Part shown: one piece after another, positions 1-62,651 of the stretch
How positions within the stretch are numbered: the stretch's first letter is position 1
How the letters are laid out: each line of letters begins with the position of its first letter
Made by a program: the position numbers and the translations under genes
Notes under the pieces: model-generated
What the model was told of the DNA's origin: nothing
Seen by the model: only the letters and a program-made list of their open reading frames with translations
Database searches by the model: none
Source of the DNA: a virus
Lineage: Duplodnaviria > Caudoviricetes
DNA: 62,651 nucleotides
Strand: one strand, 5' to 3'
IMG/VR virus record: IMGVR_UViG_3300031999_000017
Location: 1 to 62,651 of that record

Positions 1-14
1 AGGGAGGGGGATAT
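1..14 (+). repeat. 14-bp inverted repeat, copy 1 (AGGGAGGGGGATAT)
   Basis: Exact reverse complement of 62325-62338. Confidence 0.75.
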
Positions 15-110
15 ATAAGGGGGGGTAAAGAAAAAGCGGCTTAAAATCGCCTAAAAACCTGCGTAATATTTTTATTGTATTTTTTTTAAGAAATAAATTT
101 GGAAGCAACT

Positions 111-235
111 GTAACAATCCGTAATATTGCATAACAAAACGAAACAAGCAATTCGTAACAATTAGATATATTTAGTAACATTACGATACAACATTTCGTA
201 ACATTTTGTAATAATAAGTAACATTTCGTAAAATG
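111..235 (+). repeat. Array of GTAA(C/T)A(A/T)T direct repeats, partly 10-bp phased
   Basis: Copies at 111, 121, 155, 175, 198, 208, 218; degenerate copies at 131, 141, 228. Confidence 0.7.
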
Positions 236-454
236 GGAAAATTTGATAAAAAAGAGGCTTGCGAGTATTGCGAGGAAAAAATGGAAGCAACATACAGGAA
301 TAAAAGATTTTGTTCTGCAAGATGCAGGGTGTATTGGAATAGGGAAAACAAAATGCTAACACAAGCGCCGCCAGTAGAAACAAAAAACGATTCTAAAAAA
401 GAGCTGGCCGGCTGGGAAAAATTAAGAAACAAAAGATTAGGTTTAAATAAGTAA
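233..454 (+). CDS. Small zinc-finger protein, probable DNA binder
   Basis: CEYC...RFCSARCR motif, basic. Confidence 0.7.
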   Translation: MGKFDKKEACEYCEEKMEATYRNKRFCSARCRVYWNRENKMLTQAPPVETKNDSKKELAGWEKLRNKRLGLNK

Positions 455-457
455 AAA

Positions 458-694
458 ATGAAACTATACAAACTTTTAGAAAGCGATGGGTATGGTTATT
501 TTAATTTACATACCGGCGGATTAGATAAAAAGACTGCTGAAGAAATGAGAAATGACCATGCAGAAACTTTCCCAGATTCAGATTGGATTATTGAGGAAGA
601 TGATGAATACGAAAAAAACAATGAGTTTAGGAACGTATCAAGAGAAGCTTGTGATGGGTGGGAAGATATTTATCCAGACAGAAACGATTATTAA
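458..694 (+). CDS. Hypothetical acidic protein
   Basis: Tightly packed ORF with A-rich leader. Confidence 0.7.
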   Translation: MKLYKLLESDGYGYFNLHTGGLDKKTAEEMRNDHAETFPDSDWIIEEDDEYEKNNEFRNVSREACDGWEDIYPDRNDY

Positions 695-709
695 TAAAAA
701 ATAAACACT

Positions 710-913
710 ATGACAGCAATCCAGTGGTTAAAAGACCAGTATATGAAAGCAGACGAGCCTGCGGAGGTTTTAAAAATATTATTAGCTTTTGAGGAAGCAA
801 TAAAATTGGAAAAGCAACAGATAATAGATGCTTATAACAAATCTTTTGAATTAAGAGATAAGCCATATTCAACAGCAGAAAAATACTATCAAGAAACATT
901 TAAAAAAGATTAA
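710..913 (+). CDS. Small phage protein, MTAxxWL/EKxQIIDA/YYxETF family, paralog 1
   Basis: Shares blocks with 916..1134 and 1767..2039. Confidence 0.8.
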   Translation: MTAIQWLKDQYMKADEPAEVLKILLAFEEAIKLEKQQIIDAYNKSFELRDKPYSTAEKYYQETFKKD

Positions 914-915
914 TT

Positions 916-1134
916 ATGACATCAATAGAATGGTTAATAGAAGAAATAGAGCCTTATGCAACAAGTAAATTTAGAGATACATTTAAACAAATAATCCATT
1001 TAGCCAAAGAAATGCACAAGCAAGAGATAATAGATGCTGTGGATTCCAATTTTACTTATTCTAATAATGAATATCCTACTTTGGGAGAACAATACTATCA
1101 AGAAAAATTTAAAACTAAAAAACAATTAAAATGA
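916..1134 (+). CDS. Same family, paralog 2
   Basis: MTSIEWL...KQEIIDA...EQYYQEKF. Confidence 0.8.
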   Translation: MTSIEWLIEEIEPYATSKFRDTFKQIIHLAKEMHKQEIIDAVDSNFTYSNNEYPTLGEQYYQEKFKTKKQLK

Positions 1135-1358
1135 AAAAAACAATTATCGGATTAGCTATTATCCTATCAATAGCAAGTTGTAAAAAAGAAAAAGTATGTA
1201 ACTGTGGTTTAGTTGTAAGCGATGATCCAGCAAATTATTCTGTTGTAATTAGAAACGGTTGTAGCGGAAATGAAAAAACATTTTATCTTACTGCTGGGGA
1301 CTGGATGAACGCATTTGTGGGCAGCGACTATTGTATTACTAACGAAAAAAGCTGGTAA
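1131..1358 (+). CDS. Cys-rich lipoprotein
   Basis: MKKTIIGLAIILSIAS-C lipobox; four further Cys. Confidence 0.75.
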   Translation: MKKTIIGLAIILSIASCKKEKVCNCGLVVSDDPANYSVVIRNGCSGNEKTFYLTAGDWMNAFVGSDYCITNEKSW

Positions 1359-1359
1359 A

Positions 1360-1557
1360 ATGGATAAAATATTTAAAACTGAAGAAGAAGCAGTTAAATG
1401 GATAGCAAATAATGTCCCCTTTGCAGTAAAACCAAAAAAGATAGCAAAAACTAAATTTATATATCCATTTGCAACTTACCACGCACACGATCAAGTTGTA
1501 AATTCATTAGGTAAAAGCTTATTCAAATATCAAGAAGAGCAAACACAACAACAATAA
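1360..1557 (+). CDS. Hypothetical protein
   Basis: ATG at 1360 just after upstream stop; start trimmed from track ORF 1315. Confidence 0.6.
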   Translation: MDKIFKTEEEAVKWIANNVPFAVKPKKIAKTKFIYPFATYHAHDQVVNSLGKSLFKYQEEQTQQQ

Positions 1558-1582
1558 TTATAAACAATTAAAAATCAAAAAA

Positions 1583-1762
1583 ATGGCAACAGAACACAAA
1601 ATTGAAATTACTTACAAAGAAGAAAATGGATCTATCCAAGTACAAATGAACTCCGATGGCCTATCGCCATACACATTAATTGGAGTTTTTGAGCACTTTA
1701 TAGGTAGAATCAAAAAAAGATTGGATGGAACAGATGTAGAACTTATTAATCAAGAAAATTAA
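1583..1762 (+). CDS. Hypothetical protein (59 aa, MATEHKIEITY...)
   Basis: Translated by hand; fills the gap, A-rich leader. Confidence 0.65.
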   Translation: MATEHKIEITYKEENGSIQVQMNSDGLSPYTLIGVFEHFIGRIKKRLDGTDVELINQEN

Positions 1763-1766
1763 AATC

Positions 1767-2039
1767 ATGAAAACTGCATTAGAAAAAGCAATTGAAGATT
1801 TAAAAGGTTACAAAACCTTTAGCGATAAATTGGATATAAAATTTGCTTGCATATTGCTTGAAAGCTATTTGGCTCAAGAAACAGAACAAATTAAGCAAGC
1901 TTTTATTGATGGCGAAGCAAATGTATGGGACAGACATCGCGATGAAAATTATTTTGAATTTGAAAACCCGGAAGATTATTTAAAAAAAACATTTAAAAAC
2001 AAAAAAGATGAAAAAAATAGTAATTATTCTACTTTGTAA
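1767..2039 (+). CDS. Same family as 710..913, diverged paralog 3
   Basis: MKTALE...ETEQIKQAF...EDYLKKTF. Confidence 0.7.
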   Translation: MKTALEKAIEDLKGYKTFSDKLDIKFACILLESYLAQETEQIKQAFIDGEANVWDRHRDENYFEFENPEDYLKKTFKNKKDEKNSNYSTL

Positions 2040-2559
2040 TTTATTTACAATTTGCTCTTTTGGGCAAGAATTTATGGGAATTAAAGTTGATGGAGATTTA
2101 AAAACCGTAGTTGATAAGTTTATTAATAAGGGATTTAAAATAACATACACAGAAGTTCCAAATGTTACAACGGCTGTTGGGTATTATTCCGGCACTCTGT
2201 TTGAAGTAAACATTGTTTCAACTCCTATTTCTAAAAAAGTTTGGAAGTTTGCTGTTTATTTGCCAAAAAAATATGATTGGTACACATTGAAATCAGAATA
2301 TACAAGCTATAGATCAAGTCTTATAGAAAAGTATGGCTTGCCAAGAAACACCTATACTGGTTTTGCTAGCCCTTATTATGAAGGTGATGGATATGAGTTT
2401 TCGGCAGTTAGAAACAATAAATGTAGCTATTCTACTGTTTGGGACGATATGTCAATAGAAATTTCTCAATTTTCACAAGTTAGAATATCTTATGAAAATA
2501 CAGTAAATTCTGCCATATATGATTCTGAAAAAAACAATATTAATCAAACGATATTTTAA
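2008..2559 (+). CDS. Exported protein with Sec signal peptide
   Basis: MKKIVIILLCNLFTICSFG-Q, Bacteroidota-type SPI. Confidence 0.75.
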   Translation: MKKIVIILLCNLFTICSFGQEFMGIKVDGDLKTVVDKFINKGFKITYTEVPNVTTAVGYYSGTLFEVNIVSTPISKKVWKFAVYLPKKYDWYTLKSEYTSYRSSLIEKYGLPRNTYTGFASPYYEGDGYEFSAVRNNKCSYSTVWDDMSIEISQFSQVRISYENTVNSAIYDSEKNNINQTIF

Positions 2560-2561
2560 TA

Positions 2562-2828
2562 ATGGAAAGAACAAAATTAGATGAAATTATTGATCAATGT
2601 CCAGAAGCTTCTTTTTTAAAAGCGGATGGTTATGATGATTGTGTTTTGGGTTATGAATACAACTGGGATGGTAATATGAGGCTTATTTATCCAGTTAAAG
2701 CCATACTTAATAAAATGGTAAGCGAAGATGAAATGAGCGAAGAAGATGCAATTGGGCATTTTGAATTTAATATGAGGGGCGGATATGTTGGAGAACAAAC
2801 CCCTATTTGGTGTCAAGACGATTTTTAA
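2562..2828 (+). CDS. Conserved phage hypothetical protein
   Basis: ADGYDDCVLG...EEDAIGHFEFN..GGYVGEQTP pattern recalled from aquatic phages. Confidence 0.75.
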   Translation: MERTKLDEIIDQCPEASFLKADGYDDCVLGYEYNWDGNMRLIYPVKAILNKMVSEDEMSEEDAIGHFEFNMRGGYVGEQTPIWCQDDF

Positions 2829-2836
2829 TAAACAAT

Positions 2837-3178
2837 ATGGAAAGATTTACAGATAATACGTATTCATTAGCTAAGGCCTTACATCACATAAACATAGCTA
2901 AAATGTATTTTGAGGACATACGTACCGGCACTTCTGGTGAAGTAAAAAATGTGTTTAACCAGTACATTTTAAGGTGTGATTGGATAATGGATAACATGAA
3001 GTGCCGGCTTACAGAAGAAAATAGAGAAGCACTAAAAAAAGAATTGGAAGATTCTATTTCTTTTGAAGCAATAAACGATCAGCTAGTTCGTTTGACGAGC
3101 GAACAAAGGGCTTTTGTAGAAAATATTATTTTGGCTATGGCTTCTGGAGAAGAAGTAAAAATAGTAAACAATGAATAA
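2837..3178 (+). CDS. Hypothetical helical protein
   Basis: ATG at 2837; packed in the operon. Confidence 0.65.
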   Translation: MERFTDNTYSLAKALHHINIAKMYFEDIRTGTSGEVKNVFNQYILRCDWIMDNMKCRLTEENREALKKELEDSISFEAINDQLVRLTSEQRAFVENIILAMASGEEVKIVNNE

Positions 3179-3413
3179 CGATTGGGCTAATTATAGTTTT
3201 GGCAAATACAAAAAAGCAAAGTACAAACTTTATGTAAATAATCAAGTTGCTTATTCTTTTGTAACTACTCTTAGAAGCGAAGAAGAGTGTGTTGATTTAT
3301 TAAAAAAAATGGCAATTAATGCAGTTAGCAAATACACAAAAAGTTTTTCAATAACAAAAACGATTGAAGGAGATACGACCACGCTTTATATTGGATCGGT
3401 AAAAGGAATGTAG
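3171..3413 (+). CDS. Hypothetical protein
   Basis: Start overlaps upstream stop. Confidence 0.6.
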   Translation: MNNDWANYSFGKYKKAKYKLYVNNQVAYSFVTTLRSEEECVDLLKKMAINAVSKYTKSFSITKTIEGDTTTLYIGSVKGM

Positions 3414-3435
3414 TGTAAAAAACATTATTTATATT

Positions 3436-3690
3436 TTAAGGTATTTTTTTTTCTTCTATTAATATATTTTGATCTGATCCATTTTCCATTACACTTAATC
3501 TGTTTTTTTTTAATTCTACTTTTACGTTTTTAAGTATAAATGGGTATTCTGATACTTTGCAAACTAAATATCCATATATGTCTGAAATCAAAAATTGATA
3601 AGATCCTTCATTATTTAAAGCCGCTATTACTGCGGCATATTTATTTAATACGCCGGGTTTATAAAAAGTAATAGTAAGCTCTGTTTTCAT
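3436..3690 (-). CDS. Hypothetical protein
   Basis: Last gene of the leftward operon. Confidence 0.6.
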   Translation of the reverse strand: MKTELTITFYKPGVLNKYAAVIAALNNEGSYQFLISDIYGYLVCKVSEYPFILKNVKVELKKNRLSVMENGSDQNILIEEKKIP

Positions 3691-3691
3691 T

Positions 3692-3874
3692 TTAAATATG
3701 TAATTTAAAAAGCAAAACCAATAAAATAACTGTAAACAAAGCTATTAAAATTATAGCAAAAAGGTTTGCTTTTTCTATTTCTTTGATTTCGTCTGTTTTG
3801 TTGTAGTATTTTTTTAATCTTTCAGCTTGTTCTTTTTGTTCTTTAGTTTCACTAATAAATTGTTTTTGTGCCAT
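3692..3874 (-). CDS. Small membrane protein
   Basis: C-terminal TM helix LFAIILIALFTVILLVLLF; ATG at 3874. Confidence 0.65.
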   Translation of the reverse strand: MAQKQFISETKEQKEQAERLKKYYNKTDEIKEIEKANLFAIILIALFTVILLVLLFKLHI

Positions 3875-3884
3875 GGGTTTTGTT

Positions 3885-4484
3885 TTATTTTTTAAATTTA
3901 ATGTCAACTATTTGAAGTTTTGCTCTAATTGCTATTAGCATTTGCTTTAATTCGTCTCTTGACCATTTACAAACTTTTTTTGAATCTTCTAATAAGTCCA
4001 TTACTACTCCCGGGTGTTCTAATTCTAAATTTACAGCAAACATACCAAGCTCTCCTTGATTATACTGGTTACATGTTTTACACTGGGGGCGTAAATTTCT
4101 TAAATCCCAACGTAAAAAAAGATTTACCCTTGAAACAAAATGTCCGCAATCCATTATTTTCCAATCAGACATTTGCGCACAAGTAAAACATTTAGTAACG
4201 CCGTATTTATCTGCTTCTTTTTTTCTAACATACTGGCTAAATGCTATATCAAGGTCTTTAATCAAAAAAGCTTTTTCTGCATTAAAATAATTGCCAGACT
4301 TAGATTGTGTTTTATGAAGATCTCTTGATATTGCCTTTGTTTTTGCTTTTGTAATTTGAACTTTTGTTTTCTGTTTGTTCCTGCACTTTAAACAATACAA
4401 ATTTCTTCCAACTTTTACGCAATTGGTGTCTTTTTCATTACAATCCGGGCTACTACAATTTCCAAATTTAGTTTTCGGTATCAT
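3885..4484 (-). CDS. ninG: NinG/Rap-family recombination endonuclease with extra N-terminal Cys cluster
   Basis: FSQYVR..CFTC..DCGHFVSR..LRWDLRNLRPQCKTCN. Confidence 0.85.
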   Translation of the reverse strand: MIPKTKFGNCSSPDCNEKDTNCVKVGRNLYCLKCRNKQKTKVQITKAKTKAISRDLHKTQSKSGNYFNAEKAFLIKDLDIAFSQYVRKKEADKYGVTKCFTCAQMSDWKIMDCGHFVSRVNLFLRWDLRNLRPQCKTCNQYNQGELGMFAVNLELEHPGVVMDLLEDSKKVCKWSRDELKQMLIAIRAKLQIVDIKFKK

Positions 4485-4499
4485 TGCTGTTTTTTATTA

Positions 4500-6545
4500 T
4501 TAAAAATCAACTCCTGTTTCTGCCGGCCGCCATCCGCTTGTTTTATTATCTAATTTTATTTCTTGCTGCGTTAATTGATTTTTATAATGCCAAGATGCAA
4601 CAGGATCTACTGGATTCCCGCCTTCTTCAAGCCTTTCTAAAAAAGCGCAACCGCCTCTATACATTTCAAACTTTACTGGCATCTCAAGAGATGTGGGCCT
4701 GCCTCCAGTTTCTGTGTCTTTTATCTTACGAACATGTACCTCTGTTACCATCCAGTCTGTAGGGTGCTGTGTAATCCTGTGGATAGTTAAAAAATCGTCT
4801 GCTTTGTTTGCAACCTTTTGTCCTCCTTCTGTGTCTTGTTTATTCGGAGCTGCAACATATTTCTTTTCGGCATCTTTTGTTCTTGCGGCAGCGGTTACTG
4901 CGTGATGATTTACAAACCAGCCAAAATTGTTTTTTTGTCCAAATGCTTTTATTTCGCTTAAAGCTTCATAGTGATATTCGTGCGTATTAAGCTTGCTAAA
5001 TCCACTCAAATCTATTTTCAGAGAGTTATACGGATCTATCATTCCGTAATTATATTTCTTTGATTTAAGCGTCTTTTTAACCATGTTTATAATGTCTTTG
5101 TAATTATACAAATCCTCTTGTGCTTTTATTAAAGCAAAATGTTCTTCTACAAACTTCTTTGCTATTTGATATTCAGTTTCACTCATTGCATATTTACCAG
5201 TTAAGGGCTTCCCCCAGTAAAACTGTATCATCTTTCTCATAAAAGCACCAAGTGTATTTTCGCTTGAAAATATAATACCCTTCCAACCATGGTGCATTGC
5301 AGCAAGTAAGCATAAATACCAAGTAAAAACAGACTTTCCGGTGTTATCTATACCATTAGTCATAACCAAGTTGCCTTCTTTAAAAAGGAAATATTCATCA
5401 AGCGATGGACTTCCGGTAGTAAGGCCCATTTGTAGCGTGCCATCTCTTACTGATTGTAAATAACTATCATAATCTTCCGGCTTTGCCAAAAAAGAATAAT
5501 CTTCATCATCTACATTCACGCGAGAAGTAATAACCCTTGTACTTGTGGCTTCTTTTTTAACTTCTTCTCTATCTCCATAACCCATTTCGTAAAGCTTTCT
5601 ACTAGCCTCCGTAAAATCCTTGTTACACTCAAGAACAGCAAAAACCGCATACGGTAAATATGCTTTTTCTGGCTCAAATTCAGAACTAGTAGTAAACACA
5701 CTAAACCATTTCTTATTTTCATCATAGTTTCCAGAAGATTGAGAAGAGGCTTGACCGGGCCTTAAAAAAATAGTTTTTTGTCCCTGTCTTTTTACAACCT
5801 TCCACCCGTTGTTTTGTAACAAACCAACTACATCTCCACGATTATTGTAATCTTCAAATGGAGACATCCCTTTTATTTTTTTATTAACCACCTTAACCGG
5901 AGCAATAAATTCTTCAACTACTTCGTTAAATTGACGAGCAATTCCAAGAAGCAAATCCCTTTCTTCTGGAGTTACTTCTGTAATGCTGTAAAAATCGCCA
6001 TGAATTAACCCATACCCAACGGACGGATAACAGACGATTTGGCCGCCCAAACCCCTTGTCTCTATAAGAACCCTTACCTTGTCATTTATCTTTGATTTTT
6101 GGGCTGTTTTAGAAGCTTCTGCATGGTCTTTGCCTTTTGTAACCTCTGCTTCGTATGTTTTATCGTAAGTTTCTTGTTTTTCTTCGTCCGTTGTTGCCCT
6201 GTTTGCTAATTTTGTATTTCCACCAATATTTAAACATCGGTAAATAAAATGATAGCCTCCATTTTTTGTTTTTTGAACAACAAGCTTTGCGAGTAAATTA
6301 GAATCAAGCTCATGGATTAACCTTTTGTAGTTTTCATAAAGCTTACCATCAAGGCTGTATTTTTGGTCAATGTCAATAACCTCAATGTTGCCAGAAGGCT
6401 TACCGCAAACTAATCCAACTGCAATACAATTGCTCAAATCGTATTTCTGTGTTGAATTTTGCCAGTCTTTTACTAAAGGTTGCTTCATTGCGTTTACCGG
6501 AATAAACTGCAACCCTTCTATTTCGTGTAATTCTTCACAATTCAT
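4500..6545 (-). CDS. Primase-helicase: Prim-Pol N-domain plus SF4 (DnaB/T7 gp4-like) helicase
   Basis: GLVCG..IEVIDID..TKNGGYHFIY..IETRGLGG; Walker A GIDNTGKS; Walker B MIDPYN; start could be 6545, 6551 or 6554. Confidence 0.85.
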   Translation of the reverse strand: MNCEELHEIEGLQFIPVNAMKQPLVKDWQNSTQKYDLSNCIAVGLVCGKPSGNIEVIDIDQKYSLDGKLYENYKRLIHELDSNLLAKLVVQKTKNGGYHFIYRCLNIGGNTKLANRATTDEEKQETYDKTYEAEVTKGKDHAEASKTAQKSKINDKVRVLIETRGLGGQIVCYPSVGYGLIHGDFYSITEVTPEERDLLLGIARQFNEVVEEFIAPVKVVNKKIKGMSPFEDYNNRGDVVGLLQNNGWKVVKRQGQKTIFLRPGQASSQSSGNYDENKKWFSVFTTSSEFEPEKAYLPYAVFAVLECNKDFTEASRKLYEMGYGDREEVKKEATSTRVITSRVNVDDEDYSFLAKPEDYDSYLQSVRDGTLQMGLTTGSPSLDEYFLFKEGNLVMTNGIDNTGKSVFTWYLCLLAAMHHGWKGIIFSSENTLGAFMRKMIQFYWGKPLTGKYAMSETEYQIAKKFVEEHFALIKAQEDLYNYKDIINMVKKTLKSKKYNYGMIDPYNSLKIDLSGFSKLNTHEYHYEALSEIKAFGQKNNFGWFVNHHAVTAAARTKDAEKKYVAAPNKQDTEGGQKVANKADDFLTIHRITQHPTDWMVTEVHVRKIKDTETGGRPTSLEMPVKFEMYRGGCAFLERLEEGGNPVDPVASWHYKNQLTQQEIKLDNKTSGWRPAETGVDF

Positions 6546-7026
6546 AACCATCAATTTTGTTTTGTAATTTTCTATCTAATTGAGTTCTTAAAGCCATGTA
6601 ATTAGCAAGAACTTTCGCTATATAATCAACATTTACGCAGCATCCAGTAAAAAAAACAGGATCTATTGTTGCTCCATTTGGATATTTCAACCCCCCCCTT
6701 GCATTAAACCTAAAAGCAAGCAGTATTTCCTCTAAAGTTAAATCCCCATATCCAAAATCTAAAATAAATTTAGTGATTTCTTCAGCAATAAACTTTGCAA
6801 AAAATTCTGTATTGGGCAAAGCACATCCACAAATGGCTGCAACCCTAAGCATTATTTGGTCTATGGCAAGCTTTGTATCATCTTCATCTAGCTGGCTAAA
6901 AGAATACCCAATAAACCTACTATCAACTATTTTCTGTTCCGGTTTGGTTAAATTTGTTGTGCTTGCTAAATCTTTCAGCAAATAACTCTTCCCCTTGTGC
7001 TTTAAAATTTCCGCTAAATTTTCCAT
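6535..7026 (-). CDS. Replication-associated protein, possible helicase loader
   Basis: Lies between initiator-like gene and helicase; LTLEEILLAF motif. Confidence 0.55.
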   Translation of the reverse strand: MENLAEILKHKGKSYLLKDLASTTNLTKPEQKIVDSRFIGYSFSQLDEDDTKLAIDQIMLRVAAICGCALPNTEFFAKFIAEEITKFILDFGYGDLTLEEILLAFRFNARGGLKYPNGATIDPVFFTGCCVNVDYIAKVLANYMALRTQLDRKLQNKIDGYEL

Positions 7027-7441
7027 TTTTTTCTTTTTTTAGTTTAACTATATCCTTATCCTTATCCTTATCCTTAATGATTAGATAATCATTACCAAAT
7101 GATTCTGGAATCATTGACATAAGATTATGCTTTTCTAACTCTTTTACTACTGAAATAATAACAGGTCTATTGCTATTTAATGATGTGTATTGAAACTTTA
7201 AAAACTTGGGAATAAACCAATTATTGTCTTTTAAAATTATTCTTCCTTCCGTAAACAATAAAAGATCTTCTTCTGAAACGCTTGTATTACACATTAAATT
7301 CAAAAGCCGAATACTTCTCTTACAAATTCCTGCATGATTACAATTATCCAGTAACCATTGCCAAATGATTCGGTAATCATTACTTAATGATATATACCAA
7401 TCGTCATTCCACTTTTCTGTGTCGGTAAGCCTTTTTGCCAT
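6923..7441 (-). CDS. Replication initiator / replisome organiser-like protein
   Basis: MAKRLTDTEKWNDDWY..L..WLLDNCNHAG N-terminus and KDKDKDKD tract typical of phage initiators. Confidence 0.7.
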   Translation of the reverse strand: MAKRLTDTEKWNDDWYISLSNDYRIIWQWLLDNCNHAGICKRSIRLLNLMCNTSVSEEDLLLFTEGRIILKDNNWFIPKFLKFQYTSLNSNRPVIISVVKELEKHNLMSMIPESFGNDYLIIKDKDKDKDIVKLKKEKNGKFSGNFKAQGEELFAERFSKHNKFNQTGTENS

Positions 7442-7444
7442 TTA

Positions 7445-7645
7445 TTAAAGTTTAAAATCTGTATCTAAAACATTGTTTATTTTATCAAGAACATCGCAGG
7501 TTAATAAAACTCTATTTGCAAGTACATTTGAGATATGAGCTTGCGAAATTCCAGATCTTTCTGCTAACCAAATTTGCTTTGTTCCTTTATCCTCAAGATA
7601 CTTTTTAATCTTTTCCGGGACACCATTGTTCTCTTTTTTTCTCAT
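7445..7645 (-). CDS. XRE/Cro-family HTH regulator
   Basis: KQIWLAERSGISQAHISNVLAN. Confidence 0.85.
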   Translation of the reverse strand: MRKKENNGVPEKIKKYLEDKGTKQIWLAERSGISQAHISNVLANRVLLTCDVLDKINNVLDTDFKL

Positions 7646-7663
7646 TTATCTTATTTTATTTTG

Positions 7664-7693
7664 CAAATATAATCATAAAACTAATATTTCAAA
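7664..7693 (-). promoter_or_regulatory. Bacteroidota sigma-A promoter for the replication operon
   Basis: TTTG-N18-TATATTTG on the minus strand. Confidence 0.7.
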
Positions 7694-7777
7694 ATATTTT
7701 TTTTAAAAGAAAAATTTTGCGGATTAAAAAAACATTTATACTTTTATAAAAATTATTAATCACTAAAACTTAAAATT

Positions 7778-8182
7778 ATGAAATCATTAAAATTAATTTT
7801 GTTGTTTGTTGTTTTAATTTTAAACAAATCTTTTTCGCAAGAAGTTATTTTAACTCGTGGTGCACAGGTTTTGAAATTTGATAACAATCGTAAAACCTAT
7901 TACAACTCTAAAGTGTTTAACGAAATAGATATTTTTAGTATTGATAAAAAATTTATAAAAATAGATTGTTCTGATCGTTTTAATAGAGATACGGTTTATA
8001 CCATTATTGAAAATTGTGGAGAAATAAAAACATCAGAAGATAAATCTATTTGGTATATCTGTAAAGATGTTGACGGAGGAACTTGTTGGATTTATATATC
8101 CACAGGGGTTGAAAAAAATCAAGACAAAACAATTGAAATTCAATATTCAAATTCGTCTATTGTTTATTACGTAGTAAAATAA
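7778..8182 (+). CDS. Exported protein with signal peptide
   Basis: MKSLKLILLFVVLILNKSFS-Q. Confidence 0.7.
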   Translation: MKSLKLILLFVVLILNKSFSQEVILTRGAQVLKFDNNRKTYYNSKVFNEIDIFSIDKKFIKIDCSDRFNRDTVYTIIENCGEIKTSEDKSIWYICKDVDGGTCWIYISTGVEKNQDKTIEIQYSNSSIVYYVVK

Positions 8183-8188
8183 AATAAA

Positions 8189-8488
8189 ATGGAAAAAAAA
8201 CTCCCAGAAACTTCTCACGAAGCGCACAAAAGCATGACAAATGAATTATTATCAAAACATCAATCTCAAATTATAGACGCTTTAAAGATTTTAAAAAAAG
8301 CTACTTCAGAAGAAATAGCTATTTATTTAGATTGGGATGATAAAAATAGATCAGCAAGAAGAATGTCTGAACTTGAAAGAGAACAGATAGTTTACAAGCC
8401 GGGAGAAAAAAGAAAAACAAAGTATGGAAGAAATGCTTTTGTTTACGAGCTAGTTAAAAAAGAAACAATAGTATTATCTTTGTTTTAA
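8189..8488 (+). CDS. Winged-helix DNA-binding protein
   Basis: TSEEIA..ARRMSELE..GEKRKTKYGRNAFVY. Confidence 0.7.
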   Translation: MEKKLPETSHEAHKSMTNELLSKHQSQIIDALKILKKATSEEIAIYLDWDDKNRSARRMSELEREQIVYKPGEKRKTKYGRNAFVYELVKKETIVLSLF

Positions 8489-8491
8489 TAA

Positions 8492-8647
8492 ATGGCTAAG
8501 AAAAAGATAATAAAAACGGAAGTTATTGACACACCTCTAAATGATTTGAAAAAAATATATATTTACATAAGGGATTGGAAAATATTAACACCAATTCCTT
8601 ATGTTTTTAAAATTGATTTTAAAAAAATAAAAGAACTTTTAAGATAA
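8492..8647 (+). CDS. Hypothetical protein (51 aa)
   Basis: Translated by hand; fills the gap. Confidence 0.5.
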   Translation: MAKKKIIKTEVIDTPLNDLKKIYIYIRDWKILTPIPYVFKIDFKKIKELLR

Positions 8648-8659
8648 TATATATTAAAA

Positions 8660-8887
8660 ATGCAGCTAACTATATCTGGTTGTATTGATTGCCCATTATG
8701 CAACATTAATTTTAATTTAGATTATTATTGTTCTCACCCAAAGTTTGATAATGTAGCGCTTATAATAAAATGTGATGATAAGGAAGATCCAATAACACCA
8801 GAAGATTGCCCACTTAATGAATACCCAATAATTATATCAAAAAAAGAATGGCCAAATTTTGAAGATTTTTGGAATAAAGAAAATTAA
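8660..8887 (+). CDS. Small Cys-rich protein
   Basis: CIDCPLC..C..PEDCPL. Confidence 0.7.
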   Translation: MQLTISGCIDCPLCNINFNLDYYCSHPKFDNVALIIKCDDKEDPITPEDCPLNEYPIIISKKEWPNFEDFWNKEN

Positions 8888-8916
8888 AAAACCCACTTTT
8901 TTAAGGTGGGTTTTTT
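8886..8916. terminator. Bidirectional intrinsic terminator
   Basis: AAAAAACCCAC-N9-GTGGGTTTTTT between convergent genes. Confidence 0.8.
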
Positions 8917-8933
8917 AATAAAATTTAAAATTA

Positions 8934-9173
8934 CTATCCTGCCGCAGTAATAAGTGCAGCCACCGTTGAACTGGTATAAAACACAGTTTGAATTGGTGAC
9001 GGTGCATTTGGTAATACATACACAGCAGTTACACAAGCTACTCCAGAATAAACAGTTGATGGAATAGTTTTTAAATAAATTTGTGAAGGTGGAAATGCCA
9101 TCACAACTCCAGAAGGAGCGTTCCAATCATTTGAATTAGAACCAAAAACAGTTACAGAAATTAAGTTTGCCAT
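8934..9173 (-). CDS. Stand-alone copy of the repeated N-terminal domain of 21674..23290; probable capsid decoration protein
   Basis: Shared pattern MAN.I..TV....AF....IY......TxIxAA. Confidence 0.7.
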   Translation of the reverse strand: MANLISVTVFGSNSNDWNAPSGVVMAFPPSQIYLKTIPSTVYSGVACVTAVYVLPNAPSPIQTVFYTSSTVAALITAAG

Positions 9174-9240
9174 TTTTTTTAATTGTTTTTTTAGCTAAAA
9201 ATAAATTAACGTAGTAAAAATAATATAATTTTAAATACAA

Positions 9241-9450
9241 ATGACAATATTTGAACCAAAAAATCCAGTACCTTGCGTAACACCATTAGGAGACGCGTAT
9301 ATTTGGTATATAAAATCTAATGGTTTTTTGGAAAACGACGAGGTTGCTTGTATATTATTAGATTCCGGGCAAGTTAGACATTTTACTACAGACCAAATAA
9401 AAATATGGCATAACGAAACATACGGAATAAAAAAGAAAAAACATGAATAA
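9241..9450 (+). CDS. Conserved phage hypothetical protein
   Basis: P.P..TPLG.A..G.VRHFT..I....N.T.G pattern. Confidence 0.65.
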   Translation: MTIFEPKNPVPCVTPLGDAYIWYIKSNGFLENDEVACILLDSGQVRHFTTDQIKIWHNETYGIKKKKHE

Positions 9451-10246
9451 AAAGTATTTTGATTTAATTGAAACCGCTCCTTTAACTAAAACTGAAATTT
9501 CTAGAATAGAAAAAAGGAATCAGTCTAAATTGAAAAAACATTCTGAAAAGATAAGGGCAATTAGTCAAGAAAAACTAAAACACAAAGTTGAACTTAAACA
9601 TACAAATGGCCGAGTAATTATTTCAATAGATACAGAAGGAAAAAATACACATACGTTTGAAAACGGCAGTAAAATATACATTGGCAGACAATTTAATAAT
9701 TTGAATCGTAGAGAAACAGAACCAGTAAATGCGTATGTAATTTCAGCAGATAAAATACCACAAGGATCAGAAATATTAATACACCCAAATGCTGTGATAG
9801 ATTCTAATAAGATATTTGGATTTAATGAAGATATCTCGGATATTAAATATTATTCAATACCACAGCATCAATGTTATTTGTGGAAAAATGAAAATGATTG
9901 GCAACCATTAAAAGGATTTGTAACCGCATTAAGAGTTTTTGAAGAATATAAAGGTTTGCTATTAGGGGTAAATCATAAATTAATTCCAAATGTTTTGTAT
10001 ATTACATCGGGAGAACTAGAAGGCAAAGTGGCACATACTTTGAAAGCTTGTGATTATGAAATTATTTTTATGGGAGATAAAGGAGTTGAAGAAAGGGTTA
10101 TCAGATGCCGTCATTTTGAAAATGAAATAAACGAAAGGGAAGAAATAATTGCAATAGACGATATTTTAACCAAAAGAGCGCGTTCTGGTGATTTATTGGT
10201 TGGCATTTCTTCTTCTGATGCAAAAAGTATTATTTTTACATTATAA
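9443..10246 (+). CDS. Protein with probable tandem GroES-like folds
   Basis: GRVIISID..G.KIY..NAYVIS..IPQGSEILIH; second unit WQPLKGFV; position just upstream of the terminase genes. Confidence 0.5.
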   Translation: MNKKYFDLIETAPLTKTEISRIEKRNQSKLKKHSEKIRAISQEKLKHKVELKHTNGRVIISIDTEGKNTHTFENGSKIYIGRQFNNLNRRETEPVNAYVISADKIPQGSEILIHPNAVIDSNKIFGFNEDISDIKYYSIPQHQCYLWKNENDWQPLKGFVTALRVFEEYKGLLLGVNHKLIPNVLYITSGELEGKVAHTLKACDYEIIFMGDKGVEERVIRCRHFENEINEREEIIAIDDILTKRARSGDLLVGISSSDAKSIIFTL

Positions 10247-10266
10247 ACAATTAAAAAAATAAAGTT

Positions 10267-10923
10267 ATGCCAATTAAACCTACTATTGTTGCAGCAAAAA
10301 CAACCACAATGAGCGGCCCGGGAGATCCTCGTACAAAAACAGTTGAACAGGTTATCCAAGAAAGAAAATATCCTACTGGAGGCGTATTTAAAGAATTATT
10401 TGATATAGATGGAAGTATAGGAAACAGAGAGTTATTGAATCAGAATTTTAATAATCCTTCAACAGAAGCTAAATATAGAAATGCTAAAAATACGGCAATA
10501 AATCCTCTTATGGGAGAAGCTGGAGCAACAACTCAAAAAGAAATTTCAGTATCAAGGTCTGAAATTCCTAGAGGAATAGCTCTTGATGATATGATGCAAA
10601 CTATTTATAAAAACGCAGATAAAGCTGGCGTAAATTCTGGCCAACAATTTTTAACATCTTTTGATAATTTACTTAAATCTACTCACCCAGAAGATCAAAA
10701 GTTTTTACAACAATATATGGGACAGGGACAATCCGGTGTTTTGCATTATGATAAATTTAAGAATGCAGCCGCAGAGCAATATCAAAGATTTTTAGATGCC
10801 TCAAGAGAAACTTCACGTGCAGAAGATTTAGCACCAAAAAAAATGGAAGGCCCAAAACTAAAAGTAACAAAAACGGTAATTTCTCCCGAAATGCAAAAAC
10901 CAATGAGCAGAGAGACTAATTAA
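10267..10923 (+). CDS. Hypothetical protein, possible internal virion protein
   Basis: N-terminal IVAAK and GPGDP motifs. Confidence 0.6.
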   Translation: MPIKPTIVAAKTTTMSGPGDPRTKTVEQVIQERKYPTGGVFKELFDIDGSIGNRELLNQNFNNPSTEAKYRNAKNTAINPLMGEAGATTQKEISVSRSEIPRGIALDDMMQTIYKNADKAGVNSGQQFLTSFDNLLKSTHPEDQKFLQQYMGQGQSGVLHYDKFKNAAAEQYQRFLDASRETSRAEDLAPKKMEGPKLKVTKTVISPEMQKPMSRETN

Positions 10924-10929
10924 TAATTT

Positions 10930-11274
10930 ATGTCTGAAAATATAGATGATTTTAAAAAAAGGCTGGAACTGTATGAACAAAACGGCCCAGCCAAATTATA
11001 CTATTCTTTAAATCGCAAGGCTAATGAGATGGCTGATATTTTAAATAACACAAGTCTTAGGGCATTAGATTTGTCTGATGCAAAAGATAAGACTTTTGAG
11101 AGAATGAAAATTATTTGGAATGACGCAACAAGCATTACTACCGCAATAACTGGTCTTGCAATGGCTATTGGAATAACCGGAGATGAAGAAAAAGATGTAA
11201 AGAAAAGACAGGTTATTACAACACCGGAAAGTATAGCAAACCAATTAGGAGACAATAAATCGCAAGATGTTTAA
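10930..11274 (+). CDS. Putative terminase small subunit
   Basis: Helical 114 aa protein overlapping the TerL start. Confidence 0.55.
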   Translation: MSENIDDFKKRLELYEQNGPAKLYYSLNRKANEMADILNNTSLRALDLSDAKDKTFERMKIIWNDATSITTAITGLAMAIGITGDEEKDVKKRQVITTPESIANQLGDNKSQDV

Positions 11275-13342
11275 TAAAATAGAAAGCGGAATTTCAATAG
11301 ATATTCAAGGATTAATTTGCAACATACCCCCAGAAGGGTATGTTTTTAATTTAGCAACAAAAAAACTTGAGCGCCGCGAAGTTTATAAAAGATCAAACGA
11401 CACCAAGGAGCAATACTGGGAAAGAACCCCATTGCCTCATTGGTATAAAGAAGTAATGAAGAAAGAGGAGGCGTATGATAAAAAAAGAAAAGAAGATGAT
11501 GCTCCTTTTTATGATGAAAACCTTGAAAAATATAAGCAACAAGAATGGGATAGAAGGTTAAATGGCTTTTGGTTTATGAATAATGGGAAAGCTACGTATA
11601 TAACCGGATCTCATTACATGTATATGCAATGGTTTCAAATTGACATTGGTTATCCAAGATTTAGACAACCAGATTTGGAATATTTTTATTTTTTAAAGTA
11701 TGTTGAAGAAGATCCAGATTGCATGGGCATGCTAGAAATAACCAAGCGCCGATTCGGTAAAACATACAGGGGCGGAATGTTCTTGTACGATTACATAACT
11801 CGTACAAGAATGACAAATGGAGGTATCCAATCAAAAACTGGCGCTGATGCTAAAAAAGTTTTTGCAAAAGCAGTAATTTCTCCATTTAAAAAATTACCAA
11901 GATTTTTTAGACCAGAGTATGACATGAGCTTGGGTGTTACCCCAAAGTCTGAAATAAGATTCCAGCAAACGAACGTAAGAGGAAAAAAAGCGGAAGATAA
12001 TATTGATAAAGACGAATTAGGATCAATGATTGACTTCCAAAGTGCAGATACTATTGCTTATGATGGGCAAAAATTACACAGGTATTTTTCAGACGAGTGG
12101 GCAAAAACTACCGAAGTAAATATTTATGATAGGCATGAGGTTATTCGTTATTGTTTACTTGATGATGAAGGTAAAATTATTGGTAAGGCGCTTTATAGTT
12201 CTACAGTTGAAAAACTTGACACCGAAAGAGATGGTATTCAAGATGCAGCTAAAAGCCTTTGGGATGATAGCGACCAGTTAAACAAACAAGAAAACGGAAG
12301 GACAGCTAGTGGCTTATATCGTTTTTTTATGACGGCAGACAGGGCCAAAAACTTTGATTTGTATGGTTTTCCAGACGTAGATAAAACAATAAAAGACATA
12401 CTTGCAGACAGAGATACAGTTAAACACAATGCAAGGTCTTTATCTAAAAGGATTAAAAAAGAAGCCAGAACCATTGAGGAAGCATTTAGCAATGATGGAG
12501 ATGATTGTATTTTTAATGTTCAAAATATAAATGCGCAAATAGCATATTTAAGACAAACTCCAATATCTAGATTTAGATACTTAAATTTCTACAGAGACCT
12601 AGATACACAGAAGGTAAAATGGCGAGATGTTGATCCGAATAAAACAGATTTATACTGGAAGGTACTTGTGCTTCCGCCATCTGGGCAAGACAACCAATAC
12701 AAAATGAACGGAAACGCAAGGCTACCAACTAGAGCCAATATAGGCGTTATCGGTGTGGATGGATATTCAAATACGCAAGGAGGTAAAGAATATGGCTCAA
12801 AACTTTCCGGATGGTATTTTATAAAATACGACATAAACGATCCAGAAAATACAGGCTTGTTTGGAGGTCATATTTATGGAAGGCCAAATGAAAAAGACGA
12901 CATGTATAATCAAATACTTCTTTGCTCTGAATACATGAGTTTCCCAACTTATTTTGAGTTTGTGTCAGATGATTATTATACCTATTTTAAAAATAGAGGG
13001 AGGTTAAATTATCTTGGAAGATTTCCTAAAAATTCAATAGATCCAATAAGATTAAAAAAAGACAAGGTAGATAGGCACTTTGGTTTTCCAACTACCGAAT
13101 TTGCATTAACAAAACAAAATGATGCAATGATAACTTATGTTGAACACCATAGCGAAAAGATATTTTATGAGGAATTGCTTGATGATTTACTTAAATTTAG
13201 GCCATACAAAAGAACGCCATCCGATAGAACGGTAAGCGCAATGATAACACTGGTAAGCAGTTTAGAGCAACAGCCAGTAGAAAAAGTGATTACAAAACCG
13301 CTTATACGTGTTTTTCAAAACGCCCCAAGTGTATCAATGTAG
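11267..13342 (+). CDS. terL: Terminase large subunit, crAss-like type
   Basis: KRRFGKT Walker A, FSDEWAK Walker B, RNase H-like IGVDGYS and SDRTVS. Confidence 0.92.
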   Translation: MFNKIESGISIDIQGLICNIPPEGYVFNLATKKLERREVYKRSNDTKEQYWERTPLPHWYKEVMKKEEAYDKKRKEDDAPFYDENLEKYKQQEWDRRLNGFWFMNNGKATYITGSHYMYMQWFQIDIGYPRFRQPDLEYFYFLKYVEEDPDCMGMLEITKRRFGKTYRGGMFLYDYITRTRMTNGGIQSKTGADAKKVFAKAVISPFKKLPRFFRPEYDMSLGVTPKSEIRFQQTNVRGKKAEDNIDKDELGSMIDFQSADTIAYDGQKLHRYFSDEWAKTTEVNIYDRHEVIRYCLLDDEGKIIGKALYSSTVEKLDTERDGIQDAAKSLWDDSDQLNKQENGRTASGLYRFFMTADRAKNFDLYGFPDVDKTIKDILADRDTVKHNARSLSKRIKKEARTIEEAFSNDGDDCIFNVQNINAQIAYLRQTPISRFRYLNFYRDLDTQKVKWRDVDPNKTDLYWKVLVLPPSGQDNQYKMNGNARLPTRANIGVIGVDGYSNTQGGKEYGSKLSGWYFIKYDINDPENTGLFGGHIYGRPNEKDDMYNQILLCSEYMSFPTYFEFVSDDYYTYFKNRGRLNYLGRFPKNSIDPIRLKKDKVDRHFGFPTTEFALTKQNDAMITYVEHHSEKIFYEELLDDLLKFRPYKRTPSDRTVSAMITLVSSLEQQPVEKVITKPLIRVFQNAPSVSM

Positions 13343-13385
13343 ATAACGACTATTTAAAAAAAATTTTTTGTAATAAAAAAAATGA

Positions 13386-13393
13386 TATATTTG
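13386..13393 (+). promoter_or_regulatory. -7 element TATATTTG upstream of the portal gene
   Basis: Exact TAnnTTTG in the intergenic region; the -33 spacing is short (15). Confidence 0.5.
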
Positions 13394-13450
13394 GTGCAAA
13401 GAAAATCTCCGATGAAACCATTTCTTTTAAAAATAATCAAAAAAAACAAT

Positions 13451-13483
13451 CCACTATTTACATAAGTGATTAGTGGCTTTTTT
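13451..13483 (+). terminator. Terminator-like hairpin directly before the portal start
   Basis: CCACTA..TAGTGG stem followed by CTTTTTT. Confidence 0.45.
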
Positions 13484-13487
13484 ATAT

Positions 13488-15920
13488 ATGGAAATGACTG
13501 GAACAATATTAAAAGAATTTCAATTAAATGATTTATCAATAAAAGATAAATCAGAAAAAGAATATGGCTTAAAAATAGCTAAGTATATTGATTCTACTAT
13601 AGGCGGAGGCATTAGTTCTTATTACTGGACAAGAAATAATAGATACAAGCTAAATAGAAATGCGGCCAATGGAAGAATAAATATGGGCAAGTTTCAAGAT
13701 TTGCTTGATTTTAATGGCAAGGTTAATTATGCTAATATAAATTGGCAATCTATAAGAATTGTAAACCGAATAATATCTGGACTTGTAGGTAGATGGATGC
13801 AGCGAAACGAAAGAATACAAGTTACGGCAATTGACAATTTATCGCAAGACCAAAAATACCAAGAGTATAAAGAGCTTGAATTTTTAATAGCAAATAGAGA
13901 ATATCTAGCGAAGCTTGAAGAGGAAAGCGGAATGAAGCTTACTCCAGATCAACAAATTCCAGAAACAAGAGACGATTTAAACCTTTGGGTAAAGCAATTC
14001 CAAAGACTTCCAGAAGAAATATTGTATGAGCTTGCCTGCAATGATATATTACAATCTTGCGGGTGGTTTGATGTTCTTAAAGAAAAAATGCTACACGATA
14101 GCGCTGAAGTAGGCCTAGTTGGAACATATACTTGGATGGACGAACAGGGTGTAATTCATGTGGATTACGTTAAGCCGGAAAATGCAATATATTCTTATAG
14201 TGAATATCCGGATTTTAGAGATACGTCTTGGAGAGGGCAGGTAAAATCAATGAAGATAAGCGACCTTCGCAGGAAGTATGGCAAGGAGTTTGGAGGAAAT
14301 CTTACTGAAGAGGAATTGTGGGAAATTGCAGCAACAGCAAAAGATTTTCAATACAACGATAAACTTCGCTGGGACGTAAATTGGAATATAACATTTTTTA
14401 GACCATATGATGAATGGAATATTGATGTGCTTGATTTTGAAATAAAAACAGTCGATACTGATAAGTATACGGCAGTAACAACAAAAAAGAACAAAAGCAC
14501 AATTTTAAAAAAGGGTAGTGATGAAAAGCAGGCGGAAAATGAAGAAGTAATTGACGATACTAAATACAATATTTATCGTGGAGTGATGGTAAGGGTTAAG
14601 CAAATAATGCTTGAGTGGGGATTGAAAAGAAATATGATACGCCCTCAAGATCCAAAAGAATCTGGAAACGCAGAGTTTTCTTATTCTTTTTACATGTATC
14701 AAAATTACTCTTTAACTAACCTTGCAGTACCGGAAAAAATTGAAGAACCATCAGACCAAATGATTTTGGCTCGCCTTAAAATGCAGCAGCTTGTTGCTAA
14801 AATGCGACCTACTGGTGCTTTGATAAATTGGGACGCTCTTCAATCTATTGATTACGGGTTAGGAGATGCAAATAAAACTATAGATGTAATGAAGCTGTAT
14901 GACCAAACCGGTACGCTTTATTATAGAGGTAGAGATGATGAAGGAAATCAAATTCCTGTTCCTATTACAGAACTTGCAAATTCTGGTTTTCTTCCACAAA
15001 TGCAGGGCCTTATTCAATTATACCAATTTCATTATTCGGTATTAAAAGACGAGCTTGGAGAAGATCCAAACATGGCCAATCAAGCTTTGCAACCAAGAGT
15101 AACAACAGGAAACATAGATACCGCCCAGCAAGTAGCAGCTAACGCTACCGATTACATGTATAACGCTTATGTAGAGTGTATGAAACAAACGGCAAGGAAA
15201 ATTTCATGTTTATTAAACAAGTCTGTTATTTTTGGTGCTCAAGCTTACAGACACATAGTTGGCGAAGAAGATGTAAAATCAAGGGTGTTTAATACCGATG
15301 TAAAACTTTTGCCTACAAGCCAAGAGATAATGATGCTTGATCAAAAAATGAATCAAGCTATCGCATCAAATCCACAGCTTGCTATGTTCTTAGATACATT
15401 TAAGATAATAAGAATAGCAAAAGAAGATGTTAAGCTTGCTGAAGAGTATTATAGAATTTCAATGAAAAAAATGCAAGAGACGCTTCAAGCTCAAGCTATG
15501 CAAAACCAGCAAATGACAATACAAGGTCAAATGCAATCTGCACAGTTGGCTGAACAAGAAAGAAGAAAATCTCTTGAAATGGAACTTGAAATTAAAAAAA
15601 GAATAAGCGATGCGGAAACAACCAACGAGTTAAAGAAGTCAATGGTTGCAGGATTGTTTGGTATTTATCAAAAGGGGATGGCAGTTCCGCCAGAATTAAA
15701 GCCGCTTGAATCTGAAATTTTGCAAAACATAGCAATGCCGTTGTTTGCTGAAAACATAAATGCAGAAGATATGATGGCAGCACAAATGGCAGCGGAGCAG
15801 CAACAAGGACAGCCGCAAGAAGAAGGGCAAGAACAAGAGGCGCAGCAAAGTCCAGAGCAAGAACAGGCAGAGCCACAAGAAGCAGAAATGGAACAGCAAC
15901 AAATGCAAGAACAAATGTAA
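13488..15920 (+). CDS. Portal protein
   Basis: Follows TerL; about 810 aa; crAss-like portal features and Q/E-rich tail. Confidence 0.88.
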   Translation: MEMTGTILKEFQLNDLSIKDKSEKEYGLKIAKYIDSTIGGGISSYYWTRNNRYKLNRNAANGRINMGKFQDLLDFNGKVNYANINWQSIRIVNRIISGLVGRWMQRNERIQVTAIDNLSQDQKYQEYKELEFLIANREYLAKLEEESGMKLTPDQQIPETRDDLNLWVKQFQRLPEEILYELACNDILQSCGWFDVLKEKMLHDSAEVGLVGTYTWMDEQGVIHVDYVKPENAIYSYSEYPDFRDTSWRGQVKSMKISDLRRKYGKEFGGNLTEEELWEIAATAKDFQYNDKLRWDVNWNITFFRPYDEWNIDVLDFEIKTVDTDKYTAVTTKKNKSTILKKGSDEKQAENEEVIDDTKYNIYRGVMVRVKQIMLEWGLKRNMIRPQDPKESGNAEFSYSFYMYQNYSLTNLAVPEKIEEPSDQMILARLKMQQLVAKMRPTGALINWDALQSIDYGLGDANKTIDVMKLYDQTGTLYYRGRDDEGNQIPVPITELANSGFLPQMQGLIQLYQFHYSVLKDELGEDPNMANQALQPRVTTGNIDTAQQVAANATDYMYNAYVECMKQTARKISCLLNKSVIFGAQAYRHIVGEEDVKSRVFNTDVKLLPTSQEIMMLDQKMNQAIASNPQLAMFLDTFKIIRIAKEDVKLAEEYYRISMKKMQETLQAQAMQNQQMTIQGQMQSAQLAEQERRKSLEMELEIKKRISDAETTNELKKSMVAGLFGIYQKGMAVPPELKPLESEILQNIAMPLFAENINAEDMMAAQMAAEQQQGQPQEEGQEQEAQQSPEQEQAEPQEAEMEQQQMQEQM

Positions 15921-15924
15921 TTTT

Positions 15925-16095
15925 ATGCCATACAAATCAGAGGCGCAAAGAAAATATTTTAATGTTCATAAACAAGAATTAGAGAAAGAAGGCGTTAACG
16001 TGTCTGAATGGAATAAAGAAAGCAAAGGAATGAAATTACCTAACAAAATTGTTCAAGCAAAAAAACAAAAAAATGCCAAGAGGACTAGTAAATAG
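15925..16095 (+). CDS. Small basic protein (MPYKSEAQRKYF..., 56 aa)
   Basis: Translated by hand; MPxKSxAQR N-terminus recalled from phage head regions. Confidence 0.75.
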   Translation: MPYKSEAQRKYFNVHKQELEKEGVNVSEWNKESKGMKLPNKIVQAKKQKNAKRTSK

Positions 16096-16330
16096 AACAG
16101 GGGATATGCCAGATGGCAGAGGAATTGTAAACAATACATCTCCAGATGGTAGGGCTCTTGTAAATGCGTATGCTAAAGGAACAAAAAATGCTTCAAAAGG
16201 AGCTGCAATGGTAGGTGAAAAAGGAAAAGAAATAGTTGTGATGAAAGGAGGCGAAAAGGTTATTCCAAACAACAAAGTATCTAAATATTTACAAGGCAAA
16301 ATAGTTCAAGCTAAAAACAAAAAATCATGA
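16073..16330 (+). CDS. Small basic protein with tape-measure-type YAxGT..VGExGxE motif
   Basis: YAKGTKNASKGAAMVGEKGKEIVVMKGGEKVIPN. Confidence 0.7.
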   Translation: MPRGLVNRTGDMPDGRGIVNNTSPDGRALVNAYAKGTKNASKGAAMVGEKGKEIVVMKGGEKVIPNNKVSKYLQGKIVQAKNKKS

Positions 16331-16596
16331 TAAACACAATAGCATCTCAAGCTTTAAGGGGGCAGTCGGTTAAAGTAACTGTTGCTCCAACAGATATTGC
16401 AGAAATGCAATCATTAGTTATCGGACAAGTTATGTATAGTGAAGATGGATTACTTCCTTTGGGAACAGTTATTTCCGTAGATTATTATGGTAATTCATTT
16501 AAAGTAATACCACTGTTTAATGGACAAATTAAAAACTTTGCGTTTGCAACAATTCCCGGAATTTTAAGCGCAGGCGCTACGGTTTACCAAGATTAA
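16327..16596 (+). CDS. Putative minor virion protein
   Basis: Beta-rich; in the head module. Confidence 0.6.
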   Translation: MINTIASQALRGQSVKVTVAPTDIAEMQSLVIGQVMYSEDGLLPLGTVISVDYYGNSFKVIPLFNGQIKNFAFATIPGILSAGATVYQD

Positions 16597-16622
16597 TTAT
16601 TAATTATTAAAAATAAATTTTT

Positions 16623-16979
16623 ATGTTAGCACAATATTTAGATCTTGCTCCACAACTTCAAGCAGACAATTTGGGGTATGTTATTATTGATGTAAGTAAT
16701 TATGATTATACATTAATACAACCTATTGGAGCAGATGTCAGTAAGGTTGAATGTAGTATAGATGGTGGTGATATAACTGGAGTAACTGATGGAAACGCAA
16801 CTTCTGCTACTAATTTTTATGCAGCAGCAGGAATTACGGTTTCAGATGGCGTAACATATGTAAACAGCATAACTTCCACAAGAACAGTTAGATTTCCTGT
16901 AGTTGGTAGGTATTTAAAAATAACAGCCAGCCCAACAAGCATGAATAAATTATTAGTAATGTTAGCTAAAATTTCATAA
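16623..16979 (+). CDS. Putative capsid accessory beta-sandwich protein
   Basis: Beta-rich with GRYLKI motif. Confidence 0.6.
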   Translation: MLAQYLDLAPQLQADNLGYVIIDVSNYDYTLIQPIGADVSKVECSIDGGDITGVTDGNATSATNFYAAAGITVSDGVTYVNSITSTRTVRFPVVGRYLKITASPTSMNKLLVMLAKIS

Positions 16980-16980
16980 A

Positions 16981-17358
16981 ATGACAATAACACCGGAAAT
17001 AATAAAAGGAAAATTATTTTCTTTTCAAACATCAGCACATAGTTTGCATTTTGATACAAGGTCTTATGCCGAACACAAAGCTTTACAAAAGCTTTATGAA
17101 GGTATAGATGGAATCAAAGATGATATTCTTGAAATTTTGATGGGTTATCAAAATGGAAAAAGAATAGGCAAAGCAAAGCTTGATGAATTTCCAACTTATA
17201 GTCAAGAGGCAGTAACCGCATTGGTAAAAGAAGGAATGTCTTTTGCTTATGAATTAGAAATGTGGGCCGAAGATAAAAAGTATTGCGACCTTTCAAACAA
17301 AGCACAAGATTTGAGTGGAATATTTGCAAGAACGCAATACATGCTTACTTTAAGCTAA
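16981..17358 (+). CDS. Ferritin/Dps-like protein (DUF5856-like)
   Basis: H..HF.T.SYAEHKAL..LY..I....D...E..MG. Confidence 0.75.
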   Translation: MTITPEIIKGKLFSFQTSAHSLHFDTRSYAEHKALQKLYEGIDGIKDDILEILMGYQNGKRIGKAKLDEFPTYSQEAVTALVKEGMSFAYELEMWAEDKKYCDLSNKAQDLSGIFARTQYMLTLS

Positions 17359-17373
17359 AAAACAAATAGATAT

Positions 17374-18525
17374 ATGTCAGAACAAACTAACGAACAAACT
17401 ACAATTGAGCAAGAGAGCAATCTTGCCAATCCTTTCTCTGAAGAAAGTTGGGTGGATTCATCCGTAAATGTAGAAAGCAAAGGGCAGCCTTTGCAGCAAT
17501 CTCAAGTATCCGATTCTCAACCAAAAACAGAAGATGAAATTTATGATGCTAACGAGTATCTTAAACTAAAGCTTGGTTTTGATAATTGGGAAGATGCAGC
17601 TACCCAAATTAATGAATTAAAAAACAAAAAAGATTTTGCTTTTGAAAATGAAGATAGCAGAAAGCTTTTTGATTATGTTAAAGATCAAAAAGAAGAAGAG
17701 CTAATAACTTTTCTTCAAGAAAAGAAAAAAATAGAAAGACTTTCTAATTCTGAAATTAAAGATGCTGATACTGCTGCCGAAATAGTTAAATTAAGCATGC
17801 GCCAAAAAAACAAAGATCTTGATCAAAGCGAAATAGATTTTTTATTTAACGAGCAATTTAAAAAACCATCAAAACCGGAGCAAAGATTTGATGAACTTGA
17901 CAGCGAGTACGAAGAAAGAACAAACTCTTGGGAAAGCAGAATAAATGAAATAGAAAAAAAGCTGGTTATAGAAGCTAAATTAGCAAAGCCAGAAATAGAT
18001 AAAATAAAATCAAGTTTTGTATTACCAGATATAAATCCTAGCCAATCCCAAGTAGGTTATACCCAAGAAGAATTGGATAATCAAAAAAGATACATGGATA
18101 ATTATTATAGTAATGTAAACGATGTTATAGGTTCGTTTGATGGACTAAGCGCAACAGTAAAGGACGAAGGATCAGATTTTACGGTTGCATACGTACCCTC
18201 TTATGAAGAAAAACAGGCCGTTGCAGACCAATTAAAGTCTTTTGCTGAACACAACATGGATGCTAACATGATATTTGCCGAAAGATGGGTAAATGATGAT
18301 AACACCATAAATGTAAAGCAAATGACCAAAGATTTGTTTTTGTTGCAAAACGAAAATAAAATCACACAGAAATACGTAAATGATGCCGCAAATAAAAAGT
18401 TGACAATGCACCTAAAAAAGCAAAGCAACATTAATTTTAGCGGCACGCAAAACAATGGAACATTTGAAGTAGACAACAGGCAGTCTGAAATGGATAAGCT
18501 TGCTGCGTTAATGTTCCAAAAGTAA
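17374..18525 (+). CDS. Capsid scaffolding-like protein
   Basis: Acidic coiled coil immediately upstream of the MCP. Confidence 0.7.
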   Translation: MSEQTNEQTTIEQESNLANPFSEESWVDSSVNVESKGQPLQQSQVSDSQPKTEDEIYDANEYLKLKLGFDNWEDAATQINELKNKKDFAFENEDSRKLFDYVKDQKEEELITFLQEKKKIERLSNSEIKDADTAAEIVKLSMRQKNKDLDQSEIDFLFNEQFKKPSKPEQRFDELDSEYEERTNSWESRINEIEKKLVIEAKLAKPEIDKIKSSFVLPDINPSQSQVGYTQEELDNQKRYMDNYYSNVNDVIGSFDGLSATVKDEGSDFTVAYVPSYEEKQAVADQLKSFAEHNMDANMIFAERWVNDDNTINVKQMTKDLFLLQNENKITQKYVNDAANKKLTMHLKKQSNINFSGTQNNGTFEVDNRQSEMDKLAALMFQK

Positions 18526-18555
18526 AAACATTAAAAACCTTTAAATTTAAACAAA

Positions 18556-19989
18556 ATGGCAGGGATTCCTACCTCAAACATTTTGCAACCGGGTGCTATT
18601 AGTACCCCATATGTGCAAAGACAGTTAATATCTGATCTTCAGTTATTAACTCCACAATACTACAAGCAATATGTAGAAAAATATGGCAACGAAGATTTCA
18701 CTTGGTGGTTAGCAACCTATGGTGGAATGGAAGAAGTTAAAAATCGCAACTATTTCTGGTTTGAAAACAGAGGTAAATTGCAAGTGGGTGTGCAAATTGC
18801 TACAGCAGTTACTGCAAACGTAGCAGGTGCTACAGTCAGTTTGACTTTGGCTTCTGGCGACCACTTTAATTCTGGTACACAATCTCCATTAAGAGTTGGT
18901 GAAACTATCAGAATCGCATCTACAAACGTAGAAGGTGAAATCATTGCAATCACAGGTACAACTGCTAGTGCATTTACTTTCCAAATTCGTCCAAAAATTT
19001 CTACTCAAGCATTAAATTCATTAGGCTCAACTCAATTGTTGACTACTGATGTTATTTTGTTTGGTGGTGATATGGATGCTGGTGAAGCTTCTACAAGCAT
19101 CAATCCTCTTATCCATTTGGATCAGAAATACGAGAACAGCATTACCGAAATGAGAGAATCTTGGTCAGCATCAGATTTGGCTGAAATGAGTGAAGTTTTC
19201 TACAATAGTGGTGTTTCTGGTATGGAAATGGCAGGTGGCGCACAAGCTGGTACTAGCTATTTCACTTACAAAGGATTGGTAAAATCAAACCAACGCTTCA
19301 TCAACAACGTAGAGTTTAAATTAATGCGTGGTAATATTCAAAATAATACCGGTTTAGGTACTACTACATCTGTAGGTTCTCAAGGTATTATTCCTAAGGT
19401 TCTTGCTGATGGTGAAACAGTTGGTTATACTCCGGGTACATTGGATATTGCTAAACTGCATGAAATCACTCGTATCATGGACGTTAATGGTTGTGCCAAC
19501 GAAAATATGTGGTTACAAGATATTTATCAAAGACAAAACTTCTCTGACGGGTTGTTTAAAGAATATCCTGCTGGTGCTTACGTTTGGGGGCAAAACGAAA
19601 AGTCAGAAGAAGCCGCTATTAACTATGGTGTACAATCATTGAGAATTGATGGATATATGTTCAAAGTTAAGAAGTACAAACAATTCAATACAGAAATGAC
19701 CGTAGGTATCACTCCTGTATCTGATTTCTTCCGTAATTTCGGAATGATTTGTCCTCAAGGCGAAACTCGTGATGCGAAAAATGTTACTAAAGCATACAAA
19801 AACATTACTGTTATGTATCAAGCTCCTCCAAAAGGCGGAACTACTGGTAACGCAATCAGAGTATGGCAATGGGGTGGCGGTTCTCAGAACCCAACTTCTG
19901 GAACAATGACTGACAACATTGAAACTATCACTTATCGTGGTACTCGTGTATGTGCAGCAAACCAATTCATTATCGTTCAAGCTGGATAA
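18556..19989 (+). CDS. Major capsid protein, crAss-like HK97 fold
   Basis: 477 aa, high-expression codon bias, terminator after it, C-terminal RG.RVCAANQF. Confidence 0.88.
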   Translation: MAGIPTSNILQPGAISTPYVQRQLISDLQLLTPQYYKQYVEKYGNEDFTWWLATYGGMEEVKNRNYFWFENRGKLQVGVQIATAVTANVAGATVSLTLASGDHFNSGTQSPLRVGETIRIASTNVEGEIIAITGTTASAFTFQIRPKISTQALNSLGSTQLLTTDVILFGGDMDAGEASTSINPLIHLDQKYENSITEMRESWSASDLAEMSEVFYNSGVSGMEMAGGAQAGTSYFTYKGLVKSNQRFINNVEFKLMRGNIQNNTGLGTTTSVGSQGIIPKVLADGETVGYTPGTLDIAKLHEITRIMDVNGCANENMWLQDIYQRQNFSDGLFKEYPAGAYVWGQNEKSEEAAINYGVQSLRIDGYMFKVKKYKQFNTEMTVGITPVSDFFRNFGMICPQGETRDAKNVTKAYKNITVMYQAPPKGGTTGNAIRVWQWGGGSQNPTSGTMTDNIETITYRGTRVCAANQFIIVQAG

Positions 19990-20007
19990 TCAGCTAAATA
20001 AAAAAAC

Positions 20008-20040
20008 ACCCCGGGTTGAGAAATCTCCCGGGGTTATTTT
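20008..20040 (+). terminator. Intrinsic terminator after the MCP gene
   Basis: ACCCCGGG..CCCGGGGT followed by TATTTT. Confidence 0.75.
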
Positions 20041-20103
20041 AAAATATCATCCTATGTATGTAGGAGGCATAAGCCTTAAAATTAAAAAATTAAAAAAAAT
20101 AAA

Positions 20104-21006
20104 ATGGCAAGATTAAAAGATGTGAATTTTTCTTTACAAGGAGAAACACAACAATCAGAAAGTTCTTTATTTCACGAAGAAGTTGCAAGAATAGCAGTAT
20201 TAGATAACCCACCAACTACTGAAACAAGATTTCATATTTTTAAATTGGTAGATACCAATAAAAAAGGTGGCACTTATATTCCTAATATTGATGATGTTAT
20301 TAACCCAGAAACAGGCAAAGAAGAAAGAGTTAGATTGCTTTCTGGAGTGGAATCAATTTGGGTAAAAGACCAAAAAGGATTAGATCAAGATTATATAAGA
20401 CAAAACGCAAAAAGTTTAGCTTTCCCAAGAGGTGCAAAATGTTTGCGCATACCAGATTGGGATAAAACAGCGTTAGAGTTTGCAAGAATATGCAGACATA
20501 ATATTGGTAATCCAAATAGAAAGAGCGGCAGTAAGTTTGAGTTTTTTGAATACGATCCAGCAAAACAAGCTAGAGAAGCATTTGAAAGAGAAAGTTTAGA
20601 AATTGATATGGCAATTATTGCTCGTGAATTGGATGAAGTTACTTTGAAAAAATATATCAGCTTTTTGAAAATAATAATGCACGATGAACTTGGCGAACCA
20701 AAAACAATTGATTCTTTAAGAAAAGAATTAATGATGTATGCTAAGAGAAATCCATTTTTATTCAGAGATTTGATTAATAATAAATCTACAGAAGTTGAGA
20801 TTAATTATATGGTAAAGAAAGGGATTCTTTCAGCTAAAATAGATGTAGGCAGTCAACCCGGCAGAGCATTTTGGGCAAATGGCGGTGGTTTAATCGGATT
20901 AATACCATCTAACAGACAGGCCTTGGATTATTTAACTGAATTGGCTTTGACTAATACAGAAGAAGGAAGAACATTCCAGAAACAATTAAAAGAAACAATG
21001 AAATGA
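20104..21006 (+). CDS. Post-capsid protein, virion or assembly role
   Basis: Position between MCP and ring protein, as in crAss-like gene order. Confidence 0.6.
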   Translation: MARLKDVNFSLQGETQQSESSLFHEEVARIAVLDNPPTTETRFHIFKLVDTNKKGGTYIPNIDDVINPETGKEERVRLLSGVESIWVKDQKGLDQDYIRQNAKSLAFPRGAKCLRIPDWDKTALEFARICRHNIGNPNRKSGSKFEFFEYDPAKQAREAFERESLEIDMAIIARELDEVTLKKYISFLKIIMHDELGEPKTIDSLRKELMMYAKRNPFLFRDLINNKSTEVEINYMVKKGILSAKIDVGSQPGRAFWANGGGLIGLIPSNRQALDYLTELALTNTEEGRTFQKQLKETMK

Positions 21007-21674
21007 CAATAGATGAAGTTTATCAAATAGTACTTTATAGTACGGCTAAGAATTTATCGCAAGGCTATGTTAGTCCGAATGATTTTAATCTTACTATAAA
21101 CCAAGCACAAAAAAGCTATGTGTCTTATCTACTTGGTTCATTTCAGCAATATATGCCCGGTCGGGCGGTCGCAAGGGTAGAATTTGGACAAAACACAATA
21201 GTTCGTACTAGATTAGCTCCAATAATTTATTGGGACAATTTAACTGTTGATCCTGCTGGGTTTTGTCCATACCCAAGCGATTACTTGCAATCAGATGCAA
21301 TGTTTACGGCTACTGGATATGAAAGAATAAGATGCGTACAGCAAGATTCGCTATATTCTTTTTATAAATCTCAAATTGATCCAGTTGCAAGCAACCCAAT
21401 TTATTTACTTGAAGATACGGGGTTTCATTTTTTTCCAGAAAATATAGGAGCAGCAAAATTAAGTTATGTAGCAAATCCTCCGGATATGCTATGGAATTAT
21501 ACGTTAAACCCTAATGGTATTCCAGTTTATGATTCTGCAACAAGCATACAATCAGTTTGGGACGATGCTTCTATATTAGATATTATAGTTCGTGCGTTAG
21601 CAATAATTGGTGTAAATTTACAATTAAATGCAGTTGAACAATATTCAATGGCAATTAAAAACCAAGGACAATAA
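21003..21674 (+). CDS. Tail ring / head-tail adaptor protein (P22 gp4-like)
   Basis: IDEVYQIV..K...GYVSPNDFN..INQAQ..L.YV..P. Confidence 0.75.
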   Translation: MTIDEVYQIVLYSTAKNLSQGYVSPNDFNLTINQAQKSYVSYLLGSFQQYMPGRAVARVEFGQNTIVRTRLAPIIYWDNLTVDPAGFCPYPSDYLQSDAMFTATGYERIRCVQQDSLYSFYKSQIDPVASNPIYLLEDTGFHFFPENIGAAKLSYVANPPDMLWNYTLNPNGIPVYDSATSIQSVWDDASILDIIVRALAIIGVNLQLNAVEQYSMAIKNQGQ

Positions 21675-23290
21675 TGGCAAATCAAATACAAGGTACAGTT
21701 TACCAAATTGACGGCAATCCGTTATCATCTCCAATCCAAGTTGCTTTTTTAACTAGCAATATATACATCAGAGAGTTTCAAATTGATTTGATACCAGCGG
21801 TTAATGCAGCGATTGTTTATTATCCAAATACAAACAATCAATTACAAGAGCAGACATTTTTAGTTTCCGAATCCGCATCTACATTAATAGCGGCAGCAAA
21901 CGTAAACTGCACTACACAAGTATCTACAACAGTTTTAGAAATAAATCAAGAACCACAAATACCGGGCGGATTGAACTTTAGTTTCCCTGCACAAGGTATT
22001 TCAATATGGCCTGTATCTGTACCTGTAGTAGGAGGAGTTAATTCTTTCCTTGAATTTAAAAATAAAAAATATTATCTTCTTGAAAATGAAGCCACTTTAG
22101 TAGCAGCAGCAAATGTATGTGGAGGAGGAGGAGGCGGTACATCAACTGGAATTAATGGTTTAAATGGTACTACTAATATAGGATTAGGTGGAACGTTATT
22201 AAATGATACTAATATTTTAGGCGATAACTTTTTATTTAATTTTTATGATTTTAAAAGTTTTTTGTTATTTGATATATCAGCAACAGCTAAACTAAATTTA
22301 GGCGCAACAGAAGTTTATTTTATTTATAATGGTACAGGTTTTAGATCTTCAGGTAATATACAAACAGTTGGAGATTTAACTAATTCAAATTTACAATTTA
22401 CAGTAGATTGTGTAAATCAATTAATATATACTAATAATGGTGCTAATATTAGTGGTATTGATTTTGATTTTACAAATCAAGTAATTTCAGTTATTAATTT
22501 TAATTCGGGAATAGGATTAAAATTACAAGCTGATGCACAAACTTTTTTAGGTGATTATAATAATAATACGGGTAATGGTATTTATTTTGTTATTAATCAA
22601 TCGGCAAATGAAATAACTAATTTAGATAACACAGGTACAAAATTTGGATTTGATATTAATTATTCGGGAAATTATATTTTTGGTGCGGTAAATTCGGGAA
22701 ATTTAACGAATATTAAAATAAACGATATTGGACAAATTATATCTTCTGAATGGCTTAATAATCAAACAGCATTATACATAGATTTTTTAAATGGTAATTT
22801 TGGATTAATTAATAATCCTGCACAGCAGGAAGGTGTATGGGTAAATAATATAAATGATGCAATAAATAAAGCCGTTATTTTAGGATTTGGAGATAGTCAA
22901 CAAAGTGTTTTATTTATTAAAGCAACAGAATTGCAAACGTATTATAATGGAATAGGCAACGGATTAAAATTTGATTTTAATATAAATTTTTATTCTTTTG
23001 GCGATTATGATATGCAACAAACAGGTACTTCATTTTTTATAGATAGTAACAACGGTTATATTTATACAGAAGTTGCAGGAAATAAAGCAGGTATATTTTT
23101 TGACTATCAAGCAAATCAATATTTTTTAGGTAGTTATTTTCAAAATAGTTATTTTGGTATAGATAGTAATAATCATAAATTATTAGCTACAAATGATATT
23201 AAAGCAACACCAAGCTCAGTAGCACCAACATTAGATTATATAAAAATAAATATAGGCGGAACTGATTATTTAATCCCATTATATCAATAA
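21674..23290 (+). CDS. Head/collar fibre-like protein with two N-terminal repeat domains
   Basis: Duplicated ~75-aa unit ending LxAAAN, poly-Gly hinge, G/N/F-rich beta repeats, C-terminal IKINIGGTDYLIPLY. Confidence 0.65.
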   Translation: MANQIQGTVYQIDGNPLSSPIQVAFLTSNIYIREFQIDLIPAVNAAIVYYPNTNNQLQEQTFLVSESASTLIAAANVNCTTQVSTTVLEINQEPQIPGGLNFSFPAQGISIWPVSVPVVGGVNSFLEFKNKKYYLLENEATLVAAANVCGGGGGGTSTGINGLNGTTNIGLGGTLLNDTNILGDNFLFNFYDFKSFLLFDISATAKLNLGATEVYFIYNGTGFRSSGNIQTVGDLTNSNLQFTVDCVNQLIYTNNGANISGIDFDFTNQVISVINFNSGIGLKLQADAQTFLGDYNNNTGNGIYFVINQSANEITNLDNTGTKFGFDINYSGNYIFGAVNSGNLTNIKINDIGQIISSEWLNNQTALYIDFLNGNFGLINNPAQQEGVWVNNINDAINKAVILGFGDSQQSVLFIKATELQTYYNGIGNGLKFDFNINFYSFGDYDMQQTGTSFFIDSNNGYIYTEVAGNKAGIFFDYQANQYFLGSYFQNSYFGIDSNNHKLLATNDIKATPSSVAPTLDYIKINIGGTDYLIPLYQ

Positions 23291-23291
23291 C

Positions 23292-23438
23292 ATGAACAAA
23301 GAACAAGCATTACAGATTATTAAGCAAGTAGTAGATCAATCTATTGCAAATGGAATTTTTAAAAATGCAGAGACAGTAAGTACCGCATTACAAGCATTGC
23401 AAACAATAGCAAAAGAATTACAAACAAATAATCAATGA
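23292..23438 (+). CDS. Small helical protein, possible fibre chaperone (48 aa)
   Basis: MNKEQALQIIKQVVD...; translated by hand; ATGA overlap with the next gene. Confidence 0.6.
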   Translation: MNKEQALQIIKQVVDQSIANGIFKNAETVSTALQALQTIAKELQTNNQ

Positions 23439-24070
23439 CAAGGTATCAACTTATAGAGCAAATATTAAGACAAGTCTATGGCACACAGCCATCAGATGAT
23501 GCTTCCATTACACCCAACCTAGTTAATCAAATGATTAATCAAGGGATTGGCTTAATGGTAAAACAAAACTATAGGGATGCAGTACAACTTGATGGTGTCG
23601 GATATGTCAATAATAGTTTTTATACTACATTTAAAGGATTAACGCCTACATTAGATGAAACTAATTTATGGAAAATAACATTGCCACAAGTTCCTATGGC
23701 GGTGGGTAAAAACGAAGGCATTTCTACACTTCAATTTAAGGATGTTGATGGCTTGATATCAAGACCTGTTATTTGGTTATCACAAGACCAAGTTACATAC
23801 TATCAGTCTTTACAACAGCCACCAAGCAAAACAATAGCATATTCTCAAGGAGATAGTGTATATGTTGCAACAACTTTGATATTAAATACCTATACCGCAT
23901 CAGTTACAATTATTTCTGGTGGAGATAGCACTAATTTGAATAGCAATTTAAGTGTACCAGATGATTATATTCCGGGTATAGTTGATTATGTAACTAAATC
24001 TTTAATGCTTTCAAGACAACAAATACAAGACAACGCAAATGACGGAAACGATGCAATAAGAACAGTATAA
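23435..24070 (+). CDS. Tail ring protein
   Basis: LIEQI..PSDDASIT..VPDDYIP.IV..DNAND; gene order. Confidence 0.65.
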   Translation: MTRYQLIEQILRQVYGTQPSDDASITPNLVNQMINQGIGLMVKQNYRDAVQLDGVGYVNNSFYTTFKGLTPTLDETNLWKITLPQVPMAVGKNEGISTLQFKDVDGLISRPVIWLSQDQVTYYQSLQQPPSKTIAYSQGDSVYVATTLILNTYTASVTIISGGDSTNLNSNLSVPDDYIPGIVDYVTKSLMLSRQQIQDNANDGNDAIRTV

Positions 24071-24079
24071 TATAAAAAT

Positions 24080-24343
24080 ATGAAACCAATAAAGAATCAG
24101 ATCTTATTTAAGCCATTCTTGCAAGAAGAAAAAACGCAAGGTGGCCTTTTTGTTCCAGATAGCTTCAGACAGGAATCTGACAAAGGAGAAATCGTAGAAG
24201 TAGGAAACGGAACTAAAGACCATCCAATGTATCTTAAAAAAGGCGATATTGGATATAGAGTACATAAATGGGGAACATTGATAGAAAAAGACGGAGAAAA
24301 TTTATATTTAATGGAAGATAGTGCTATATTAGCAACAATTTAA
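24080..24343 (+). CDS. groES: GroES-like co-chaperonin
   Basis: KPIKNQILFKP..EEKTQGGLFVPD..GEIVEVGNG..KKGD..LMEDSAILA. Confidence 0.88.
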   Translation: MKPIKNQILFKPFLQEEKTQGGLFVPDSFRQESDKGEIVEVGNGTKDHPMYLKKGDIGYRVHKWGTLIEKDGENLYLMEDSAILATI

Positions 24344-24354
24344 ACCTATGTAAA

Positions 24355-25125
24355 ATGAGTAACACACACCAACAATATGTATCCCTGGATACAGTTATAA
24401 ATTTATATTTAGACAGGTCTGAACAAAGCATACATAAGTATTACAAATGCTGGCAGCTTGCTTTTTCTGGCATGGAGGAAATGGGGCTTGATTTTTTTTA
24501 TCAAATCAAGTCCGTAAAACTTCCAGTAAATGCTAACCTTACAGTTAGCCTACCGGACGACTATCTTAATTATTCAAAAGTTGGTGTTTTAAATAGCCAA
24601 GGAGAAATTATCCCAATGGGGTATAATAGCAACCTTACCACTTTTGCGGATCTACAACCTAACAGACTTGCACAAACGCAAGATAATTCTATAATAGACA
24701 TAGTTCAATTCAACACTCCAATCTGGTATAACTATTGGAACAATGGCGCATTTTCTACTTTATATGGATTGCCAAGCGGATCACCATTTGTCGGCAGTTT
24801 TAAAGTAGATAATCATAACGGGGTTTTGTTATTAAGCGAAAACTTTGGATATGATTATGTTATGCTGGAGTATGTAGCTTCACCAAAACAAGGAGAAGAA
24901 TATTATGTTCCAATCCAATTCAAAACAGCACTAATGTGGTATATTGCTTACAATGATATCGCTATGCTTCCCAACAGCAGAAAAGGAACTCTTGGAGATA
25001 AAGAACAAAGGAAAAGAGCATATCATAATGAAAGAAGAGTAGCCAACGCAAGATATAGACCAGTTGATTTACAATCAGCACACCAATGGAGCATGGAACA
25101 ACAACGCTTAACCATAAAAATGTAA
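24355..25125 (+). CDS. Tail ring / tubular protein
   Basis: YVSLDTVIN..LPDDYLNYSKV..VMLEYV; gene order. Confidence 0.7.
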   Translation: MSNTHQQYVSLDTVINLYLDRSEQSIHKYYKCWQLAFSGMEEMGLDFFYQIKSVKLPVNANLTVSLPDDYLNYSKVGVLNSQGEIIPMGYNSNLTTFADLQPNRLAQTQDNSIIDIVQFNTPIWYNYWNNGAFSTLYGLPSGSPFVGSFKVDNHNGVLLLSENFGYDYVMLEYVASPKQGEEYYVPIQFKTALMWYIAYNDIAMLPNSRKGTLGDKEQRKRAYHNERRVANARYRPVDLQSAHQWSMEQQRLTIKM

Positions 25126-25128
25126 CCA

Positions 25129-28100
25129 GTGATAGAAGTTAGAGGCTTTAATGGTAAATTAAATCAAGACGACAATCCATATAGACTGCCAAAGGGAGAT
25201 TACACCGATGCGCTAAATATAACAAGAGACGCGCAAGGTGATGGTCAAGACGAAGTTGTATCTAATATATTAGGTAATTTATTAGTTGAAGATACGCTTC
25301 CCCCAACCGGCATAAACAAGGTTATAGGTAACTATGCAGACAGAACAAGAAATAGACTTTATTATTTTACATGGAATAGCAATGGTTATAATAGAATAAG
25401 CTATTACGATTTAACTACAGATACAATAACAATATTGCTAGAGGATTTAACTGATACTGGAAACGTAGGCATATTAAATTTTGATCCTTCATTTAGAATA
25501 AACCATACAGATATTGTTTATAGAGACGATGCAGGAGATTTGCTTTTTTGGACAGATGGACTTAATCCGCCATCTAAGATAAATGTAAAGACAGCAGAAA
25601 CCGGAGGTTATGGCGTGGTTTTAAGAAGTTACATTGATGTAGCTAAAGAGCCGCCATCAGCACCTCCTTATTGTGTTTATGAGGATGATATAAATGTAAC
25701 GGTTAATAATCTTCAAAACAAGCAATTCAAATTCAAATACAGGTTTGTTTACGATGATAACGAAAAAAGTGTAACCAGTGCACAAAGCGAAGTACCAATA
25801 CCATATCTTTATTCATCACAAGCGGTAGTTACAGATCCAACCAAAAATGCAGACATTTTTATAGCTTTTCAAACTGGCGCAGAAAACGTAGTCAAAATAG
25901 AATTGCTTGGCGCAAAAAGTTTAGGAAACACATGGTCTGATTTTTTTTTAATAACAGTATTAGATAAAGCAGAGCTTGGAATAAATAGTAACGATGTAAG
26001 TTACTTTCGTTTTTATAATGATAAAGCATATAGCATTATCCCAATAGACGAAAGTTTGCAACCTTTTGATGCAGTGCCTCAAATAGCATATACCCAATCG
26101 CTTCCAAATGGAAATGTTTTAGACTATGGTGCGATAACCGAAGGGTACGATTTAATAGTACCAGAATATGAAGCATCTTCTTCGTATATAATATCATATT
26201 CTTATGCTGGTAATTTTTTAATTTTAGCGTATCAAAATGCACAACCGGCGTTTAACACTGGGGACATTAAAATAATAATGGCAGCCACAGGTATAATTCC
26301 GCCATCGGTTGGAGGCGCAAATCAGAAGGGGCAGCTTGATGCAGGAACTATATCTGTATCTATTTTAGACGGAGTAACACCAATAACACTAAGCGCTAGT
26401 GCCGGAACTGGTTTTTTTACTTTCCCATTAGCCATTGCTCCGCCATACATAACCCCCGGCTCGTCAATAATAGAACAGTTTTCTACTCAAGCAATTTCAA
26501 ATGGTTTTACAATAGTTTCATCAAATGACAACGAATTAGTAATAAACAAGTCTGGCTCGGTTTTACAAAAAACAACAAACAATAGCAGAAGCGTTCCTAT
26601 TACAATAGTCGCTCCGTCAAATTATGCTTTAAACAATAATTCTCAATTTGCTTATAACTGGAACTCAATATATTCTTTTGGAATAGTTTATTTTGATCAA
26701 AAAGGAAGAACTAATAGTGTTATTTATTCTCCACAAACGTCAGTTCAAACCGGAGCGTATTCGGAAAATTCTTTTTTAAATAACATGACTTCTGCTAATT
26801 TGCCATTAATAAATTTAGAAATAAATAGCAGACCTCCGGATTGGGCTTATTACTTTGAAATAGTAAGAACAAAAAATTTAACTAAATCTGATTATTTATA
26901 TTGGATAAGCGAATATACTTATAAAGACACCACTGCGCAGCAGGATGGGTACACTTACGCATATATATCTATTGCAAACTTATTTGCTTATATTTCAGCC
27001 AACCCACAAGTAAAAACAATTGGATACGAATTTGCGCCGGGAGACAGGATAAGGTTTATAAAGCTATACGACAGCACAGGAAGTACCGCTCAATTATATA
27101 CAAGTAAAGATTATGAAATAATAGCTCTTTTAACAGACGTGGAGCTTCAAGGAACTTTAATAAAAGGCGGAGTTTTAAAAATAGTTCTTCCTCCAACAAG
27201 CGCAACATTTGATTTTGGCACAGCGGCTTTTGCAAATTATTTAATTGAAATTTATACCCCATCGGTAAACTTTTCAAACAATGTTAATTTATATTACGAG
27301 TTTGGCGAAAGATATATAGTTGGCAATCCCGGAACTTTATTAGCTTATCATGAAGGATCGGTGCAAAATCAAACAGAAAATTTATCTCAACCCGCTACGT
27401 ATCAATTTTATAAAGGAGACGGATATTTTAGATCAAGATTAATATTAACTGGAGGACAAGCCACATTGGATTTTAGAGCAAAGTCCGGAATAGCTGGGAC
27501 TTATTTTCCTATGGCTAATTTAGTCTCTAACGATTCAACACACAATGGCGCATATACTATAAATGAAGTTCCGTCAGCCAGTAATTATCAAATAACAATA
27601 AACGACACAGCAGTCGGAGCTAATTTTATTGCAAACGGATATATTACAGTAAAAAGCAGCGTAAATTCAACAGGAGCAGTATTGCAGTTAGTTAGAGATT
27701 TTACTGGGACTGGGACTTGGTTTCCATTAGGAGCATTAACTGCCGGGGTGTCTATAACAAGACAAATAACAAATTATCCTTTGCAAATAACGCCGGGAAA
27801 CACCTATGGCGGCCTTCAGCTAGCGGGTTTTACTGGTGAAATAATAGCTTTTCAATTAACACTTACAGATGGAAGAAGTATTTATCAAGGAATAATAGAT
27901 CCTAATTTTTCTGACAATTATGATAGCGCAGCATTGCCAAATGGAAGGCCTTGGATATATAATGAGAATGTAAAACGAGAGTTTAATCCTACATTAATAA
28001 GATTTGGCGGCGAATATCAGCCGGGAACTAACATAAACAATATAAACAGATTTTACGAAGATGATTTTGATGTGTATGATAGAAGTAGGGGCTCTATTAA

Positions 28101-29082
28101 AAAAATGTTTATTGAGGGAAGAAACCAATATATTTTTCACCAGTATGATGTAGGAGTAGTAACCGTATTGACGCAGATAGTTAGAGACACCGCAGGCAAT
28201 CCTTTATCAGCAGAAAGCGTAAAGCTTTTGAATAAAATAGTATATCCATACATTGGACAATATGGTATAGGAGACATTCCAGAAAGCTTTGCTTATGGTA
28301 AGCATGCAAAATATTTTATTGATAATAACAAGGGCGTAGTATGCAGATTGAGTACAGACGGAATAACTCCGCTTTCTATTCTTTATAAAATGAACGCATT
28401 TTTTGTTTTGTATTTATCTAAATATAGAGAAGCGCAGGATTATCTACTTCAATTAGCAGGTTATCCTACGGTTTATGGTGCTTACGATGCTTATACAAAT
28501 AAGTATATAATAGCAATGGATGCTATTTATAATGATACCGTTTTTGTGCAAGAGGCATATACGCTTTCCTTTTTAGAATCAAGAGACAGCAAACAAGGGT
28601 TTGAATCATACCTATCTTTTCATCCAGAAAACATGGGAGACGTAAATAATCTTTTTATTACTTTTTTGAACGGAGAGTTGTGGAAACACAACAATACCGT
28701 TCATTGTAATTTTTATGCAAACCAATATCCTGCATCAATAGAAACCGTATTTAATGATCAACCGCTTGATAAAAAAACATATTTAGCAGTAATGCAAACA
28801 TCAAGTACGGTATGGTATTGCCCGTCAATAAAATCTCAAGTAAATTCTTATGGTAGCACTTCGCAGGAATCTTCTTTAAGTACAGCAAGATTTACTCTTT
28901 TAGAAGGACAATATAATTCAGCTATTTTAAGAGACGCTAATAGTACCGGAGGAATTATAAATGGAGACACAATGAAAGGTAACTACCTTTTTGTCCAGTT
29001 TAAAATTGATGATGCCTCCAGCTTTTATTATATTAATACGGTATCTTTGAATTACATTAATTCACCTTTAAACGTAAGATAA
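25129..29082 (+). CDS. Tail stabilisation / muzzle protein (P22 gp10-like) with insertions
   Basis: GKLNQDDNPYRLPKGDYTDALN, LFWTDGLNPPSKIN, FKYRFVYDDNEKS, YFID..KG.VCRLS.DGITP. Confidence 0.8.
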   Translation: MIEVRGFNGKLNQDDNPYRLPKGDYTDALNITRDAQGDGQDEVVSNILGNLLVEDTLPPTGINKVIGNYADRTRNRLYYFTWNSNGYNRISYYDLTTDTITILLEDLTDTGNVGILNFDPSFRINHTDIVYRDDAGDLLFWTDGLNPPSKINVKTAETGGYGVVLRSYIDVAKEPPSAPPYCVYEDDINVTVNNLQNKQFKFKYRFVYDDNEKSVTSAQSEVPIPYLYSSQAVVTDPTKNADIFIAFQTGAENVVKIELLGAKSLGNTWSDFFLITVLDKAELGINSNDVSYFRFYNDKAYSIIPIDESLQPFDAVPQIAYTQSLPNGNVLDYGAITEGYDLIVPEYEASSSYIISYSYAGNFLILAYQNAQPAFNTGDIKIIMAATGIIPPSVGGANQKGQLDAGTISVSILDGVTPITLSASAGTGFFTFPLAIAPPYITPGSSIIEQFSTQAISNGFTIVSSNDNELVINKSGSVLQKTTNNSRSVPITIVAPSNYALNNNSQFAYNWNSIYSFGIVYFDQKGRTNSVIYSPQTSVQTGAYSENSFLNNMTSANLPLINLEINSRPPDWAYYFEIVRTKNLTKSDYLYWISEYTYKDTTAQQDGYTYAYISIANLFAYISANPQVKTIGYEFAPGDRIRFIKLYDSTGSTAQLYTSKDYEIIALLTDVELQGTLIKGGVLKIVLPPTSATFDFGTAAFANYLIEIYTPSVNFSNNVNLYYEFGERYIVGNPGTLLAYHEGSVQNQTENLSQPATYQFYKGDGYFRSRLILTGGQATLDFRAKSGIAGTYFPMANLVSNDSTHNGAYTINEVPSASNYQITINDTAVGANFIANGYITVKSSVNSTGAVLQLVRDFTGTGTWFPLGALTAGVSITRQITNYPLQITPGNTYGGLQLAGFTGEIIAFQLTLTDGRSIYQGIIDPNFSDNYDSAALPNGRPWIYNENVKREFNPTLIRFGGEYQPGTNINNINRFYEDDFDVYDRSRGSIKKMFIEGRNQYIFHQYDVGVVTVLTQIVRDTAGNPLSAESVKLLNKIVYPYIGQYGIGDIPESFAYGKHAKYFIDNNKGVVCRLSTDGITPLSILYKMNAFFVLYLSKYREAQDYLLQLAGYPTVYGAYDAYTNKYIIAMDAIYNDTVFVQEAYTLSFLESRDSKQGFESYLSFHPENMGDVNNLFITFLNGELWKHNNTVHCNFYANQYPASIETVFNDQPLDKKTYLAVMQTSSTVWYCPSIKSQVNSYGSTSQESSLSTARFTLLEGQYNSAILRDANSTGGIINGDTMKGNYLFVQFKIDDASSFYYINTVSLNYINSPLNVR

Positions 29083-29083
29083 A

Positions 29084-29335
29084 ATGGGATTTACTGTAAC
29101 AATGCAAACGCCATATATTTTAGTAGAGCCAAGTGTTAGCGGTGAAGGGCTAGTAACATTAAATAACGTGTCTCAATTTGGTACTGTATTTCAAGTAAAT
29201 GCAGGCACTACGGTCTGTTCAATTGGAGATGTGGTTTACTATAATATAGCAGACACAAGCTCCATCCAAGAAAGCGCCGGAAGTATAATTTATACTGCAA
29301 TAGACGAAAGTAAAATAATATTTGTAGAGGGATAG
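29084..29335 (+). CDS. Divergent GroES-fold protein
   Basis: PYILVEP..G..GTVFQV..SIGDVVYY..AIDESKIIFV parallels the GroES strand pattern. Confidence 0.55.
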   Translation: MGFTVTMQTPYILVEPSVSGEGLVTLNNVSQFGTVFQVNAGTTVCSIGDVVYYNIADTSSIQESAGSIIYTAIDESKIIFVEG

Positions 29336-29337
29336 TT

Positions 29338-29802
29338 ATGGAAAACGAAACAAAAGACATGATTGAAAAAATAGACGAGTTGGAGGTTGTTATGGCCGAA
29401 AACTTCCCTATTGTAAATTGTCCTTTGACACACAGGTTTACAGACGGATTGTATGTAAGAGAAATATTTATGCCTGCTGGAACTTTAATTACAAGTAAAA
29501 TACACAAAACACAGCATCAGTATTTTATATTAAAGGGCGCAGTTTCTGTATGGATTGATGAAGGAGAAGAAGTTTATTTGGAAGCTCCGTATATTGGAAT
29601 TACAGAGCCGGGAACAAGAAGGGTTTTATATATATGGGAAGATTGCATTTGGGCCACATCACACCCAAATCCAGACAACGAAACAATTGAAGAAATAGAA
29701 GAAAGGATAATAGAAAAGCACGATAATCCTTTGTTGCCAACTGAACTAAAAGAAAAATTAAAAGAAATAAATTCATTTATCTCTAAAACAATAACATCAT
29801 GA
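29338..29802 (+). CDS. Cupin-fold protein preceding the ejection genes
   Basis: HRFTDGLYVREIFMPAG..SKIHKTQH..G..V..APY...PGTRR..EDCIWATSH. Confidence 0.75.
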   Translation: MENETKDMIEKIDELEVVMAENFPIVNCPLTHRFTDGLYVREIFMPAGTLITSKIHKTQHQYFILKGAVSVWIDEGEEVYLEAPYIGITEPGTRRVLYIWEDCIWATSHPNPDNETIEEIEERIIEKHDNPLLPTELKEKLKEINSFISKTITS

Positions 29803-30413
29803 GTTACGTATCAATGGGGGTAGGCGCTGGCCTCTCGTTATATCAAATAATAAAGGGTGCAGGAGAAAAAAAAGCTGCATTAAAACAAAAAAATGCTTTA
29901 ATGGCAAACATGCCTAAGTATCAAGGCAGCCAAGAGCTAGATTCTTTATATCAACAAGAGAAAGCAGCCGCAGCTACACCCGCTCAAGATACCGCTCAAT
30001 TTAAAATGGGAGAGCAACAATCTCAAAGAAATTTAGCTACAGGCCTTGGCGCTGCCGGCGCTGCTGGAACATTAAGCCAAGGTATGGTATCTAGGTTAGT
30101 ACAAGGCACTAATGATGCTTCTATGAGAAACCTAGTTGCAGCCCAAAATTTAAAGGAACAGCGTATGGGCAGACTTGGCGGATTGGTGAGCCAAAAGGCA
30201 GCAGAAGGTATGCGTAAATTTCAGATAAATCAACAACAGCCATGGGAGCTTCAGTTTTCAGACGCAATGGCACAAGGCACAGCTGGATCGCAAGCTCAAC
30301 AGATGGGATTCCAAAACTTCTCAAGTCAATTGGGACAATTTGGAGCTATACAAGGATCTAAAGATTATTTAAAACAATATGCTAAGATGAAAAAGAATGG
30401 AGATTTTGGATAG
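29799..30413 (+). CDS. Ejection / internal virion protein 1
   Basis: Gly/Ala/Gln-rich with hydrophobic N-terminus; gene order. Confidence 0.65.
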   Translation: MSYVSMGVGAGLSLYQIIKGAGEKKAALKQKNALMANMPKYQGSQELDSLYQQEKAAAATPAQDTAQFKMGEQQSQRNLATGLGAAGAAGTLSQGMVSRLVQGTNDASMRNLVAAQNLKEQRMGRLGGLVSQKAAEGMRKFQINQQQPWELQFSDAMAQGTAGSQAQQMGFQNFSSQLGQFGAIQGSKDYLKQYAKMKKNGDFG

Positions 30414-30460
30414 TATTATTTTATATCCAAATGCAAACTAACAAATCAAATCAGTAAAAC

Positions 30461-31855
30461 ATGCAACAAGTACAGCCCGGATTTTATGGTGGAGACGCTT
30501 TTAGGATAGATACATCTGCTGCCACCAATTATTATTTAAAAAGACAAGCTCAACAACAGGCGAAGGAAGCTGCATTAGATAAATATTATAAAGGCTTAGT
30601 TTCTAGCGCAACACCTACGGGAATGAGAGGGCAAGAGATACCTGCATTTCAAGCCGCCTTAGCTGATTATAGAACATTTTATACCGAAAATTCTTCTAAA
30701 ATAGCCAGTGGAATGTTTCCGGAATTAGCTTTAGAAGCAGAAAGAAAAGCAGCCGTTCCAGCTATGATAGCCGCCCAAAGCAAAAACAATTTTTCAAGAG
30801 ATAAAAATATTGGAGTAATAAGAGGCTCTCAGCCAGAAACGGCTAAAAGATGGACACAAAATACTTGGAACACTTATCAGAAATCTACAAAGGCGCAATA
30901 CTTACCAGATCCATCTGGCAAAGGGGTTATAGAAAATCCAGAATATTCGGATTTTGATCCAATGGCAATAGTTCTTAATCCAAAAGAAGTTGATTTGAAT
31001 AAGCAATGGGCAGACACCGGTAAAGATATTGAAAGAGTAGAAACTACTATAGACGAGCCAGATGATTTAGATCCAAGGTTTTATACTAAAAGAACAGTAA
31101 AAACAACTCCAACGCCCGGAGGCCTAGGCTCGGTTGCAATAAAAGCAGATTCCCAATGGAATGATGAAACTGAATTTACTTTTGGCAAATACCTAGATAA
31201 AACATTTGAGCAATATTCAAAAGATAACCCGGCAAAAGTAAAAGAATTTCAAGTGTCGTACAATAAAGTTTATCCAAATAAACCCATTGAAAACGATAAA
31301 GATTTGTATATTGCCATGGCAATTAATTTAGCAGATAAAGACGAGCCAAAACCAACGCAAAGAATTAGAGATGACAAGAAATGGGCAGATTACAATAGAT
31401 CTCAAAATATATCTGCTTCTAAAGAGATTGCAAAATACAATCATGCTTTGTCTAATGCGCCTCAAATTAAAAGCGATAATAACGTAAGGACGTATTTTGA
31501 AGATATACCAGACGGAACTTATACGACAACAAGCGGAGCTAGTGTTACAAAAAAAGGAGACAGATGGGTAGACGCAAGCGGCAAGGCATTAACAACAACT
31601 GGCGAAAATACTGTAAAGATAAACAAAGCGAGCTTGCCCACCCAGTTTCAAAAAAATGCACAAGGACGGGCTCAAAGTGCAGTTGATTATATGGATTTGC
31701 ATGTTAACAATGGGGTGGCATCTGGAGGATATAATGAATTTACGAATTTAGTAACAAGAAAAGTGGCAGTAGGCGAAGCGTTAAAGGGAACAAAACAAAA
31801 AGCCTCAGTAACACAGATGGGCGCAGTAGTAGAAACTGATGATTTAGGTTTTTAA
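30461..31855 (+). CDS. Ejection / internal virion protein 2
   Basis: Position before the giant cargo gene. Confidence 0.6.
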   Translation: MQQVQPGFYGGDAFRIDTSAATNYYLKRQAQQQAKEAALDKYYKGLVSSATPTGMRGQEIPAFQAALADYRTFYTENSSKIASGMFPELALEAERKAAVPAMIAAQSKNNFSRDKNIGVIRGSQPETAKRWTQNTWNTYQKSTKAQYLPDPSGKGVIENPEYSDFDPMAIVLNPKEVDLNKQWADTGKDIERVETTIDEPDDLDPRFYTKRTVKTTPTPGGLGSVAIKADSQWNDETEFTFGKYLDKTFEQYSKDNPAKVKEFQVSYNKVYPNKPIENDKDLYIAMAINLADKDEPKPTQRIRDDKKWADYNRSQNISASKEIAKYNHALSNAPQIKSDNNVRTYFEDIPDGTYTTTSGASVTKKGDRWVDASGKALTTTGENTVKINKASLPTQFQKNAQGRAQSAVDYMDLHVNNGVASGGYNEFTNLVTRKVAVGEALKGTKQKASVTQMGAVVETDDLGF

Positions 31856-31867
31856 TTAAAATATCAA

Positions 31868-34800
31868 ATGACAAACGAACAACCAATCCAAGAAACCGAA
31901 GTAATACAAACGCCAACCCAAACCGAAGCCATTACCGAGGTATTGGTTGATCCAATATATAAACATAAAGACGGTAGAATATTTACCAAAAACCAGTTAA
32001 TGACCAAGATGGGATTAACTGAAGATAGAATTAAAGATGGCATATCTAAAGGCATGATCACCCAAGTAGGAGACACTGACGATCCTACCCAGCAATTTAA
32101 GCATAAAGACGGCAGGATTTTTTCTATGAAAGAGTTTGCGGCCCAAGGTGTTACTAAAGACAGAGTAGCAAGTGGGATAGAGAAAGGAATGATAGTGCCA
32201 ATTGAAAAAAAAAATCAAGTCGCTACTACAAAACCGCCTTTGGAAACGCAAAAGCCAGAGCCGCCAGTTTCTACAACTGGTGCTGCGGCTGGCGCATCAG
32301 TATCTACCACACCTCCAGCAGAAGAAAAACCAGTTGAAACCCCAGTAGCAACTACTCCGCCACCAACACCGGCGGTAGCGCCCCCACCAGTAGAAGAATC
32401 TAAGGTAGACTTTAGTGTTGCTCCAGCAGAAAAGCCAGCAGGCATAGCTCAATTACAAGGGCCAATAGAGCCAGTACAATCTAACATAGCAGTTAAAAAT
32501 ACAGATGGGCAAGACCAGTTTGCAATAATAACAAATCCTCAAGCGCCATTACCTTCTAAAGAAGAAGCTGAAAATTATTTTAATGCGCCTAGCAAAATTT
32601 CAGATGTCAATGTTTTTGATAATGCCGCTGAATACAACAAACTTAAAAATGCAAAGACAACCAAAATAGTATCAAGCGCAGGCGGAGGATATGAAACTGA
32701 AACACCAGATGAAGCGGCAGTAAAAAAAGCAAATCAAATACAACAAGAAGGATTAGATAAAAAAATAGACTACGACAAGGTAGTTAAAATAGGGAAACAA
32801 ATAGACGAATACTATACCGATCCAGAGGAAAATAAAAAACAAAAACAAGATTTAAGCAACCTGCTTTTATCTGGAAATAAAAACCAATTTGATTATTATG
32901 CTTCTCAAATAGCATTTAACAATGAGCTTAAAAAAGGTTTATTAGGGCACTTTAATACAGATGAAACACAAAGAATAATTGGCAACATAGTAATACCGTA
33001 TCAAAAATTATTTGAAACCACAACAAGAACAGGCCCTAATGGAGAACAAGTAATAGTTGCTGCCCAAGGAGATAAAATACCCGGTATTCAACAGGTATAT
33101 AATAATTTAAAAAATACACTTGAAATTCAAAATATTGAAAACAAAGAAGAAATATTAGATAATTTTAGAGTGATAGCTGCAAGAGATATTGCTTTTCAAG
33201 CAATAAATCATCCAGAATATGTGGAAGCCGATTCGTTAGCGAGTACAGGTCTTGATGAAAATCAGATAATAGGAATGAGGTATGTATCATCTGTAGTTCC
33301 AGAGGAAATCGGAAAATATAGAGCAGCATTAATACCAGACGAAGATATAAAAGACAATTGGCAAGCTCAAACCGCAAAGCAACAAGCATTAAAATCGTTA
33401 AGTCAAATAGGAATAAATATAGTTTCTCCGCTTTTAAACGAGACATTGCAAGACGAAATAAAAAATTACAATTTTAATGTAAACGGATTAAATAAAAATT
33501 ATTTTTACGACCAAAATCCAGAAGATTTAAAAAGCTTTGTAACTGCTTTAAATGATCAAGCTAATAGTATAGATAAGCTTTCTAAATTATCAGAAAGATT
33601 AAATACGGATTACAACAATCTTAATGATGATTCAAAATATGGTTATGCTAATTATTATGAAAGACAAGGGCTGCTTCAAGAATTAACTGGACAAAAGCAT
33701 GGATTTATAACACAGCCTTTATTAAAACTAGGCGGAGCTATATACAATACAATAGCGACAGGAATTGATATAGCTAAAAGGCCATTCTTATCTGATAGAG
33801 ATAATGAAGTAAACATGGCTACTATCATGGGTAAAAATATCGTTTTGGAAAACGAACTAAAAGTAACCCAGAAAAATCAAATGGAGAAAATGCCATACGC
33901 AATGACACCAGAATTTGAAGCTGCGTACAATGGCATAATGAACAATAAAAACTTATCCGATCAAGATAAAGAAAACAAAGTTTACGACCTTATAGTAGAC
34001 AATCCAGACGGAATACAAATAAATCCAAAAGGCAAAGAAAGCAATTTAACTCTTGGCTCTTTATGGTATGGAATGACAAACTTGGCTGCTGATTTAGCAC
34101 CATACTTAGCAATTGAAGCGCTAACCGGAGGTACAGCTACTGGAGGCGTAGCCCCATCCATGCTAAGAAAATTTAGTAGCTCATTTATTGCTGCGTTTAC
34201 TACTGGCTTTCATCAATCTTATTTAGACGCTATAAGCAGAGGCAGCCAAAATCCGTATGCAGACGCTATGAGGTCTGCTACTATTAGTTCCCTTGCAATG
34301 GCTACCGCCGGCACTCCAGATATAATGAGGAAAATTATAGGCACTAAGTCTGTTGTTGGTAAGATGATAAACAAAATGACCGACAAAGAAATTTTGCAAG
34401 TATTGAGAACAGAGCCAAAAGCTTTGAGTATGTTTAAAAAAGCATACAACTTTAGTGGCAAGGTAGCCGAAGCCACATGGGAGGGCTTTAAGGGGGGTAG
34501 TAAAATGGTTGCATTAACAACTGCCGCACAAGCTATAAACGATGAAATGTATGGAGATGTAAGAAGTTTAAAAGAATACGTAGATGGCGGAAAATTAGAA
34601 GTATTGAAATTTACTTTATTTGGAGGTATTACCGGAGGACTTACAAGAGGTTTTACCGAGAAATACGGAGATTTAACTAAGTCTGTAATGTTTGAAGCAG
34701 GAGCAAATCCAAAAGAATTTTTAGAAGTTCTTGATTTAAAAATAAAGAACAACGAAATAAGCAAAATAGATGCAGACCAAATAAGAAATAATATTGAATT

Positions 34801-37800
34801 AGCCAGCAAGCTTTACAAATCAACATATTTTGGAGATTCAAAAGGCAAGCCATTGGATGATGCTTCCAGCAGAGAACTTTTGTTTTTAAAAATGCAAGAA
34901 GCAGATATAGAAAAAATAATTACAGACAGGATTCCGGAAGAGCTTGAAAAAAAATTAACCAATCGTCTTTTAAACATTAAAGAAAAAATAAACGATTTAC
35001 GCGATGGAATAGAAGCACCAGAAAGAAAATATAGAAGCATTGATGTATTAACTCAAGGAGATATTATTGCAGGAGATATAATAAAAAACAAAGAAGGTAT
35101 TGCCGGAGAGGTGCTTCAAGTAAACGACAATAAAACTGTTGTTATAAAAGACATTCAAACAGGCGAAAAGTTTTTATGGAAACCAGAAGATATAGCAGTT
35201 AAAGCGCCAGAGCCAGTAGCTAAAACAATCCCAACATTTGGGCCTCCAACTCCTAGACCAACAACTCCTGCACCAACAACTAAACAAGAAGAGATTGTAG
35301 CCCCAGAGCCAGATAGTAATATCATGGTTGGAGATTTAATAGACAAAGCCGGAAGCTATAATGGCAAAAAGGGGGTATTTTATTTAGATGGACAAACTGT
35401 TGTATTTAAAGAAGAAGGAACAAGCAAAGAATACGACCTTGGTTACATCAATGATATAAAAGATACGCCAATAAATCAATATGGTATTCAGCATGAAGAA
35501 TCAGTTGTAAGCGCTAATGAAGATGGAACATTTACTATAAGAGGCAATACTTTAAGAAATGGATATTCTGATCCAATGCAAGCGATAAATAGAGACGCAG
35601 AAGGAAACATAATGAGCGTTACTCTTGATATGCCTAATGGCACAAAAAGAACATTTAGAGGTAATGTAGCCGAAGATTTGGCTTACCAAATTCATTTAAA
35701 AGAAATAACTAAAGACAATGCAACAGCCGCAGAATTTGAACAATTCATCAATGAGCCAGAACAACAACAGCAAGTTAACATTACAGCAGTTCCAGAAGCT
35801 ACCGCGGAAGGTACAGTTGCAGTTAATGAGACAGTTCAACGAGAGACGCTCCAGCCAACAGTCCCAGCAACCACAGAGCCAATCATCACAGGTGTAGAAG
35901 AAACCGAGTTGATAAGACAAGCAGAGCCAGATGCGCGTAGAATGGTAGATATAGAGCGTGAATTTGAAAATAGAGGCTATACCATAGATACCATTGAGGA
36001 TAATGGAATACAAATAATGGACAAAGATGGCGAGCAAGTAGAAGGGCCAGAAGATTTACCTAAAGAATTAAGAGGCCTTGCCGCAGAATACGAAGCACTT
36101 ACAGCCAAGCTTGGTGATGTTAGCGATGTAGCAAGAGAGAAAGCATTGATAGAAGCAAGAAAAGTTACAGAGGTAGAAGCCGAGGTAGTTGAGCCAGAAA
36201 CAAAGCAAATAGAAAGAGTTACAGAAACTAGACAAATAGAAGTTCCTAAAGTAAATGAAGTACACGTTACCAGAAACACAGTTAATCCTATAGGAGTTCA
36301 AGGCGGTAACATATCTTCGCTTCATGAAGATTCAAGATATATAGGAACAGATTTAAGACAAGAATATCCAGAATTATTAAAATATAATGATGGTAATCTT
36401 GATACTGCATCCGCGGCAGATTTGTGGAAATTGGCACAATTAGACCATCCAAACGAATACGGTTTTTCGGTAAGCAGAGGCGCAATGCAACATGAATTTG
36501 AAACAAGAGGCGAGCAAATATTTAAAGAACTTGGATTCCCAACTAATCCAGATGCGCTTTACAAAGCAACATATAAAGGTAAAATTGAAAAATTATCCGA
36601 CATCTTAGATCATGATAATTGGTGGTGGAGCGTTGCCGACCATGCTGATCCTGTTTATGATTACAACAAAGAATTAGCTTCAAAAGAAGCCGAAATAAAA
36701 CAAAAAGAAACAGAATTAAGCAGCATTACTAAAAAGAAAGACAAGGACAAAGCAAATAGGTTAAAATGGGATATTGAAGATTTGCAAAAAGAAGTTGAAT
36801 TATTAAAAGAAGGAATAGCAAAAGGAATTTCAAGACCTATGGGAGATATGCCAACTTCAAAACAAGTTGAACTTCCTAAGTACACAAAAACAGCAGACAA
36901 ATCAAAAAATCCTAAATCCCCCAATGAGGTAAAATGGCTGCCTCAATTTGAAAATAGATACGGTACAACAGAGGTTGAAACAAGATCATTTGACAACATA
37001 CAAGTTACAATAGAAGGATCTGAAGATAGTGGATATAAAATAAGCGCAAATGTTCTTAATGAGCATGGCAGAGTTGTAATTCGCCATAGATATGTAAGCA
37101 AAAAGAAATACAAAACAATTGAAGAGGCTAAAAGCGACACAGTTAGATATGTTAATGAAATAATAGAAAAATCTGAACGAGAAGATAGGCAAGATATAGA
37201 AATGGAACAACTGCAAGATAGGTTGCCAAAAGGATATACTTTTGAACGAGATTATGATTATGATAAAGACGAGTATGAGTACGAATTGTCTAAAGATGGC
37301 GAAATTATTTTTACAGTAGAAACTCCAAAAGAAGCAGAAAATAAAATTAATAATAAAGAGTATGATGCAAAACAATTTGGAGAAATAAAACTAGGTGAGG
37401 CAAAAGAAATAAAAGAAAAAACAACAGAAACTCAAAGAGTATTTACAGCAGCGGAATTAAAAGAAAATCCAGATGTTCTTAAAGAAAATCCAGAATGGTA
37501 CACGGTAGGCTATCCAAATAGCTTTGTGGGTATGTCAACTAATTTAGCTGGATTGCAAGGCGAAGGATTTAATGATCCAAAAGTAGGGGACGTTGTTACT
37601 TTTTCTGGAAAAGAATACGTAGTAAGAGATATAGAAACTGGGAAAAAAGATCCATATAAAACAAGCGTTTCTTTGTTAAGAGTAGATAAAGAAGGAAACA
37701 TACTACGTCAAAAAGATTTAAGTCAAAAAGAACAAAAAGAAATTGCATCTACAGAAGAAGAGCCGACAGAAATAGAAGCTGGGGATGAAATAGAATTTAA

Positions 37801-40800
37801 AACAGCGCAACAAAATACAACAAAAGGTATAAAAGTAGAGATACCGGGCCTTGAAGGACTTGATACTATATTAGTACAAGACGGAATGACTTATGAAGTA
37901 TATGAATTAACTACAGGCATGAAGTTGGCTGATACCGAAAACGCAATGTCTCCGGCTGAAGCAGTAAAGACAATAGCAAACAACATTCCTTCTGGAATGG
38001 CAGAAAAGATATTGAATAAAATATATCAAAGCGAAGAAGTAAATAGATATAAGATTGCAGGAGAAAAACCCGGAATAGCTATAATGAATGAAAGCCCTGC
38101 ATATAAAGCTTTTAGAGAACAAAAAATAGCAGAGGAAGAAAATAGACCATTTCTTCTTGATGAAAAAACAAGAAACGAGTTTTTAAATTTAGCAGAGCAA
38201 GCAAAAAGTGAAGGTCTTGATATTGCAGAAAAATCTTTAATTACTTTAGCTAATACAAGACAAGGCGCAATAGCAGAAACTCCATATACAATTGAAAGAG
38301 CAAAAGAATTATTAGAGAATTATAGAAAAAAGAAAGATTTAGAAGAAAGGAGATTACAAAATATTCCATATCCAGAAAAAGATATAGAAAAAAGAGAAAT
38401 AACCGAAGATGCACTAATTAGAGCAATGCAGCAAGGTTATAAAAGAGATAGATGGAATAAGCTGCCGGAAGAAATTAAAAAAGCAGCATTAGAGGCATGG
38501 AGAAAAGAGGCTGCTATTTATAATAAATACGGATATTATCCAAGCACATTTACTGGAGGCGAAACTTTTTTTGGAACTACGCTTACTTTAGGCAGGTATA
38601 TTGGAGCAACATTATCAAAAGACGCAAGCAAAAGAGAAGGAAAAATAAAAGAGGACTTGCGAATAATGCAAGAAAACTTCAAGCGCATAGACGAAATCTA
38701 TAAGCAAGAAGGATTTGATGTACTTAAAGCTCCAGAAGGACAAACCGCTAAGCCATTAACTATAACAGAGCCGGAGATACCAGTTGAAGCACAAAATGCA
38801 TTTAATAGAATTAAAAATAGACAAAAGAAGGCAGCAGCGCCGATAGAAACAGAAGAAGCAATAAAAGTAAATGATGAAGAAAAAATATTAACTCTTAAAG
38901 AAAAGAATAAAATAACTACAACAATAAATGAGCTAGAATTTGCAGACGATAACGGCAATACTAGGCATAGTGAATTAGTTAATACTATAAAATTATTAAA
39001 GAATCAAAATGAAATAAATAAATTACAAAAGCGTGAAAATTTCACTACAACAGAATTAATTACTCATTTATATTCAGATTTAATAGCCATACCTAAAGAA
39101 AACAGAACTAAAGAACATAATAACTTTATTAAAAAGGTTAATGAAATAGTAAGTTCTGAACAAGCAAAAACAGAAGTAGTAAATTTTGCTCCTTTTGATG
39201 CTGCCGGTGATTTAGCAGAAAACATAAAAAAATTATCTAGCACAGAACTTCCCCAACAAAAAACAATAGAACAACTAAGAGCAGATGAACAAGCAGAGTA
39301 CGATGCAATGCCCGATCCAAATGATAAAGTAGAGCGAAAAAGAATTTACGACAAGTACGATGAACTTATTACTCCTTTATTAAAAGAAACGCCAATAACA
39401 GAAACCACTTCCCCCGCTGTGGAACAGTCGCAAGCAGATTATTTTAAAGATCTAATTAAAGAAGAGAAGCAACAAAATAAAGAATTAAGAAAAAAATTTA
39501 ATGAACCCGACACTCTAGAGGTTGGAGATGTTGTTGTTGATAATGCAAATGGTCGGGGTGGCTACGAAAATAGAGTGATTAGAAATGTAATTAAAAATGA
39601 AAATGGAAGCTATAGAATAGTTTGGCAAAAAACCGATAATTACAAAAAAGGGGATGCGGGTATTTATGAAACTGTAATGACTAAAATGACTATTGGTAGT
39701 GAGCGCACTGGGTTTAATACTTTATGGTCAATGTCTGATGCCAAAGCGCATAATGAATCATTACCAGAAATACCAAAAGAAAAAAGAATTGGCTATATAA
39801 AAGAACCATATTTAGCCAAAATAAAAGCAGAAAGCAAACAAGCAGTTTTATCATCAGACGTAAGAACAACACCAGCAAAAAGTCTAAGCTTAGATGAACA
39901 AAGATTTCAAAATAGAAACGATGTAACTGGCAAGACATTGTTAGTTTCTGATATGATTTCTAACAGAGAAAAAAACCCGGAATCTTTTGATAGAGTAGAA
40001 ACCATTGCTAATAACTGGAAGAGCGCAGAGCAAGATCCAATACATGTATGGACTGATCCTAAAGATGGCAAGACCTATGTGTTAAGTGGACACCATAGGT
40101 ATGCAGCAGCTTTAAAAGCCGGCATCAAAGACGTAAAGACAATAGATAGAACAAAAGATTTTACAGAAGCCCAAGCGATAAAGTTTGCTAGAGAAGAGGC
40201 CAATACAAACAGAGCAATGGAAACTCCATTGGAAAGAGCAAAGGCATTAAGAATTAAAAGAGAAAGAGGTGATAGCAAAGAAGAAATTAATAAGTTTTTA
40301 TCTGCTGAAGGCAAAAACGCCAGTTACATAAACAATCTTTCTTCATTAAGCCCTAACGGCAAAACTATGAAAATGGTTGAGCAGTTCGGCAGTTCACCAG
40401 ATAAACAAACTCAAAAAGAATCAGAACAAAGAGCAGACTGGATAGGGGAAGCAAGAAGAACAATAGCTGGACTTACAGATGCGCATGAAAACGAAATGTT
40501 TGACTTTTTATTTGACAAAAACAAATCAAAAAGAGTAACAACAAAAGCCGATTTTTTACAAAAGGTAAGAGCATCAGTAAAACCATTAACACCCGAAGAA
40601 CCATTAAACATATCTCGCTTTGAATATAAAACACAAGGCGAAAGTGTTTATGAAGAAGAAGTAAATAGCATAAAGGATCAATTAGCCGAACGTCAAAACA
40701 AAATAAACGAAATAAACGGAAGGTTTAATAATCCAAATGCAAAAGATTATATATCTACTGAAAGCGCAAATTATGCAGAAGCAAGAAAAGTAGCAGATGC

Positions 40801-43800
40801 AAAAATCGCAGGCATAGAAGCTGAAAGAAAGGCGCTTCAAAAACAACTTGAAACGGTTTATTCTAACAAGAGCAAATATACTGGCGGCCCATCAAGCGGC
40901 ACATTGTTCTCATACAGAGAAACTCGTCCAGAGGATTTTGAAGATTACGTAGAAGGTGTTACCGACATGATAAATGAATCTCCAGAAAAAACTTTACAAC
41001 AAGTTCAAGCGGAGGTAGCAAATTATTTTGATGATCATACACCGGCATTTAAAAAGTTAATAGAGCAAGCTTACAATGAAGCTAAAAATAATGTTACTGG
41101 GCGAATAGTGAAAACTGAAGTTTTACAAAAGTTAAACAAGGGATTCTTAAAGATAGGCTCAACGATATTTGATAACGAGCAACAATTAATAGCTAAAGCA
41201 AGGCAACTTTCTGGATCAAGATTTAGCGCATTAGACCAAACCGGAAGAACGCCATTAGAATTTTCTAAAGATTTAGAAAAACAATATGGAGTAAAAGTTG
41301 ATTTTCTTGGAAGCTTGGAAGGCGGCGATTTGACTTTGTCAAGAATAGAAGTCCCAAAAGAACTTAGAGATAGCGGAATAGGCACTAAGGTTATGGAGGA
41401 TATTATTAACTATGCTGACAATAATGGCAAGAGAATAGTATTAACTCCATCAAAAGATTTTGGTGCTACATCAGTAGGTAGATTAAAAGATTTTTATAGC
41501 AGATTCGGATTTGTAGAAAATAAAGGAAAGAGCAAAGATTTTTCTACCAAAGAAGCTATGTATAGAAATCCGCAAACCCCCAAACAAACATTTGCAGAAA
41601 AATCACAGACAGCAGGATTTGAAACTAGAGATGGCAAGCCAATAGGATTTAATTACGATACAGACCAAGTAGCGAGGGAGCGCTTTGATTTTTCTAAATT
41701 GAAAAAAATAGGAGAAGGTAGCGATAGAATTGTATTTGATTTGGGTAACGGTAAAGTATTAAAGGTTGCTAAAACAGCAAGAGGACTTGAGCAAAACATT
41801 TATGAAGGAGATGGATATTTAGGTTTTATTCCAGATGTATATGAAAGAGGTTTGAATTATGTTGTAACAGATAACATACCAAGAATAAAAGGTACTGATT
41901 TAGTTCCAATACACGATATAGAAACTGGACAAGAAATAGGTACAGTTCCTGCCGCCGAAATGTTTAAAGATTTAAAGAAGTTTCATCAAGGAGATTTTGA
42001 TAGGCACAATTCAGAACTACAAACTATTCTTGAAAAATATGGCTTTGGAGATGTTAATGGATATGAATTACTTTATGGCGATTTCAATGCTGCAAGAAAC
42101 TGGGGATATAAAGATGGCAAACCATATCTTATAGATGCCGGAACTTTAGGCGGAGTTGAAATGCTTAAAAAATACCGCGGAGTGAAAAATTTATCTGATC
42201 CGGATTTCAGAAAAATATATTACGAAAGCAGACAATTAAAAAAACAGTATGTAGATGCTGATAAGTACACTAAGTTTCACTATGATGAAAATGGAGAAAT
42301 ACTTGGATTTACTCATGGCGGACACATCTATTTGAATGGACAAAAGATAACAGCTAAAACTACAATGGAAGAAGCTGGGCATATTTGGATTAACCACGCA
42401 AGAGAAACTAACTCTTCTTTATATAACGCCGGATTAAAAAAAGTATTAAACAGCCAGTATCTTAAAGATGTAAACGCAAGCGAATTTTATAGAAAAGAAG
42501 CCTTAAAGCAGGGTAAAGAAGGAAGCAAAGCGTATAACGATTACATGCAGGAAGAGGCTCTTGCTAAAGCTATATCTGACGAAGGTGCTAAGTTTGTTAC
42601 AGATGCACAAAGAATAAGCTTTAAAGACTGGGTAAGCAAAATGTGGGATAATGTAATGAAGGCATTTGGTATTAGAGATTTAACTCCAGACCAAGTGGCA
42701 AAACTTTCTTTAAAAGATTTTGCAAAAATGGCGGCAGCAGATGTATTTGCAGAAGGCAAGCCGGAAGCAAAAGCAGAGCCTGTTGTTCCAGAAGTAAAGC
42801 CAGCTCCTAAAGGACAAGAAAATGTAACCGTAACAACAACAGTCCAAAATCCAGAAGGCGAAAGAGTAACGAGAACAGAAACCATACCAACCAAAAATAC
42901 ATATTTATACGAAGGAACAGAAGAAAGACAAAGAGGCCTTTACACTCATTTGATGGAAGCTGATAGCGTTAGTCAAGAAACTAAAAATGCGCTAAAGAAA
43001 AATGGTATTACATATCAAGCAGCCAATAATGCACAAGCGGAATTGATGGCTGAAGATATATTAAAGACTTACAACACAAGAGATGCTTTACAAATAGCTA
43101 GAGGTTCTGATGTTCATGCTTCAGTAAGGTCTGCAATATTTGCTAAACTTATTGATGCCGCATACGTGAGAGAAATGAGAGCTAAGACACCGGAAGAAAA
43201 AATGAGGGCTGCGCAACAATGGAAAGATTTAGTTACAGAGTATGCAAACCAATTAACTGCTGGTGGTCAATTTACTGCTTATGCTGCTCATTTTTACAGA
43301 ACAAGTCCAATGGGATTTATAATGAAAGAAAATGCAGATAGAGAAGCAAGATTTAACGAGTGGTCTAAAGGAAAAGAAAAGACACTGGAAGAGTTGTGGA
43401 GCGAAATAAATGCTACTGCGGAAGGAAGGTCTTTGGTTAATTTAGAAGTAAAGAAAGCAAGAGAAGCAGAACGAGAAGCAGAACGAAAAGTTAGGGATAA
43501 AAAAATTGATGATTTCTTTGACAAGCTAAAAATAAATCCTAAAAATACTTATGGATTTATTATACCACTAGGCGTATTAAACCCGGTCATAGATACTATG
43601 AAGTTGGCTGTAAAAGCAGGCGACAGAGTTGCAGATGTAGTACAGCGAGCAATAGAACAAATATCAGATAAAGTAGGTAATAGCTGGGATAAAGAAGCAT
43701 TTAGAAAAGACTACGAAGAAATGTTAACTGGTGTAGTTGGTAAGGTTACAAAAGAATCTGATGAAGCAACGCAGTTAAGAAAAAGATTGGAAGGATTAGA

Positions 43801-46800
43801 AAAACAAATTGCAGACTTAAAAGAAAAGATAGGCAAGGGCGGAGAAGCCGGAAAGAAAAAAGAAATTAAATTTAGCGGCAACCCAGAAGTACAAAAGCTA
43901 ATAGAAGAAAGAGATCAGCTAAAAAAAGAAAATGAAGATTTATTAAAAAATGCTAAGGCAGGCAAGTATTCTGATGAAGCAAAAATAAAAGCCGCCAAAG
44001 AAGCTGTATTAAAATCCATTGAAGAAACAAAAAGAAAGATTATAGATAACGATTTGTCTATAAAGAAAAAAGAAGGCCCTACTGATGCAGAGCTTACCGC
44101 TCACAGAGAAGAACAAAAAAGATTGCGCAAAGAGTTAGAGGACATGAGAAAAGAAGCGCAAGAAGGCAAGTACGATCCAGTAGAAATGGCTAAGGCAGAA
44201 GCTAAAAGAAAACAGGCAAGGATAGACGAACTTAACAGAAGAATAAATGAAAATGATTTTAGTGCAGAGAAAGAAAAAATGCAGAAACAAAAAACTGCAT
44301 TAGATGATGAACTGGCGGAAACTAAAAGAAGATACGATGAAGCTAAAAAGCAATCGCCAGAATATAAAGAAAAAAAATCAAAACAATTTTTAGATAGATT
44401 AAGAAAAAGGCTTGAAGGATTAAGCGAGCGTCAAAGAAACGAAATAGTACAACGCAGCCTAAAGCAAATAACAGAAGCAGGCGGATTGAATTACGAAGAA
44501 TTTAGAAAGATAGTTGCCGAATCAATGGGCTATAAAGATTTAACTCCTGCTGAAGTTGCTGAAGTAGAAGCGCTTACTAAAACAATAAATTCGGTTGATG
44601 ATGCAGAAGATGCTTTAGTTGCTAATCCAACAGAAGCAAATTTAAAAGCACTTGATAAAGCAAGACAAGATGCTATGACAGCCGGATTGAAATTGTATAA
44701 CAAAACGCACAGGCAAGCAGACATTCCAAGAACATTTGGAAGCCTTATTACTGGATCTCTTTTAGGTACAGTTACACTTGGTAAAAACATAATACAAAAC
44801 GTAGTTATGCAGGCTACCATGAGAGTGCCAAAAGCATTAATTATACAACCATCTGAATCAGCATTAGTTTGGCTTGGAAATAGATTTTCTAATTCTAAAG
44901 CTTTTAATCCTTCTGCAAATATATTTACTGCTCAAAAAGGATATTTTAAAGGAGCGGGCAGAGGTATAAAAAGAGGCTGGTTTAATTTTTATAAAGGAAC
45001 ACAAGAAAGAGATTATTTTGGCAAAATTTCTTATCAATCTACATTAGCTCCACGCGTAGCAGTTAAAGATTTAAAATTGCATTTTAGTGGACAGAAACCA
45101 TTGACAAAAACAGAACTTACAGAAAGAATGATAAGAGCTACGCTTGGATGGCAGCCGGACTTTATTTTGAGAGCAATGGGTTTTGGCGATAGACCGTTTA
45201 GGTGGGCTGCCGAAGGCGCTGCTGCAATTCAAATTGCAAAACTTGAATTAAAACTTGCAGATGAAAATGAAATAAATGCTTTCATGTACGCTCCTAAAAA
45301 ATTTGCATATAAAACTTTAGTAGACCAAGGTATACCAAAAGATGAAGCTTTATTAAGGGCAGCTGAAATAGAAGATAGAATAATTAATGCAGGAAGCAAG
45401 GCGGTATTGGAAGAAGAAAATGTATTAAGCAGAATTTCTAAATATTTAGACCAAGGTCTTTCTACTAAAAAAGATGATTCTAAATTAAAACAAATTGCTT
45501 TTGGAGCAGCTTCAATACTCAAAACAGCTACTTTCCCATTTGTCAAAATACCTGCTAACGTATATTGGCAAATGTTTAAGGTAGCAAATCCAGAGGTTGC
45601 TTTATTGCAAGGTTTATATCATGGAGGAAAAGCTTTTATTGATGCTAAAGGTGGAGATAAAGCAGAAGCAAAAAAACAATATGAATATCTAAAGGATAAT
45701 TTAGCTACAGCAGTTTTAGGGTATGGCGTAATGATTGCGGTATCTAGCCTAGTTGCAAATGGGTATGTACGACCAGAAAATGATGATGAAACCAAAGCAA
45801 GAGAAAGAGAAGGAGAAAAGCCATACGAAAAAGGCAATCAGCTTAATTGGGGAAGAATGATGGGTGGTGAAGATTACTGGATAGACCTAAGTTGGTTTGG
45901 CCCAATTGGAACTACAATGGGAGTTCAAGCTAAAATTCAAGAACAAAACAGACGTAAACAATTAAAAGGAGAAACAGTAGACACAAGCTGGGCCGGAGAT
46001 TTTGAAGATAGATTTACCGTTGCTGAAATGGAATCATTAAATCAACTTGTCTACGATCAAGCCGGAAGAACAATAGGCGCTATAAAAGGTGGCGAAAACG
46101 GTTTAAAAGTTTGGGCAATAAATAGCATGAATACCGGAATGAACATAATTACTGGCGCTACTTATACTCAAATGAGTAAAGCAATGCTACCGGTAGTCCC
46201 AAGATTAAAAGCAGAGGGAGTTATGGAAGAATTTAAAAATAACCAGCAGCAAAGAAATGTTCTTTACAGAAGGTATAGCGGCATGCCGCCAACAAGAGTG
46301 TCTATATGGGGCGATCCAATTAAACAAGATACAAGTTTTTGGGGTGTAGTTAGTAACATGCTTGGCTTCCAAGAAACAGACGCACACCAGTTTGGTGCTA
46401 TTCTTTACTATGATGCACAAAGAACTGGAGACACAAGATTTTTCCCTACAGCAGTAACGGACAAGGTTACAGTAGACGGAGTAGAGATTAAATTAACTCA
46501 AGACCAAAAGGACGAGCTTGCTACATACATAGGACAGGCAAGAAAAATGTTAGTAGGATCATTTGTATATGATTGCGCTTTGCCTTACGAAGTACCAGTA
46601 AAAGGGCAGCCAGCTAAGAAATTGAAATATAATGACAAGGACATGACAGATGCCGACAAAATACATGCGCTTGAAAAGATTTATAATTATGGAAAAGAAA
46701 TAGGGTTTGCTCAATTTCAAAAAGCGCATAAAGAATTTGCTCCGGCAGAACTTACTCCTTCACAGCTTGGTGCTCAAATTAAAAGAGAAGTTTATGACGA

Positions 46801-46948
46801 GAAGTTTAAAATGGGCCTTGAAAAGGTAGTAAGAGCGAAAGGAAAAGAAATTCCATCGCCAACTAAGGAGGAAGAATTGCAGAAAGAAATAGACGAGCAG
46901 AACGAACAAATAAGAAAAATGAGGGATGAACAAGAAAATCCAGAATAA
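31868..46948 (+). CDS. Giant (5026 aa) polyvalent internal virion protein with ParB/Srx-like, GNAT, kinase and zincin-like domains
   Basis: VLSGHHRY; VPKELRDSGIG/FYSRFGF; GEGSDR/VLKVAK/GDF..RNWG/IDAG; EEAGH..EEALA. Confidence 0.85.
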   Translation: MTNEQPIQETEVIQTPTQTEAITEVLVDPIYKHKDGRIFTKNQLMTKMGLTEDRIKDGISKGMITQVGDTDDPTQQFKHKDGRIFSMKEFAAQGVTKDRVASGIEKGMIVPIEKKNQVATTKPPLETQKPEPPVSTTGAAAGASVSTTPPAEEKPVETPVATTPPPTPAVAPPPVEESKVDFSVAPAEKPAGIAQLQGPIEPVQSNIAVKNTDGQDQFAIITNPQAPLPSKEEAENYFNAPSKISDVNVFDNAAEYNKLKNAKTTKIVSSAGGGYETETPDEAAVKKANQIQQEGLDKKIDYDKVVKIGKQIDEYYTDPEENKKQKQDLSNLLLSGNKNQFDYYASQIAFNNELKKGLLGHFNTDETQRIIGNIVIPYQKLFETTTRTGPNGEQVIVAAQGDKIPGIQQVYNNLKNTLEIQNIENKEEILDNFRVIAARDIAFQAINHPEYVEADSLASTGLDENQIIGMRYVSSVVPEEIGKYRAALIPDEDIKDNWQAQTAKQQALKSLSQIGINIVSPLLNETLQDEIKNYNFNVNGLNKNYFYDQNPEDLKSFVTALNDQANSIDKLSKLSERLNTDYNNLNDDSKYGYANYYERQGLLQELTGQKHGFITQPLLKLGGAIYNTIATGIDIAKRPFLSDRDNEVNMATIMGKNIVLENELKVTQKNQMEKMPYAMTPEFEAAYNGIMNNKNLSDQDKENKVYDLIVDNPDGIQINPKGKESNLTLGSLWYGMTNLAADLAPYLAIEALTGGTATGGVAPSMLRKFSSSFIAAFTTGFHQSYLDAISRGSQNPYADAMRSATISSLAMATAGTPDIMRKIIGTKSVVGKMINKMTDKEILQVLRTEPKALSMFKKAYNFSGKVAEATWEGFKGGSKMVALTTAAQAINDEMYGDVRSLKEYVDGGKLEVLKFTLFGGITGGLTRGFTEKYGDLTKSVMFEAGANPKEFLEVLDLKIKNNEISKIDADQIRNNIELASKLYKSTYFGDSKGKPLDDASSRELLFLKMQEADIEKIITDRIPEELEKKLTNRLLNIKEKINDLRDGIEAPERKYRSIDVLTQGDIIAGDIIKNKEGIAGEVLQVNDNKTVVIKDIQTGEKFLWKPEDIAVKAPEPVAKTIPTFGPPTPRPTTPAPTTKQEEIVAPEPDSNIMVGDLIDKAGSYNGKKGVFYLDGQTVVFKEEGTSKEYDLGYINDIKDTPINQYGIQHEESVVSANEDGTFTIRGNTLRNGYSDPMQAINRDAEGNIMSVTLDMPNGTKRTFRGNVAEDLAYQIHLKEITKDNATAAEFEQFINEPEQQQQVNITAVPEATAEGTVAVNETVQRETLQPTVPATTEPIITGVEETELIRQAEPDARRMVDIEREFENRGYTIDTIEDNGIQIMDKDGEQVEGPEDLPKELRGLAAEYEALTAKLGDVSDVAREKALIEARKVTEVEAEVVEPETKQIERVTETRQIEVPKVNEVHVTRNTVNPIGVQGGNISSLHEDSRYIGTDLRQEYPELLKYNDGNLDTASAADLWKLAQLDHPNEYGFSVSRGAMQHEFETRGEQIFKELGFPTNPDALYKATYKGKIEKLSDILDHDNWWWSVADHADPVYDYNKELASKEAEIKQKETELSSITKKKDKDKANRLKWDIEDLQKEVELLKEGIAKGISRPMGDMPTSKQVELPKYTKTADKSKNPKSPNEVKWLPQFENRYGTTEVETRSFDNIQVTIEGSEDSGYKISANVLNEHGRVVIRHRYVSKKKYKTIEEAKSDTVRYVNEIIEKSEREDRQDIEMEQLQDRLPKGYTFERDYDYDKDEYEYELSKDGEIIFTVETPKEAENKINNKEYDAKQFGEIKLGEAKEIKEKTTETQRVFTAAELKENPDVLKENPEWYTVGYPNSFVGMSTNLAGLQGEGFNDPKVGDVVTFSGKEYVVRDIETGKKDPYKTSVSLLRVDKEGNILRQKDLSQKEQKEIASTEEEPTEIEAGDEIEFKTAQQNTTKGIKVEIPGLEGLDTILVQDGMTYEVYELTTGMKLADTENAMSPAEAVKTIANNIPSGMAEKILNKIYQSEEVNRYKIAGEKPGIAIMNESPAYKAFREQKIAEEENRPFLLDEKTRNEFLNLAEQAKSEGLDIAEKSLITLANTRQGAIAETPYTIERAKELLENYRKKKDLEERRLQNIPYPEKDIEKREITEDALIRAMQQGYKRDRWNKLPEEIKKAALEAWRKEAAIYNKYGYYPSTFTGGETFFGTTLTLGRYIGATLSKDASKREGKIKEDLRIMQENFKRIDEIYKQEGFDVLKAPEGQTAKPLTITEPEIPVEAQNAFNRIKNRQKKAAAPIETEEAIKVNDEEKILTLKEKNKITTTINELEFADDNGNTRHSELVNTIKLLKNQNEINKLQKRENFTTTELITHLYSDLIAIPKENRTKEHNNFIKKVNEIVSSEQAKTEVVNFAPFDAAGDLAENIKKLSSTELPQQKTIEQLRADEQAEYDAMPDPNDKVERKRIYDKYDELITPLLKETPITETTSPAVEQSQADYFKDLIKEEKQQNKELRKKFNEPDTLEVGDVVVDNANGRGGYENRVIRNVIKNENGSYRIVWQKTDNYKKGDAGIYETVMTKMTIGSERTGFNTLWSMSDAKAHNESLPEIPKEKRIGYIKEPYLAKIKAESKQAVLSSDVRTTPAKSLSLDEQRFQNRNDVTGKTLLVSDMISNREKNPESFDRVETIANNWKSAEQDPIHVWTDPKDGKTYVLSGHHRYAAALKAGIKDVKTIDRTKDFTEAQAIKFAREEANTNRAMETPLERAKALRIKRERGDSKEEINKFLSAEGKNASYINNLSSLSPNGKTMKMVEQFGSSPDKQTQKESEQRADWIGEARRTIAGLTDAHENEMFDFLFDKNKSKRVTTKADFLQKVRASVKPLTPEEPLNISRFEYKTQGESVYEEEVNSIKDQLAERQNKINEINGRFNNPNAKDYISTESANYAEARKVADAKIAGIEAERKALQKQLETVYSNKSKYTGGPSSGTLFSYRETRPEDFEDYVEGVTDMINESPEKTLQQVQAEVANYFDDHTPAFKKLIEQAYNEAKNNVTGRIVKTEVLQKLNKGFLKIGSTIFDNEQQLIAKARQLSGSRFSALDQTGRTPLEFSKDLEKQYGVKVDFLGSLEGGDLTLSRIEVPKELRDSGIGTKVMEDIINYADNNGKRIVLTPSKDFGATSVGRLKDFYSRFGFVENKGKSKDFSTKEAMYRNPQTPKQTFAEKSQTAGFETRDGKPIGFNYDTDQVARERFDFSKLKKIGEGSDRIVFDLGNGKVLKVAKTARGLEQNIYEGDGYLGFIPDVYERGLNYVVTDNIPRIKGTDLVPIHDIETGQEIGTVPAAEMFKDLKKFHQGDFDRHNSELQTILEKYGFGDVNGYELLYGDFNAARNWGYKDGKPYLIDAGTLGGVEMLKKYRGVKNLSDPDFRKIYYESRQLKKQYVDADKYTKFHYDENGEILGFTHGGHIYLNGQKITAKTTMEEAGHIWINHARETNSSLYNAGLKKVLNSQYLKDVNASEFYRKEALKQGKEGSKAYNDYMQEEALAKAISDEGAKFVTDAQRISFKDWVSKMWDNVMKAFGIRDLTPDQVAKLSLKDFAKMAAADVFAEGKPEAKAEPVVPEVKPAPKGQENVTVTTTVQNPEGERVTRTETIPTKNTYLYEGTEERQRGLYTHLMEADSVSQETKNALKKNGITYQAANNAQAELMAEDILKTYNTRDALQIARGSDVHASVRSAIFAKLIDAAYVREMRAKTPEEKMRAAQQWKDLVTEYANQLTAGGQFTAYAAHFYRTSPMGFIMKENADREARFNEWSKGKEKTLEELWSEINATAEGRSLVNLEVKKAREAEREAERKVRDKKIDDFFDKLKINPKNTYGFIIPLGVLNPVIDTMKLAVKAGDRVADVVQRAIEQISDKVGNSWDKEAFRKDYEEMLTGVVGKVTKESDEATQLRKRLEGLEKQIADLKEKIGKGGEAGKKKEIKFSGNPEVQKLIEERDQLKKENEDLLKNAKAGKYSDEAKIKAAKEAVLKSIEETKRKIIDNDLSIKKKEGPTDAELTAHREEQKRLRKELEDMRKEAQEGKYDPVEMAKAEAKRKQARIDELNRRINENDFSAEKEKMQKQKTALDDELAETKRRYDEAKKQSPEYKEKKSKQFLDRLRKRLEGLSERQRNEIVQRSLKQITEAGGLNYEEFRKIVAESMGYKDLTPAEVAEVEALTKTINSVDDAEDALVANPTEANLKALDKARQDAMTAGLKLYNKTHRQADIPRTFGSLITGSLLGTVTLGKNIIQNVVMQATMRVPKALIIQPSESALVWLGNRFSNSKAFNPSANIFTAQKGYFKGAGRGIKRGWFNFYKGTQERDYFGKISYQSTLAPRVAVKDLKLHFSGQKPLTKTELTERMIRATLGWQPDFILRAMGFGDRPFRWAAEGAAAIQIAKLELKLADENEINAFMYAPKKFAYKTLVDQGIPKDEALLRAAEIEDRIINAGSKAVLEEENVLSRISKYLDQGLSTKKDDSKLKQIAFGAASILKTATFPFVKIPANVYWQMFKVANPEVALLQGLYHGGKAFIDAKGGDKAEAKKQYEYLKDNLATAVLGYGVMIAVSSLVANGYVRPENDDETKAREREGEKPYEKGNQLNWGRMMGGEDYWIDLSWFGPIGTTMGVQAKIQEQNRRKQLKGETVDTSWAGDFEDRFTVAEMESLNQLVYDQAGRTIGAIKGGENGLKVWAINSMNTGMNIITGATYTQMSKAMLPVVPRLKAEGVMEEFKNNQQQRNVLYRRYSGMPPTRVSIWGDPIKQDTSFWGVVSNMLGFQETDAHQFGAILYYDAQRTGDTRFFPTAVTDKVTVDGVEIKLTQDQKDELATYIGQARKMLVGSFVYDCALPYEVPVKGQPAKKLKYNDKDMTDADKIHALEKIYNYGKEIGFAQFQKAHKEFAPAELTPSQLGAQIKREVYDEKFKMGLEKVVRAKGKEIPSPTKEEELQKEIDEQNEQIRKMRDEQENPE

Positions 46949-46952
46949 TAAT

Positions 46953-46960
46953 TATATTTG
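46953..46960 (+). promoter_or_regulatory. -7 element TATATTTG for the tail fibre operon
   Basis: Exact TAnnTTTG 16 nt upstream of the ATG. Confidence 0.6.
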
Positions 46961-46976
46961 CTAAACATCTAACAAC

Positions 46977-47519
46977 ATGCCATTTTCACAAAATTTTTCA
47001 GTAGCGCAAACACCTGCAAATCCTGCATATGTAATCATTACAGATACAAGTACACCTCCAAATGATTATGCAACATACAATATAGATTCCAGAAGGATTT
47101 ATATCAAAGATAATTTTGGAAACTTTATAGTGCCAGCGGGAACTACAACTAATTATATTAATTGGCCATTACTTGACAATCCAATATCATTAAATATTTT
47201 AACTCAAGACCTTGCAGTAAACATAGAAGTTGAATGGAGAGATTCTACTGCTCTGCCAATTAATCAAGTTCTTTATAGTTTAGATAATAATTATTGTTTT
47301 TCTGAATACAACAAGCAATTTTTATATTACTTGATTCAACTTCAAGCACACAATTACAACATTATTCAAGACAATAATTATTGGGGTAATGTAGGAATAT
47401 TTTGGGCAAATATTATTGGAGCAATCAATGCAGTTGAAATAGGGGATGATATTGCCGCATCACAAGCGTGTTTGAATAGAGCAACATTTATGGCACAAAA
47501 CCAAGCTAATTTCTTTTAA
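46977..47519 (+). CDS. Putative tail hub / structural protein
   Basis: First gene of the fibre cluster. Confidence 0.6.
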   Translation: MPFSQNFSVAQTPANPAYVIITDTSTPPNDYATYNIDSRRIYIKDNFGNFIVPAGTTTNYINWPLLDNPISLNILTQDLAVNIEVEWRDSTALPINQVLYSLDNNYCFSEYNKQFLYYLIQLQAHNYNIIQDNNYWGNVGIFWANIIGAINAVEIGDDIAASQACLNRATFMAQNQANFF

Positions 47520-47521
47520 TT

Positions 47522-48061
47522 ATGGCGCAATTAAGCATAAATGAAATAATTGAATTAGGGGACATTAGTGTTCCTCTTTCAGCTAATTACCAAGCAAAAG
47601 GGAATTTGTTTGGTAAGAGATTAGCATTTACTGCACCGCAAACAATTGCATTAGTTACAGATGCTTTAAGATGGCAATGGGCATCGTTCCCAGATATTTC
47701 AGAGATAGCAGCAACATCTACAATAACAATAGATACTATTGGAGATACAGGTCAAACTATAACAGTAACAGTTAATGATCCATTACAAGGTACGGTTACG
47801 CTAGGCAGTTATACTTTAACGGATAGCGATACTACTCCAGATATTATTGCTACTAACTTAGCTGCATCATTGGGGTTAAATACAAATCATTTTAGTATAT
47901 CTGTAGCAACCAATTTAATAACATTAACCGCTCCCGCTGGAGATGGCGCACTTATAAATGGCATATCACCAATTTGCACAATTACTCAAGTAGGGTTTTT
48001 GTCAACACAATTAAATGATAGAATTATCACACAAAACAACTTAAACATTATAACACAATAG
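47522..48061 (+). CDS. Putative tail adaptor protein
   Basis: Thr-rich beta domain; C-terminal LSTQ...IITQ....IITQ repeat. Confidence 0.6.
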   Translation: MAQLSINEIIELGDISVPLSANYQAKGNLFGKRLAFTAPQTIALVTDALRWQWASFPDISEIAATSTITIDTIGDTGQTITVTVNDPLQGTVTLGSYTLTDSDTTPDIIATNLAASLGLNTNHFSISVATNLITLTAPAGDGALINGISPICTITQVGFLSTQLNDRIITQNNLNIITQ

Positions 48062-48063
48062 TT

Positions 48064-48771
48064 ATGGCAAATATTCAAATAAATCAATTACCAGCAGCTA
48101 CATTACCATTAAGCGGTACTGAATTATTACCAGCAGACCAAGGCGCTGCAACAGTTCAAATAGCCGTTACCGATATAGTTAGTTTAGTAAACTCTAATGC
48201 TGTATTAAATACATTAGGAACACCACAAGTAATATCTGATATTTTAGCCAACAGACCGGGTAGCACAATGATTGGAACTATATTTGTATCAACAGATAGT
48301 CCTTATACAATTTATCAATATAATGGCGCAGCTTGGAATACTCTTGCTGGTACTTTGCAATCTATAAGTAGTAGCACACTTGATGTTGATCTTGCTGCTC
48401 CACAAGCCCCTGTAATAAACTTGCCATATACAAGATATTTAGCAACAGTAAGTCAATCGGGAGCTTCAGATCCTACACTTAATGTATTAGAAAACACAAC
48501 ACCATTTGTATTTACATTTACAAGGGGATCACAAGGCTTTTACGGTTCAAATACAATAACTCAAGATATTACAAAAATTGCAGTTAGGTGTACTCCGGGA
48601 GGAACGTGTCCAGTTGGAATATGTATATTTGTTGATATAGTAACAAGCGGCCCAACTTTATCATTAACATTAGCAAGTTTTGCTAATTATGTATCTGGCC
48701 CAATATCTTCATATGGTGCATATGATGGACTTTTGATAAATGCTCTGTTAGAAATTTTAATTTATCCATAA
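48064..48771 (+). CDS. Short tail fibre / spike
   Basis: N-terminal IQINQLPAA..LSGTE....Q..T fibre anchor motif. Confidence 0.65.
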   Translation: MANIQINQLPAATLPLSGTELLPADQGAATVQIAVTDIVSLVNSNAVLNTLGTPQVISDILANRPGSTMIGTIFVSTDSPYTIYQYNGAAWNTLAGTLQSISSSTLDVDLAAPQAPVINLPYTRYLATVSQSGASDPTLNVLENTTPFVFTFTRGSQGFYGSNTITQDITKIAVRCTPGGTCPVGICIFVDIVTSGPTLSLTLASFANYVSGPISSYGAYDGLLINALLEILIYP

Positions 48772-48780
48772 TAAATAAAA

Positions 48781-49200
48781 ATGCCACTACAAGTAACAAC
48801 AACACCATTTACCGGAGGCGTAACTTCTTTTACTAATGTAGGAGCAAGAGGCGTTGCTAATTATTTATATTGGCTATGCGGTAAATTTCAAATAGAAGGA
48901 CAATATATAATAATGGGAGTTGGAGGTGGTACTGTACTTCCTATAAATCCAACCACGTTCCCTAATCCAATAGAATTTGAGGTAACTGGAACATCATATA
49001 TGATAAACGGACAAAGCACTAAAACAATAACAGAATTTAAAAATTATAATTTATTGTTTGTTAGAAATAATGTTCCTCAATCAATAATAAATATGGGAGG
49101 CGGATCATCTTATTTTTCTTGGAATAAAATAACAGGAGTATTTACTTGTTATCCTGCGGCAGTAAGTGGAGAGTTATTCCAATTATACCCTTTTATTTAA
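48781..49200 (+). CDS. Putative tail structural protein
   Basis: In the fibre cluster; GGG hinge. Confidence 0.55.
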   Translation: MPLQVTTTPFTGGVTSFTNVGARGVANYLYWLCGKFQIEGQYIIMGVGGGTVLPINPTTFPNPIEFEVTGTSYMINGQSTKTITEFKNYNLLFVRNNVPQSIINMGGGSSYFSWNKITGVFTCYPAAVSGELFQLYPFI

Positions 49201-49205
49201 TTTAT

Positions 49206-52175
49206 ATGAAAAAAGTAGTTTTAGTTTTGATTTTGATTTTTGGATTATTGACTGGGTACTCCCAACAGTACCCGGTCAATCAATTCATTGGAGCGCCTAA
49301 TACATTGGTAACTTCTAAAGGAGCATTTAAAACAGATAGTGCATTAATACTTCCTGTATTTACTGATACTTCAAAAGCCAACATTTCCCCATATATAAAA
49401 AACTATGCAGGAACTTTAATCAGAGTTGGCGATAGTTTATATGTTAGAAGCAATGATATTAGTAAATGGTTATTGCTTGGAAGCGGTGGTGGTGGTGGAT
49501 TAGATTCCATTACTGCTAATAATGGATTGACTGCAAATACAACAAGTAATGTACAATTAGGTGGTACATTAATTCAACCAACTTCCATATTAACAAATGC
49601 TAATGAATTTACTATTGAAAGAGGAGCAAATGGCAACACATTGCAAGTAGTAAACTCAAGCACAGGAGTTAGTAATGATAAAACAGCTTTATACGCAACT
49701 AGTACGGATGGAAATGCTGGGGAGTTCTTAGCAGGAAATACATTAATTGCAAATAATGCTGTACAGGGAGTAGTAAAAATAACAAGAACTACAAGCCTTC
49801 CGCCTTCCCCTAACTATAATGAAATAGGCGGAGCTATTGATTTTATTAATCCAACTGTCAATGGTCTTTTTTCTCCAGCTATTGCATACACAAACAGAAT
49901 AGCATCAAGATGGGAAAACTCGGTTTCAGATCCAATAAATAGCTCTTATGCAAAATCTAGGTTTGAATTATACGGATATAAAAACGGTGCAATAAGAAAC
50001 TTAGCGATGGTAGGTGATGGTAGATTAATTTTAGACCAATATGGTGCAGGTTTGTTTGAAGGAACACCTGTGTATAAATTAGGAGTTGATGCAAGTGGAA
50101 ACGTAATAGAAGATACAACAAGTAGTGGCGGTGGTGGTACTGTTACATCAGTTGCTACTGGATATGGTTTGTCTGGGGGAACTATTACTAATACAGGTAC
50201 ATTGATTGCTGATACAAGTGTAAGCGGTTTGTCTGGGAAGTATTTGCGATTAACTGATACGGCTACTATGCTTACTCCATACACACGAGGTTCTGGACTA
50301 GCTACAAGGGTTGCATTTTGGGGTGGTTCTCGTTCATTAACGTATACATCTAATATAGCAATAGATGCTAGTAACCCAGCATTTCCAGCATTACAAGTTA
50401 GTGATGGTACAGCGCAAAGGTCTTTTTTAACTCCAACCTCTAGCGGCACTCAAAATACTGCTAATGATTATGCTATTACAACTACAAGCGGCTCTACTCC
50501 GTTTTTTAATGCTCATAATGGAACTACTAATAGAGAGAGTAGGCTTTATCCTACAAAAATTCAGTTTACAAACTTATCTACTAGTGGATTCGTTAATCTA
50601 AATAGTCCAATATCTTATAATAATACAAATGATACTTTGCCAAATGCCTCTGGAGTATTAGCAATATCAGTAAACAATGTAAAAGCAGATAGTTCTGGTA
50701 ATATTACATTAACAACAGGTGGCACAGGAACAGTTACAAGTATTACTCAAGGATATGGAATTACTAATTCCCCTAACCCAATAGTATCAACAGGTACAGT
50801 AACAGTAGATACTAGTACAGGTGGATTGTCTGGGAAGTACTTGCGATTAACAGATAGTAGCTCTATGCTTAGTCCATATCTCAGAAAGATAGACACTACT
50901 AATAGATTTGTTAACAATATTTCCCGAACACTAGGAAAAGATTCAATAATATTTAATATTGGTTCTACAAGATATGCGATAAAGGATAGTGTGGGAACTA
51001 ATCCAGCTCCTGTAGGTTATTATGGGGCGTTCTCTGATACTTTAAATCAATTAGCAACTGTAATTAATACAGGCTATCCTATGGAATTTAAAGTAAATGA
51101 TATTACGCCAAATGGTGTTACAATCGCAAGTAATTCAAGAATTACATTTGCAAATTCAGGCATTTATAATTTACAATGGTCTGCTCAATTTACATCAAGC
51201 GATAATGCTGAAGCTGATGTTTCTATTTGGTTGCGTAAAAATGGGACAGATGTTGCAGGTAGTAGGGGATTAGTCGCAGTACCAAAAAAAATAGGTTCAA
51301 CTAATGGTCATGCTTTACCGTCATGGAATTTTGTGTTAAATGTAGCATCGGGGGAATATTATGAATTTGTATGGAGTACCGCAAATTTAAATGTCTTTAT
51401 TGAAGCATTGCCTATAACTGCATTTTCTCCATCAACGGCATCAGCAATTCTAACTGTTACTCAACAAAGTGGGATAATGGCAGGTACAGGCATTACTGCT
51501 ATAAATTCCCTTACAGGAGCAGCACAGACAATAGTTGCAGGCACAAGTGGGACTGATTTTGCAGTATCTTCTACAGGAACTACACATACCTTAAATCTCC
51601 CAGATGCATCTGCATCTAACAGAGGTGCATTAACATCAGCTAATTGGACTACATTCAATAATAAAATAGGAGCATCAGATACCTCTGTATTTCAAAGAAA
51701 AAACATTGCTGCTTATTCGTTTCAAGCTAACAATACAGCATCGTCAGCTAATGTAACTACTCAGACTTTTACAGATGTTGCAGAACAGAGTATGGCTAAT
51801 ACAATATCATTTACAGCGGGAGCTGCCCCAACGGGATTAACATCAGCAAACTACTCATGGACACAGGTGGGTAAAACAGTAACTGTAAACTTCAATGCTA
51901 TATATACTACACCCGGGACAACTATTAGTTCATTATTTTTTAATTTACCATCTGATTTACCTGCTCCATTAGTGCCTACGGGTTGGAGTGGCGCAAGTGC
52001 ATATCTTTATAATGGCTCGGCAGCAGTATTCACAACATCTATCTTACAAAATAATATTTTAGCTACATCATTTATTAGAAGAAATGCAGCGAATACAGCG
52101 TATGAATTAGGATATAATGGTGCATCTGCAACAGCAAGAGGATTTAAGTTTACCTTAATTTACAAAGCACAATAA
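49206..52175 (+). CDS. Tail fibre / adhesin-like protein with N-terminal Sec signal peptide
   Basis: MKKVVLVLILIFGLLTGYS-Q; GTVTS repeats; GIYNLQWSAQF beta-sandwich; YSWTQVGKTV tip. Confidence 0.7.
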   Translation: MKKVVLVLILIFGLLTGYSQQYPVNQFIGAPNTLVTSKGAFKTDSALILPVFTDTSKANISPYIKNYAGTLIRVGDSLYVRSNDISKWLLLGSGGGGGLDSITANNGLTANTTSNVQLGGTLIQPTSILTNANEFTIERGANGNTLQVVNSSTGVSNDKTALYATSTDGNAGEFLAGNTLIANNAVQGVVKITRTTSLPPSPNYNEIGGAIDFINPTVNGLFSPAIAYTNRIASRWENSVSDPINSSYAKSRFELYGYKNGAIRNLAMVGDGRLILDQYGAGLFEGTPVYKLGVDASGNVIEDTTSSGGGGTVTSVATGYGLSGGTITNTGTLIADTSVSGLSGKYLRLTDTATMLTPYTRGSGLATRVAFWGGSRSLTYTSNIAIDASNPAFPALQVSDGTAQRSFLTPTSSGTQNTANDYAITTTSGSTPFFNAHNGTTNRESRLYPTKIQFTNLSTSGFVNLNSPISYNNTNDTLPNASGVLAISVNNVKADSSGNITLTTGGTGTVTSITQGYGITNSPNPIVSTGTVTVDTSTGGLSGKYLRLTDSSSMLSPYLRKIDTTNRFVNNISRTLGKDSIIFNIGSTRYAIKDSVGTNPAPVGYYGAFSDTLNQLATVINTGYPMEFKVNDITPNGVTIASNSRITFANSGIYNLQWSAQFTSSDNAEADVSIWLRKNGTDVAGSRGLVAVPKKIGSTNGHALPSWNFVLNVASGEYYEFVWSTANLNVFIEALPITAFSPSTASAILTVTQQSGIMAGTGITAINSLTGAAQTIVAGTSGTDFAVSSTGTTHTLNLPDASASNRGALTSANWTTFNNKIGASDTSVFQRKNIAAYSFQANNTASSANVTTQTFTDVAEQSMANTISFTAGAAPTGLTSANYSWTQVGKTVTVNFNAIYTTPGTTISSLFFNLPSDLPAPLVPTGWSGASAYLYNGSAAVFTTSILQNNILATSFIRRNAANTAYELGYNGASATARGFKFTLIYKAQ

Positions 52176-52351
52176 TGAAACACATCAGACAGATTAGTAG
52201 TGTAGAGACAAATACCTATACGGTTGTGAAAACTGAAGATTGGAATCAGCCACTTGAGCAGCATCCATCTGTAGTTGAACATCCAGAATTATTTGAAGTA
52301 TCTGAACAAGAATTGCCATCTTATATTCAGTATGTAATTTATCAATCGTAA
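52175..52351 (+). CDS. Small protein after the fibre, possible fibre assembly factor (58 aa)
   Basis: TAATG coupling to the fibre stop; translated by hand. Confidence 0.6.
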   Translation: MKHIRQISSVETNTYTVVKTEDWNQPLEQHPSVVEHPELFEVSEQELPSYIQYVIYQS

Positions 52352-52423
52352 TTAATAGTAGTCATTACATTACGCAACCATTGAGCTTTTATCCACCATT
52401 GGCTTCAATATTCAATTTCAATA

Positions 52424-52431
52424 TATCTTTG
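52424..52431 (+). promoter_or_regulatory. -7 element TATCTTTG upstream of the lysis cassette
   Basis: Exact TAnnTTTG in the intergenic region. Confidence 0.5.
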
Positions 52432-52489
52432 TGTTGGTAAGGCATAGTATTTGTTACAATTATAGCAGATCCTATTTAAAAACCTATAT

Positions 52490-52672
52490 ATGAAAACACT
52501 ATATTCAGATGCAATAGATTGGGTAAGTATAAAATTAAATGCAATTTGCCTAGTTGGATTTTTTACTGGTTCAAGTGCAATAGCCACATTAACAATAATA
52601 GCTACCCTTACCACTATAGCTTATAACTCAATAAGAATTTATAAAGAAATTAAAAACCCAAAAAAATACTAA
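52490..52672 (+). CDS. Holin/antiholin-like membrane protein
   Basis: Hydrophobic core and basic C-terminus; in the lysis cluster. Confidence 0.6.
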   Translation: MKTLYSDAIDWVSIKLNAICLVGFFTGSSAIATLTIIATLTTIAYNSIRIYKEIKNPKKY

Positions 52673-52673
52673 C

Positions 52674-52928
52674 ATGAAATCATCTTTTTTTACATTAAAT
52701 TCAAAGGACTTTACTAGAGGCCTATTTATTGCGGTACTATCTGCTGTAGTTACGTTTTTATACACTTGCATCCAAGCTGGTAATTTTGTTATTGATTGGA
52801 GTGCAATTGGTATGGCAGCTCTCTCGGCTGCATTGGCTTACATTACTAAAAACCTTTTAACCAATTCTAATGATGAATTGCTGAAAAAGGAGGTGTCTGC
52901 CAGCAGTTCAGAAAATCCAAATACATAA
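52674..52928 (+). CDS. Holin (2 TM)
   Basis: KDFTRGLFIAVLSAV..IDW..IG..ALSAALAYITKNLLTN. Confidence 0.75.
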   Translation: MKSSFFTLNSKDFTRGLFIAVLSAVVTFLYTCIQAGNFVIDWSAIGMAALSAALAYITKNLLTNSNDELLKKEVSASSSENPNT

Positions 52929-52930
52929 TA

Positions 52931-53527
52931 ATGAAATCAAATAGTCTGGTTTGCGCTTTTTTAATAGTTGTATTATCCATATCCTACTCTTGCAACATTC
53001 AAAAGAGGGTTGAAAAACAACAGAAAATATTTGATAATATTGGACGCAAGTGGTTGAAATCACACCCTTGCGCCAATGATAGTTTTACTATCTATGTCCC
53101 CGGAAAGAGAGATTCCATACCCATTGAAATTCCAATAATAATTATTGATAGCAATTATACGAAAAAACAGTTGGACAGCTTGCGTATTGAAATGCAGAAA
53201 ATATATTCAACTCCAACAGAAATATGCACTGAAGAAATGGCTAGAGCGTATAAGCTCGGATACAATACCGCAGAGAAAAAATGGAAAGATAAACTCGGTC
53301 AAATAAAAGTTGCCGTTCCTGTAGTTGATACGCTAAAAATAACACTTAAAGATAAGCAGGCGATACAACTGCTTCAAGATGATTTAGCTACCAGTAAAGA
53401 AAATATAAACAGATTAACCATAGATGGAATGAATTGCGCAAGCAAGAAGGATAAATGGTGGTTGTGGTTTGTAATAACCTTTATTTTGTTGAGTGGTAGC
53501 CTTTACTTTAATCTGAAAAAATTATAA
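52931..53527 (+). CDS. Unimolecular spanin-like lipoprotein
   Basis: Lipoprotein signal ending ISYS-C plus C-terminal TM WWLWFVITFILLSGSLYF. Confidence 0.65.
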   Translation: MKSNSLVCAFLIVVLSISYSCNIQKRVEKQQKIFDNIGRKWLKSHPCANDSFTIYVPGKRDSIPIEIPIIIIDSNYTKKQLDSLRIEMQKIYSTPTEICTEEMARAYKLGYNTAEKKWKDKLGQIKVAVPVVDTLKITLKDKQAIQLLQDDLATSKENINRLTIDGMNCASKKDKWWLWFVITFILLSGSLYFNLKKL

Positions 53528-53530
53528 GCT

Positions 53531-53980
53531 ATGGCTTTAGGAAAAGATGCTTTAAAAGTTGCAGCCACACAAGTCGGCAAGTGCGAGAATCCGCTCGGCT
53601 CTAACTGGGGCACGCCAGTAAAAGACTATTTAGCTTCGGTGTGTATAGGTTTCCCTGCTTCTTGGTGTATGGCTTTTGTATATTGGTGCTTTGAACAAGC
53701 GAAAAAGGAAGGGCAGAATCCGCTGATTAAAACTGGAGGCGTATTGATGGCTTGGAATAAAGCTGACAAGAAATATAAGGTAACAGAGTGTCAAGCAGGA
53801 GATATATTTATAATGGACTTCGGTAAGGGGCTTGGACATACCGGCATAGTTGAAAAAGTAGATGAAAATTTCATATACACAATAGAAGGGAATACTAATG
53901 ATAGCGGCAGCAGGGAGGGTATAATGGTTTGCCGAAAGCAAAGACTGAAGAAGAAGATAAAAGGGTATTTAAGATATTAG
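53531..53980 (+). CDS. CHAP-domain endolysin
   Basis: SWCMAFVYW, GHTGIV, TIEGNTN. Confidence 0.9.
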   Translation: MALGKDALKVAATQVGKCENPLGSNWGTPVKDYLASVCIGFPASWCMAFVYWCFEQAKKEGQNPLIKTGGVLMAWNKADKKYKVTECQAGDIFIMDFGKGLGHTGIVEKVDENFIYTIEGNTNDSGSREGIMVCRKQRLKKKIKGYLRY

Positions 53981-54005
53981 TTTATGGCTTTAGTTTTAGG
54001 ATAAG

Positions 54006-54038
54006 AAAAAAACCCCCATGTTTCTACATGAGGGTTTT
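54006..54038. terminator. Terminator between the convergent late and right-arm operons
   Basis: AAAACCC.CATGT-TTCT-ACATG.GGGTTTT. Confidence 0.7.
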
Positions 54039-54043
54039 AAATT

Positions 54044-54130
54044 TTAATTATCTAATTTTTTTTGTAGATAGGTCGCGATAACTATTAGTACAAAACAAAC
54101 AATTATCATTATTACTGGGTATCTGCGCAT
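54044..54130 (-). CDS. Micro membrane peptide (28 aa)
   Basis: MRRYPVIMIIVCFVLIVIATYLQKKLDN. Confidence 0.4.
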   Translation of the reverse strand: MRRYPVIMIIVCFVLIVIATYLQKKLDN

Positions 54131-54144
54131 AGTAGGTAGTTTAA

Positions 54145-54345
54145 TTAATAATCTATTTGATTCATGCTATTGGACACAAACTTCAACTTGGTCTTAGTAA
54201 AGCTATCCCATAGCGACATGATCCTTTGAGCATTATTAATTCCTTCGCGAGATTGATACAGCCTTGATACATTAAATTGCTTGCACCATTCATTGTAGTT
54301 AGGGCGGTCGGTTGGATAAATAGTTTTTACATTTAGATTTTGCAT
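54145..54345 (-). CDS. Hypothetical protein
   Basis: TIYP..RPNYNEWCK.F.V. Confidence 0.65.
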   Translation of the reverse strand: MQNLNVKTIYPTDRPNYNEWCKQFNVSRLYQSREGINNAQRIMSLWDSFTKTKLKFVSNSMNQIDY

Positions 54346-54371
54346 ATCAGTATATTTAATGGTTAATGAAA

Positions 54372-54677
54372 TTATATTACTACATTTATTTCACTGGGTG
54401 GTGGCGGTAGTTCATCACCAACTATTCTTTCAGCTATTTCTTTCAAGCTATAATAGTCATAAATATCATAGATATAAAGTCGCGCTAGTTGCTCTTCATC
54501 TAAATAAAACCGCTCAATATCTGGGTTGCCAAAGTAATTATAGAAAACAAAATCATGGAGATTCTGAAATACAATAGCTTCGCCATCCTTTATAAATACA
54601 TGAATAGCATTACCATTATTATCGTGGCGTACTTCGTAAAGTTCGTCCGCTTTTCTAAGATGTTCGTTGTGTGTCAT
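54372..54677 (-). CDS. Hypothetical protein
   Basis: In the leftward operon. Confidence 0.65.
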   Translation of the reverse strand: MTHNEHLRKADELYEVRHDNNGNAIHVFIKDGEAIVFQNLHDFVFYNYFGNPDIERFYLDEEQLARLYIYDIYDYYSLKEIAERIVGDELPPPPSEINVVI

Positions 54678-54687
54678 AAAATAAAAT

Positions 54688-54882
54688 TTATTGGTTATTT
54701 AATATGGTTTTTATGTAGGTCGCATCATCATCAGATACCTCCGGCTCAAAAACAAAAGTATCTCCTATTTTAAATACGACACTTTCCATGCACATTACAA
54801 GCTGCTTGTCGGCTGTCTTAGTTATTATAACTTCCCAAGCATCATCAGCAGTTCTTTCAATTAATATTATTACGGTTATCAT
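54688..54882 (-). CDS. Hypothetical protein
   Basis: In the leftward operon; AACCTTTAAA leader. Confidence 0.6.
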   Translation of the reverse strand: MITVIILIERTADDAWEVIITKTADKQLVMCMESVVFKIGDTFVFEPEVSDDDATYIKTILNNQ

Positions 54883-54899
54883 GTTAATTAATTTAAAGG

Positions 54900-55304
54900 T
54901 TATCCAAATATCACTTCTCCAATAAACACCGATTGCAGTATTACATCAGCGCTCACAGCATCATCATTGCCGTTTACCATATCCAGTAGATGATTTGCAG
55001 GCGCTTCTTGTACTTTCTTGTGGACATCATCCAATGTAATTGTCCATCTATCTTCGCCGCCTTCTTCATCCAGTAGAGTAAGCTTGTTGCCATCCTTCAG
55101 CACCTGCATCAAAACATCTTCATAGCAAACCACACCTATCTTTGCTGCTGTTGCTTCTTTAAATATGTTTTCTTTGGCTGCCTTATAATCTTTGTCGTTC
55201 ACATCTAACGTCAAGCCATAGCCGCTACAAATGTAATCAAGACCATTGCATAAAGCATTGTGGAAGTATTCTTCGGATTCCGCCGCTGTTAAGATCAGTT
55301 TCAT
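54900..55304 (-). CDS. Hypothetical protein
   Basis: Ends DAVSADVILQ..FIGEVIFG, a pattern recalled from phage early proteins. Confidence 0.7.
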   Translation of the reverse strand: MKLILTAAESEEYFHNALCNGLDYICSGYGLTLDVNDKDYKAAKENIFKEATAAKIGVVCYEDVLMQVLKDGNKLTLLDEEGGEDRWTITLDDVHKKVQEAPANHLLDMVNGNDDAVSADVILQSVFIGEVIFG

Positions 55305-55314
55305 AAAATAAAAT

Positions 55315-55689
55315 TTAGAGGTTATTAATTAAATTCGGTGTTTCCCATTCAGTCCAGTAGATTACATCATCATGATACGCTGATTGAATGTCCTCGTATT
55401 CTTGAGAAATACACCAAGCGAGCGCGTCCTTTTCATATTTAAAATAATGCTCCCCATCATTTGCTACCCAACCTTCCACCATCTCTTCGCCAGTAATGGA
55501 ACACACTCTTACTCCATCGTCCTCCGATTCAACGATGATAGTTTCTCCTACAACATTGCATTGCTCCATCTCCTTCTGATAAACAGCATCACCAAGCTCT
55601 TTAAATTTAACCTTAGCATCTTCGCTATCTTCAGCCTCAACTACAACTTCAGTTACATAAGTCCTACTCATGATAATTTTGTGTTTCAT
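55315..55689 (-). CDS. Acidic protein with DpnD/PcfM-like N-terminus
   Basis: VTEVVVEAEDSEDA. Confidence 0.6.
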   Translation of the reverse strand: MKHKIIMSRTYVTEVVVEAEDSEDAKVKFKELGDAVYQKEMEQCNVVGETIIVESEDDGVRVCSITGEEMVEGWVANDGEHYFKYEKDALAWCISQEYEDIQSAYHDDVIYWTEWETPNLINNL

Positions 55690-55721
55690 AATAATAGATT
55701 TAAAGGTTAAGAAATATTGTG

Positions 55722-55755
55722 CAAAGCTAACATAGTATTTTAATTACGCATCAAG
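55722..55755 (-). promoter_or_regulatory. Bacteroidota promoter with a TGCGTAA site in the spacer
   Basis: TAGCTTTG at 55729-55722; TTACGCA at 55744-55750. Confidence 0.6.
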
Positions 55756-55793
55756 CACAAAGCTATTTGCAATTAATTTAACATGCTTACTGG

Positions 55794-56003
55794 TTATTGA
55801 ATACGAAACACTTTTACTTTGTTGCCTATTATTCTAGTAGCGTACTTAAAAGACGATTGCTGTCGCTTTATCATCTCCGATAAGTGTTTACGGAATATCG
55901 GCAATTTTTCTACATCAATGTCCAATATCATATCTTCTTTAAGCCCTAGCGTATCAAAAACTATTTTAGCAATTTGGTAGGTATTCGTTGTATTTTGTGC
56001 CAT
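55794..56003 (-). CDS. Small basic putative DNA-binding regulator
   Basis: C-terminal FKYATR...VKVFR hairpin; has its own promoter. Confidence 0.55.
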   Translation of the reverse strand: MAQNTTNTYQIAKIVFDTLGLKEDMILDIDVEKLPIFRKHLSEMIKRQQSSFKYATRIIGNKVKVFRIQ

Positions 56004-56007
56004 ATTG

Positions 56008-56039
56008 CAAAGATAGTATTTTGCTTACGCATTGCGTAA
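56008..56039 (-). promoter_or_regulatory. Promoter TATCTTTG with palindromic operator TTACGCA-T-TGCGTAA
   Basis: Perfect 15-bp palindrome at 56025-56039; -7 box ends 4 nt before the ATG. Confidence 0.7.
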
Positions 56040-56843
56040 TTATTTGATAATAGGATTATCTATGTACTTCTTAATTAAACCTGCTTGCTCATAATTCTCC
56101 GCTTCAACAGCAAGTTCAAGCAGCCTATTCAATACATTAGCAGGGTAATCATTGTAAATAGTTCCCTTCTCATGAGCTAACTTAATACAAGTAGCAGTAT
56201 AGGTATCATCAATGTCATTATTTTCATCAATGTCCAGTAAATCATCAGTATAATACCTATCACTACCATCAATATCAATGGCTAATCTATAAGCCGCTTC
56301 GCTGCAATCAGCAGGCTGATATATGTACGTTGCTTTGCCGCCCAGTAGTTTGTATTCGCCTACATTCGCGCCGAAATCTTCATCAAAATATCTTACAAAT
56401 ATTTCAACTTCGGGATGAAGTTTGCTAAGTACCGCCATGGCTGCAATGGGTGTTGACCATGCAGATAAAAATTCAAAAGCATAATCATCCACTTTGTACA
56501 CATCATAAGCGCCCCATTTAGTGCCCCAATTATTGCAGCACCAGTCATACCAATTATTAGCGCCATACTTTTTAATCAGCTCATTTGACTTTCTTTCAGT
56601 CATAGGCTTGCGCATCAGATCCCATTCAGTTAGCTTGTTTTCCCTTTTCTTCCTGTTCCATTCTTTTACTTCTTCATTAGAAACAATTACAGCAGGGCTG
56701 TTGGTGTTTCTTAGCGCATTTGGTATAGGATAGTAGGCATCAATTTCAAATTCATATTTAGCGCCCTTTACGCTATCTAGTAGCTCTTTTACTTTGCTTT
56801 CTTTTCCATTAAAGCTTAAATGGTTTGTTACATGATTAGGCAT
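56040..56843 (-). CDS. DUF1281/YubB-like ferredoxin-fold protein with C-terminal UVR motif
   Basis: MPNHVTN..WYDWCCNNWGTKW..F.SAWSTP; LELAVEAENYEQAGLIK. Confidence 0.75.
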   Translation of the reverse strand: MPNHVTNHLSFNGKESKVKELLDSVKGAKYEFEIDAYYPIPNALRNTNSPAVIVSNEEVKEWNRKKRENKLTEWDLMRKPMTERKSNELIKKYGANNWYDWCCNNWGTKWGAYDVYKVDDYAFEFLSAWSTPIAAMAVLSKLHPEVEIFVRYFDEDFGANVGEYKLLGGKATYIYQPADCSEAAYRLAIDIDGSDRYYTDDLLDIDENNDIDDTYTATCIKLAHEKGTIYNDYPANVLNRLLELAVEAENYEQAGLIKKYIDNPIIK

Positions 56844-56870
56844 AAGTTTTAAATTTAATTGTTATCAAAA

Positions 56871-57380
56871 TCAAGCAGTAAAAACATGTTTTATTGAGTG
56901 CTTTTCTTTAAGTAGTTCTATTGCTTCATTAAAACTAAGTTGCGCATCTAGTAAAAGCTGTCTTGTCATTTGCTCCTTCATTCCAAGTAGCTCAATGATA
57001 GTTTGCATAGTTTCGCCATCAATTTTTGCATTTTGCAAAATAGCGCAAGCAGTTTCAATGTTGCCCTTTTTTCTTGGGTAATCTATCTCAATTAACTTAC
57101 TGCATTTTTCAAGAAAATACCAATCAAGACAAGTGCTATGAGATACATGAAAATATCCCCATCTATTGTCTTTGCCGCTTTGCTCATATTTAATAGCTTC
57201 TTGGTATTCTTCTGAATCAATACACTGCTGATAAACCATAGTAATTAAATAGTCAGATACGCCAAGCATACCGCCCAATTCATCAGCGTATTCAGTTATC
57301 AATCTATTATAGTTTTCGCCCGATAATAATGCTATTAGCAGTTCGTAGTCTGCTTTTGTTCTTACTTCTTCGTGTGTCAT
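56871..57380 (-). CDS. Hypothetical protein
   Basis: Start moved to the ATG at 57380 (MTHEEV) to remove the overlap with 57385..57597. Confidence 0.65.
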   Translation of the reverse strand: MTHEEVRTKADYELLIALLSGENYNRLITEYADELGGMLGVSDYLITMVYQQCIDSEEYQEAIKYEQSGKDNRWGYFHVSHSTCLDWYFLEKCSKLIEIDYPRKKGNIETACAILQNAKIDGETMQTIIELLGMKEQMTRQLLLDAQLSFNEAIELLKEKHSIKHVFTA

Positions 57381-57384
57381 AATT

Positions 57385-57597
57385 TTAGGATTTAGGTTCG
57401 TTATAAATTTTGTTACATTCTTCGCATCCGACATGGTTAACTTGCTCAATCTTTGCCCAATTACTTGACAGCATGGGCACGCCACATAATGTACGCCCAG
57501 TGAAATCTCCTGCCTTAGCAATGTGGCACTTGTCATTCCATACGTTACCTTTGTTTCCAAAGATATAATAACTTGTTTTTAGTTGTTCGGTAGTCAT
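57385..57597 (-). CDS. Small zinc-binding protein
   Basis: HIA..TLCG..GCEEC. Confidence 0.7.
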   Translation of the reverse strand: MTTEQLKTSYYIFGNKGNVWNDKCHIAKAGDFTGRTLCGVPMLSSNWAKIEQVNHVGCEECNKIYNEPKS

Positions 57598-57618
57598 AGC
57601 TTTAAGTTTTAATGGTTA

Positions 57619-57855
57619 TTAATAGCTTTTAAATTCGCCCAGTGTATTTTTTTCAAAGTGATGTTTAAGGTAATCAACAATACATTCATACAGCCCTTTA
57701 TCATCCGTATTAAACTCACTTAATTCAAAGTGATGGTAATAAGCGGGCAACACATCAAATTGCACATCATAGGGCTGTAAATTGAAATTCTTGTCGTACA
57801 ATTTCACTAAGCAACTGAATAAATAAATATCATAATTAGATGGGACACTGCTCAT
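57619..57855 (-). CDS. Hypothetical protein
   Basis: In the leftward operon. Confidence 0.65.
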   Translation of the reverse strand: MSSVPSNYDIYLFSCLVKLYDKNFNLQPYDVQFDVLPAYYHHFELSEFNTDDKGLYECIVDYLKHHFEKNTLGEFKSY

Positions 57856-57866
57856 ATTTTTAAGTT

Positions 57867-58073
57867 TTAATGATTAATAAATAATTTTACCGGTATCAAA
57901 TTAAATTCTTCTTCGCTTTCGGGCTCATTGCCATCAGCTTCCCTTTCTTCATTATATGCCTTTAACCAACGCTCAAATTCGGCTTTGCTTTTTACCAAAC
58001 ATTCATACGTTTTATTTTGTCCATTTCCGTAGCGGTCATTGTATTGCACAATGAAATAGTTTTTTGTTTCCAT
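57867..58073 (-). CDS. Hypothetical protein
   Basis: In the leftward operon. Confidence 0.65.
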   Translation of the reverse strand: METKNYFIVQYNDRYGNGQNKTYECLVKSKAEFERWLKAYNEEREADGNEPESEEEFNLIPVKLFINH

Positions 58074-58084
58074 AATTTTAAATT

Positions 58085-58417
58085 TTAAAGGTTATTAAAT
58101 TCTTTTACCAATTTATTAAATGATACTTTTTTAAAGTCGTGGCAAACAACATTCATCCACTCAATAGCATCAAAAATAACTTCTTCATCTATTACCTGCT
58201 TATCTTCCCAGTCATGAAGCTCTTGTTTGCCTTCAGCAAGTTTATCCCACATGGCGCTATCAAAAGTAAATTTATCAACTTCGTTTTGATAGTATGTAGT
58301 AAGTAAATGGAAGCCGTTATGGTGAACGGTAACAATACTACCATTACTTGCAATAATAGTGGTATCATCGCCATCAGTTAGCACCGCATACTTTATAATT
58401 TTATTTTTTGATTCCAT
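58085..58417 (-). CDS. Hypothetical protein
   Basis: In the leftward operon. Confidence 0.65.
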   Translation of the reverse strand: MESKNKIIKYAVLTDGDDTTIIASNGSIVTVHHNGFHLLTTYYQNEVDKFTFDSAMWDKLAEGKQELHDWEDKQVIDEEVIFDAIEWMNVVCHDFKKVSFNKLVKEFNNL

Positions 58418-58434
58418 GATAAAAGTTTTAAAGG

Positions 58435-58653
58435 TTAATAAATAATAGTTTCCCCCAGTGGTTTTTCCTTATAGCTATATTCGTATTGATATGGCTCTAA
58501 GAAAGCATAGCCCAACAGCTCCGCAATATCGGCAACTTTGTACTTATGTTTCTTGTCATGGGATATACCCAAGCAGCCGCTTTTCAGTTCAAAAATAGTG
58601 TGGCTGATACCAAAGTTTCGCAGCGTTTCCGCTAATTTTAGTTTGTTTCGCAT
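58435..58653 (-). CDS. Hypothetical protein
   Basis: In the leftward operon. Confidence 0.6.
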   Translation of the reverse strand: MRNKLKLAETLRNFGISHTIFELKSGCLGISHDKKHKYKVADIAELLGYAFLEPYQYEYSYKEKPLGETIIY

Positions 58654-58677
58654 GGCTCAAATTTTTGGTTAGGAAAT

Positions 58678-58923
58678 TTATTTCAATTCAAATATTTCGT
58701 TGATAAATTCAGAGCGCCAGTATCCGCCGCGCAAAAAATGATTCCGCAGCCATACCTTAGCTTCCGCGGGCTCAATATATATATCAGAATATTGTGCCAC
58801 TTTCGGATTGATTACAGCCAATATACATTCTTCCATAATCTTTTTATCAGTGTACAGTTTACTAATATCATCCAGTGAAAGTTTTACCGACTTGTTGCCG
58901 GAATTAATTTTGATAGTGTCCAT
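58678..58923 (-). CDS. Hypothetical protein
   Basis: In the leftward operon. Confidence 0.6.
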   Translation of the reverse strand: MDTIKINSGNKSVKLSLDDISKLYTDKKIMEECILAVINPKVAQYSDIYIEPAEAKVWLRNHFLRGGYWRSEFINEIFELK

Positions 58924-58981
58924 AACTTTACAATTTAAAGGGTAAAAAAAATATGACTACAGCAGCGCCTCCAATAGTTAA

Positions 58982-59158
58982 TTATTCTTTTTTGTTGCGC
59001 TCAAATTTTTCTGATAGATATTGAATAAGATATTTAGCGTATGCGGTTAATAGCTCGTTATCTTCAAAAGTGAAAATATCTTTGCCAGTATCACATGCAA
59101 TTTTATACAGTTGTTTCAGCTCTTTATATTTTTTTTCAGTGAAATTTATTTCGCTCAT
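58982..59158 (-). CDS. Hypothetical protein (58 aa, MSEINFTEKK...)
   Basis: Translated by hand; FTFE..ELL..YAKYLIQYL. Confidence 0.65.
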   Translation of the reverse strand: MSEINFTEKKYKELKQLYKIACDTGKDIFTFEDNELLTAYAKYLIQYLSEKFERNKKE

Positions 59159-59249
59159 GGTATTAAAGTTTATAGGTTAAAAAATAAGCTCCGCATGATC
59201 ATTGCAACAGCCAGTAAAACAGCAGCGCAATAGCCCGAATAAATACGCG

Positions 59250-59366
59250 TTAATAGAATATAACTGCATAGCTATACAGCATTAAAAATAAAACCAACAG
59301 CATGAAAATAGCCCCAATAACGCGCGAAATATTGTTATCAATAATCAATTTTTTTATATTATTCAT
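59250..59366 (-). CDS. Micro membrane protein (38 aa)
   Basis: VIGAIFMLLVLFLMLYSYAVIFY. Confidence 0.45.
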   Translation of the reverse strand: MNNIKKLIIDNNISRVIGAIFMLLVLFLMLYSYAVIFY

Positions 59367-59446
59367 AGAAGTTTTTTTAATAGTCAAAAATTTGTTTTTT
59401 ATATGGCGCTCCACAGCGCGCCGTATATTTAAAAAGTTTAGGCAAA

Positions 59447-59482
59447 AGAAATGAGCTAACTAATTAAGTTAGCCCAATTTCT
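59447..59482 (-). terminator. Hairpin downstream of the GATase gene
   Basis: GCTAACT-AATTA-AGTTAGC core followed by a T-rich tract on the minus strand; second hairpin at 59401-59427. Confidence 0.5.
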
Positions 59483-59498
59483 ACCATTTAACAGCCAG

Positions 59499-60290
59499 CT
59501 AGAATACTACTTCATCAGAGCGAAATTCATCAATACACTTATCACAAACATTCATACTCCAACTATTTACATAGCTCACACTTTCAGCAGATTCGCGGCA
59601 ACATTCGCAAATTTTACAGCCGCGCGCCTCTTCTTCAATATCAATGCTTAATTTATCCGCTTTGCTGTTTACATAGCCCTTACTTTTTGCATCGTAATCC
59701 CATCCGTCCCAGTAATCCCACCCATAACGAGCAACAGCGGGCAATTTTGCCTCCTTTGGCGCTATATAGCTTTTATTGCTATACCAGTTACCCGAATCCC
59801 ATACTCCTAACTCCTCGTTTACTATGCTTGAAATTTCGCCGGATATTATTACCAATTTGCTATATCCAATATAAGTACTTAGTAGCTCCAATACAGCCAT
59901 GTTTTTGACAAAATTATTAGGCAACGCCTTCATGATAGTTTCATTAAAAATATACGTATCTGAAAAGTCGGGGCTTACTCCTACATTATTTATCACGCCG
60001 TTATGTATGAATCCGGTAGTTTTATTAACTTTAAAGGGATGGCAGTTAGTAACATTCACGCGCCCATGTGTTGAGATACGAAAATGTATTGCTATATCAA
60101 TTTCCGGAAATTTCTCCCTAACTGATAAATAAATTTTATGAAAGTTTTTTACCGATTTCATTTCTTTATCTATCTGTATTTTTTCGCCGTCAAAATAACA
60201 TAAGCCCGCGCCATCGGGATTCGCAGCCCAACAAGTTTTGAAAGTTTTAAGGGATAGCGTCCCCTTCGCATTTAATATTGCTATACACAT
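59499..60290 (-). CDS. Class II (Ntn) glutamine amidotransferase
   Basis: N-terminal M-C, NPDGAG, HFRISTHG, NCHPF, HNG, SDT. Confidence 0.9.
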   Translation of the reverse strand: MCIAILNAKGTLSLKTFKTCWAANPDGAGLCYFDGEKIQIDKEMKSVKNFHKIYLSVREKFPEIDIAIHFRISTHGRVNVTNCHPFKVNKTTGFIHNGVINNVGVSPDFSDTYIFNETIMKALPNNFVKNMAVLELLSTYIGYSKLVIISGEISSIVNEELGVWDSGNWYSNKSYIAPKEAKLPAVARYGWDYWDGWDYDAKSKGYVNSKADKLSIDIEEEARGCKICECCRESAESVSYVNSWSMNVCDKCIDEFRSDEVVF

Positions 60291-60351
60291 AAATTTATAA
60301 TTTATAAGGTTAAAAAATAATAGGGTTACGGATTAAAATAGCCATGAAAGT

Positions 60352-61683
60352 CTAAATATTATCGTAAATAATGCCATCACCGTTACCCAGTAAAATATCG
60401 GGATTAATTTCAGCAGGGCTATCAACGAATGTTTTTTGTATGCGCTCGGCTATCTTCGCTATGCTTTTTTCAGTCAGCCTGCCTGCGCCGAAATTTCTAT
60501 CTATTGCAACAGCGTTATCTATAAGGCGCTCAAACTTGTCGCGCTTGCTATATACGCGCCTCAATAGCTTATTTAAAGGGTGTTTAACATTGACAGACAT
60601 CAATAATACTTTGCCGAAATTTGCGCCTAAATTAGCCGCCATAATACGAAATAAATCAAGGCGGAACAGAATGGTGTCAAATGTGCGAACAGCGCCGAAG
60701 ATGCGAAATTCAATATAATTACCGCGCAGACGGATTGACTGGTATTTGCTGCCGTCAGCCTTCAGCGCGTCAATTTTTTTCGGTGTGCAATAATCGTTAT
60801 CAAGGCGCTTTTTGTGCATTGCATAAATAAGCGGAAGGAATCCCCTGCATAAGTCCAGCAGCTCGTCATCGTTTTTGCCTTCTAAACTGAAACCAATATG
60901 CCCCCCTGCATTGCGTACATTTTTCACGTTGCAAAAGTCGCGGAGCTCATTCAGTCGCTCAATAGTTTTCGTGCTGTTAAGGTTATAAATTGGCGTTTTT
61001 AGCTCAAAACCATCCGAAACGCTGCTATCTTCCTCAATTACCGCGCCCGTTCTGTCATATAGCTCTTCTTTATCAAAATCAAAGTCGGGCATTTCGTTCT
61101 TTTCTATTTCAATCCCCCAGCCAAATAGCGCGCCCCCTTCGTTATCGTCATATAAAAAACACTTTTCGCGCGGGCCTGCTCCATATCCGTAAAGGCTATT
61201 TATATTCTCCTCCTCTAAATGATATTCGCCATCAGACTCCCAGTAAAAGCAATCACCGCTCTCATAGTATTCGCCTTCATCCTGTACATAGTGGCAGTAA
61301 TCTTCGTGGCAGTAGTCTCCGTTATGTAGCACCATAATACTATTATCCGAAAGGTATTGAGTAACAAACCAATCGCCGCGATATTCAATGCAGTTGTTTT
61401 CATGGGTAAAAACTTGGTTGCCGCGCCTGCCGTATGCGTGTACAGCGTTTTCAGATTCAATATAGCAGTCATCTAGATCGTCAAAACTAAATTCATTGCT
61501 GTCAATGTTATGATGATAAACACAGCCGCAGGCGGTTTCTATTGTGTCCTGAGATAGCGCAATATATCCGCTATCCAGTCTTATAAAGTTTTCGCAGTTT
61601 TGTTGCGCGCGCTGTTTCCAGTCTTTAGGTAAATATCCGTATTTTAAGGCGGAACGGAAATCGCTCAATTTAATTTTTTGCAT
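60352..61683 (-). CDS. Putative amidoligase (COOH-NH2 ligase) with acidic aromatic N-terminal repeats
   Basis: GIEIE, EDSS..GFELKT, AGGHI, KYQSI, IEFRIF; adjacent to the GATase. Confidence 0.8.
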   Translation of the reverse strand: MQKIKLSDFRSALKYGYLPKDWKQRAQQNCENFIRLDSGYIALSQDTIETACGCVYHHNIDSNEFSFDDLDDCYIESENAVHAYGRRGNQVFTHENNCIEYRGDWFVTQYLSDNSIMVLHNGDYCHEDYCHYVQDEGEYYESGDCFYWESDGEYHLEEENINSLYGYGAGPREKCFLYDDNEGGALFGWGIEIEKNEMPDFDFDKEELYDRTGAVIEEDSSVSDGFELKTPIYNLNSTKTIERLNELRDFCNVKNVRNAGGHIGFSLEGKNDDELLDLCRGFLPLIYAMHKKRLDNDYCTPKKIDALKADGSKYQSIRLRGNYIEFRIFGAVRTFDTILFRLDLFRIMAANLGANFGKVLLMSVNVKHPLNKLLRRVYSKRDKFERLIDNAVAIDRNFGAGRLTEKSIAKIAERIQKTFVDSPAEINPDILLGNGDGIIYDNI

Positions 61684-61740
61684 GGCTGTAAATTTAAAGA
61701 TTATGTAATAATGTTACGCGAACGTGATAAATAAAATAGT

Positions 61741-61818
61741 TTACATCATTGCAGCAATAAACACGACAAAAACAGCAATGAGGAAATAAAAATAGTAGTT
61801 TATTATTTTCTGATTCAT
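61741..61818 (-). CDS. Micro membrane peptide (25 aa)
   Basis: MNQKIINYYFYFLIAVFVVFIAAMM; leader resembles its neighbours. Confidence 0.45.
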   Translation of the reverse strand: MNQKIINYYFYFLIAVFVVFIAAMM

Positions 61819-61829
61819 GGCAGATAAGT

Positions 61830-61991
61830 TTAAAGGGTGAATAATTTTGTGTAATTAGTTAGCTTATCTAAATATCTGCATCCTTTACGAAATGCAGCAG
61901 GATTGAAACGCGGCAAAAAAAACAGCGCGCCCAGTATAAAAGACAAACAAATAAATAAAAGCAATAAAGGGAATTTAATAGCGTAAATCAT
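61830..61991 (-). CDS. Small membrane protein (53 aa)
   Basis: FPLLLLFICLSFILGALFFL TM; leader AAATTTTACTGCC-ATG. Confidence 0.5.
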   Translation of the reverse strand: MIYAIKFPLLLLFICLSFILGALFFLPRFNPAAFRKGCRYLDKLTNYTKLFTL

Positions 61992-62042
61992 GGCAGTAAA
62001 ATTTGAAAGTTATAAAATAGGATTGAATGTAAGCCAGTGTAA

Positions 62043-62210
62043 TTAATGCCCTTTAAAATTAGAATGAAGCACAACATAAGGCGCGCCGTCCTTTACTTTG
62101 CCAAAATCAGCAATTTGCTGCAATAGCTTTGCCAGTGTGCGCGCTGTTTTGTTTTTCACTGTTGTTTGCTTAGTTGTTGCCGCTGTGGCTGTTGTTGTTG
62201 TTGTTTGCAT
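62043..62210 (-). CDS. First gene of the right-arm operon, Thr-rich N-terminus
   Basis: ATG at 62210 with leader AAATTTTACAGCC. Confidence 0.55.
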   Translation of the reverse strand: MQTTTTTATAATTKQTTVKNKTARTLAKLLQQIADFGKVKDGAPYVVLHSNFKGH

Positions 62211-62243
62211 GGCTGTAAAATTTAGATGATTAAATAATGAACA

Positions 62244-62276
62244 CGAAGGTAAGGTAATTAAATTACGCAATCCAAA
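62244..62276 (-). promoter_or_regulatory. Early promoter for the right arm
   Basis: TTTG-N21-TACCTTCG, with TGCGTAA in the spacer. Confidence 0.6.
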
Positions 62277-62324
62277 TAAATGCCAATCTATTAAGAATAC
62301 ATTAACTTATAACATTATATCCTC

Positions 62325-62338
62325 ATATCCCCCTCCCT
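62325..62338 (-). repeat. 14-bp inverted repeat, copy 2
   Basis: Reverse complement of 1-14. Confidence 0.75.
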
Positions 62339-62375
62339 CCTATAACCTCCCTAAACAGCCCCCCAAATAACCACG

Positions 62376-62624
62376 GCCGGCACAATGGCAACCAGTAACA
62401 AACAGCCCTGCAATGATCTAGCCAAATAGCCCACATAACAGCCCTGCAATAAACAGGCAGTAGTACCGCCGGCACGATGGCAACCCGAACAAAGTTGAAG
62501 CAGGTAACAGCGCCGCCGCGCCTGCATGATGGCAACAAGTCGCCGCGCCTGCATATAGTTAGCCCGTACCCATACACCCAACAAACCAAACAGCAACAGC
62601 AGAACAACAGCGCCGCGCCTGCAT
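62376..62624 (+). repeat. GC-rich mosaic of short direct repeats
   Basis: CGCCGCGCCTGCAT x3 (62514, 62541, 62611); GCCGGCACRATGGCAACC x2 (62376, 62468); AACAGCCCTGCAAT x2 (62401, 62437). Confidence 0.85.
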
Positions 62625-62651
62625 AGCCACAACACAGTTGAAGCCACCCAG

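Follow-up and report, generated by a model that had tools for sequence, protein, structure and literature searches.

Polyvalent proteins were described as a class by Iyer et al. (2017; PMC5512222), who proposed their delivery with the DNA. That paper counts ParB, GNAT, protein-kinase and zincin (MPTase) among their typical modules and notes a modified kinase type in (pro)phages of Bacteroidetes. Among crAss-like phages, cargo storage and ejection have been described for crAss001 (PMC10172136), and the cargo giants of crAss001 and phi14:2 were found in virions (PMC10172136; GenBank MS/MS notes). Pachyviridae and Pervagoviridae are reported to be structurally related to Crassvirales (PMC9855967), and an RNA polymerase (RNAP) fused to the tape measure has been reported for P23-45 (10.1101/2022.12.01.518664).

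The window examined here is a whole virus record of 62,651 nucleotides (62.65 kb; ~93% complete), a quarter of which is taken up by one 15-kb open reading frame (ORF) encoding the protein P0001. We conclude that P0001 is probably a virion-borne member of the polyvalent-protein class without a recognisable RNAP; that class is known already, and P0001 opens no new one. Our preferred explanation, to which we assign a probability of about 0.65, is that P0001 is an internal virion (ejection/cargo) protein of a crAss-related podovirus, grown polyvalent by an N-terminal payload, and that the phage presumably uses the host polymerase.

Like the described polyvalent proteins, P0001 joins many unrelated catalytic-type modules in one polypeptide, shows a mosaic of shuffled domains among its relatives, is encoded beside virion genes and is predicted to end in a fold that matches modelled structures named polyvalent. 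It differs in that no Pfam polyvalent-protein model matches it, its kinase-like module is not PF18762, its zincin-like module reads EExxH and its C-terminal anchor has no Pfam model.

From the crAss-like virion RNAP (vRNAP)/cargo block we compared phi14:2 gp65-gp67, crAss001 gp45-gp50 and the fusions cr55_1, cr50_1, Carjivirus gp44 and Fpv2 gp33. As in these systems, the giant gene follows the muzzle gene within a tail module of crAss type, and its product, at 5026 aa, is comparable to the 4070-4774 aa reached by crAss-like giants. Unlike crAss vRNAPs, P0001 lacks the conserved GSDFDVDK-type motif and was negative with a vRNAP profile and with hhalign. Its core has no similarity to the cargo proteins gp45, gp46, gp47, gp49, gp50, gp65 and gp67, and the genome measures 62.65 kb as against about 100 kb in crAss phages.

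In the enterobacterial podophages Parlo and ZX1, with genomes of ~60 kb, the structural module likewise ends in one giant, a 'DarB-like antirestriction' or 'PLxRFG' protein (Parlo gp81, 3764 aa; ZX1, 3867 aa). These giants share with P0001 the GNAT-like module only (44-46% identity) and carry canonical HExxH, whereas P0001 has no PLxRFG motif and its core does not match them. The giants of the flavobacterial podophages Elemovirus, Pachyviridae and Pervagoviridae occupy the same slot, separated from a muzzle-like gene by two or three small genes, yet have no detectable homology to P0001 save in the zincin-like module of Gundel_1 gp074 (27.5% identity). The C-terminal model also resembles BFVD models from T7-like marine podoviruses that bear the name internal virion protein; it matches no solved structure, those of T7 ejection proteins included.

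The giant gene and its tail module

The ORF begins with ATG and runs without interruption, as an earlier sequence-only reading of this DNA had it, and it is kept in independent metagenome assemblies. The full-length relatives P0002-P0005 (4465-4742 aa) share 58-80% identity with P0001 across long N- and C-terminal stretches and 35-59% in the middle (BLAST). Mean Kyte-Doolittle hydropathy over 19 residues reached at least 1.2 only in windows at aa 3897, 4543 and 4612, and self-BLAST of P0001 (E ≤ 0.01) gave no internal repeats.

The tail module is of crAss type by ring protein 2, which exceeds its Pfam cut-off; the match to the muzzle C-domain, crAss_MUZ_C, is weak (22.2 bits, under the 27-bit cut-off). 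Homologues of the muzzle-like protein in Elemovirus, Callevirus and Gundelvirus are annotated as virion structural proteins. The giant gene had been placed after the muzzle and two ejection-type genes; a muzzle-like ORF does lie upstream, but three ORFs rather than two follow it. Pfam scans of all three gave no significant family, nor did PHROGs scans of the 204- and 464-aa ORFs.

An alignment of seven sequences, used as the query, found relatives in IMG/VR, where a single protein query found nothing. The muzzle-like gene is upstream in 7 of 11 of these loci and a 180-aa gene is downstream in 6 of 11; small ORFs upstream of the family protein are kept as well. In cultured relatives with the same gene order the slot holds elemoF gp18 (3694 aa), Gundel_1 gp074 (2482 aa) or phi38:1 gp101 (1691 aa), each a 'structural protein' by annotation; phi18:1, the record behind these labels, was not among the 9 records matched by phi38:1 gp101.

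By TerL and the muzzle-like protein the nearest cultured relatives are Elemovirus, Pervagoviridae and Pachyviridae, at 25-29% identity, and blastn of the capsid region against phage records gave no match. Compared with Crassvirales, the record has Ring_2, a muzzle C-domain below the cut-off, no RNAP that we could find and 62.65 kb rather than a ~100-kb genome. The tail module ties the phage to the crAss group, yet by its nearest relatives it probably lies outside Crassvirales.

Table 1. The giant gene, its parts and its tail-module neighbours in the window.
Feature	Position (nt)	Strand	Evidence or description
crAss-type tail ring protein 2	23435..24070	+	Pfam PF25702, E 1.1e-7, 32.1 bits (cut-off 27), full length
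Muzzle-like virion protein, 1317 aa	25129..29082	+	phrog_14478 E 4.2e-66; crAss_MUZ_C E 1.9e-4
Three ORFs (154, 204, 464 aa), muzzle-like gene to giant gene	29338..31855	+	ORF list
Giant gene, protein P0001	31868..46948	+	Single uninterrupted ORF, ATG start, 5026 aa plus stop
N-terminal ~116-aa domain	31868..32215	+	Sequence: duplicated KHKDGRIF motif, then Pro/Thr/Ala-rich linker
N-terminal conserved block, aa ~450-1100	33215..35167	+	P0005-P0008 and P0011 at 23-37% identity; also locus L022
Widely shared ~115-aa module, aa 1333-1450	35864..36217	+	BLAST map among relatives
DYDYD, within DYDYDKD (aa 1795-1801), acidic stretch	37250..37264	+	Only DxDxD in P0001
ParB/Srx-like module, aa 2662-2948 (profile core aa 2699-2824)	39851..40711	+	phrog_1033 E 2.4e-12
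GNAT-like module, aa 3150-3218 (BLAST-shared span aa 3087-3243)	41315..41521	+	Four Pfam GNAT models
Protein-kinase-like module, aa 3262-3461	41651..42250	+	phrog_4301 E 1.8e-6; AlphaFold2 model; Foldseek
Zincin-like module, aa 3470-3640, conserved EEALAKA helix	42275..42787	+	EEAGH (aa 3501-3505) replaces HExxH
Conserved C-terminal core, ~1350 aa, aa 3677-5026	42896..46945	+	Kept in all close relatives, 48-80% identity
Family-defining C-terminal 847-aa domain	44405..46945	+	314 cluster representatives at E ≤ 1e-3

Enzyme-like modules and the N-terminal payload

The enzyme-like modules proposed earlier were found in their expected place, at 39.85-42.79 kb (Table 1). Sequence comparison bore out the ParB-like module: beside its PHROGs match, it matched Spo0J in the PDB (1vz0, E 1.2e-3; Spo0J/ParB matches up to E 0.019) and gp43 of Salisaeta phage SSIP-1 (31% identity, E 2e-23, tblastn). 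The match to TIGR00180 (E 4.3e-7, 29.9 bits) was under the curated cut-off of 58.45 bits, and an NCBIfam scan of P0001 in four tiles gave a ParB match alone. PF02195 is carried by the relatives P0009, P0010 and P0211.

Support for the GNAT-like module was of the same kind and weaker. Its 70 residues matched PF14542, PF13673, PF13508 and PF00583 at E 3.5e-5 to 8.8e-3, all under their cut-offs, with a best score of 24.3 against a gathering cut-off of 30 bits. Copies in distant phages are 44-58% identical, and those in the Klebsiella phage ZX1 'PLxRFG protein' and Serratia phage Parlo gp81 44-46%. Whole-protein scans found PF13673 or PF13508 somewhere in the relatives P0012 and P0199.

For the kinase-like module, an AlphaFold2 model of aa 3226-3660 had pLDDT values mostly of 86-98 at model residues 41-210 and of 75-87 by residue 240. 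Foldseek against the PDB gave 5 matches at E ≤ 1e-3 (best E 3e-4); the matches listed were all kinase-like folds, namely APH(2''), RIO, PRPK and protein kinases, and their TM-scores were low (0.16-0.35). Residues K3299 (kept in 23 of 24 sequences), D3405 (22 of 22), N3411 (19 of 22) and D3423 (21 of 22) would correspond to the conserved Lys, the catalytic Asp/Asn pair and the metal-binding Asp. Together, the confident model, its all-kinase-like neighbours and these residues support the kinase-like assignment. The module is not the Pfam Kinase-PolyVal (PF18762), which has no match in P0001, and it has no similarity to residues 400-1000 of P0223, the site of that protein's best PF18762 stretch. 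A profile of aa 3226-3660 found nothing significant among PDB sequences, the best kinase being SteC at E 0.5.

The zincin assignment stood in part. The module is a homologue of an HExxH domain, but its own motif, EEAGH, is missing the first zinc-binding His, and HExxH occurs nowhere in P0001. More distant homologues of the module read HEFSH (P0011), HEFGH (Gundel_1 gp074) or HEAGH (P0208, P0174, P0170 and P0168), and even these HExxH-bearing proteins gave no Pfam match for it. In the AlphaFold2 model EEAGH sits in helix 275-289. The first His has been lost in P0001, nine close relatives and four further homologues; because EEAGH is kept among homologues at 60-78% identity, it appears to be under selection.

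Aminoglycoside phosphotransferases and RIO kinases are the folds closest to the kinase-like module, and the sequences nearest to the GNAT-like module belong to proteins annotated as DarB-like antirestriction. For both modules, therefore, counter-defence is at least as likely as host take-over.

A BLAST map of P0001 against P0002-P0014 shows that the N-terminal payload is mosaic among relatives, and by this comparison the N-terminal 3650 aa are an accreted payload. Residues 1-180 are common to P0005 and P0007 (49-58% identity) and residues 1-116 also occur in IMG/VR locus L016; aa 101-200 are 45% Pro/Thr/Ala. Over aa 430-1120, ESM Atlas feature matches to viral clusters bearing LPD14/LPD22 scored 0.93, which we take as a lead only. 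Inside the conserved block lies a Gly/Ala-rich stretch of low charge (aa 725-931; nt 34040-34660). It had been called hydrophobic, but its Kyte-Doolittle mean stays below 1.2 per 19 residues. In the widely shared module at aa 1333-1450, relatives read IDTDYDNEI where P0001 has IDTIEDN, six relatives retaining the DxDxD loop; the motif may be read as an EF-hand-like loop. Five or six 'GD' motifs are present as had been noticed, but self-BLAST (E ≤ 0.01) detected no mutual similarity.

The N-terminal half had no tblastn match in 50,697 phage records, a sequence search of the PDB with the N-terminal 2700 aa gave nothing, and the ESM Atlas held no usable match to aa 1100-2650. In a word-index search aa 1120-2650 had 1 match among shorter proteins, and are thus almost without relatives. 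Relatives of P0001 carry ART-PolyVal, LPD38, LPD23 and Kinase-PolyVal.

The conserved C-terminal core

Most of the invariant columns of the family alignment fall within the C-terminal core, in which a helical block is followed by a K/E-rich coiled region (aa ~3985-4180) and then by the 847-aa domain. Some IMG/VR relatives, 1260-1277 aa long, are nothing but the core. The 847-aa domain ends no more than 45 aa from the C-terminus in 119 of 119 full matches, in which the N-terminal extension varies from 1 to 3837 aa, and it has no Pfam match in any of 31 members. The core was absent from 50,697 deposited phage genomes in a sequence search, even at E ≤ 10, and did not match crAss001 gp45-gp50, phi14:2 gp65-gp71, elemoF gp18, Gundel_1 gp074, phi38:1 gp101, the ZX1 PLxRFG protein or Parlo gp81. 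On these sequence comparisons, we describe here a family that is defined by its C-terminal core and is without prior Pfam annotation.

AlphaFold2 predicted the 847-aa domain to be all-alpha (pLDDT 78.9, pTM 0.70). Against the PDB, T7 ejection proteins and phi14:2 gp66 included, the model had 0 matches at E ≤ 1e-3 (best E 0.09), whereas Foldseek against BFVD gave 51. The best of these were second chunks of proteins named MuF C-terminal, PolyVal ADP-ribosyltransferase, LPD3 and ART-PolyVal-like (TM 0.51-0.58 by query). Further matches, at E 3e-10 to 3e-9, are named 'internal virion protein' and come from the Synechococcus phages S-CBP3, S-CBP2 and S-RIP1 and a Pelagibacter phage; the S-CBP3 protein aligned over 885 columns (E 3.2e-10, TM 0.49/0.48). 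As no solved structure matched, it is predicted structures and their database names that tie the core to internal virion proteins.

Transcription, alternative explanations and meaning

The sequence-only reading had seen no DxDxD motif. One exists, the DYDYD of Table 1, in a stretch missing from the closest relatives P0002 and P0003; the alignment columns hold no DxDxD common to the family. Profile searches found no crAss-type vRNAP. A core HMM built from 7 vRNAPs, which recovered 7/7 of them in a leave-one-out control (E ≤ 3.6e-58), matched gp66 alone among 259 targets (next best E 0.41), and hhalign of 16 tiles of P0001 against vRNAP gave probabilities of at most 0.4%. Pfam and PHROG scans matched no RNAP family, and there are no double-psi beta-barrels in the modelled aa 3226-3660 and 4180-5026. 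Pfam RNA_pol (PF00940) had no match in the record, which is uninformative, since control genomes were likewise silent.

We considered an ORF on the minus strand (60352-61683) with a DFDFDK string as a small RNAP and rejected it, because it has no vRNAP HMM match and looks like an amidoligase. The ORF carries the pattern GIEIE...GFELKTP...GGHIGFS and adjoins a GATase_4 gene, a combination suggestive of an amidoligase.

Of the Bacteroidota promoter consensus, the -7 box gave 87 matches against 104 expected, with no enrichment, and the two-box promoter pattern 3 against 6.6; these counts neither support nor exclude host promoters. We presume that transcription depends on the host polymerase; this, like early transcription from host sigma-A promoters, is suggested only by the failure to find an RNAP gene.

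The comparisons above show the ORF and its conservation, the synteny, what the modules are by sequence or by fold, and the lack of a crAss-type RNAP signature; packaging, ejection, catalytic activity and targets are what we infer for P0001. The C-terminal ~1350 aa would be the ancestral part, a largely helical body. By analogy with other podovirus internal virion proteins, this core may be packed in the capsid and pass out by way of the tail, either before the DNA or together with it. The payload, comprising recombining small domains and the ParB/Srx-, GNAT-, protein-kinase- and zincin-like (EExxH) modules on linkers, would enter the cell with the core and act before phage gene expression, its likeliest targets being host defence or macromolecules of the host or the phage.

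Other explanations fit part of the data. We consider it highly improbable that the N-terminal 3200 residues hide a very diverged two-barrel (or other) RNAP, the counterpart of the crAss vRNAP fusions. The cargo-slot position in a crAss-type tail module, the RNAP-containing giants of crAss-like phages (4070-4774 aa) and the P23-45 fusion would favour such an enzyme, as would the resemblance of DYDYDK at aa 1795 to vRNAP GSDFDVDK / GLDYDIDK, and the structure models span only aa 3226-3660 and 4180-5026. However, DYDYD is missing in P0002 and P0003 and no DxDxD is family-wide, the HMM and hhalign searches were negative beside a 7/7 positive control, no Pfam or PHROG RNAP family matched, and aa 1120-2650 are almost without relatives. 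The N-terminal part is missing altogether from the family members of 1260-1277 aa and therefore cannot be essential to the lineage. An external component of the particle (a giant fibre, a whisker or a decoration) in which Pro/Thr/Ala linkers join small beta domains we judge equally remote: the short 'GD' units, the PTA-rich linkers and the adjoining tail genes would suit it, but the enzyme modules are of cytoplasm type, the all-alpha core has no fibre-like repeats, P0001 has no internal repeats and no tail-fibre family matched in Pfam or PHROGs.

Somewhat less far-fetched, though unlikely, is a protein that is packaged and ejected with decayed or structural modules, serving as a bulky ejection/channel protein or a capsid-pressure 'filler' without catalysis in the host. 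Decay would agree with the loss of the first zincin His in P0001, nine close relatives and four further homologues, with GNAT and ParB matches under curated cut-offs and with the absence from P0001 of the DxDxD loop that six relatives retain. It sits poorly with the conservation of catalytic-type kinase residues (D3405, D3423 and K3299), of EEAGH at 60-78% identity and of a GNAT module 44-58% identical to copies in distant phages. We give similarly little credence to a late, unpackaged protein acting in the producing cell, in counter-defence, in superinfection exclusion or, via its ParB-like module, in DNA handling. The ParB-like, GNAT and kinase modules could work equally well in an infected cell, but the gene lies tightly packed among co-oriented structural genes, with the muzzle-like gene on one side and more conserved late genes on the other. 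The protein has a C-terminal fold like that of proteins named internal virion proteins, and a product of 5026 aa that appears only late would miss the early phase of that infection.

Polyvalent virion proteins with the same modules are known already, as are other podophage giants of 3.7-4.8 thousand residues. A gene filling a quarter of the genome makes sense only if its product is decisive at the very start of infection. More tentatively, and less likely than not, a crAss-related lineage may have filled the RNAP cargo slot with an expandable effector carrier, so that injected kinase, acetyltransferase and ParB-type activities, not injected transcription, reprogramme or disarm the host. If so, the carrier would be a conserved ejection-protein core without a cultured representative, present in 314 metagenomic clusters, and enzyme modules would be added freely at its N-terminus. 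A crAss-type tail with a cargo slot need not imply a virion RNA polymerase. The analysis tells a conserved carrier apart from its swappable payload, and the C-terminal carrier core, widespread in uncultured phages and unannotated, offers a handle for mining injected effectors in phages of Bacteroidota.

A giant gene in the structural block

The window is one entire IMG/VR virus record (62,651 bp, linear class, ~93% complete), and 24% of it is taken up by the unbroken, ATG-initiated frame of the giant protein P0001 (Table). A word-index search with P0001 returned 13 further large proteins. Four of these (P0002–P0005; 4,465–4,742 aa), taken from other assemblies, were collinear with P0001, with identities of 58–80% in long N- and C-terminal stretches and 35–59% in the middle. 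Because four collinear large proteins occur in other assemblies, the P0001 frame is, as judged by sequence comparison, no assembly artefact. The antisense ORF within the gene is most likely spurious.

The gene lies within a structural block in which all genes share one orientation. In crAss001 the muzzle gene (gp44) is followed by the cargo genes gp45 and gp46 and by the 2,341-aa gp47. Given this order and the ring and muzzle matches in the record, the position of P0001 can fairly be called the cargo slot of a crAss-type tail.

Features of the record and their supporting matches
Feature	Coordinates (strand)	Match or remark
Replication module: 684-aa PrimPol-helicase fusion, adjoined by a NinG-like protein	3885–6554 (−)	Prim-Pol, E 4e-9, and phrog_19930, E 7e-77 (fusion); E 1.5e-13 (NinG-like)
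TerL	11267–13342	phrog_6681, E 7e-67
Portal	13473–15920	phrog_6547
Capsid-type virion protein	18556–19989	In structural block with TerL and portal
211-aa ORF downstream of capsid-type gene		Pfam CrAss_Ring_2, full length, E 1.1e-7, 32.1 bits (cut-off 27)
1,317-aa muzzle-like ORF		phrog_14478, E 4e-66; crAss_MUZ_C, E 1.9e-4 (sub-threshold)
ORFs of 154, 204 and 464 aa between muzzle-like ORF and giant gene		No family match (Pfam, all three; PHROGs, 204 and 464 aa only)
Giant gene, P0001 (5,026 aa)	31868–46948 (+)	
196-aa antisense ORF, TTG start, entirely within giant gene	34219–34809 (−)	
IDTDYDNEI module (~115 aa; P0001 aa 1333–1450)	35864–36217	Common to nine relatives
1,009-aa ORF, TTG start	49146–52175 (+)	No Pfam or PHROG match
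267-aa ORF, Api92-like ferredoxin-like domain	56040–56843 (−)	DUF1281_C, E 1.5e-7; phrog_12644, E 1e-25
Class-II glutamine amidotransferase match, adjoining P0015	59499–60290 (−)	GATase_4, E 9.6e-6
P0015 (443 aa)	60352–61683 (−)	No Pfam or PHROG match

TerL and the muzzle-like protein each matched 87 records at 25–29% identity, from Elemovirus, Callevirus/Pervagoviridae, Gundelvirus/Pachyviridae and Maribacter phage Panino. By these protein comparisons the phage is not close kin of the Crassvirales; Pachyviridae and Pervagoviridae are described as clustering structurally with Crassvirales (PMC9855967). The same slot is kept in the cultured relatives, where elemoF gp18 (3,694 aa), Gundel_1 gp074 (2,482 aa) and phi38:1 gp101 (1,691 aa) all carry the database label 'structural protein'. 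The 1,009-aa ORF, parts of which are kept 3′ of the family protein in three IMG/VR relatives (L016, L021 and L023), may encode a tail protein or one that binds the receptor.

Elsewhere in the record, P0015 combines a Cys/His-rich N-terminal part with a DFDFDK string and a GIEIE...GFELKTP...GGHIGFS pattern, and was not matched by the virion RNA polymerase (vRNAP) profile described below. Together with its GATase_4 neighbour it resembles the pairing of an amidoligase with a GAT-II protein in phages. Among the ORFs scanned, which were a part of those in the record, none was noticed to encode a DNA polymerase.

A conserved C-terminal core and an accreted N-terminal payload

The C terminus is the most conserved part of P0001: an eight-sequence alignment has 367 invariant columns, the majority of which fall after aa 3600. 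When 1.84 billion cluster representatives were searched in full by HMMER with aa 4180–5026 as the query, 314 proteins matched at E ≤ 1e-3, 133 of them at E ≤ 1e-30. Among the 150 matches listed of these 314, 119 span the entire domain. It ends at most 45 residues from the C terminus in 119/119 (median 5), and the preceding sequence ranges from 1 to 3,837 residues (median 1,283). At 11 IMG/VR loci carrying the family, the open frames encode proteins of 1,260–3,674 aa, and the members of 1,260–1,277 aa consist only of equivalents of P0001 aa ~3677–5026. A muzzle-like gene is kept upstream at 7 of these loci and a 180-aa gene downstream at 6. The N-terminal part of P0001 is mosaic among relatives. 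Fixed C-terminal placement, variable N-terminal length and the existence of core-only forms together identify P0001, at the level of sequence, as an ancestral ~1,300-aa core joined to ~3,650 aa of accreted N-terminal payload.

The core had no Pfam match in 31/31 members, and tblastn against 50,697 deposited phage genomes found no match even at E ≤ 10 beyond a single chance-level alignment (E 5). Among 185,579 species genomes there was one match (50% identity), to a Bacteroidetes MAG contig 9.3 kb in length.

An AlphaFold2 model of the C-terminal domain (aa 4180–5026; 31 sequences; pLDDT 78.9, pTM 0.70) was nearly all helical with a few short hairpins. It had no match to solved structures at E ≤ 1e-3, the best being MFS transporters (E 0.09, TM ≤ 0.15); the domain is therefore also unlike solved vRNAP. 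Against BFVD, a set of predicted viral structures, 51 matches reached E ≤ 1e-3. The best (E 2e-16 to 5e-13, TM 0.51–0.58 by query) were second chunks of long viral proteins named 'Phage MuF C-terminal domain-containing', 'PolyVal ADP-ribosyltransferase', 'EF-hand domain-containing' and 'Large polyvalent protein-associated domain 3'. Proteins named 'Internal virion protein', from a Pelagibacter phage and from the Synechococcus phages S-CBP3, S-CBP2 and S-RIP1, also matched (E 3e-10 to 3e-9). This predicted fold resemblance links the domain to internal virion proteins through modelled structures and database names rather than experiments. The strongest hydrophobic window of P0001 (aa 4612–4630, mean hydropathy 1.97) also falls here.

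Enzyme-like modules of the payload

The sequence-only reading had assigned ParB, GNAT, kinase and zincin domains to P0001. ParB was borne out by sequence and GNAT likewise, though weakly; kinase was supported by a modelled fold. The ParB/Srx-like module matched phrog_1033 (E 2.4e-12), Salisaeta phage SSIP-1 gp43 by tblastn (E 2e-23) and Spo0J and ParB in the PDB (E 1.2e-3 to 0.019); TIGR00180 (E 4.3e-7) remained under that model's cut-off. Four Pfam GNAT models aligned to aa 3150–3218 (E 3.5e-5 to 8.8e-3), all under their gathering scores. A module at 44–58% identity to this one occurs in giants from unrelated phages, which carry the labels 'PLxRFG protein' or 'DarB-like antirestriction'. Those giants (3,867 and 3,764 aa) lie at the end of the structural module in ~60-kb podophages, but beyond the GNAT-like module P0001 shares nothing with them.

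The kinase-like module matched phrog_4301, a family of unknown function (E 1.8e-6), and has 111 shorter homologues, many within ART-PolyVal-bearing proteins. The AlphaFold2 model of aa 3226–3660 (26-sequence alignment) had a mean pLDDT of 76.8, with blocks mostly of 86–98 across model residues 41–210. Foldseek gave five PDB matches at E ≤ 1e-3, and all PDB matches listed were protein-kinase-like (APH(2''), RIO1/RIO2, PRPK, Lyn, MPS1 and others), at low TM-scores of 0.16–0.35. Four residues are conserved among aligned homologues: Lys3299 in 23/24, and Asp3405, Asn3411 and Asp3423 in 22, 19 and 21 of 22, respectively. The module falls outside the Pfam Kinase-PolyVal family.

The zincin assignment held only in part. 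The domain homologous to aa 3470–3640 reads HEFSH in P0011, another of the large proteins, and HEFGH in Gundel_1 gp074; four more distant homologues (P0168, P0170, P0174 and P0208) read HEAGH. In contrast P0001, nine close relatives and four further homologues read EEAGH, within a predicted helix followed by a conserved EEALAKA helix, and no HExxH occurs anywhere in P0001. No Pfam model matched the domain, HExxH-bearing members included. By this homology the zincin-like fold family is probably right, and by its motif the canonical zinc site of P0001 is not intact.

RNA polymerase search and proposed role

A tblastn search with the vRNAP phi14:2 gp66 matched 147 phage records, crAss-like or Fpv-like by the organism tallies and the matches listed; none in these was from Elemovirus, Pervagoviridae or Pachyviridae. 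A vRNAP core profile was built from seven proteins (phi14:2 gp66, cr55_1, cr50_1, crAss001 gp50, Carjivirus gp44, Fpv2 gp33 and Dulem virus 41), all with the motif G(S/L)D(F/Y)D(V/I)D. It was searched with filters off against 259 targets, comprising P0001 to P0014, reference proteins of the cultured relatives and phi14:2 including the three giants, and all open six-frame stretches of the window of at least 60 aa. Only gp66 was found (next best E 0.41); in a leave-one-out control the profile picked up 7/7 vRNAPs that had been withheld from it (E ≤ 3.6e-58). hhalign of the vRNAP core against 16 overlapping 600-aa tiles of the eight-sequence family alignment gave probabilities of at most 0.4%, and no Pfam RNAP family matched in the record. 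A PF00940 look-up was uninformative, as the controls also had no match. By these searches the crAss-type RNAP signature is absent from P0001 and the record.

The statement of the sequence-only reading that P0001 has no DxDxD motif was literally wrong: DYDYDKD, resembling the Fpv2 motif, stands at aa 1795–1801. This region is absent from two relatives (aa ~1682–1831 missing in P0002, aa ~1656–1854 in P0003). A different DxDxD, IDTDYDNEI, occurs in six relatives (P0002–P0006 and P0008), where P0001 reads IDTIEDN. Its spacing suggests that it may be an EF-hand-type metal loop lost in P0001; EF-hand also figures in the names of several BFVD neighbours.

In four GenBank crAss-like or Fpv-like phages (L008, L009, L011 and L012), the vRNAP-containing genes (4,551, 4,774, 4,070 and 4,401 aa) are annotated variously 'hypothetical protein', 'DNA helicase' and 'virion structural protein'. 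Since all four carry a GSDFDVDK-type motif, two or three of these names look wrong.

With no RNAP found in the ~93%-complete record, the phage would rely on the host polymerase; a simple count of a Bacteroidota promoter consensus gave no enrichment in the record. We infer the following route of delivery. By analogy the core would sit inside the capsid and be expelled through the tail, a path proposed for crAss001 cargo proteins and established for the ejection proteins of T7 and P22 (PMC10172136). The N-terminal payload would enter the cell together with it, and the kinase-like, GNAT-like and ParB-like modules would then act ahead of phage gene expression. Counter-defence is at least as likely a role as the host-protein modification put forward in the sequence-only reading, because the kinase fold neighbours include small-molecule kinases and the closest relatives of the GNAT-like module belong to proteins with an antirestriction label. 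The earlier observation was largely right, and its interpretation right in kind (a polyvalent protein, probably injected, without an RNAP) but too specific on its function.

Iyer et al. (2017; PMC5512222) describe exactly such a class and its modules, among them a kinase of modified type from (pro)phages of Bacteroidetes. P0001 is a very large new member of this known polyvalent class; what is new and of use is its foundation, a C-terminal carrier domain that is widespread yet lacks annotation.

Follow-up and report, generated by a model that had tools for sequence, protein, structure and literature searches.

The window analysed here, the whole 62,651-nucleotide stretch of DNA, comes from a short-tailed phage of Bacteroidota, one of whose proteins is a 989 aa tail-fibre-like product encoded at positions 49206-52175 on the plus strand. 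Four small leaderless tail-region genes precede it on the same strand (46977-47519, 47522-48061, 48064-48771, and 48781-49200), as recognised by synteny and alignments. The last of these carries a "...GELFQLYP" domain which precedes the leader-bearing fibre in all six related loci, and in loci L003, L004, and L015 a single fused protein takes the place of the second and fourth. The fibre gene is likewise the last large gene between the tail genes and the lysis cassette in 6/6 related loci, with L003, L004, and L015 encoding further leader-bearing proteins after it. An acidic, leaderless 58 aa gene (52175..52351, plus strand) is translationally coupled to the fibre through a one-base overlap with its stop codon (TAATG), as the earlier note had claimed of a small downstream gene; counterparts with 58-71% identity are conserved in L003 and L004, while L002 and L015 have no ORF of at least 55 aa in that slot, and searches for a family match and an ESM Atlas match for the 58 aa product returned nothing. 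The lysis cassette lies directly downstream (52490..53980, plus strand) and, per Pfam, PHROG, our leader heuristic, and the sequences themselves, comprises two small membrane proteins (52490-52672 and 52674-52928), a spanin-like protein with a lipobox and a C-terminal TM segment (52931-53527), and a CHAP endolysin (53531-53980; Pfam CHAP E 8.6e-15, PHROG endolysin E 4.3e-20), all on the plus strand. No terminator-like site was found on the plus strand from 46500 to 53980. The window also holds other, leaderless fibre candidates, namely 48064-48771 and 29338-29802, the latter a PHROG short tail fibre.

The N-terminus encoded from the ATG at 49206 reads MKKVVLVLILIFGLLTGYS followed, past the predicted cleavage site, by QQYPVNQF. 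Residues 1-19 (49206..49262, plus strand) form a predicted Sec/signal peptidase I leader on the combined evidence of sequence, family statistics, and a modelled helix: an n-region of MKK is followed by the uncharged hydrophobic core VVLVLILIF and by G-Y-S at positions -3 to -1, with the predicted cut before Q20, and residues 2-15 are helical in the AlphaFold2 model with a pLDDT of about 85. Leaders were scored with a heuristic of our own that requires a basic n-region, a hydrophobic 10-mer free of charge, and small amino acids at both -3 and -1; just three of the 43 ATG-initiated ORFs of at least 100 aa in the window pass it, i.e., the fibre, the spanin-like gene, and 7778-8182.

To define a family, we searched with the mature N-terminal module (residues 20-97) by phmmer at E<=1e-3 and retrieved 369 clusters. 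Among the best 150 of these 369 relatives, 135 pass the leader heuristic, and every one of the 135 has Gln at +1. The residue at -1 is A/S/G/C/T in 134/135, the residue at -3 is S/G/A/V/C/T/L in 135/135, and the leader is 18-21 aa long in 132/135. Across the same 135 sequences M1 is 99%, K2 90%, and K3 72% conserved, and positions 4-12 are hydrophobic throughout (mean hydropathy 2.8-4.0) yet just 27-44% identical; judged from these sequences, the leader is conserved in function, not in sequence. The 15 relatives failing the heuristic consist of gene calls cut short or extended too far, two clear leaders that it missed, and one spurious match, and among these 15 no full-length leaderless member could be demonstrated. 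Conservation continues just after the cleavage site (Q20 100%, P23 86%, Q26 92%, G29 93%). Gln at +1 is the Q-rule described for signal peptidase I substrates of Bacteroidota in the available part of Bochtler et al. 2018 (PMC5837995), where the substrates are cellular proteins, whereas the substrate in the window is a phage late-operon fibre. The earlier note's reading of the ATG at 49206 as the opening of a Bacteroidota-type signal peptidase I leader with Gln at +1 is thus confirmed by the sequence and by the family statistics, and the leader is conserved in homologs. Since both the leader and its signal peptidase I site are conserved, along with the Gln at +1 that is specific to the phylum, export of the fibre by Sec is well supported at the level of sequence.

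Directly behind the leader, in the window fibre and always in its relatives, comes the conserved mature N-terminal module (QQYPVNQ...W88...G; 49263..49496, plus strand), delimited by phmmer, conservation, and pLDDT. In the family D54 is conserved at 100% and T55, R81, and W88 at 99% each, and the model reaches pLDDT 87-94 at residues 50-95. The module has no match in Pfam, PHROG, or NCBIfam. A pattern search of 185,579 species genomes, which distant cellular relatives would escape, found no close relatives of it. Among GenBank phages, tblastn with the first 307 residues found a single weak match, located outside the module, and the module is absent from the cultured phages of the collection; a single-protein query found one viral contig and an alignment query three. 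The leaderless neighbour 48064-48771 has a motif that at first seemed similar to the module, an idea dropped because BLASTP shows no likeness, and the predicted complex of residues 20-100 with the upstream 139 aa protein scored 0.00, which speaks neither for nor against such a contact.

The remainder of the protein is built like a fibre. The shaft (residues 98-569; 49497..50912, plus strand) was recognised by sequence and alignment and contains Gly runs, most of the D-S/T sequons, and two plus-strand GTVTS-type repeats (residues 311-335, 50136-50210; residues 506-532, 50721-50801); its pLDDT is below 50 at residues 100-560, the outcome to be expected when a trimeric shaft is modelled as a single chain. 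It is followed by a C1q/TNF-like jelly-roll head (residues 570-750; 50913..51455, plus strand) with pLDDT up to 97, for which Foldseek retrieved from the PDB ExsFA (7r1m, E 1e-7), BclA, C1q (1pk6), 4-1BBL, and the phage 1358 RBP, and tblastn matches in 13 phage records are restricted to residues 576-779. The C-terminal tip (residues 860-989 and the stop codon; 51783..52175, plus strand) is a beta-sandwich with pLDDT 89-95; two relatives, P0003 and P0024, share it with 54-62% identity. BFVD matches of the fibre are phage collagen-repeat, Stf-repeat, C1q, and S74-domain proteins, and modules of the shaft and head are found again, at 41-69% identity, in full-length leaderless metagenomic fibres with other N-termini. 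The whole fibre retrieved nothing from Pfam and NCBIfam (E<=0.01) or from PHROGs, and for seven relatives Pfam gave nothing beyond stray weak matches. The fibre nature proposed in the earlier note from GTVTS repeats, a beta-sandwich, and a tip therefore holds: the repeats number two, the head resembles C1q/TNF-like trimers, and the tip is a sandwich. The gene product is a modular, probably trimeric host-recognition protein of the tail-fibre type. Other classes of exported protein were ruled out: NCBIfam and Pfam at E<=0.01 found no C-terminal sorting domain of type IX secretion cargo, the absence of Cys from all 989 aa excludes a lipoprotein, and an exclusion lipoprotein of the Llp/Cor type would be small and have a lipobox Cys at +1.

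Bacteroidota O-glycosylation substrates are non-cytoplasmic proteins with the motif D-(S/T)-(L/I/V/T/A/S/M), according to the accessible part of a review (PMC12871550). The fibre contains 16 D[ST][LIVTASM] motifs against 4.6 expected, a count reached in 0/2000 shuffles, while 21 leaderless window proteins together contain 44 against 40.8 expected. Counted with the strict D[ST][AILVMT], the fibre is less enriched (10 against 3.7 expected, 4/1000 shuffles), and a leaderless 1317 aa protein is likewise enriched by this strict motif (10 against 4.8 expected, 17/1000 shuffles). Some of the motifs fall in repeated shaft units, so the counts are not independent. Among the collected proteins of at least 400 aa, enrichment is 2.57x in those bearing a leader (n=151) and 1.05x in those without a hydrophobic N-terminus (n=46), a difference whose Mann-Whitney p (4e-13) is inflated because the relatives share phylogeny. 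Where the window fibre was aligned with leaderless homologues, in 15 segments, it has 37 motifs against 11 in its partners. Motif enrichment thus tracks the leader across homologous fibres, which is new in this analysis. The invariance of D54-T55 may be structural, as this pair opens a short helix in the model. The window fibre, a candidate O-glycoprotein of the Bacteroidota type, has the motif of such proteins in 16 copies; the available part of PMC12871550 does not mention glycosylation of phage proteins by the Bacteroidota system ("phage" occurs 0 times).

Leaders are also found on proteins annotated as virion parts in a cultured phage. Three proteins of the Cellulophaga phage phi18:3 (Pachyviridae; KC821620.1), gp085, gp086, and gp087, have the GenBank note "structural protein, experimental MS/MS", and each has a leader with Gln at +1, their genes lying immediately ahead of the lysis genes. 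None of the nine remaining phi18:3 MS/MS structural proteins examined has a leader. The MS/MS labels reportedly originate with Holmfeldt et al. 2013. Leaders are present in all five of phi46:3 gp079-083, whose structural labels are by similarity only. Like the window fibre, the proteins of both phages are large proteins of Bacteroidota podophages in the fibre position, with a leader and Gln at +1 and with lysis genes following directly, but their N-terminal module is different, and BLASTP detected no homology of the window fibre to phi18:3 gp085 and gp086 (E 0.43 and 0.48). Our searches found no comment in the literature on the leaders of the phi18:3 and phi46:3 proteins. In contrast, phi38:1 gp085/gp087 and the fibres of Flavobacterium phage elemoE, which are also modular fibres of related podophages (the portal is 24-26% identical between the window phage and phi38:1/elemoE-type phages), are leaderless and begin with an N-terminal docking segment, MARIK..., presumably being assembled in the cytoplasm.

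Because the fibre has a host-type secretion signal and extra glycosylation motifs, it probably matures in the periplasm rather than in the cytoplasm. We propose that it is a modular trimeric fibre made as a Sec precursor that is exported, matures in the periplasm, and docks at lysis, an account to which we give about an even chance of being right. The layout suggests late transcription within a same-strand run extending from the tail genes to the lysis genes. The 19-residue leader would take the unfolded chain through SecYEG, and the strict family-wide conservation of the site suggests that signal peptidase I cuts after Ser19 and that host glutaminyl cyclase turns Gln20 into pyroglutamate. The chain would then fold and trimerise in the periplasm, and, going by the motif enrichment, the host probably O-glycosylates its D-S/T sites, which lie at residues 44-611 and are concentrated in the module and shaft. 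At lysis, with holin, endolysin, and spanin breaching the envelope, the fibre would meet particles built in the cytoplasm, and by analogy with phi18:3 the mature N-terminal module would dock it on them; the leader-bearing MS/MS virion proteins of phi18:3 favour, by this analogy, such a late joining of fibre to particle. Before lysis, fibre in the periplasm could bind receptors of the envelope too, which makes a second role conceivable. The interpretation in the earlier note is supported in part, for export, while joining virions at lysis, masking the receptor, and serving as a cell-surface adhesin are each a candidate fate. A more specific, and more tentative, picture that we consider possible is two-compartment assembly, with heads and tails made in the cytoplasm and Sec-exported, pyroglutamate-capped, O-glycan-coated fibres snapping on when the inner membrane is breached. 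The conserved N-terminal module would then act as the plug by which the fibre docks, and a coat of glycan could protect the shaft against proteases or host glycan-directed defences.

Export would be equally well supported if the fibre were not part of the virion at all and instead stayed in the periplasm or envelope, or was released at lysis, binding or masking receptor glycans or acting as an adhesin; masking could spare superinfecting phages or the phage's own progeny from loss on the infected cell or its debris. We regard this explanation as rather unlikely, though it has several points in its favour. The fibre gene abuts the lysis cassette, and the neighbouring leader-bearing genes of relatives include an enzyme-like protein with FN3 and arabinanase-like repeats that could act on the envelope. 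The phage's leaderless fibre candidates could serve the virion, and, with relatives also having leaderless fibres, the virion therefore need not depend on the leader-bearing one. However, fibres docked on virions are built in just this way, with a strongly conserved N-terminal module and distal modules that are freely exchanged. The gene sits in the late structural run with a spacing of 5 nt from the stop of 48781-49200 and not among the early genes, and in phi18:3 the comparable leader-bearing proteins carry an MS/MS virion annotation. Moreover, known phage exclusion proteins (Llp/Cor type) are small lipoproteins, and the fibre has no Cys.

The remaining explanations concern the N-terminus itself. 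That the leader stays uncleaved would fit its long hydrophobic core and confidently modelled helix, but it is improbable, since the -3/-1 rule (134-135 of 135) and the Gln at +1 (135/135) would be conserved to no purpose without cleavage and cyclisation, and a length of 18-21 aa is less than that of a typical anchor. Some phage tail enzymes use alternative starts, and the first 40 fibre codons include TTG and GTG codons, so one might suppose two products, an exported form and a leaderless cytoplasmic virion form from an internal start. This is highly improbable in view of the lack of any Met between residue 1 and about residue 268, and the alignment of 135 sequences has no conserved internal start column, for residues 20-33 are themselves conserved at the protein level. 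The same conservation, with start spacing kept in 6/6 loci, speaks against a true start downstream of the hydrophobic stretch, a possibility that the earlier note had raised against its own proposal. Least credible is an artefact of wrong start choice or of a chance hydrophobic N-terminus: the frame is indeed open from a TTG at 49146, but that extension runs into the upstream gene 48781-49200, and the reading is contradicted by the conservation of M1-K2-K3 in 135 relatives and of spacing in the related loci, where the distance of the fibre ATG from the preceding stop is between -4 and +7 nt in 6/6.

In the textbook view of tailed phages, all virion parts are folded and attached in the cytoplasm. 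The fibre family is large, its N-terminal module alone counting 369 clusters at 50% identity, and seems adapted to export by Sec and to modification in the periplasm. If this is true, many Bacteroidota phages finish virion assembly either beyond the cytoplasm or at the moment of lysis, with consequences for how lysis and assembly are timed, and host signal peptidase, glutaminyl cyclase, and probably the O-glycosylation machinery serve phage assembly. Leaders and motifs would be useful in host-range prediction because they mark the host phylum, and fibres for structural work or engineering would be better expressed in a Bacteroidota periplasm than in the E. coli cytoplasm. Comparing the leader-bearing fibre with leaderless homologues built from the same modules offers a direct experimental handle.

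The receptor-binding protein g3p of filamentous phages, like the window fibre, is a phage host-recognition protein with a Sec signal peptide, and it is assembled outside the cytoplasm, but those phages are non-tailed and extrude through the membrane, and the fold is unrelated. In the literature that we searched, no earlier description of a leader-bearing exported tail fibre was found. In the parts available, PMC12386605 and PMC12309495 are off topic for exported fibres, phage DGR targets are described without signal peptides (PMC6199706), and two Bacteroides phages are credited with two and one signal peptides in genes left unnamed (PMC5723332). A further likeness, by description, is to the mosaic adhesive trimer (MAT) fibres of Bdellovibrio, which the accessible part of Caulton et al. 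2024 (PMC10769870) presents as phage-fibre-like mosaic trimers. As proposed for the window fibre, MAT fibres are exported and displayed by a Gram-negative cell for glycan recognition, but they are proteins of a bacterial predator and not of a phage late operon.

The ATG at 49206, which opens the 989-residue fibre gene of the window, lies 5 nt past the stop codon of the upstream gene and encodes MKKVVLVLILIFGLLTGYS followed, across the predicted cleavage site, by QQYPVNQF. Although the frame stays open back to a TTG at 49146, the added segment overlaps the upstream gene. In the window and the related loci L002, L003, L004, L014 and L015, the interval between the upstream stop and the fibre ATG is -4 to +7 nt (6/6 loci) and the product begins MK or MR (also 6/6). 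Leaders were called with a home-made heuristic (basic n-region, uncharged hydrophobic 10-mer, small residues at -3 and -1), which is passed by 3 of the 43 ATG-initiated ORFs of at least 100 aa in the window: the fibre, a spanin-like gene and 7778-8182. The start spacing and the heuristic bear out the claim of the earlier note that a Sec leader with Gln at +1 begins at this ATG. A start downstream of the hydrophobic stretch is not credible, since the residues just past the cleavage site are conserved as protein (P23 in 86%, Q26 in 92% and G29 in 93%).

A word-indexed search yielded 389 relatives among 8000 scored candidates, and in an alignment of 20 relatives with a common N-terminus, M1, K2, Q20 and 18 more columns of the first 88 residues are invariant. 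With the mature N-terminal module alone as query (residues 20-97, leader excluded), phmmer retrieved 369 clusters at E<=1e-3, of which 48 reach E<=1e-10. The heuristic is passed by 135 of the best 150 of the 369 clusters, with [ASGC]Q at the expected place in 134 of those 135, and no demonstrable full-length leaderless member is found among the 15 failures. In P0124, P0135, P0145, P0152, P0189, P0193, P0210, P0224 and P0242 the gene call begins inside the module or leader; in P0186, P0236 and P0246 it starts too far upstream, leaving an MKK leader inside the call; P0123 and P0147 have an evident leader rejected by the rule, and P0179 is a spurious-looking match. Across the 135 leader-bearing members, M1 is kept in 99% and K2 in 90%, while positions 4-12 are strongly hydrophobic yet only 27-44% identical. 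The -3 residue is S, G, A, V, C, T or L in all 135, -2 is F or Y in 81, -1 is A, S, G, C or T in 134, +1 is Gln in every member, and the leader is 18-21 aa long in 132. This pattern of variation is that of an evolving signal peptide, and Gln at +1 is described in PMC5837995 as a Bacteroidota-specific "Q-rule". On these counts the leader is conserved in homologs, a check that the earlier note had proposed.

The remainder of the protein was claimed to be fibre-like, and this holds: it has a C1q/TNF-like head, fibre labels among its BFVD matches and modules shared with leaderless fibres. Foldseek with residues 570-750 retrieved C1q/TNF-like trimers (ExsFA, BclA, C1q, 4-1BBL) and phage receptor-binding proteins, and the BFVD matches come from uncultured phages, their labels being C1q, collagen repeat, lambda Stf repeat and S74 chaperone. 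Confidence in the AlphaFold2 model (82 rows; mean pLDDT 61.8) is high for the leader helix, for residues 50-95, for a jelly-roll (570-750) and for a sandwich (860-989); pLDDT is below 50 in the shaft (100-560), as would be expected of a trimeric shaft folded alone. Among GenBank phages only the head was found (13 records, residues 576-779), and the head carriers examined, from phages of Proteobacteria, are leaderless (2/2). Because its shaft and head modules recur at 41-69% identity in metagenomic fibres that are full-length, leaderless and built on several other N-termini, the window protein is an ordinary mosaic fibre apart from its front end. The L014 fibre (11423-14956, running off the contig) has internal stretches like ...GFLMPTMS...GLMVYDTD...FYFNGNNW, a likeness seen by eye only, pointing to use of the N-terminal module's small sheet element as an internal unit too.

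Export and cleavage of the fibre are strongly inferred, and by analogy its most likely fate would be incorporation into the virion at lysis. The main rival is that the exported fibre is a non-virion protein that masks the receptor or prevents re-adsorption. In phage phi18:3, the label "structural protein, experimental MS/MS" is attached to gp085-087, which carry a leader and Gln at +1 in 3/3 cases, and the nine other MS/MS structural proteins examined are all without a leader; by BLASTP, gp085 and gp086 are not homologous to the window fibre (E 0.43 and 0.48). Leaders are present in 5/5 of phi46:3 gp079-083, whose labels rest on similarity. Unlike the window fibre, phi38:1 gp085 and gp087 and the elemoE fibres are leaderless. 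No description of exported tail fibres in tailed phages turned up in the literature searched. Two other readings are rejected: type IX secretion cargo, because the fibre has no family match in Pfam, PHROG or NCBIfam and hence no type IX C-terminal domain, and a lipoprotein, because the fibre has 0 Cys.

The Bacteroidota O-glycosylation motif is described in PMC12871550 as Asp, then Ser/Thr, then mostly L, I, V, T, A or S, in non-cytoplasmic proteins only. We counted a broad motif, D[ST][LIVTASM], and an older strict one, D[ST][AILVMT]. The broad motif occurs 16 times in the fibre versus 4.6 expected (0/2000 shuffles reach 16), and Ser/Thr comes directly after 16 of its 35 Asp; the counts are 44 versus 40.8 in 21 leaderless window proteins and 3 versus 0.7 in the exported spanin-like protein. 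The strict motif gives 10 versus 3.7 in the fibre (4/1000 shuffles). The leaderless 1317-aa structural protein (25129-29082, + strand) is somewhat enriched by the strict motif (10 versus 4.8; 17/1000), with 10 versus 5.5 by the broad one (94/2000). All but one of the sites in the fibre fall within residues 44-611, the exception being at 825, and there are almost none in the head or tip. Among all collected proteins of at least 400 aa starting with Met, the motif is at 2.57x expectation in leader-bearing proteins (n=151), 1.05x in those without a hydrophobic N-terminus (n=46, a few fragments included) and 2.26x in ambiguous ones (n=19), with a Mann-Whitney p of 4e-13 that is inflated by the relatedness of the proteins. 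Fifteen aligned homologous segments hold 37 motifs in the window fibre, its sites being counted repeatedly, versus 11 in leaderless partners; three pairs with an unclear subject N-terminus (4 vs 6, 6 vs 4, 5 vs 5) were left out. D54-T55 is conserved at 100%/99%, with T, A, S, I, L or V next in 126/135 members, and may be structural because it starts a short helix in the model. Periplasmic glycosylation of the fibre is plausible on these motif counts.

A protein ending in a ...GELFQLYP domain precedes the leader-bearing fibre in 6/6 loci. The domain stands alone in the window, L002 and L014, and in L003, L004 and L015 it is joined to the N-terminus of the second of the small proteins. The fused protein (L003 9463-9996, L004 9469-9996, L015 9502-10077) combines the first 55 residues encoded by the second small tail gene (window 47522-48061) with the whole of the fourth (48781-49200); in the window, L002 and L014 these genes are separate, with a short fibre of 235-314 aa inserted between them. 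This is a clean example of genes split or fused where a fibre has been inserted. Between fibre and lysis genes, L003 encodes a further leader-bearing protein of 1409 aa with FN3 and arabinanase-like repeats (13959-18188), L004 two of 302 and 534 aa (12677-13585 and 13590-15194) and L015 two of 220 and 154 aa (14675-15337 and 15339-15803), and for this reason the exported set appears to be a variable cassette rather than a single gene.

The late genes of the window run on the + strand from head and tail genes through a giant ORF (5026 aa), four small leaderless genes (46977-49200), the leader-bearing fibre (49206-52175) and a coupled 58-aa gene, conserved in L003 and L004, to the lysis genes, with no terminator-like site on that strand between 46500 and 53980. 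Two small holin-like membrane proteins (52490-52672 and 52674-52928) are followed by a 198-aa protein (52931-53527) and a CHAP endolysin (53531-53980), an arrangement repeated in L003. A lipobox-type leader (LSISYS before Cys) and a C-terminal transmembrane stretch give the 198-aa protein the architecture of a one-piece spanin. Just past the endolysin gene, at the junction of + strand late genes and - strand genes, a GC-rich 13-bp hairpin with a T run on the - strand (54009-54038) is probably the terminator of the converging - strand genes and possibly acts in both directions.

At 62,651 b, the window makes up an entire IMG/VR virus record (estimated completeness 93%, G+C 34.5%) and has PHROG matches to terminase, portal, several "virion structural proteins", DNA primase/polymerase and a NinG/Rap nuclease. 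Its portal is 24-26% identical to those of the cultured Bacteroidota podophages Cellulophaga phi38:1, phi40:1 and phi18:3, Maribacter Panino and Flavobacterium "elemo". The N-terminus of the 1317-aa protein shows homology to a virion-protein PHROG (E 4e-66), and a weak, sub-threshold crAss "muzzle" match at its C-terminus (E 1.9e-4) would weakly link the tail of this group to crAss-like tails. The 5026-aa single ORF (31868-46948, + strand) takes up 24% of the genome, and Pfam recognises in it only a weak GNAT stretch (E 6e-5); in relatives, ORFs of at least 2300-2980 aa occupy its slot, and its product could be an ejected cargo protein like those of crAss-like phages. Outside the late operon, the + strand encodes a small exported lipoprotein of 75 aa (1131-1358, LSIAS before Cys) and a small exported protein of 134 aa (7778-8182, SFS before QEV), either of which could act early on the envelope, for example in exclusion.
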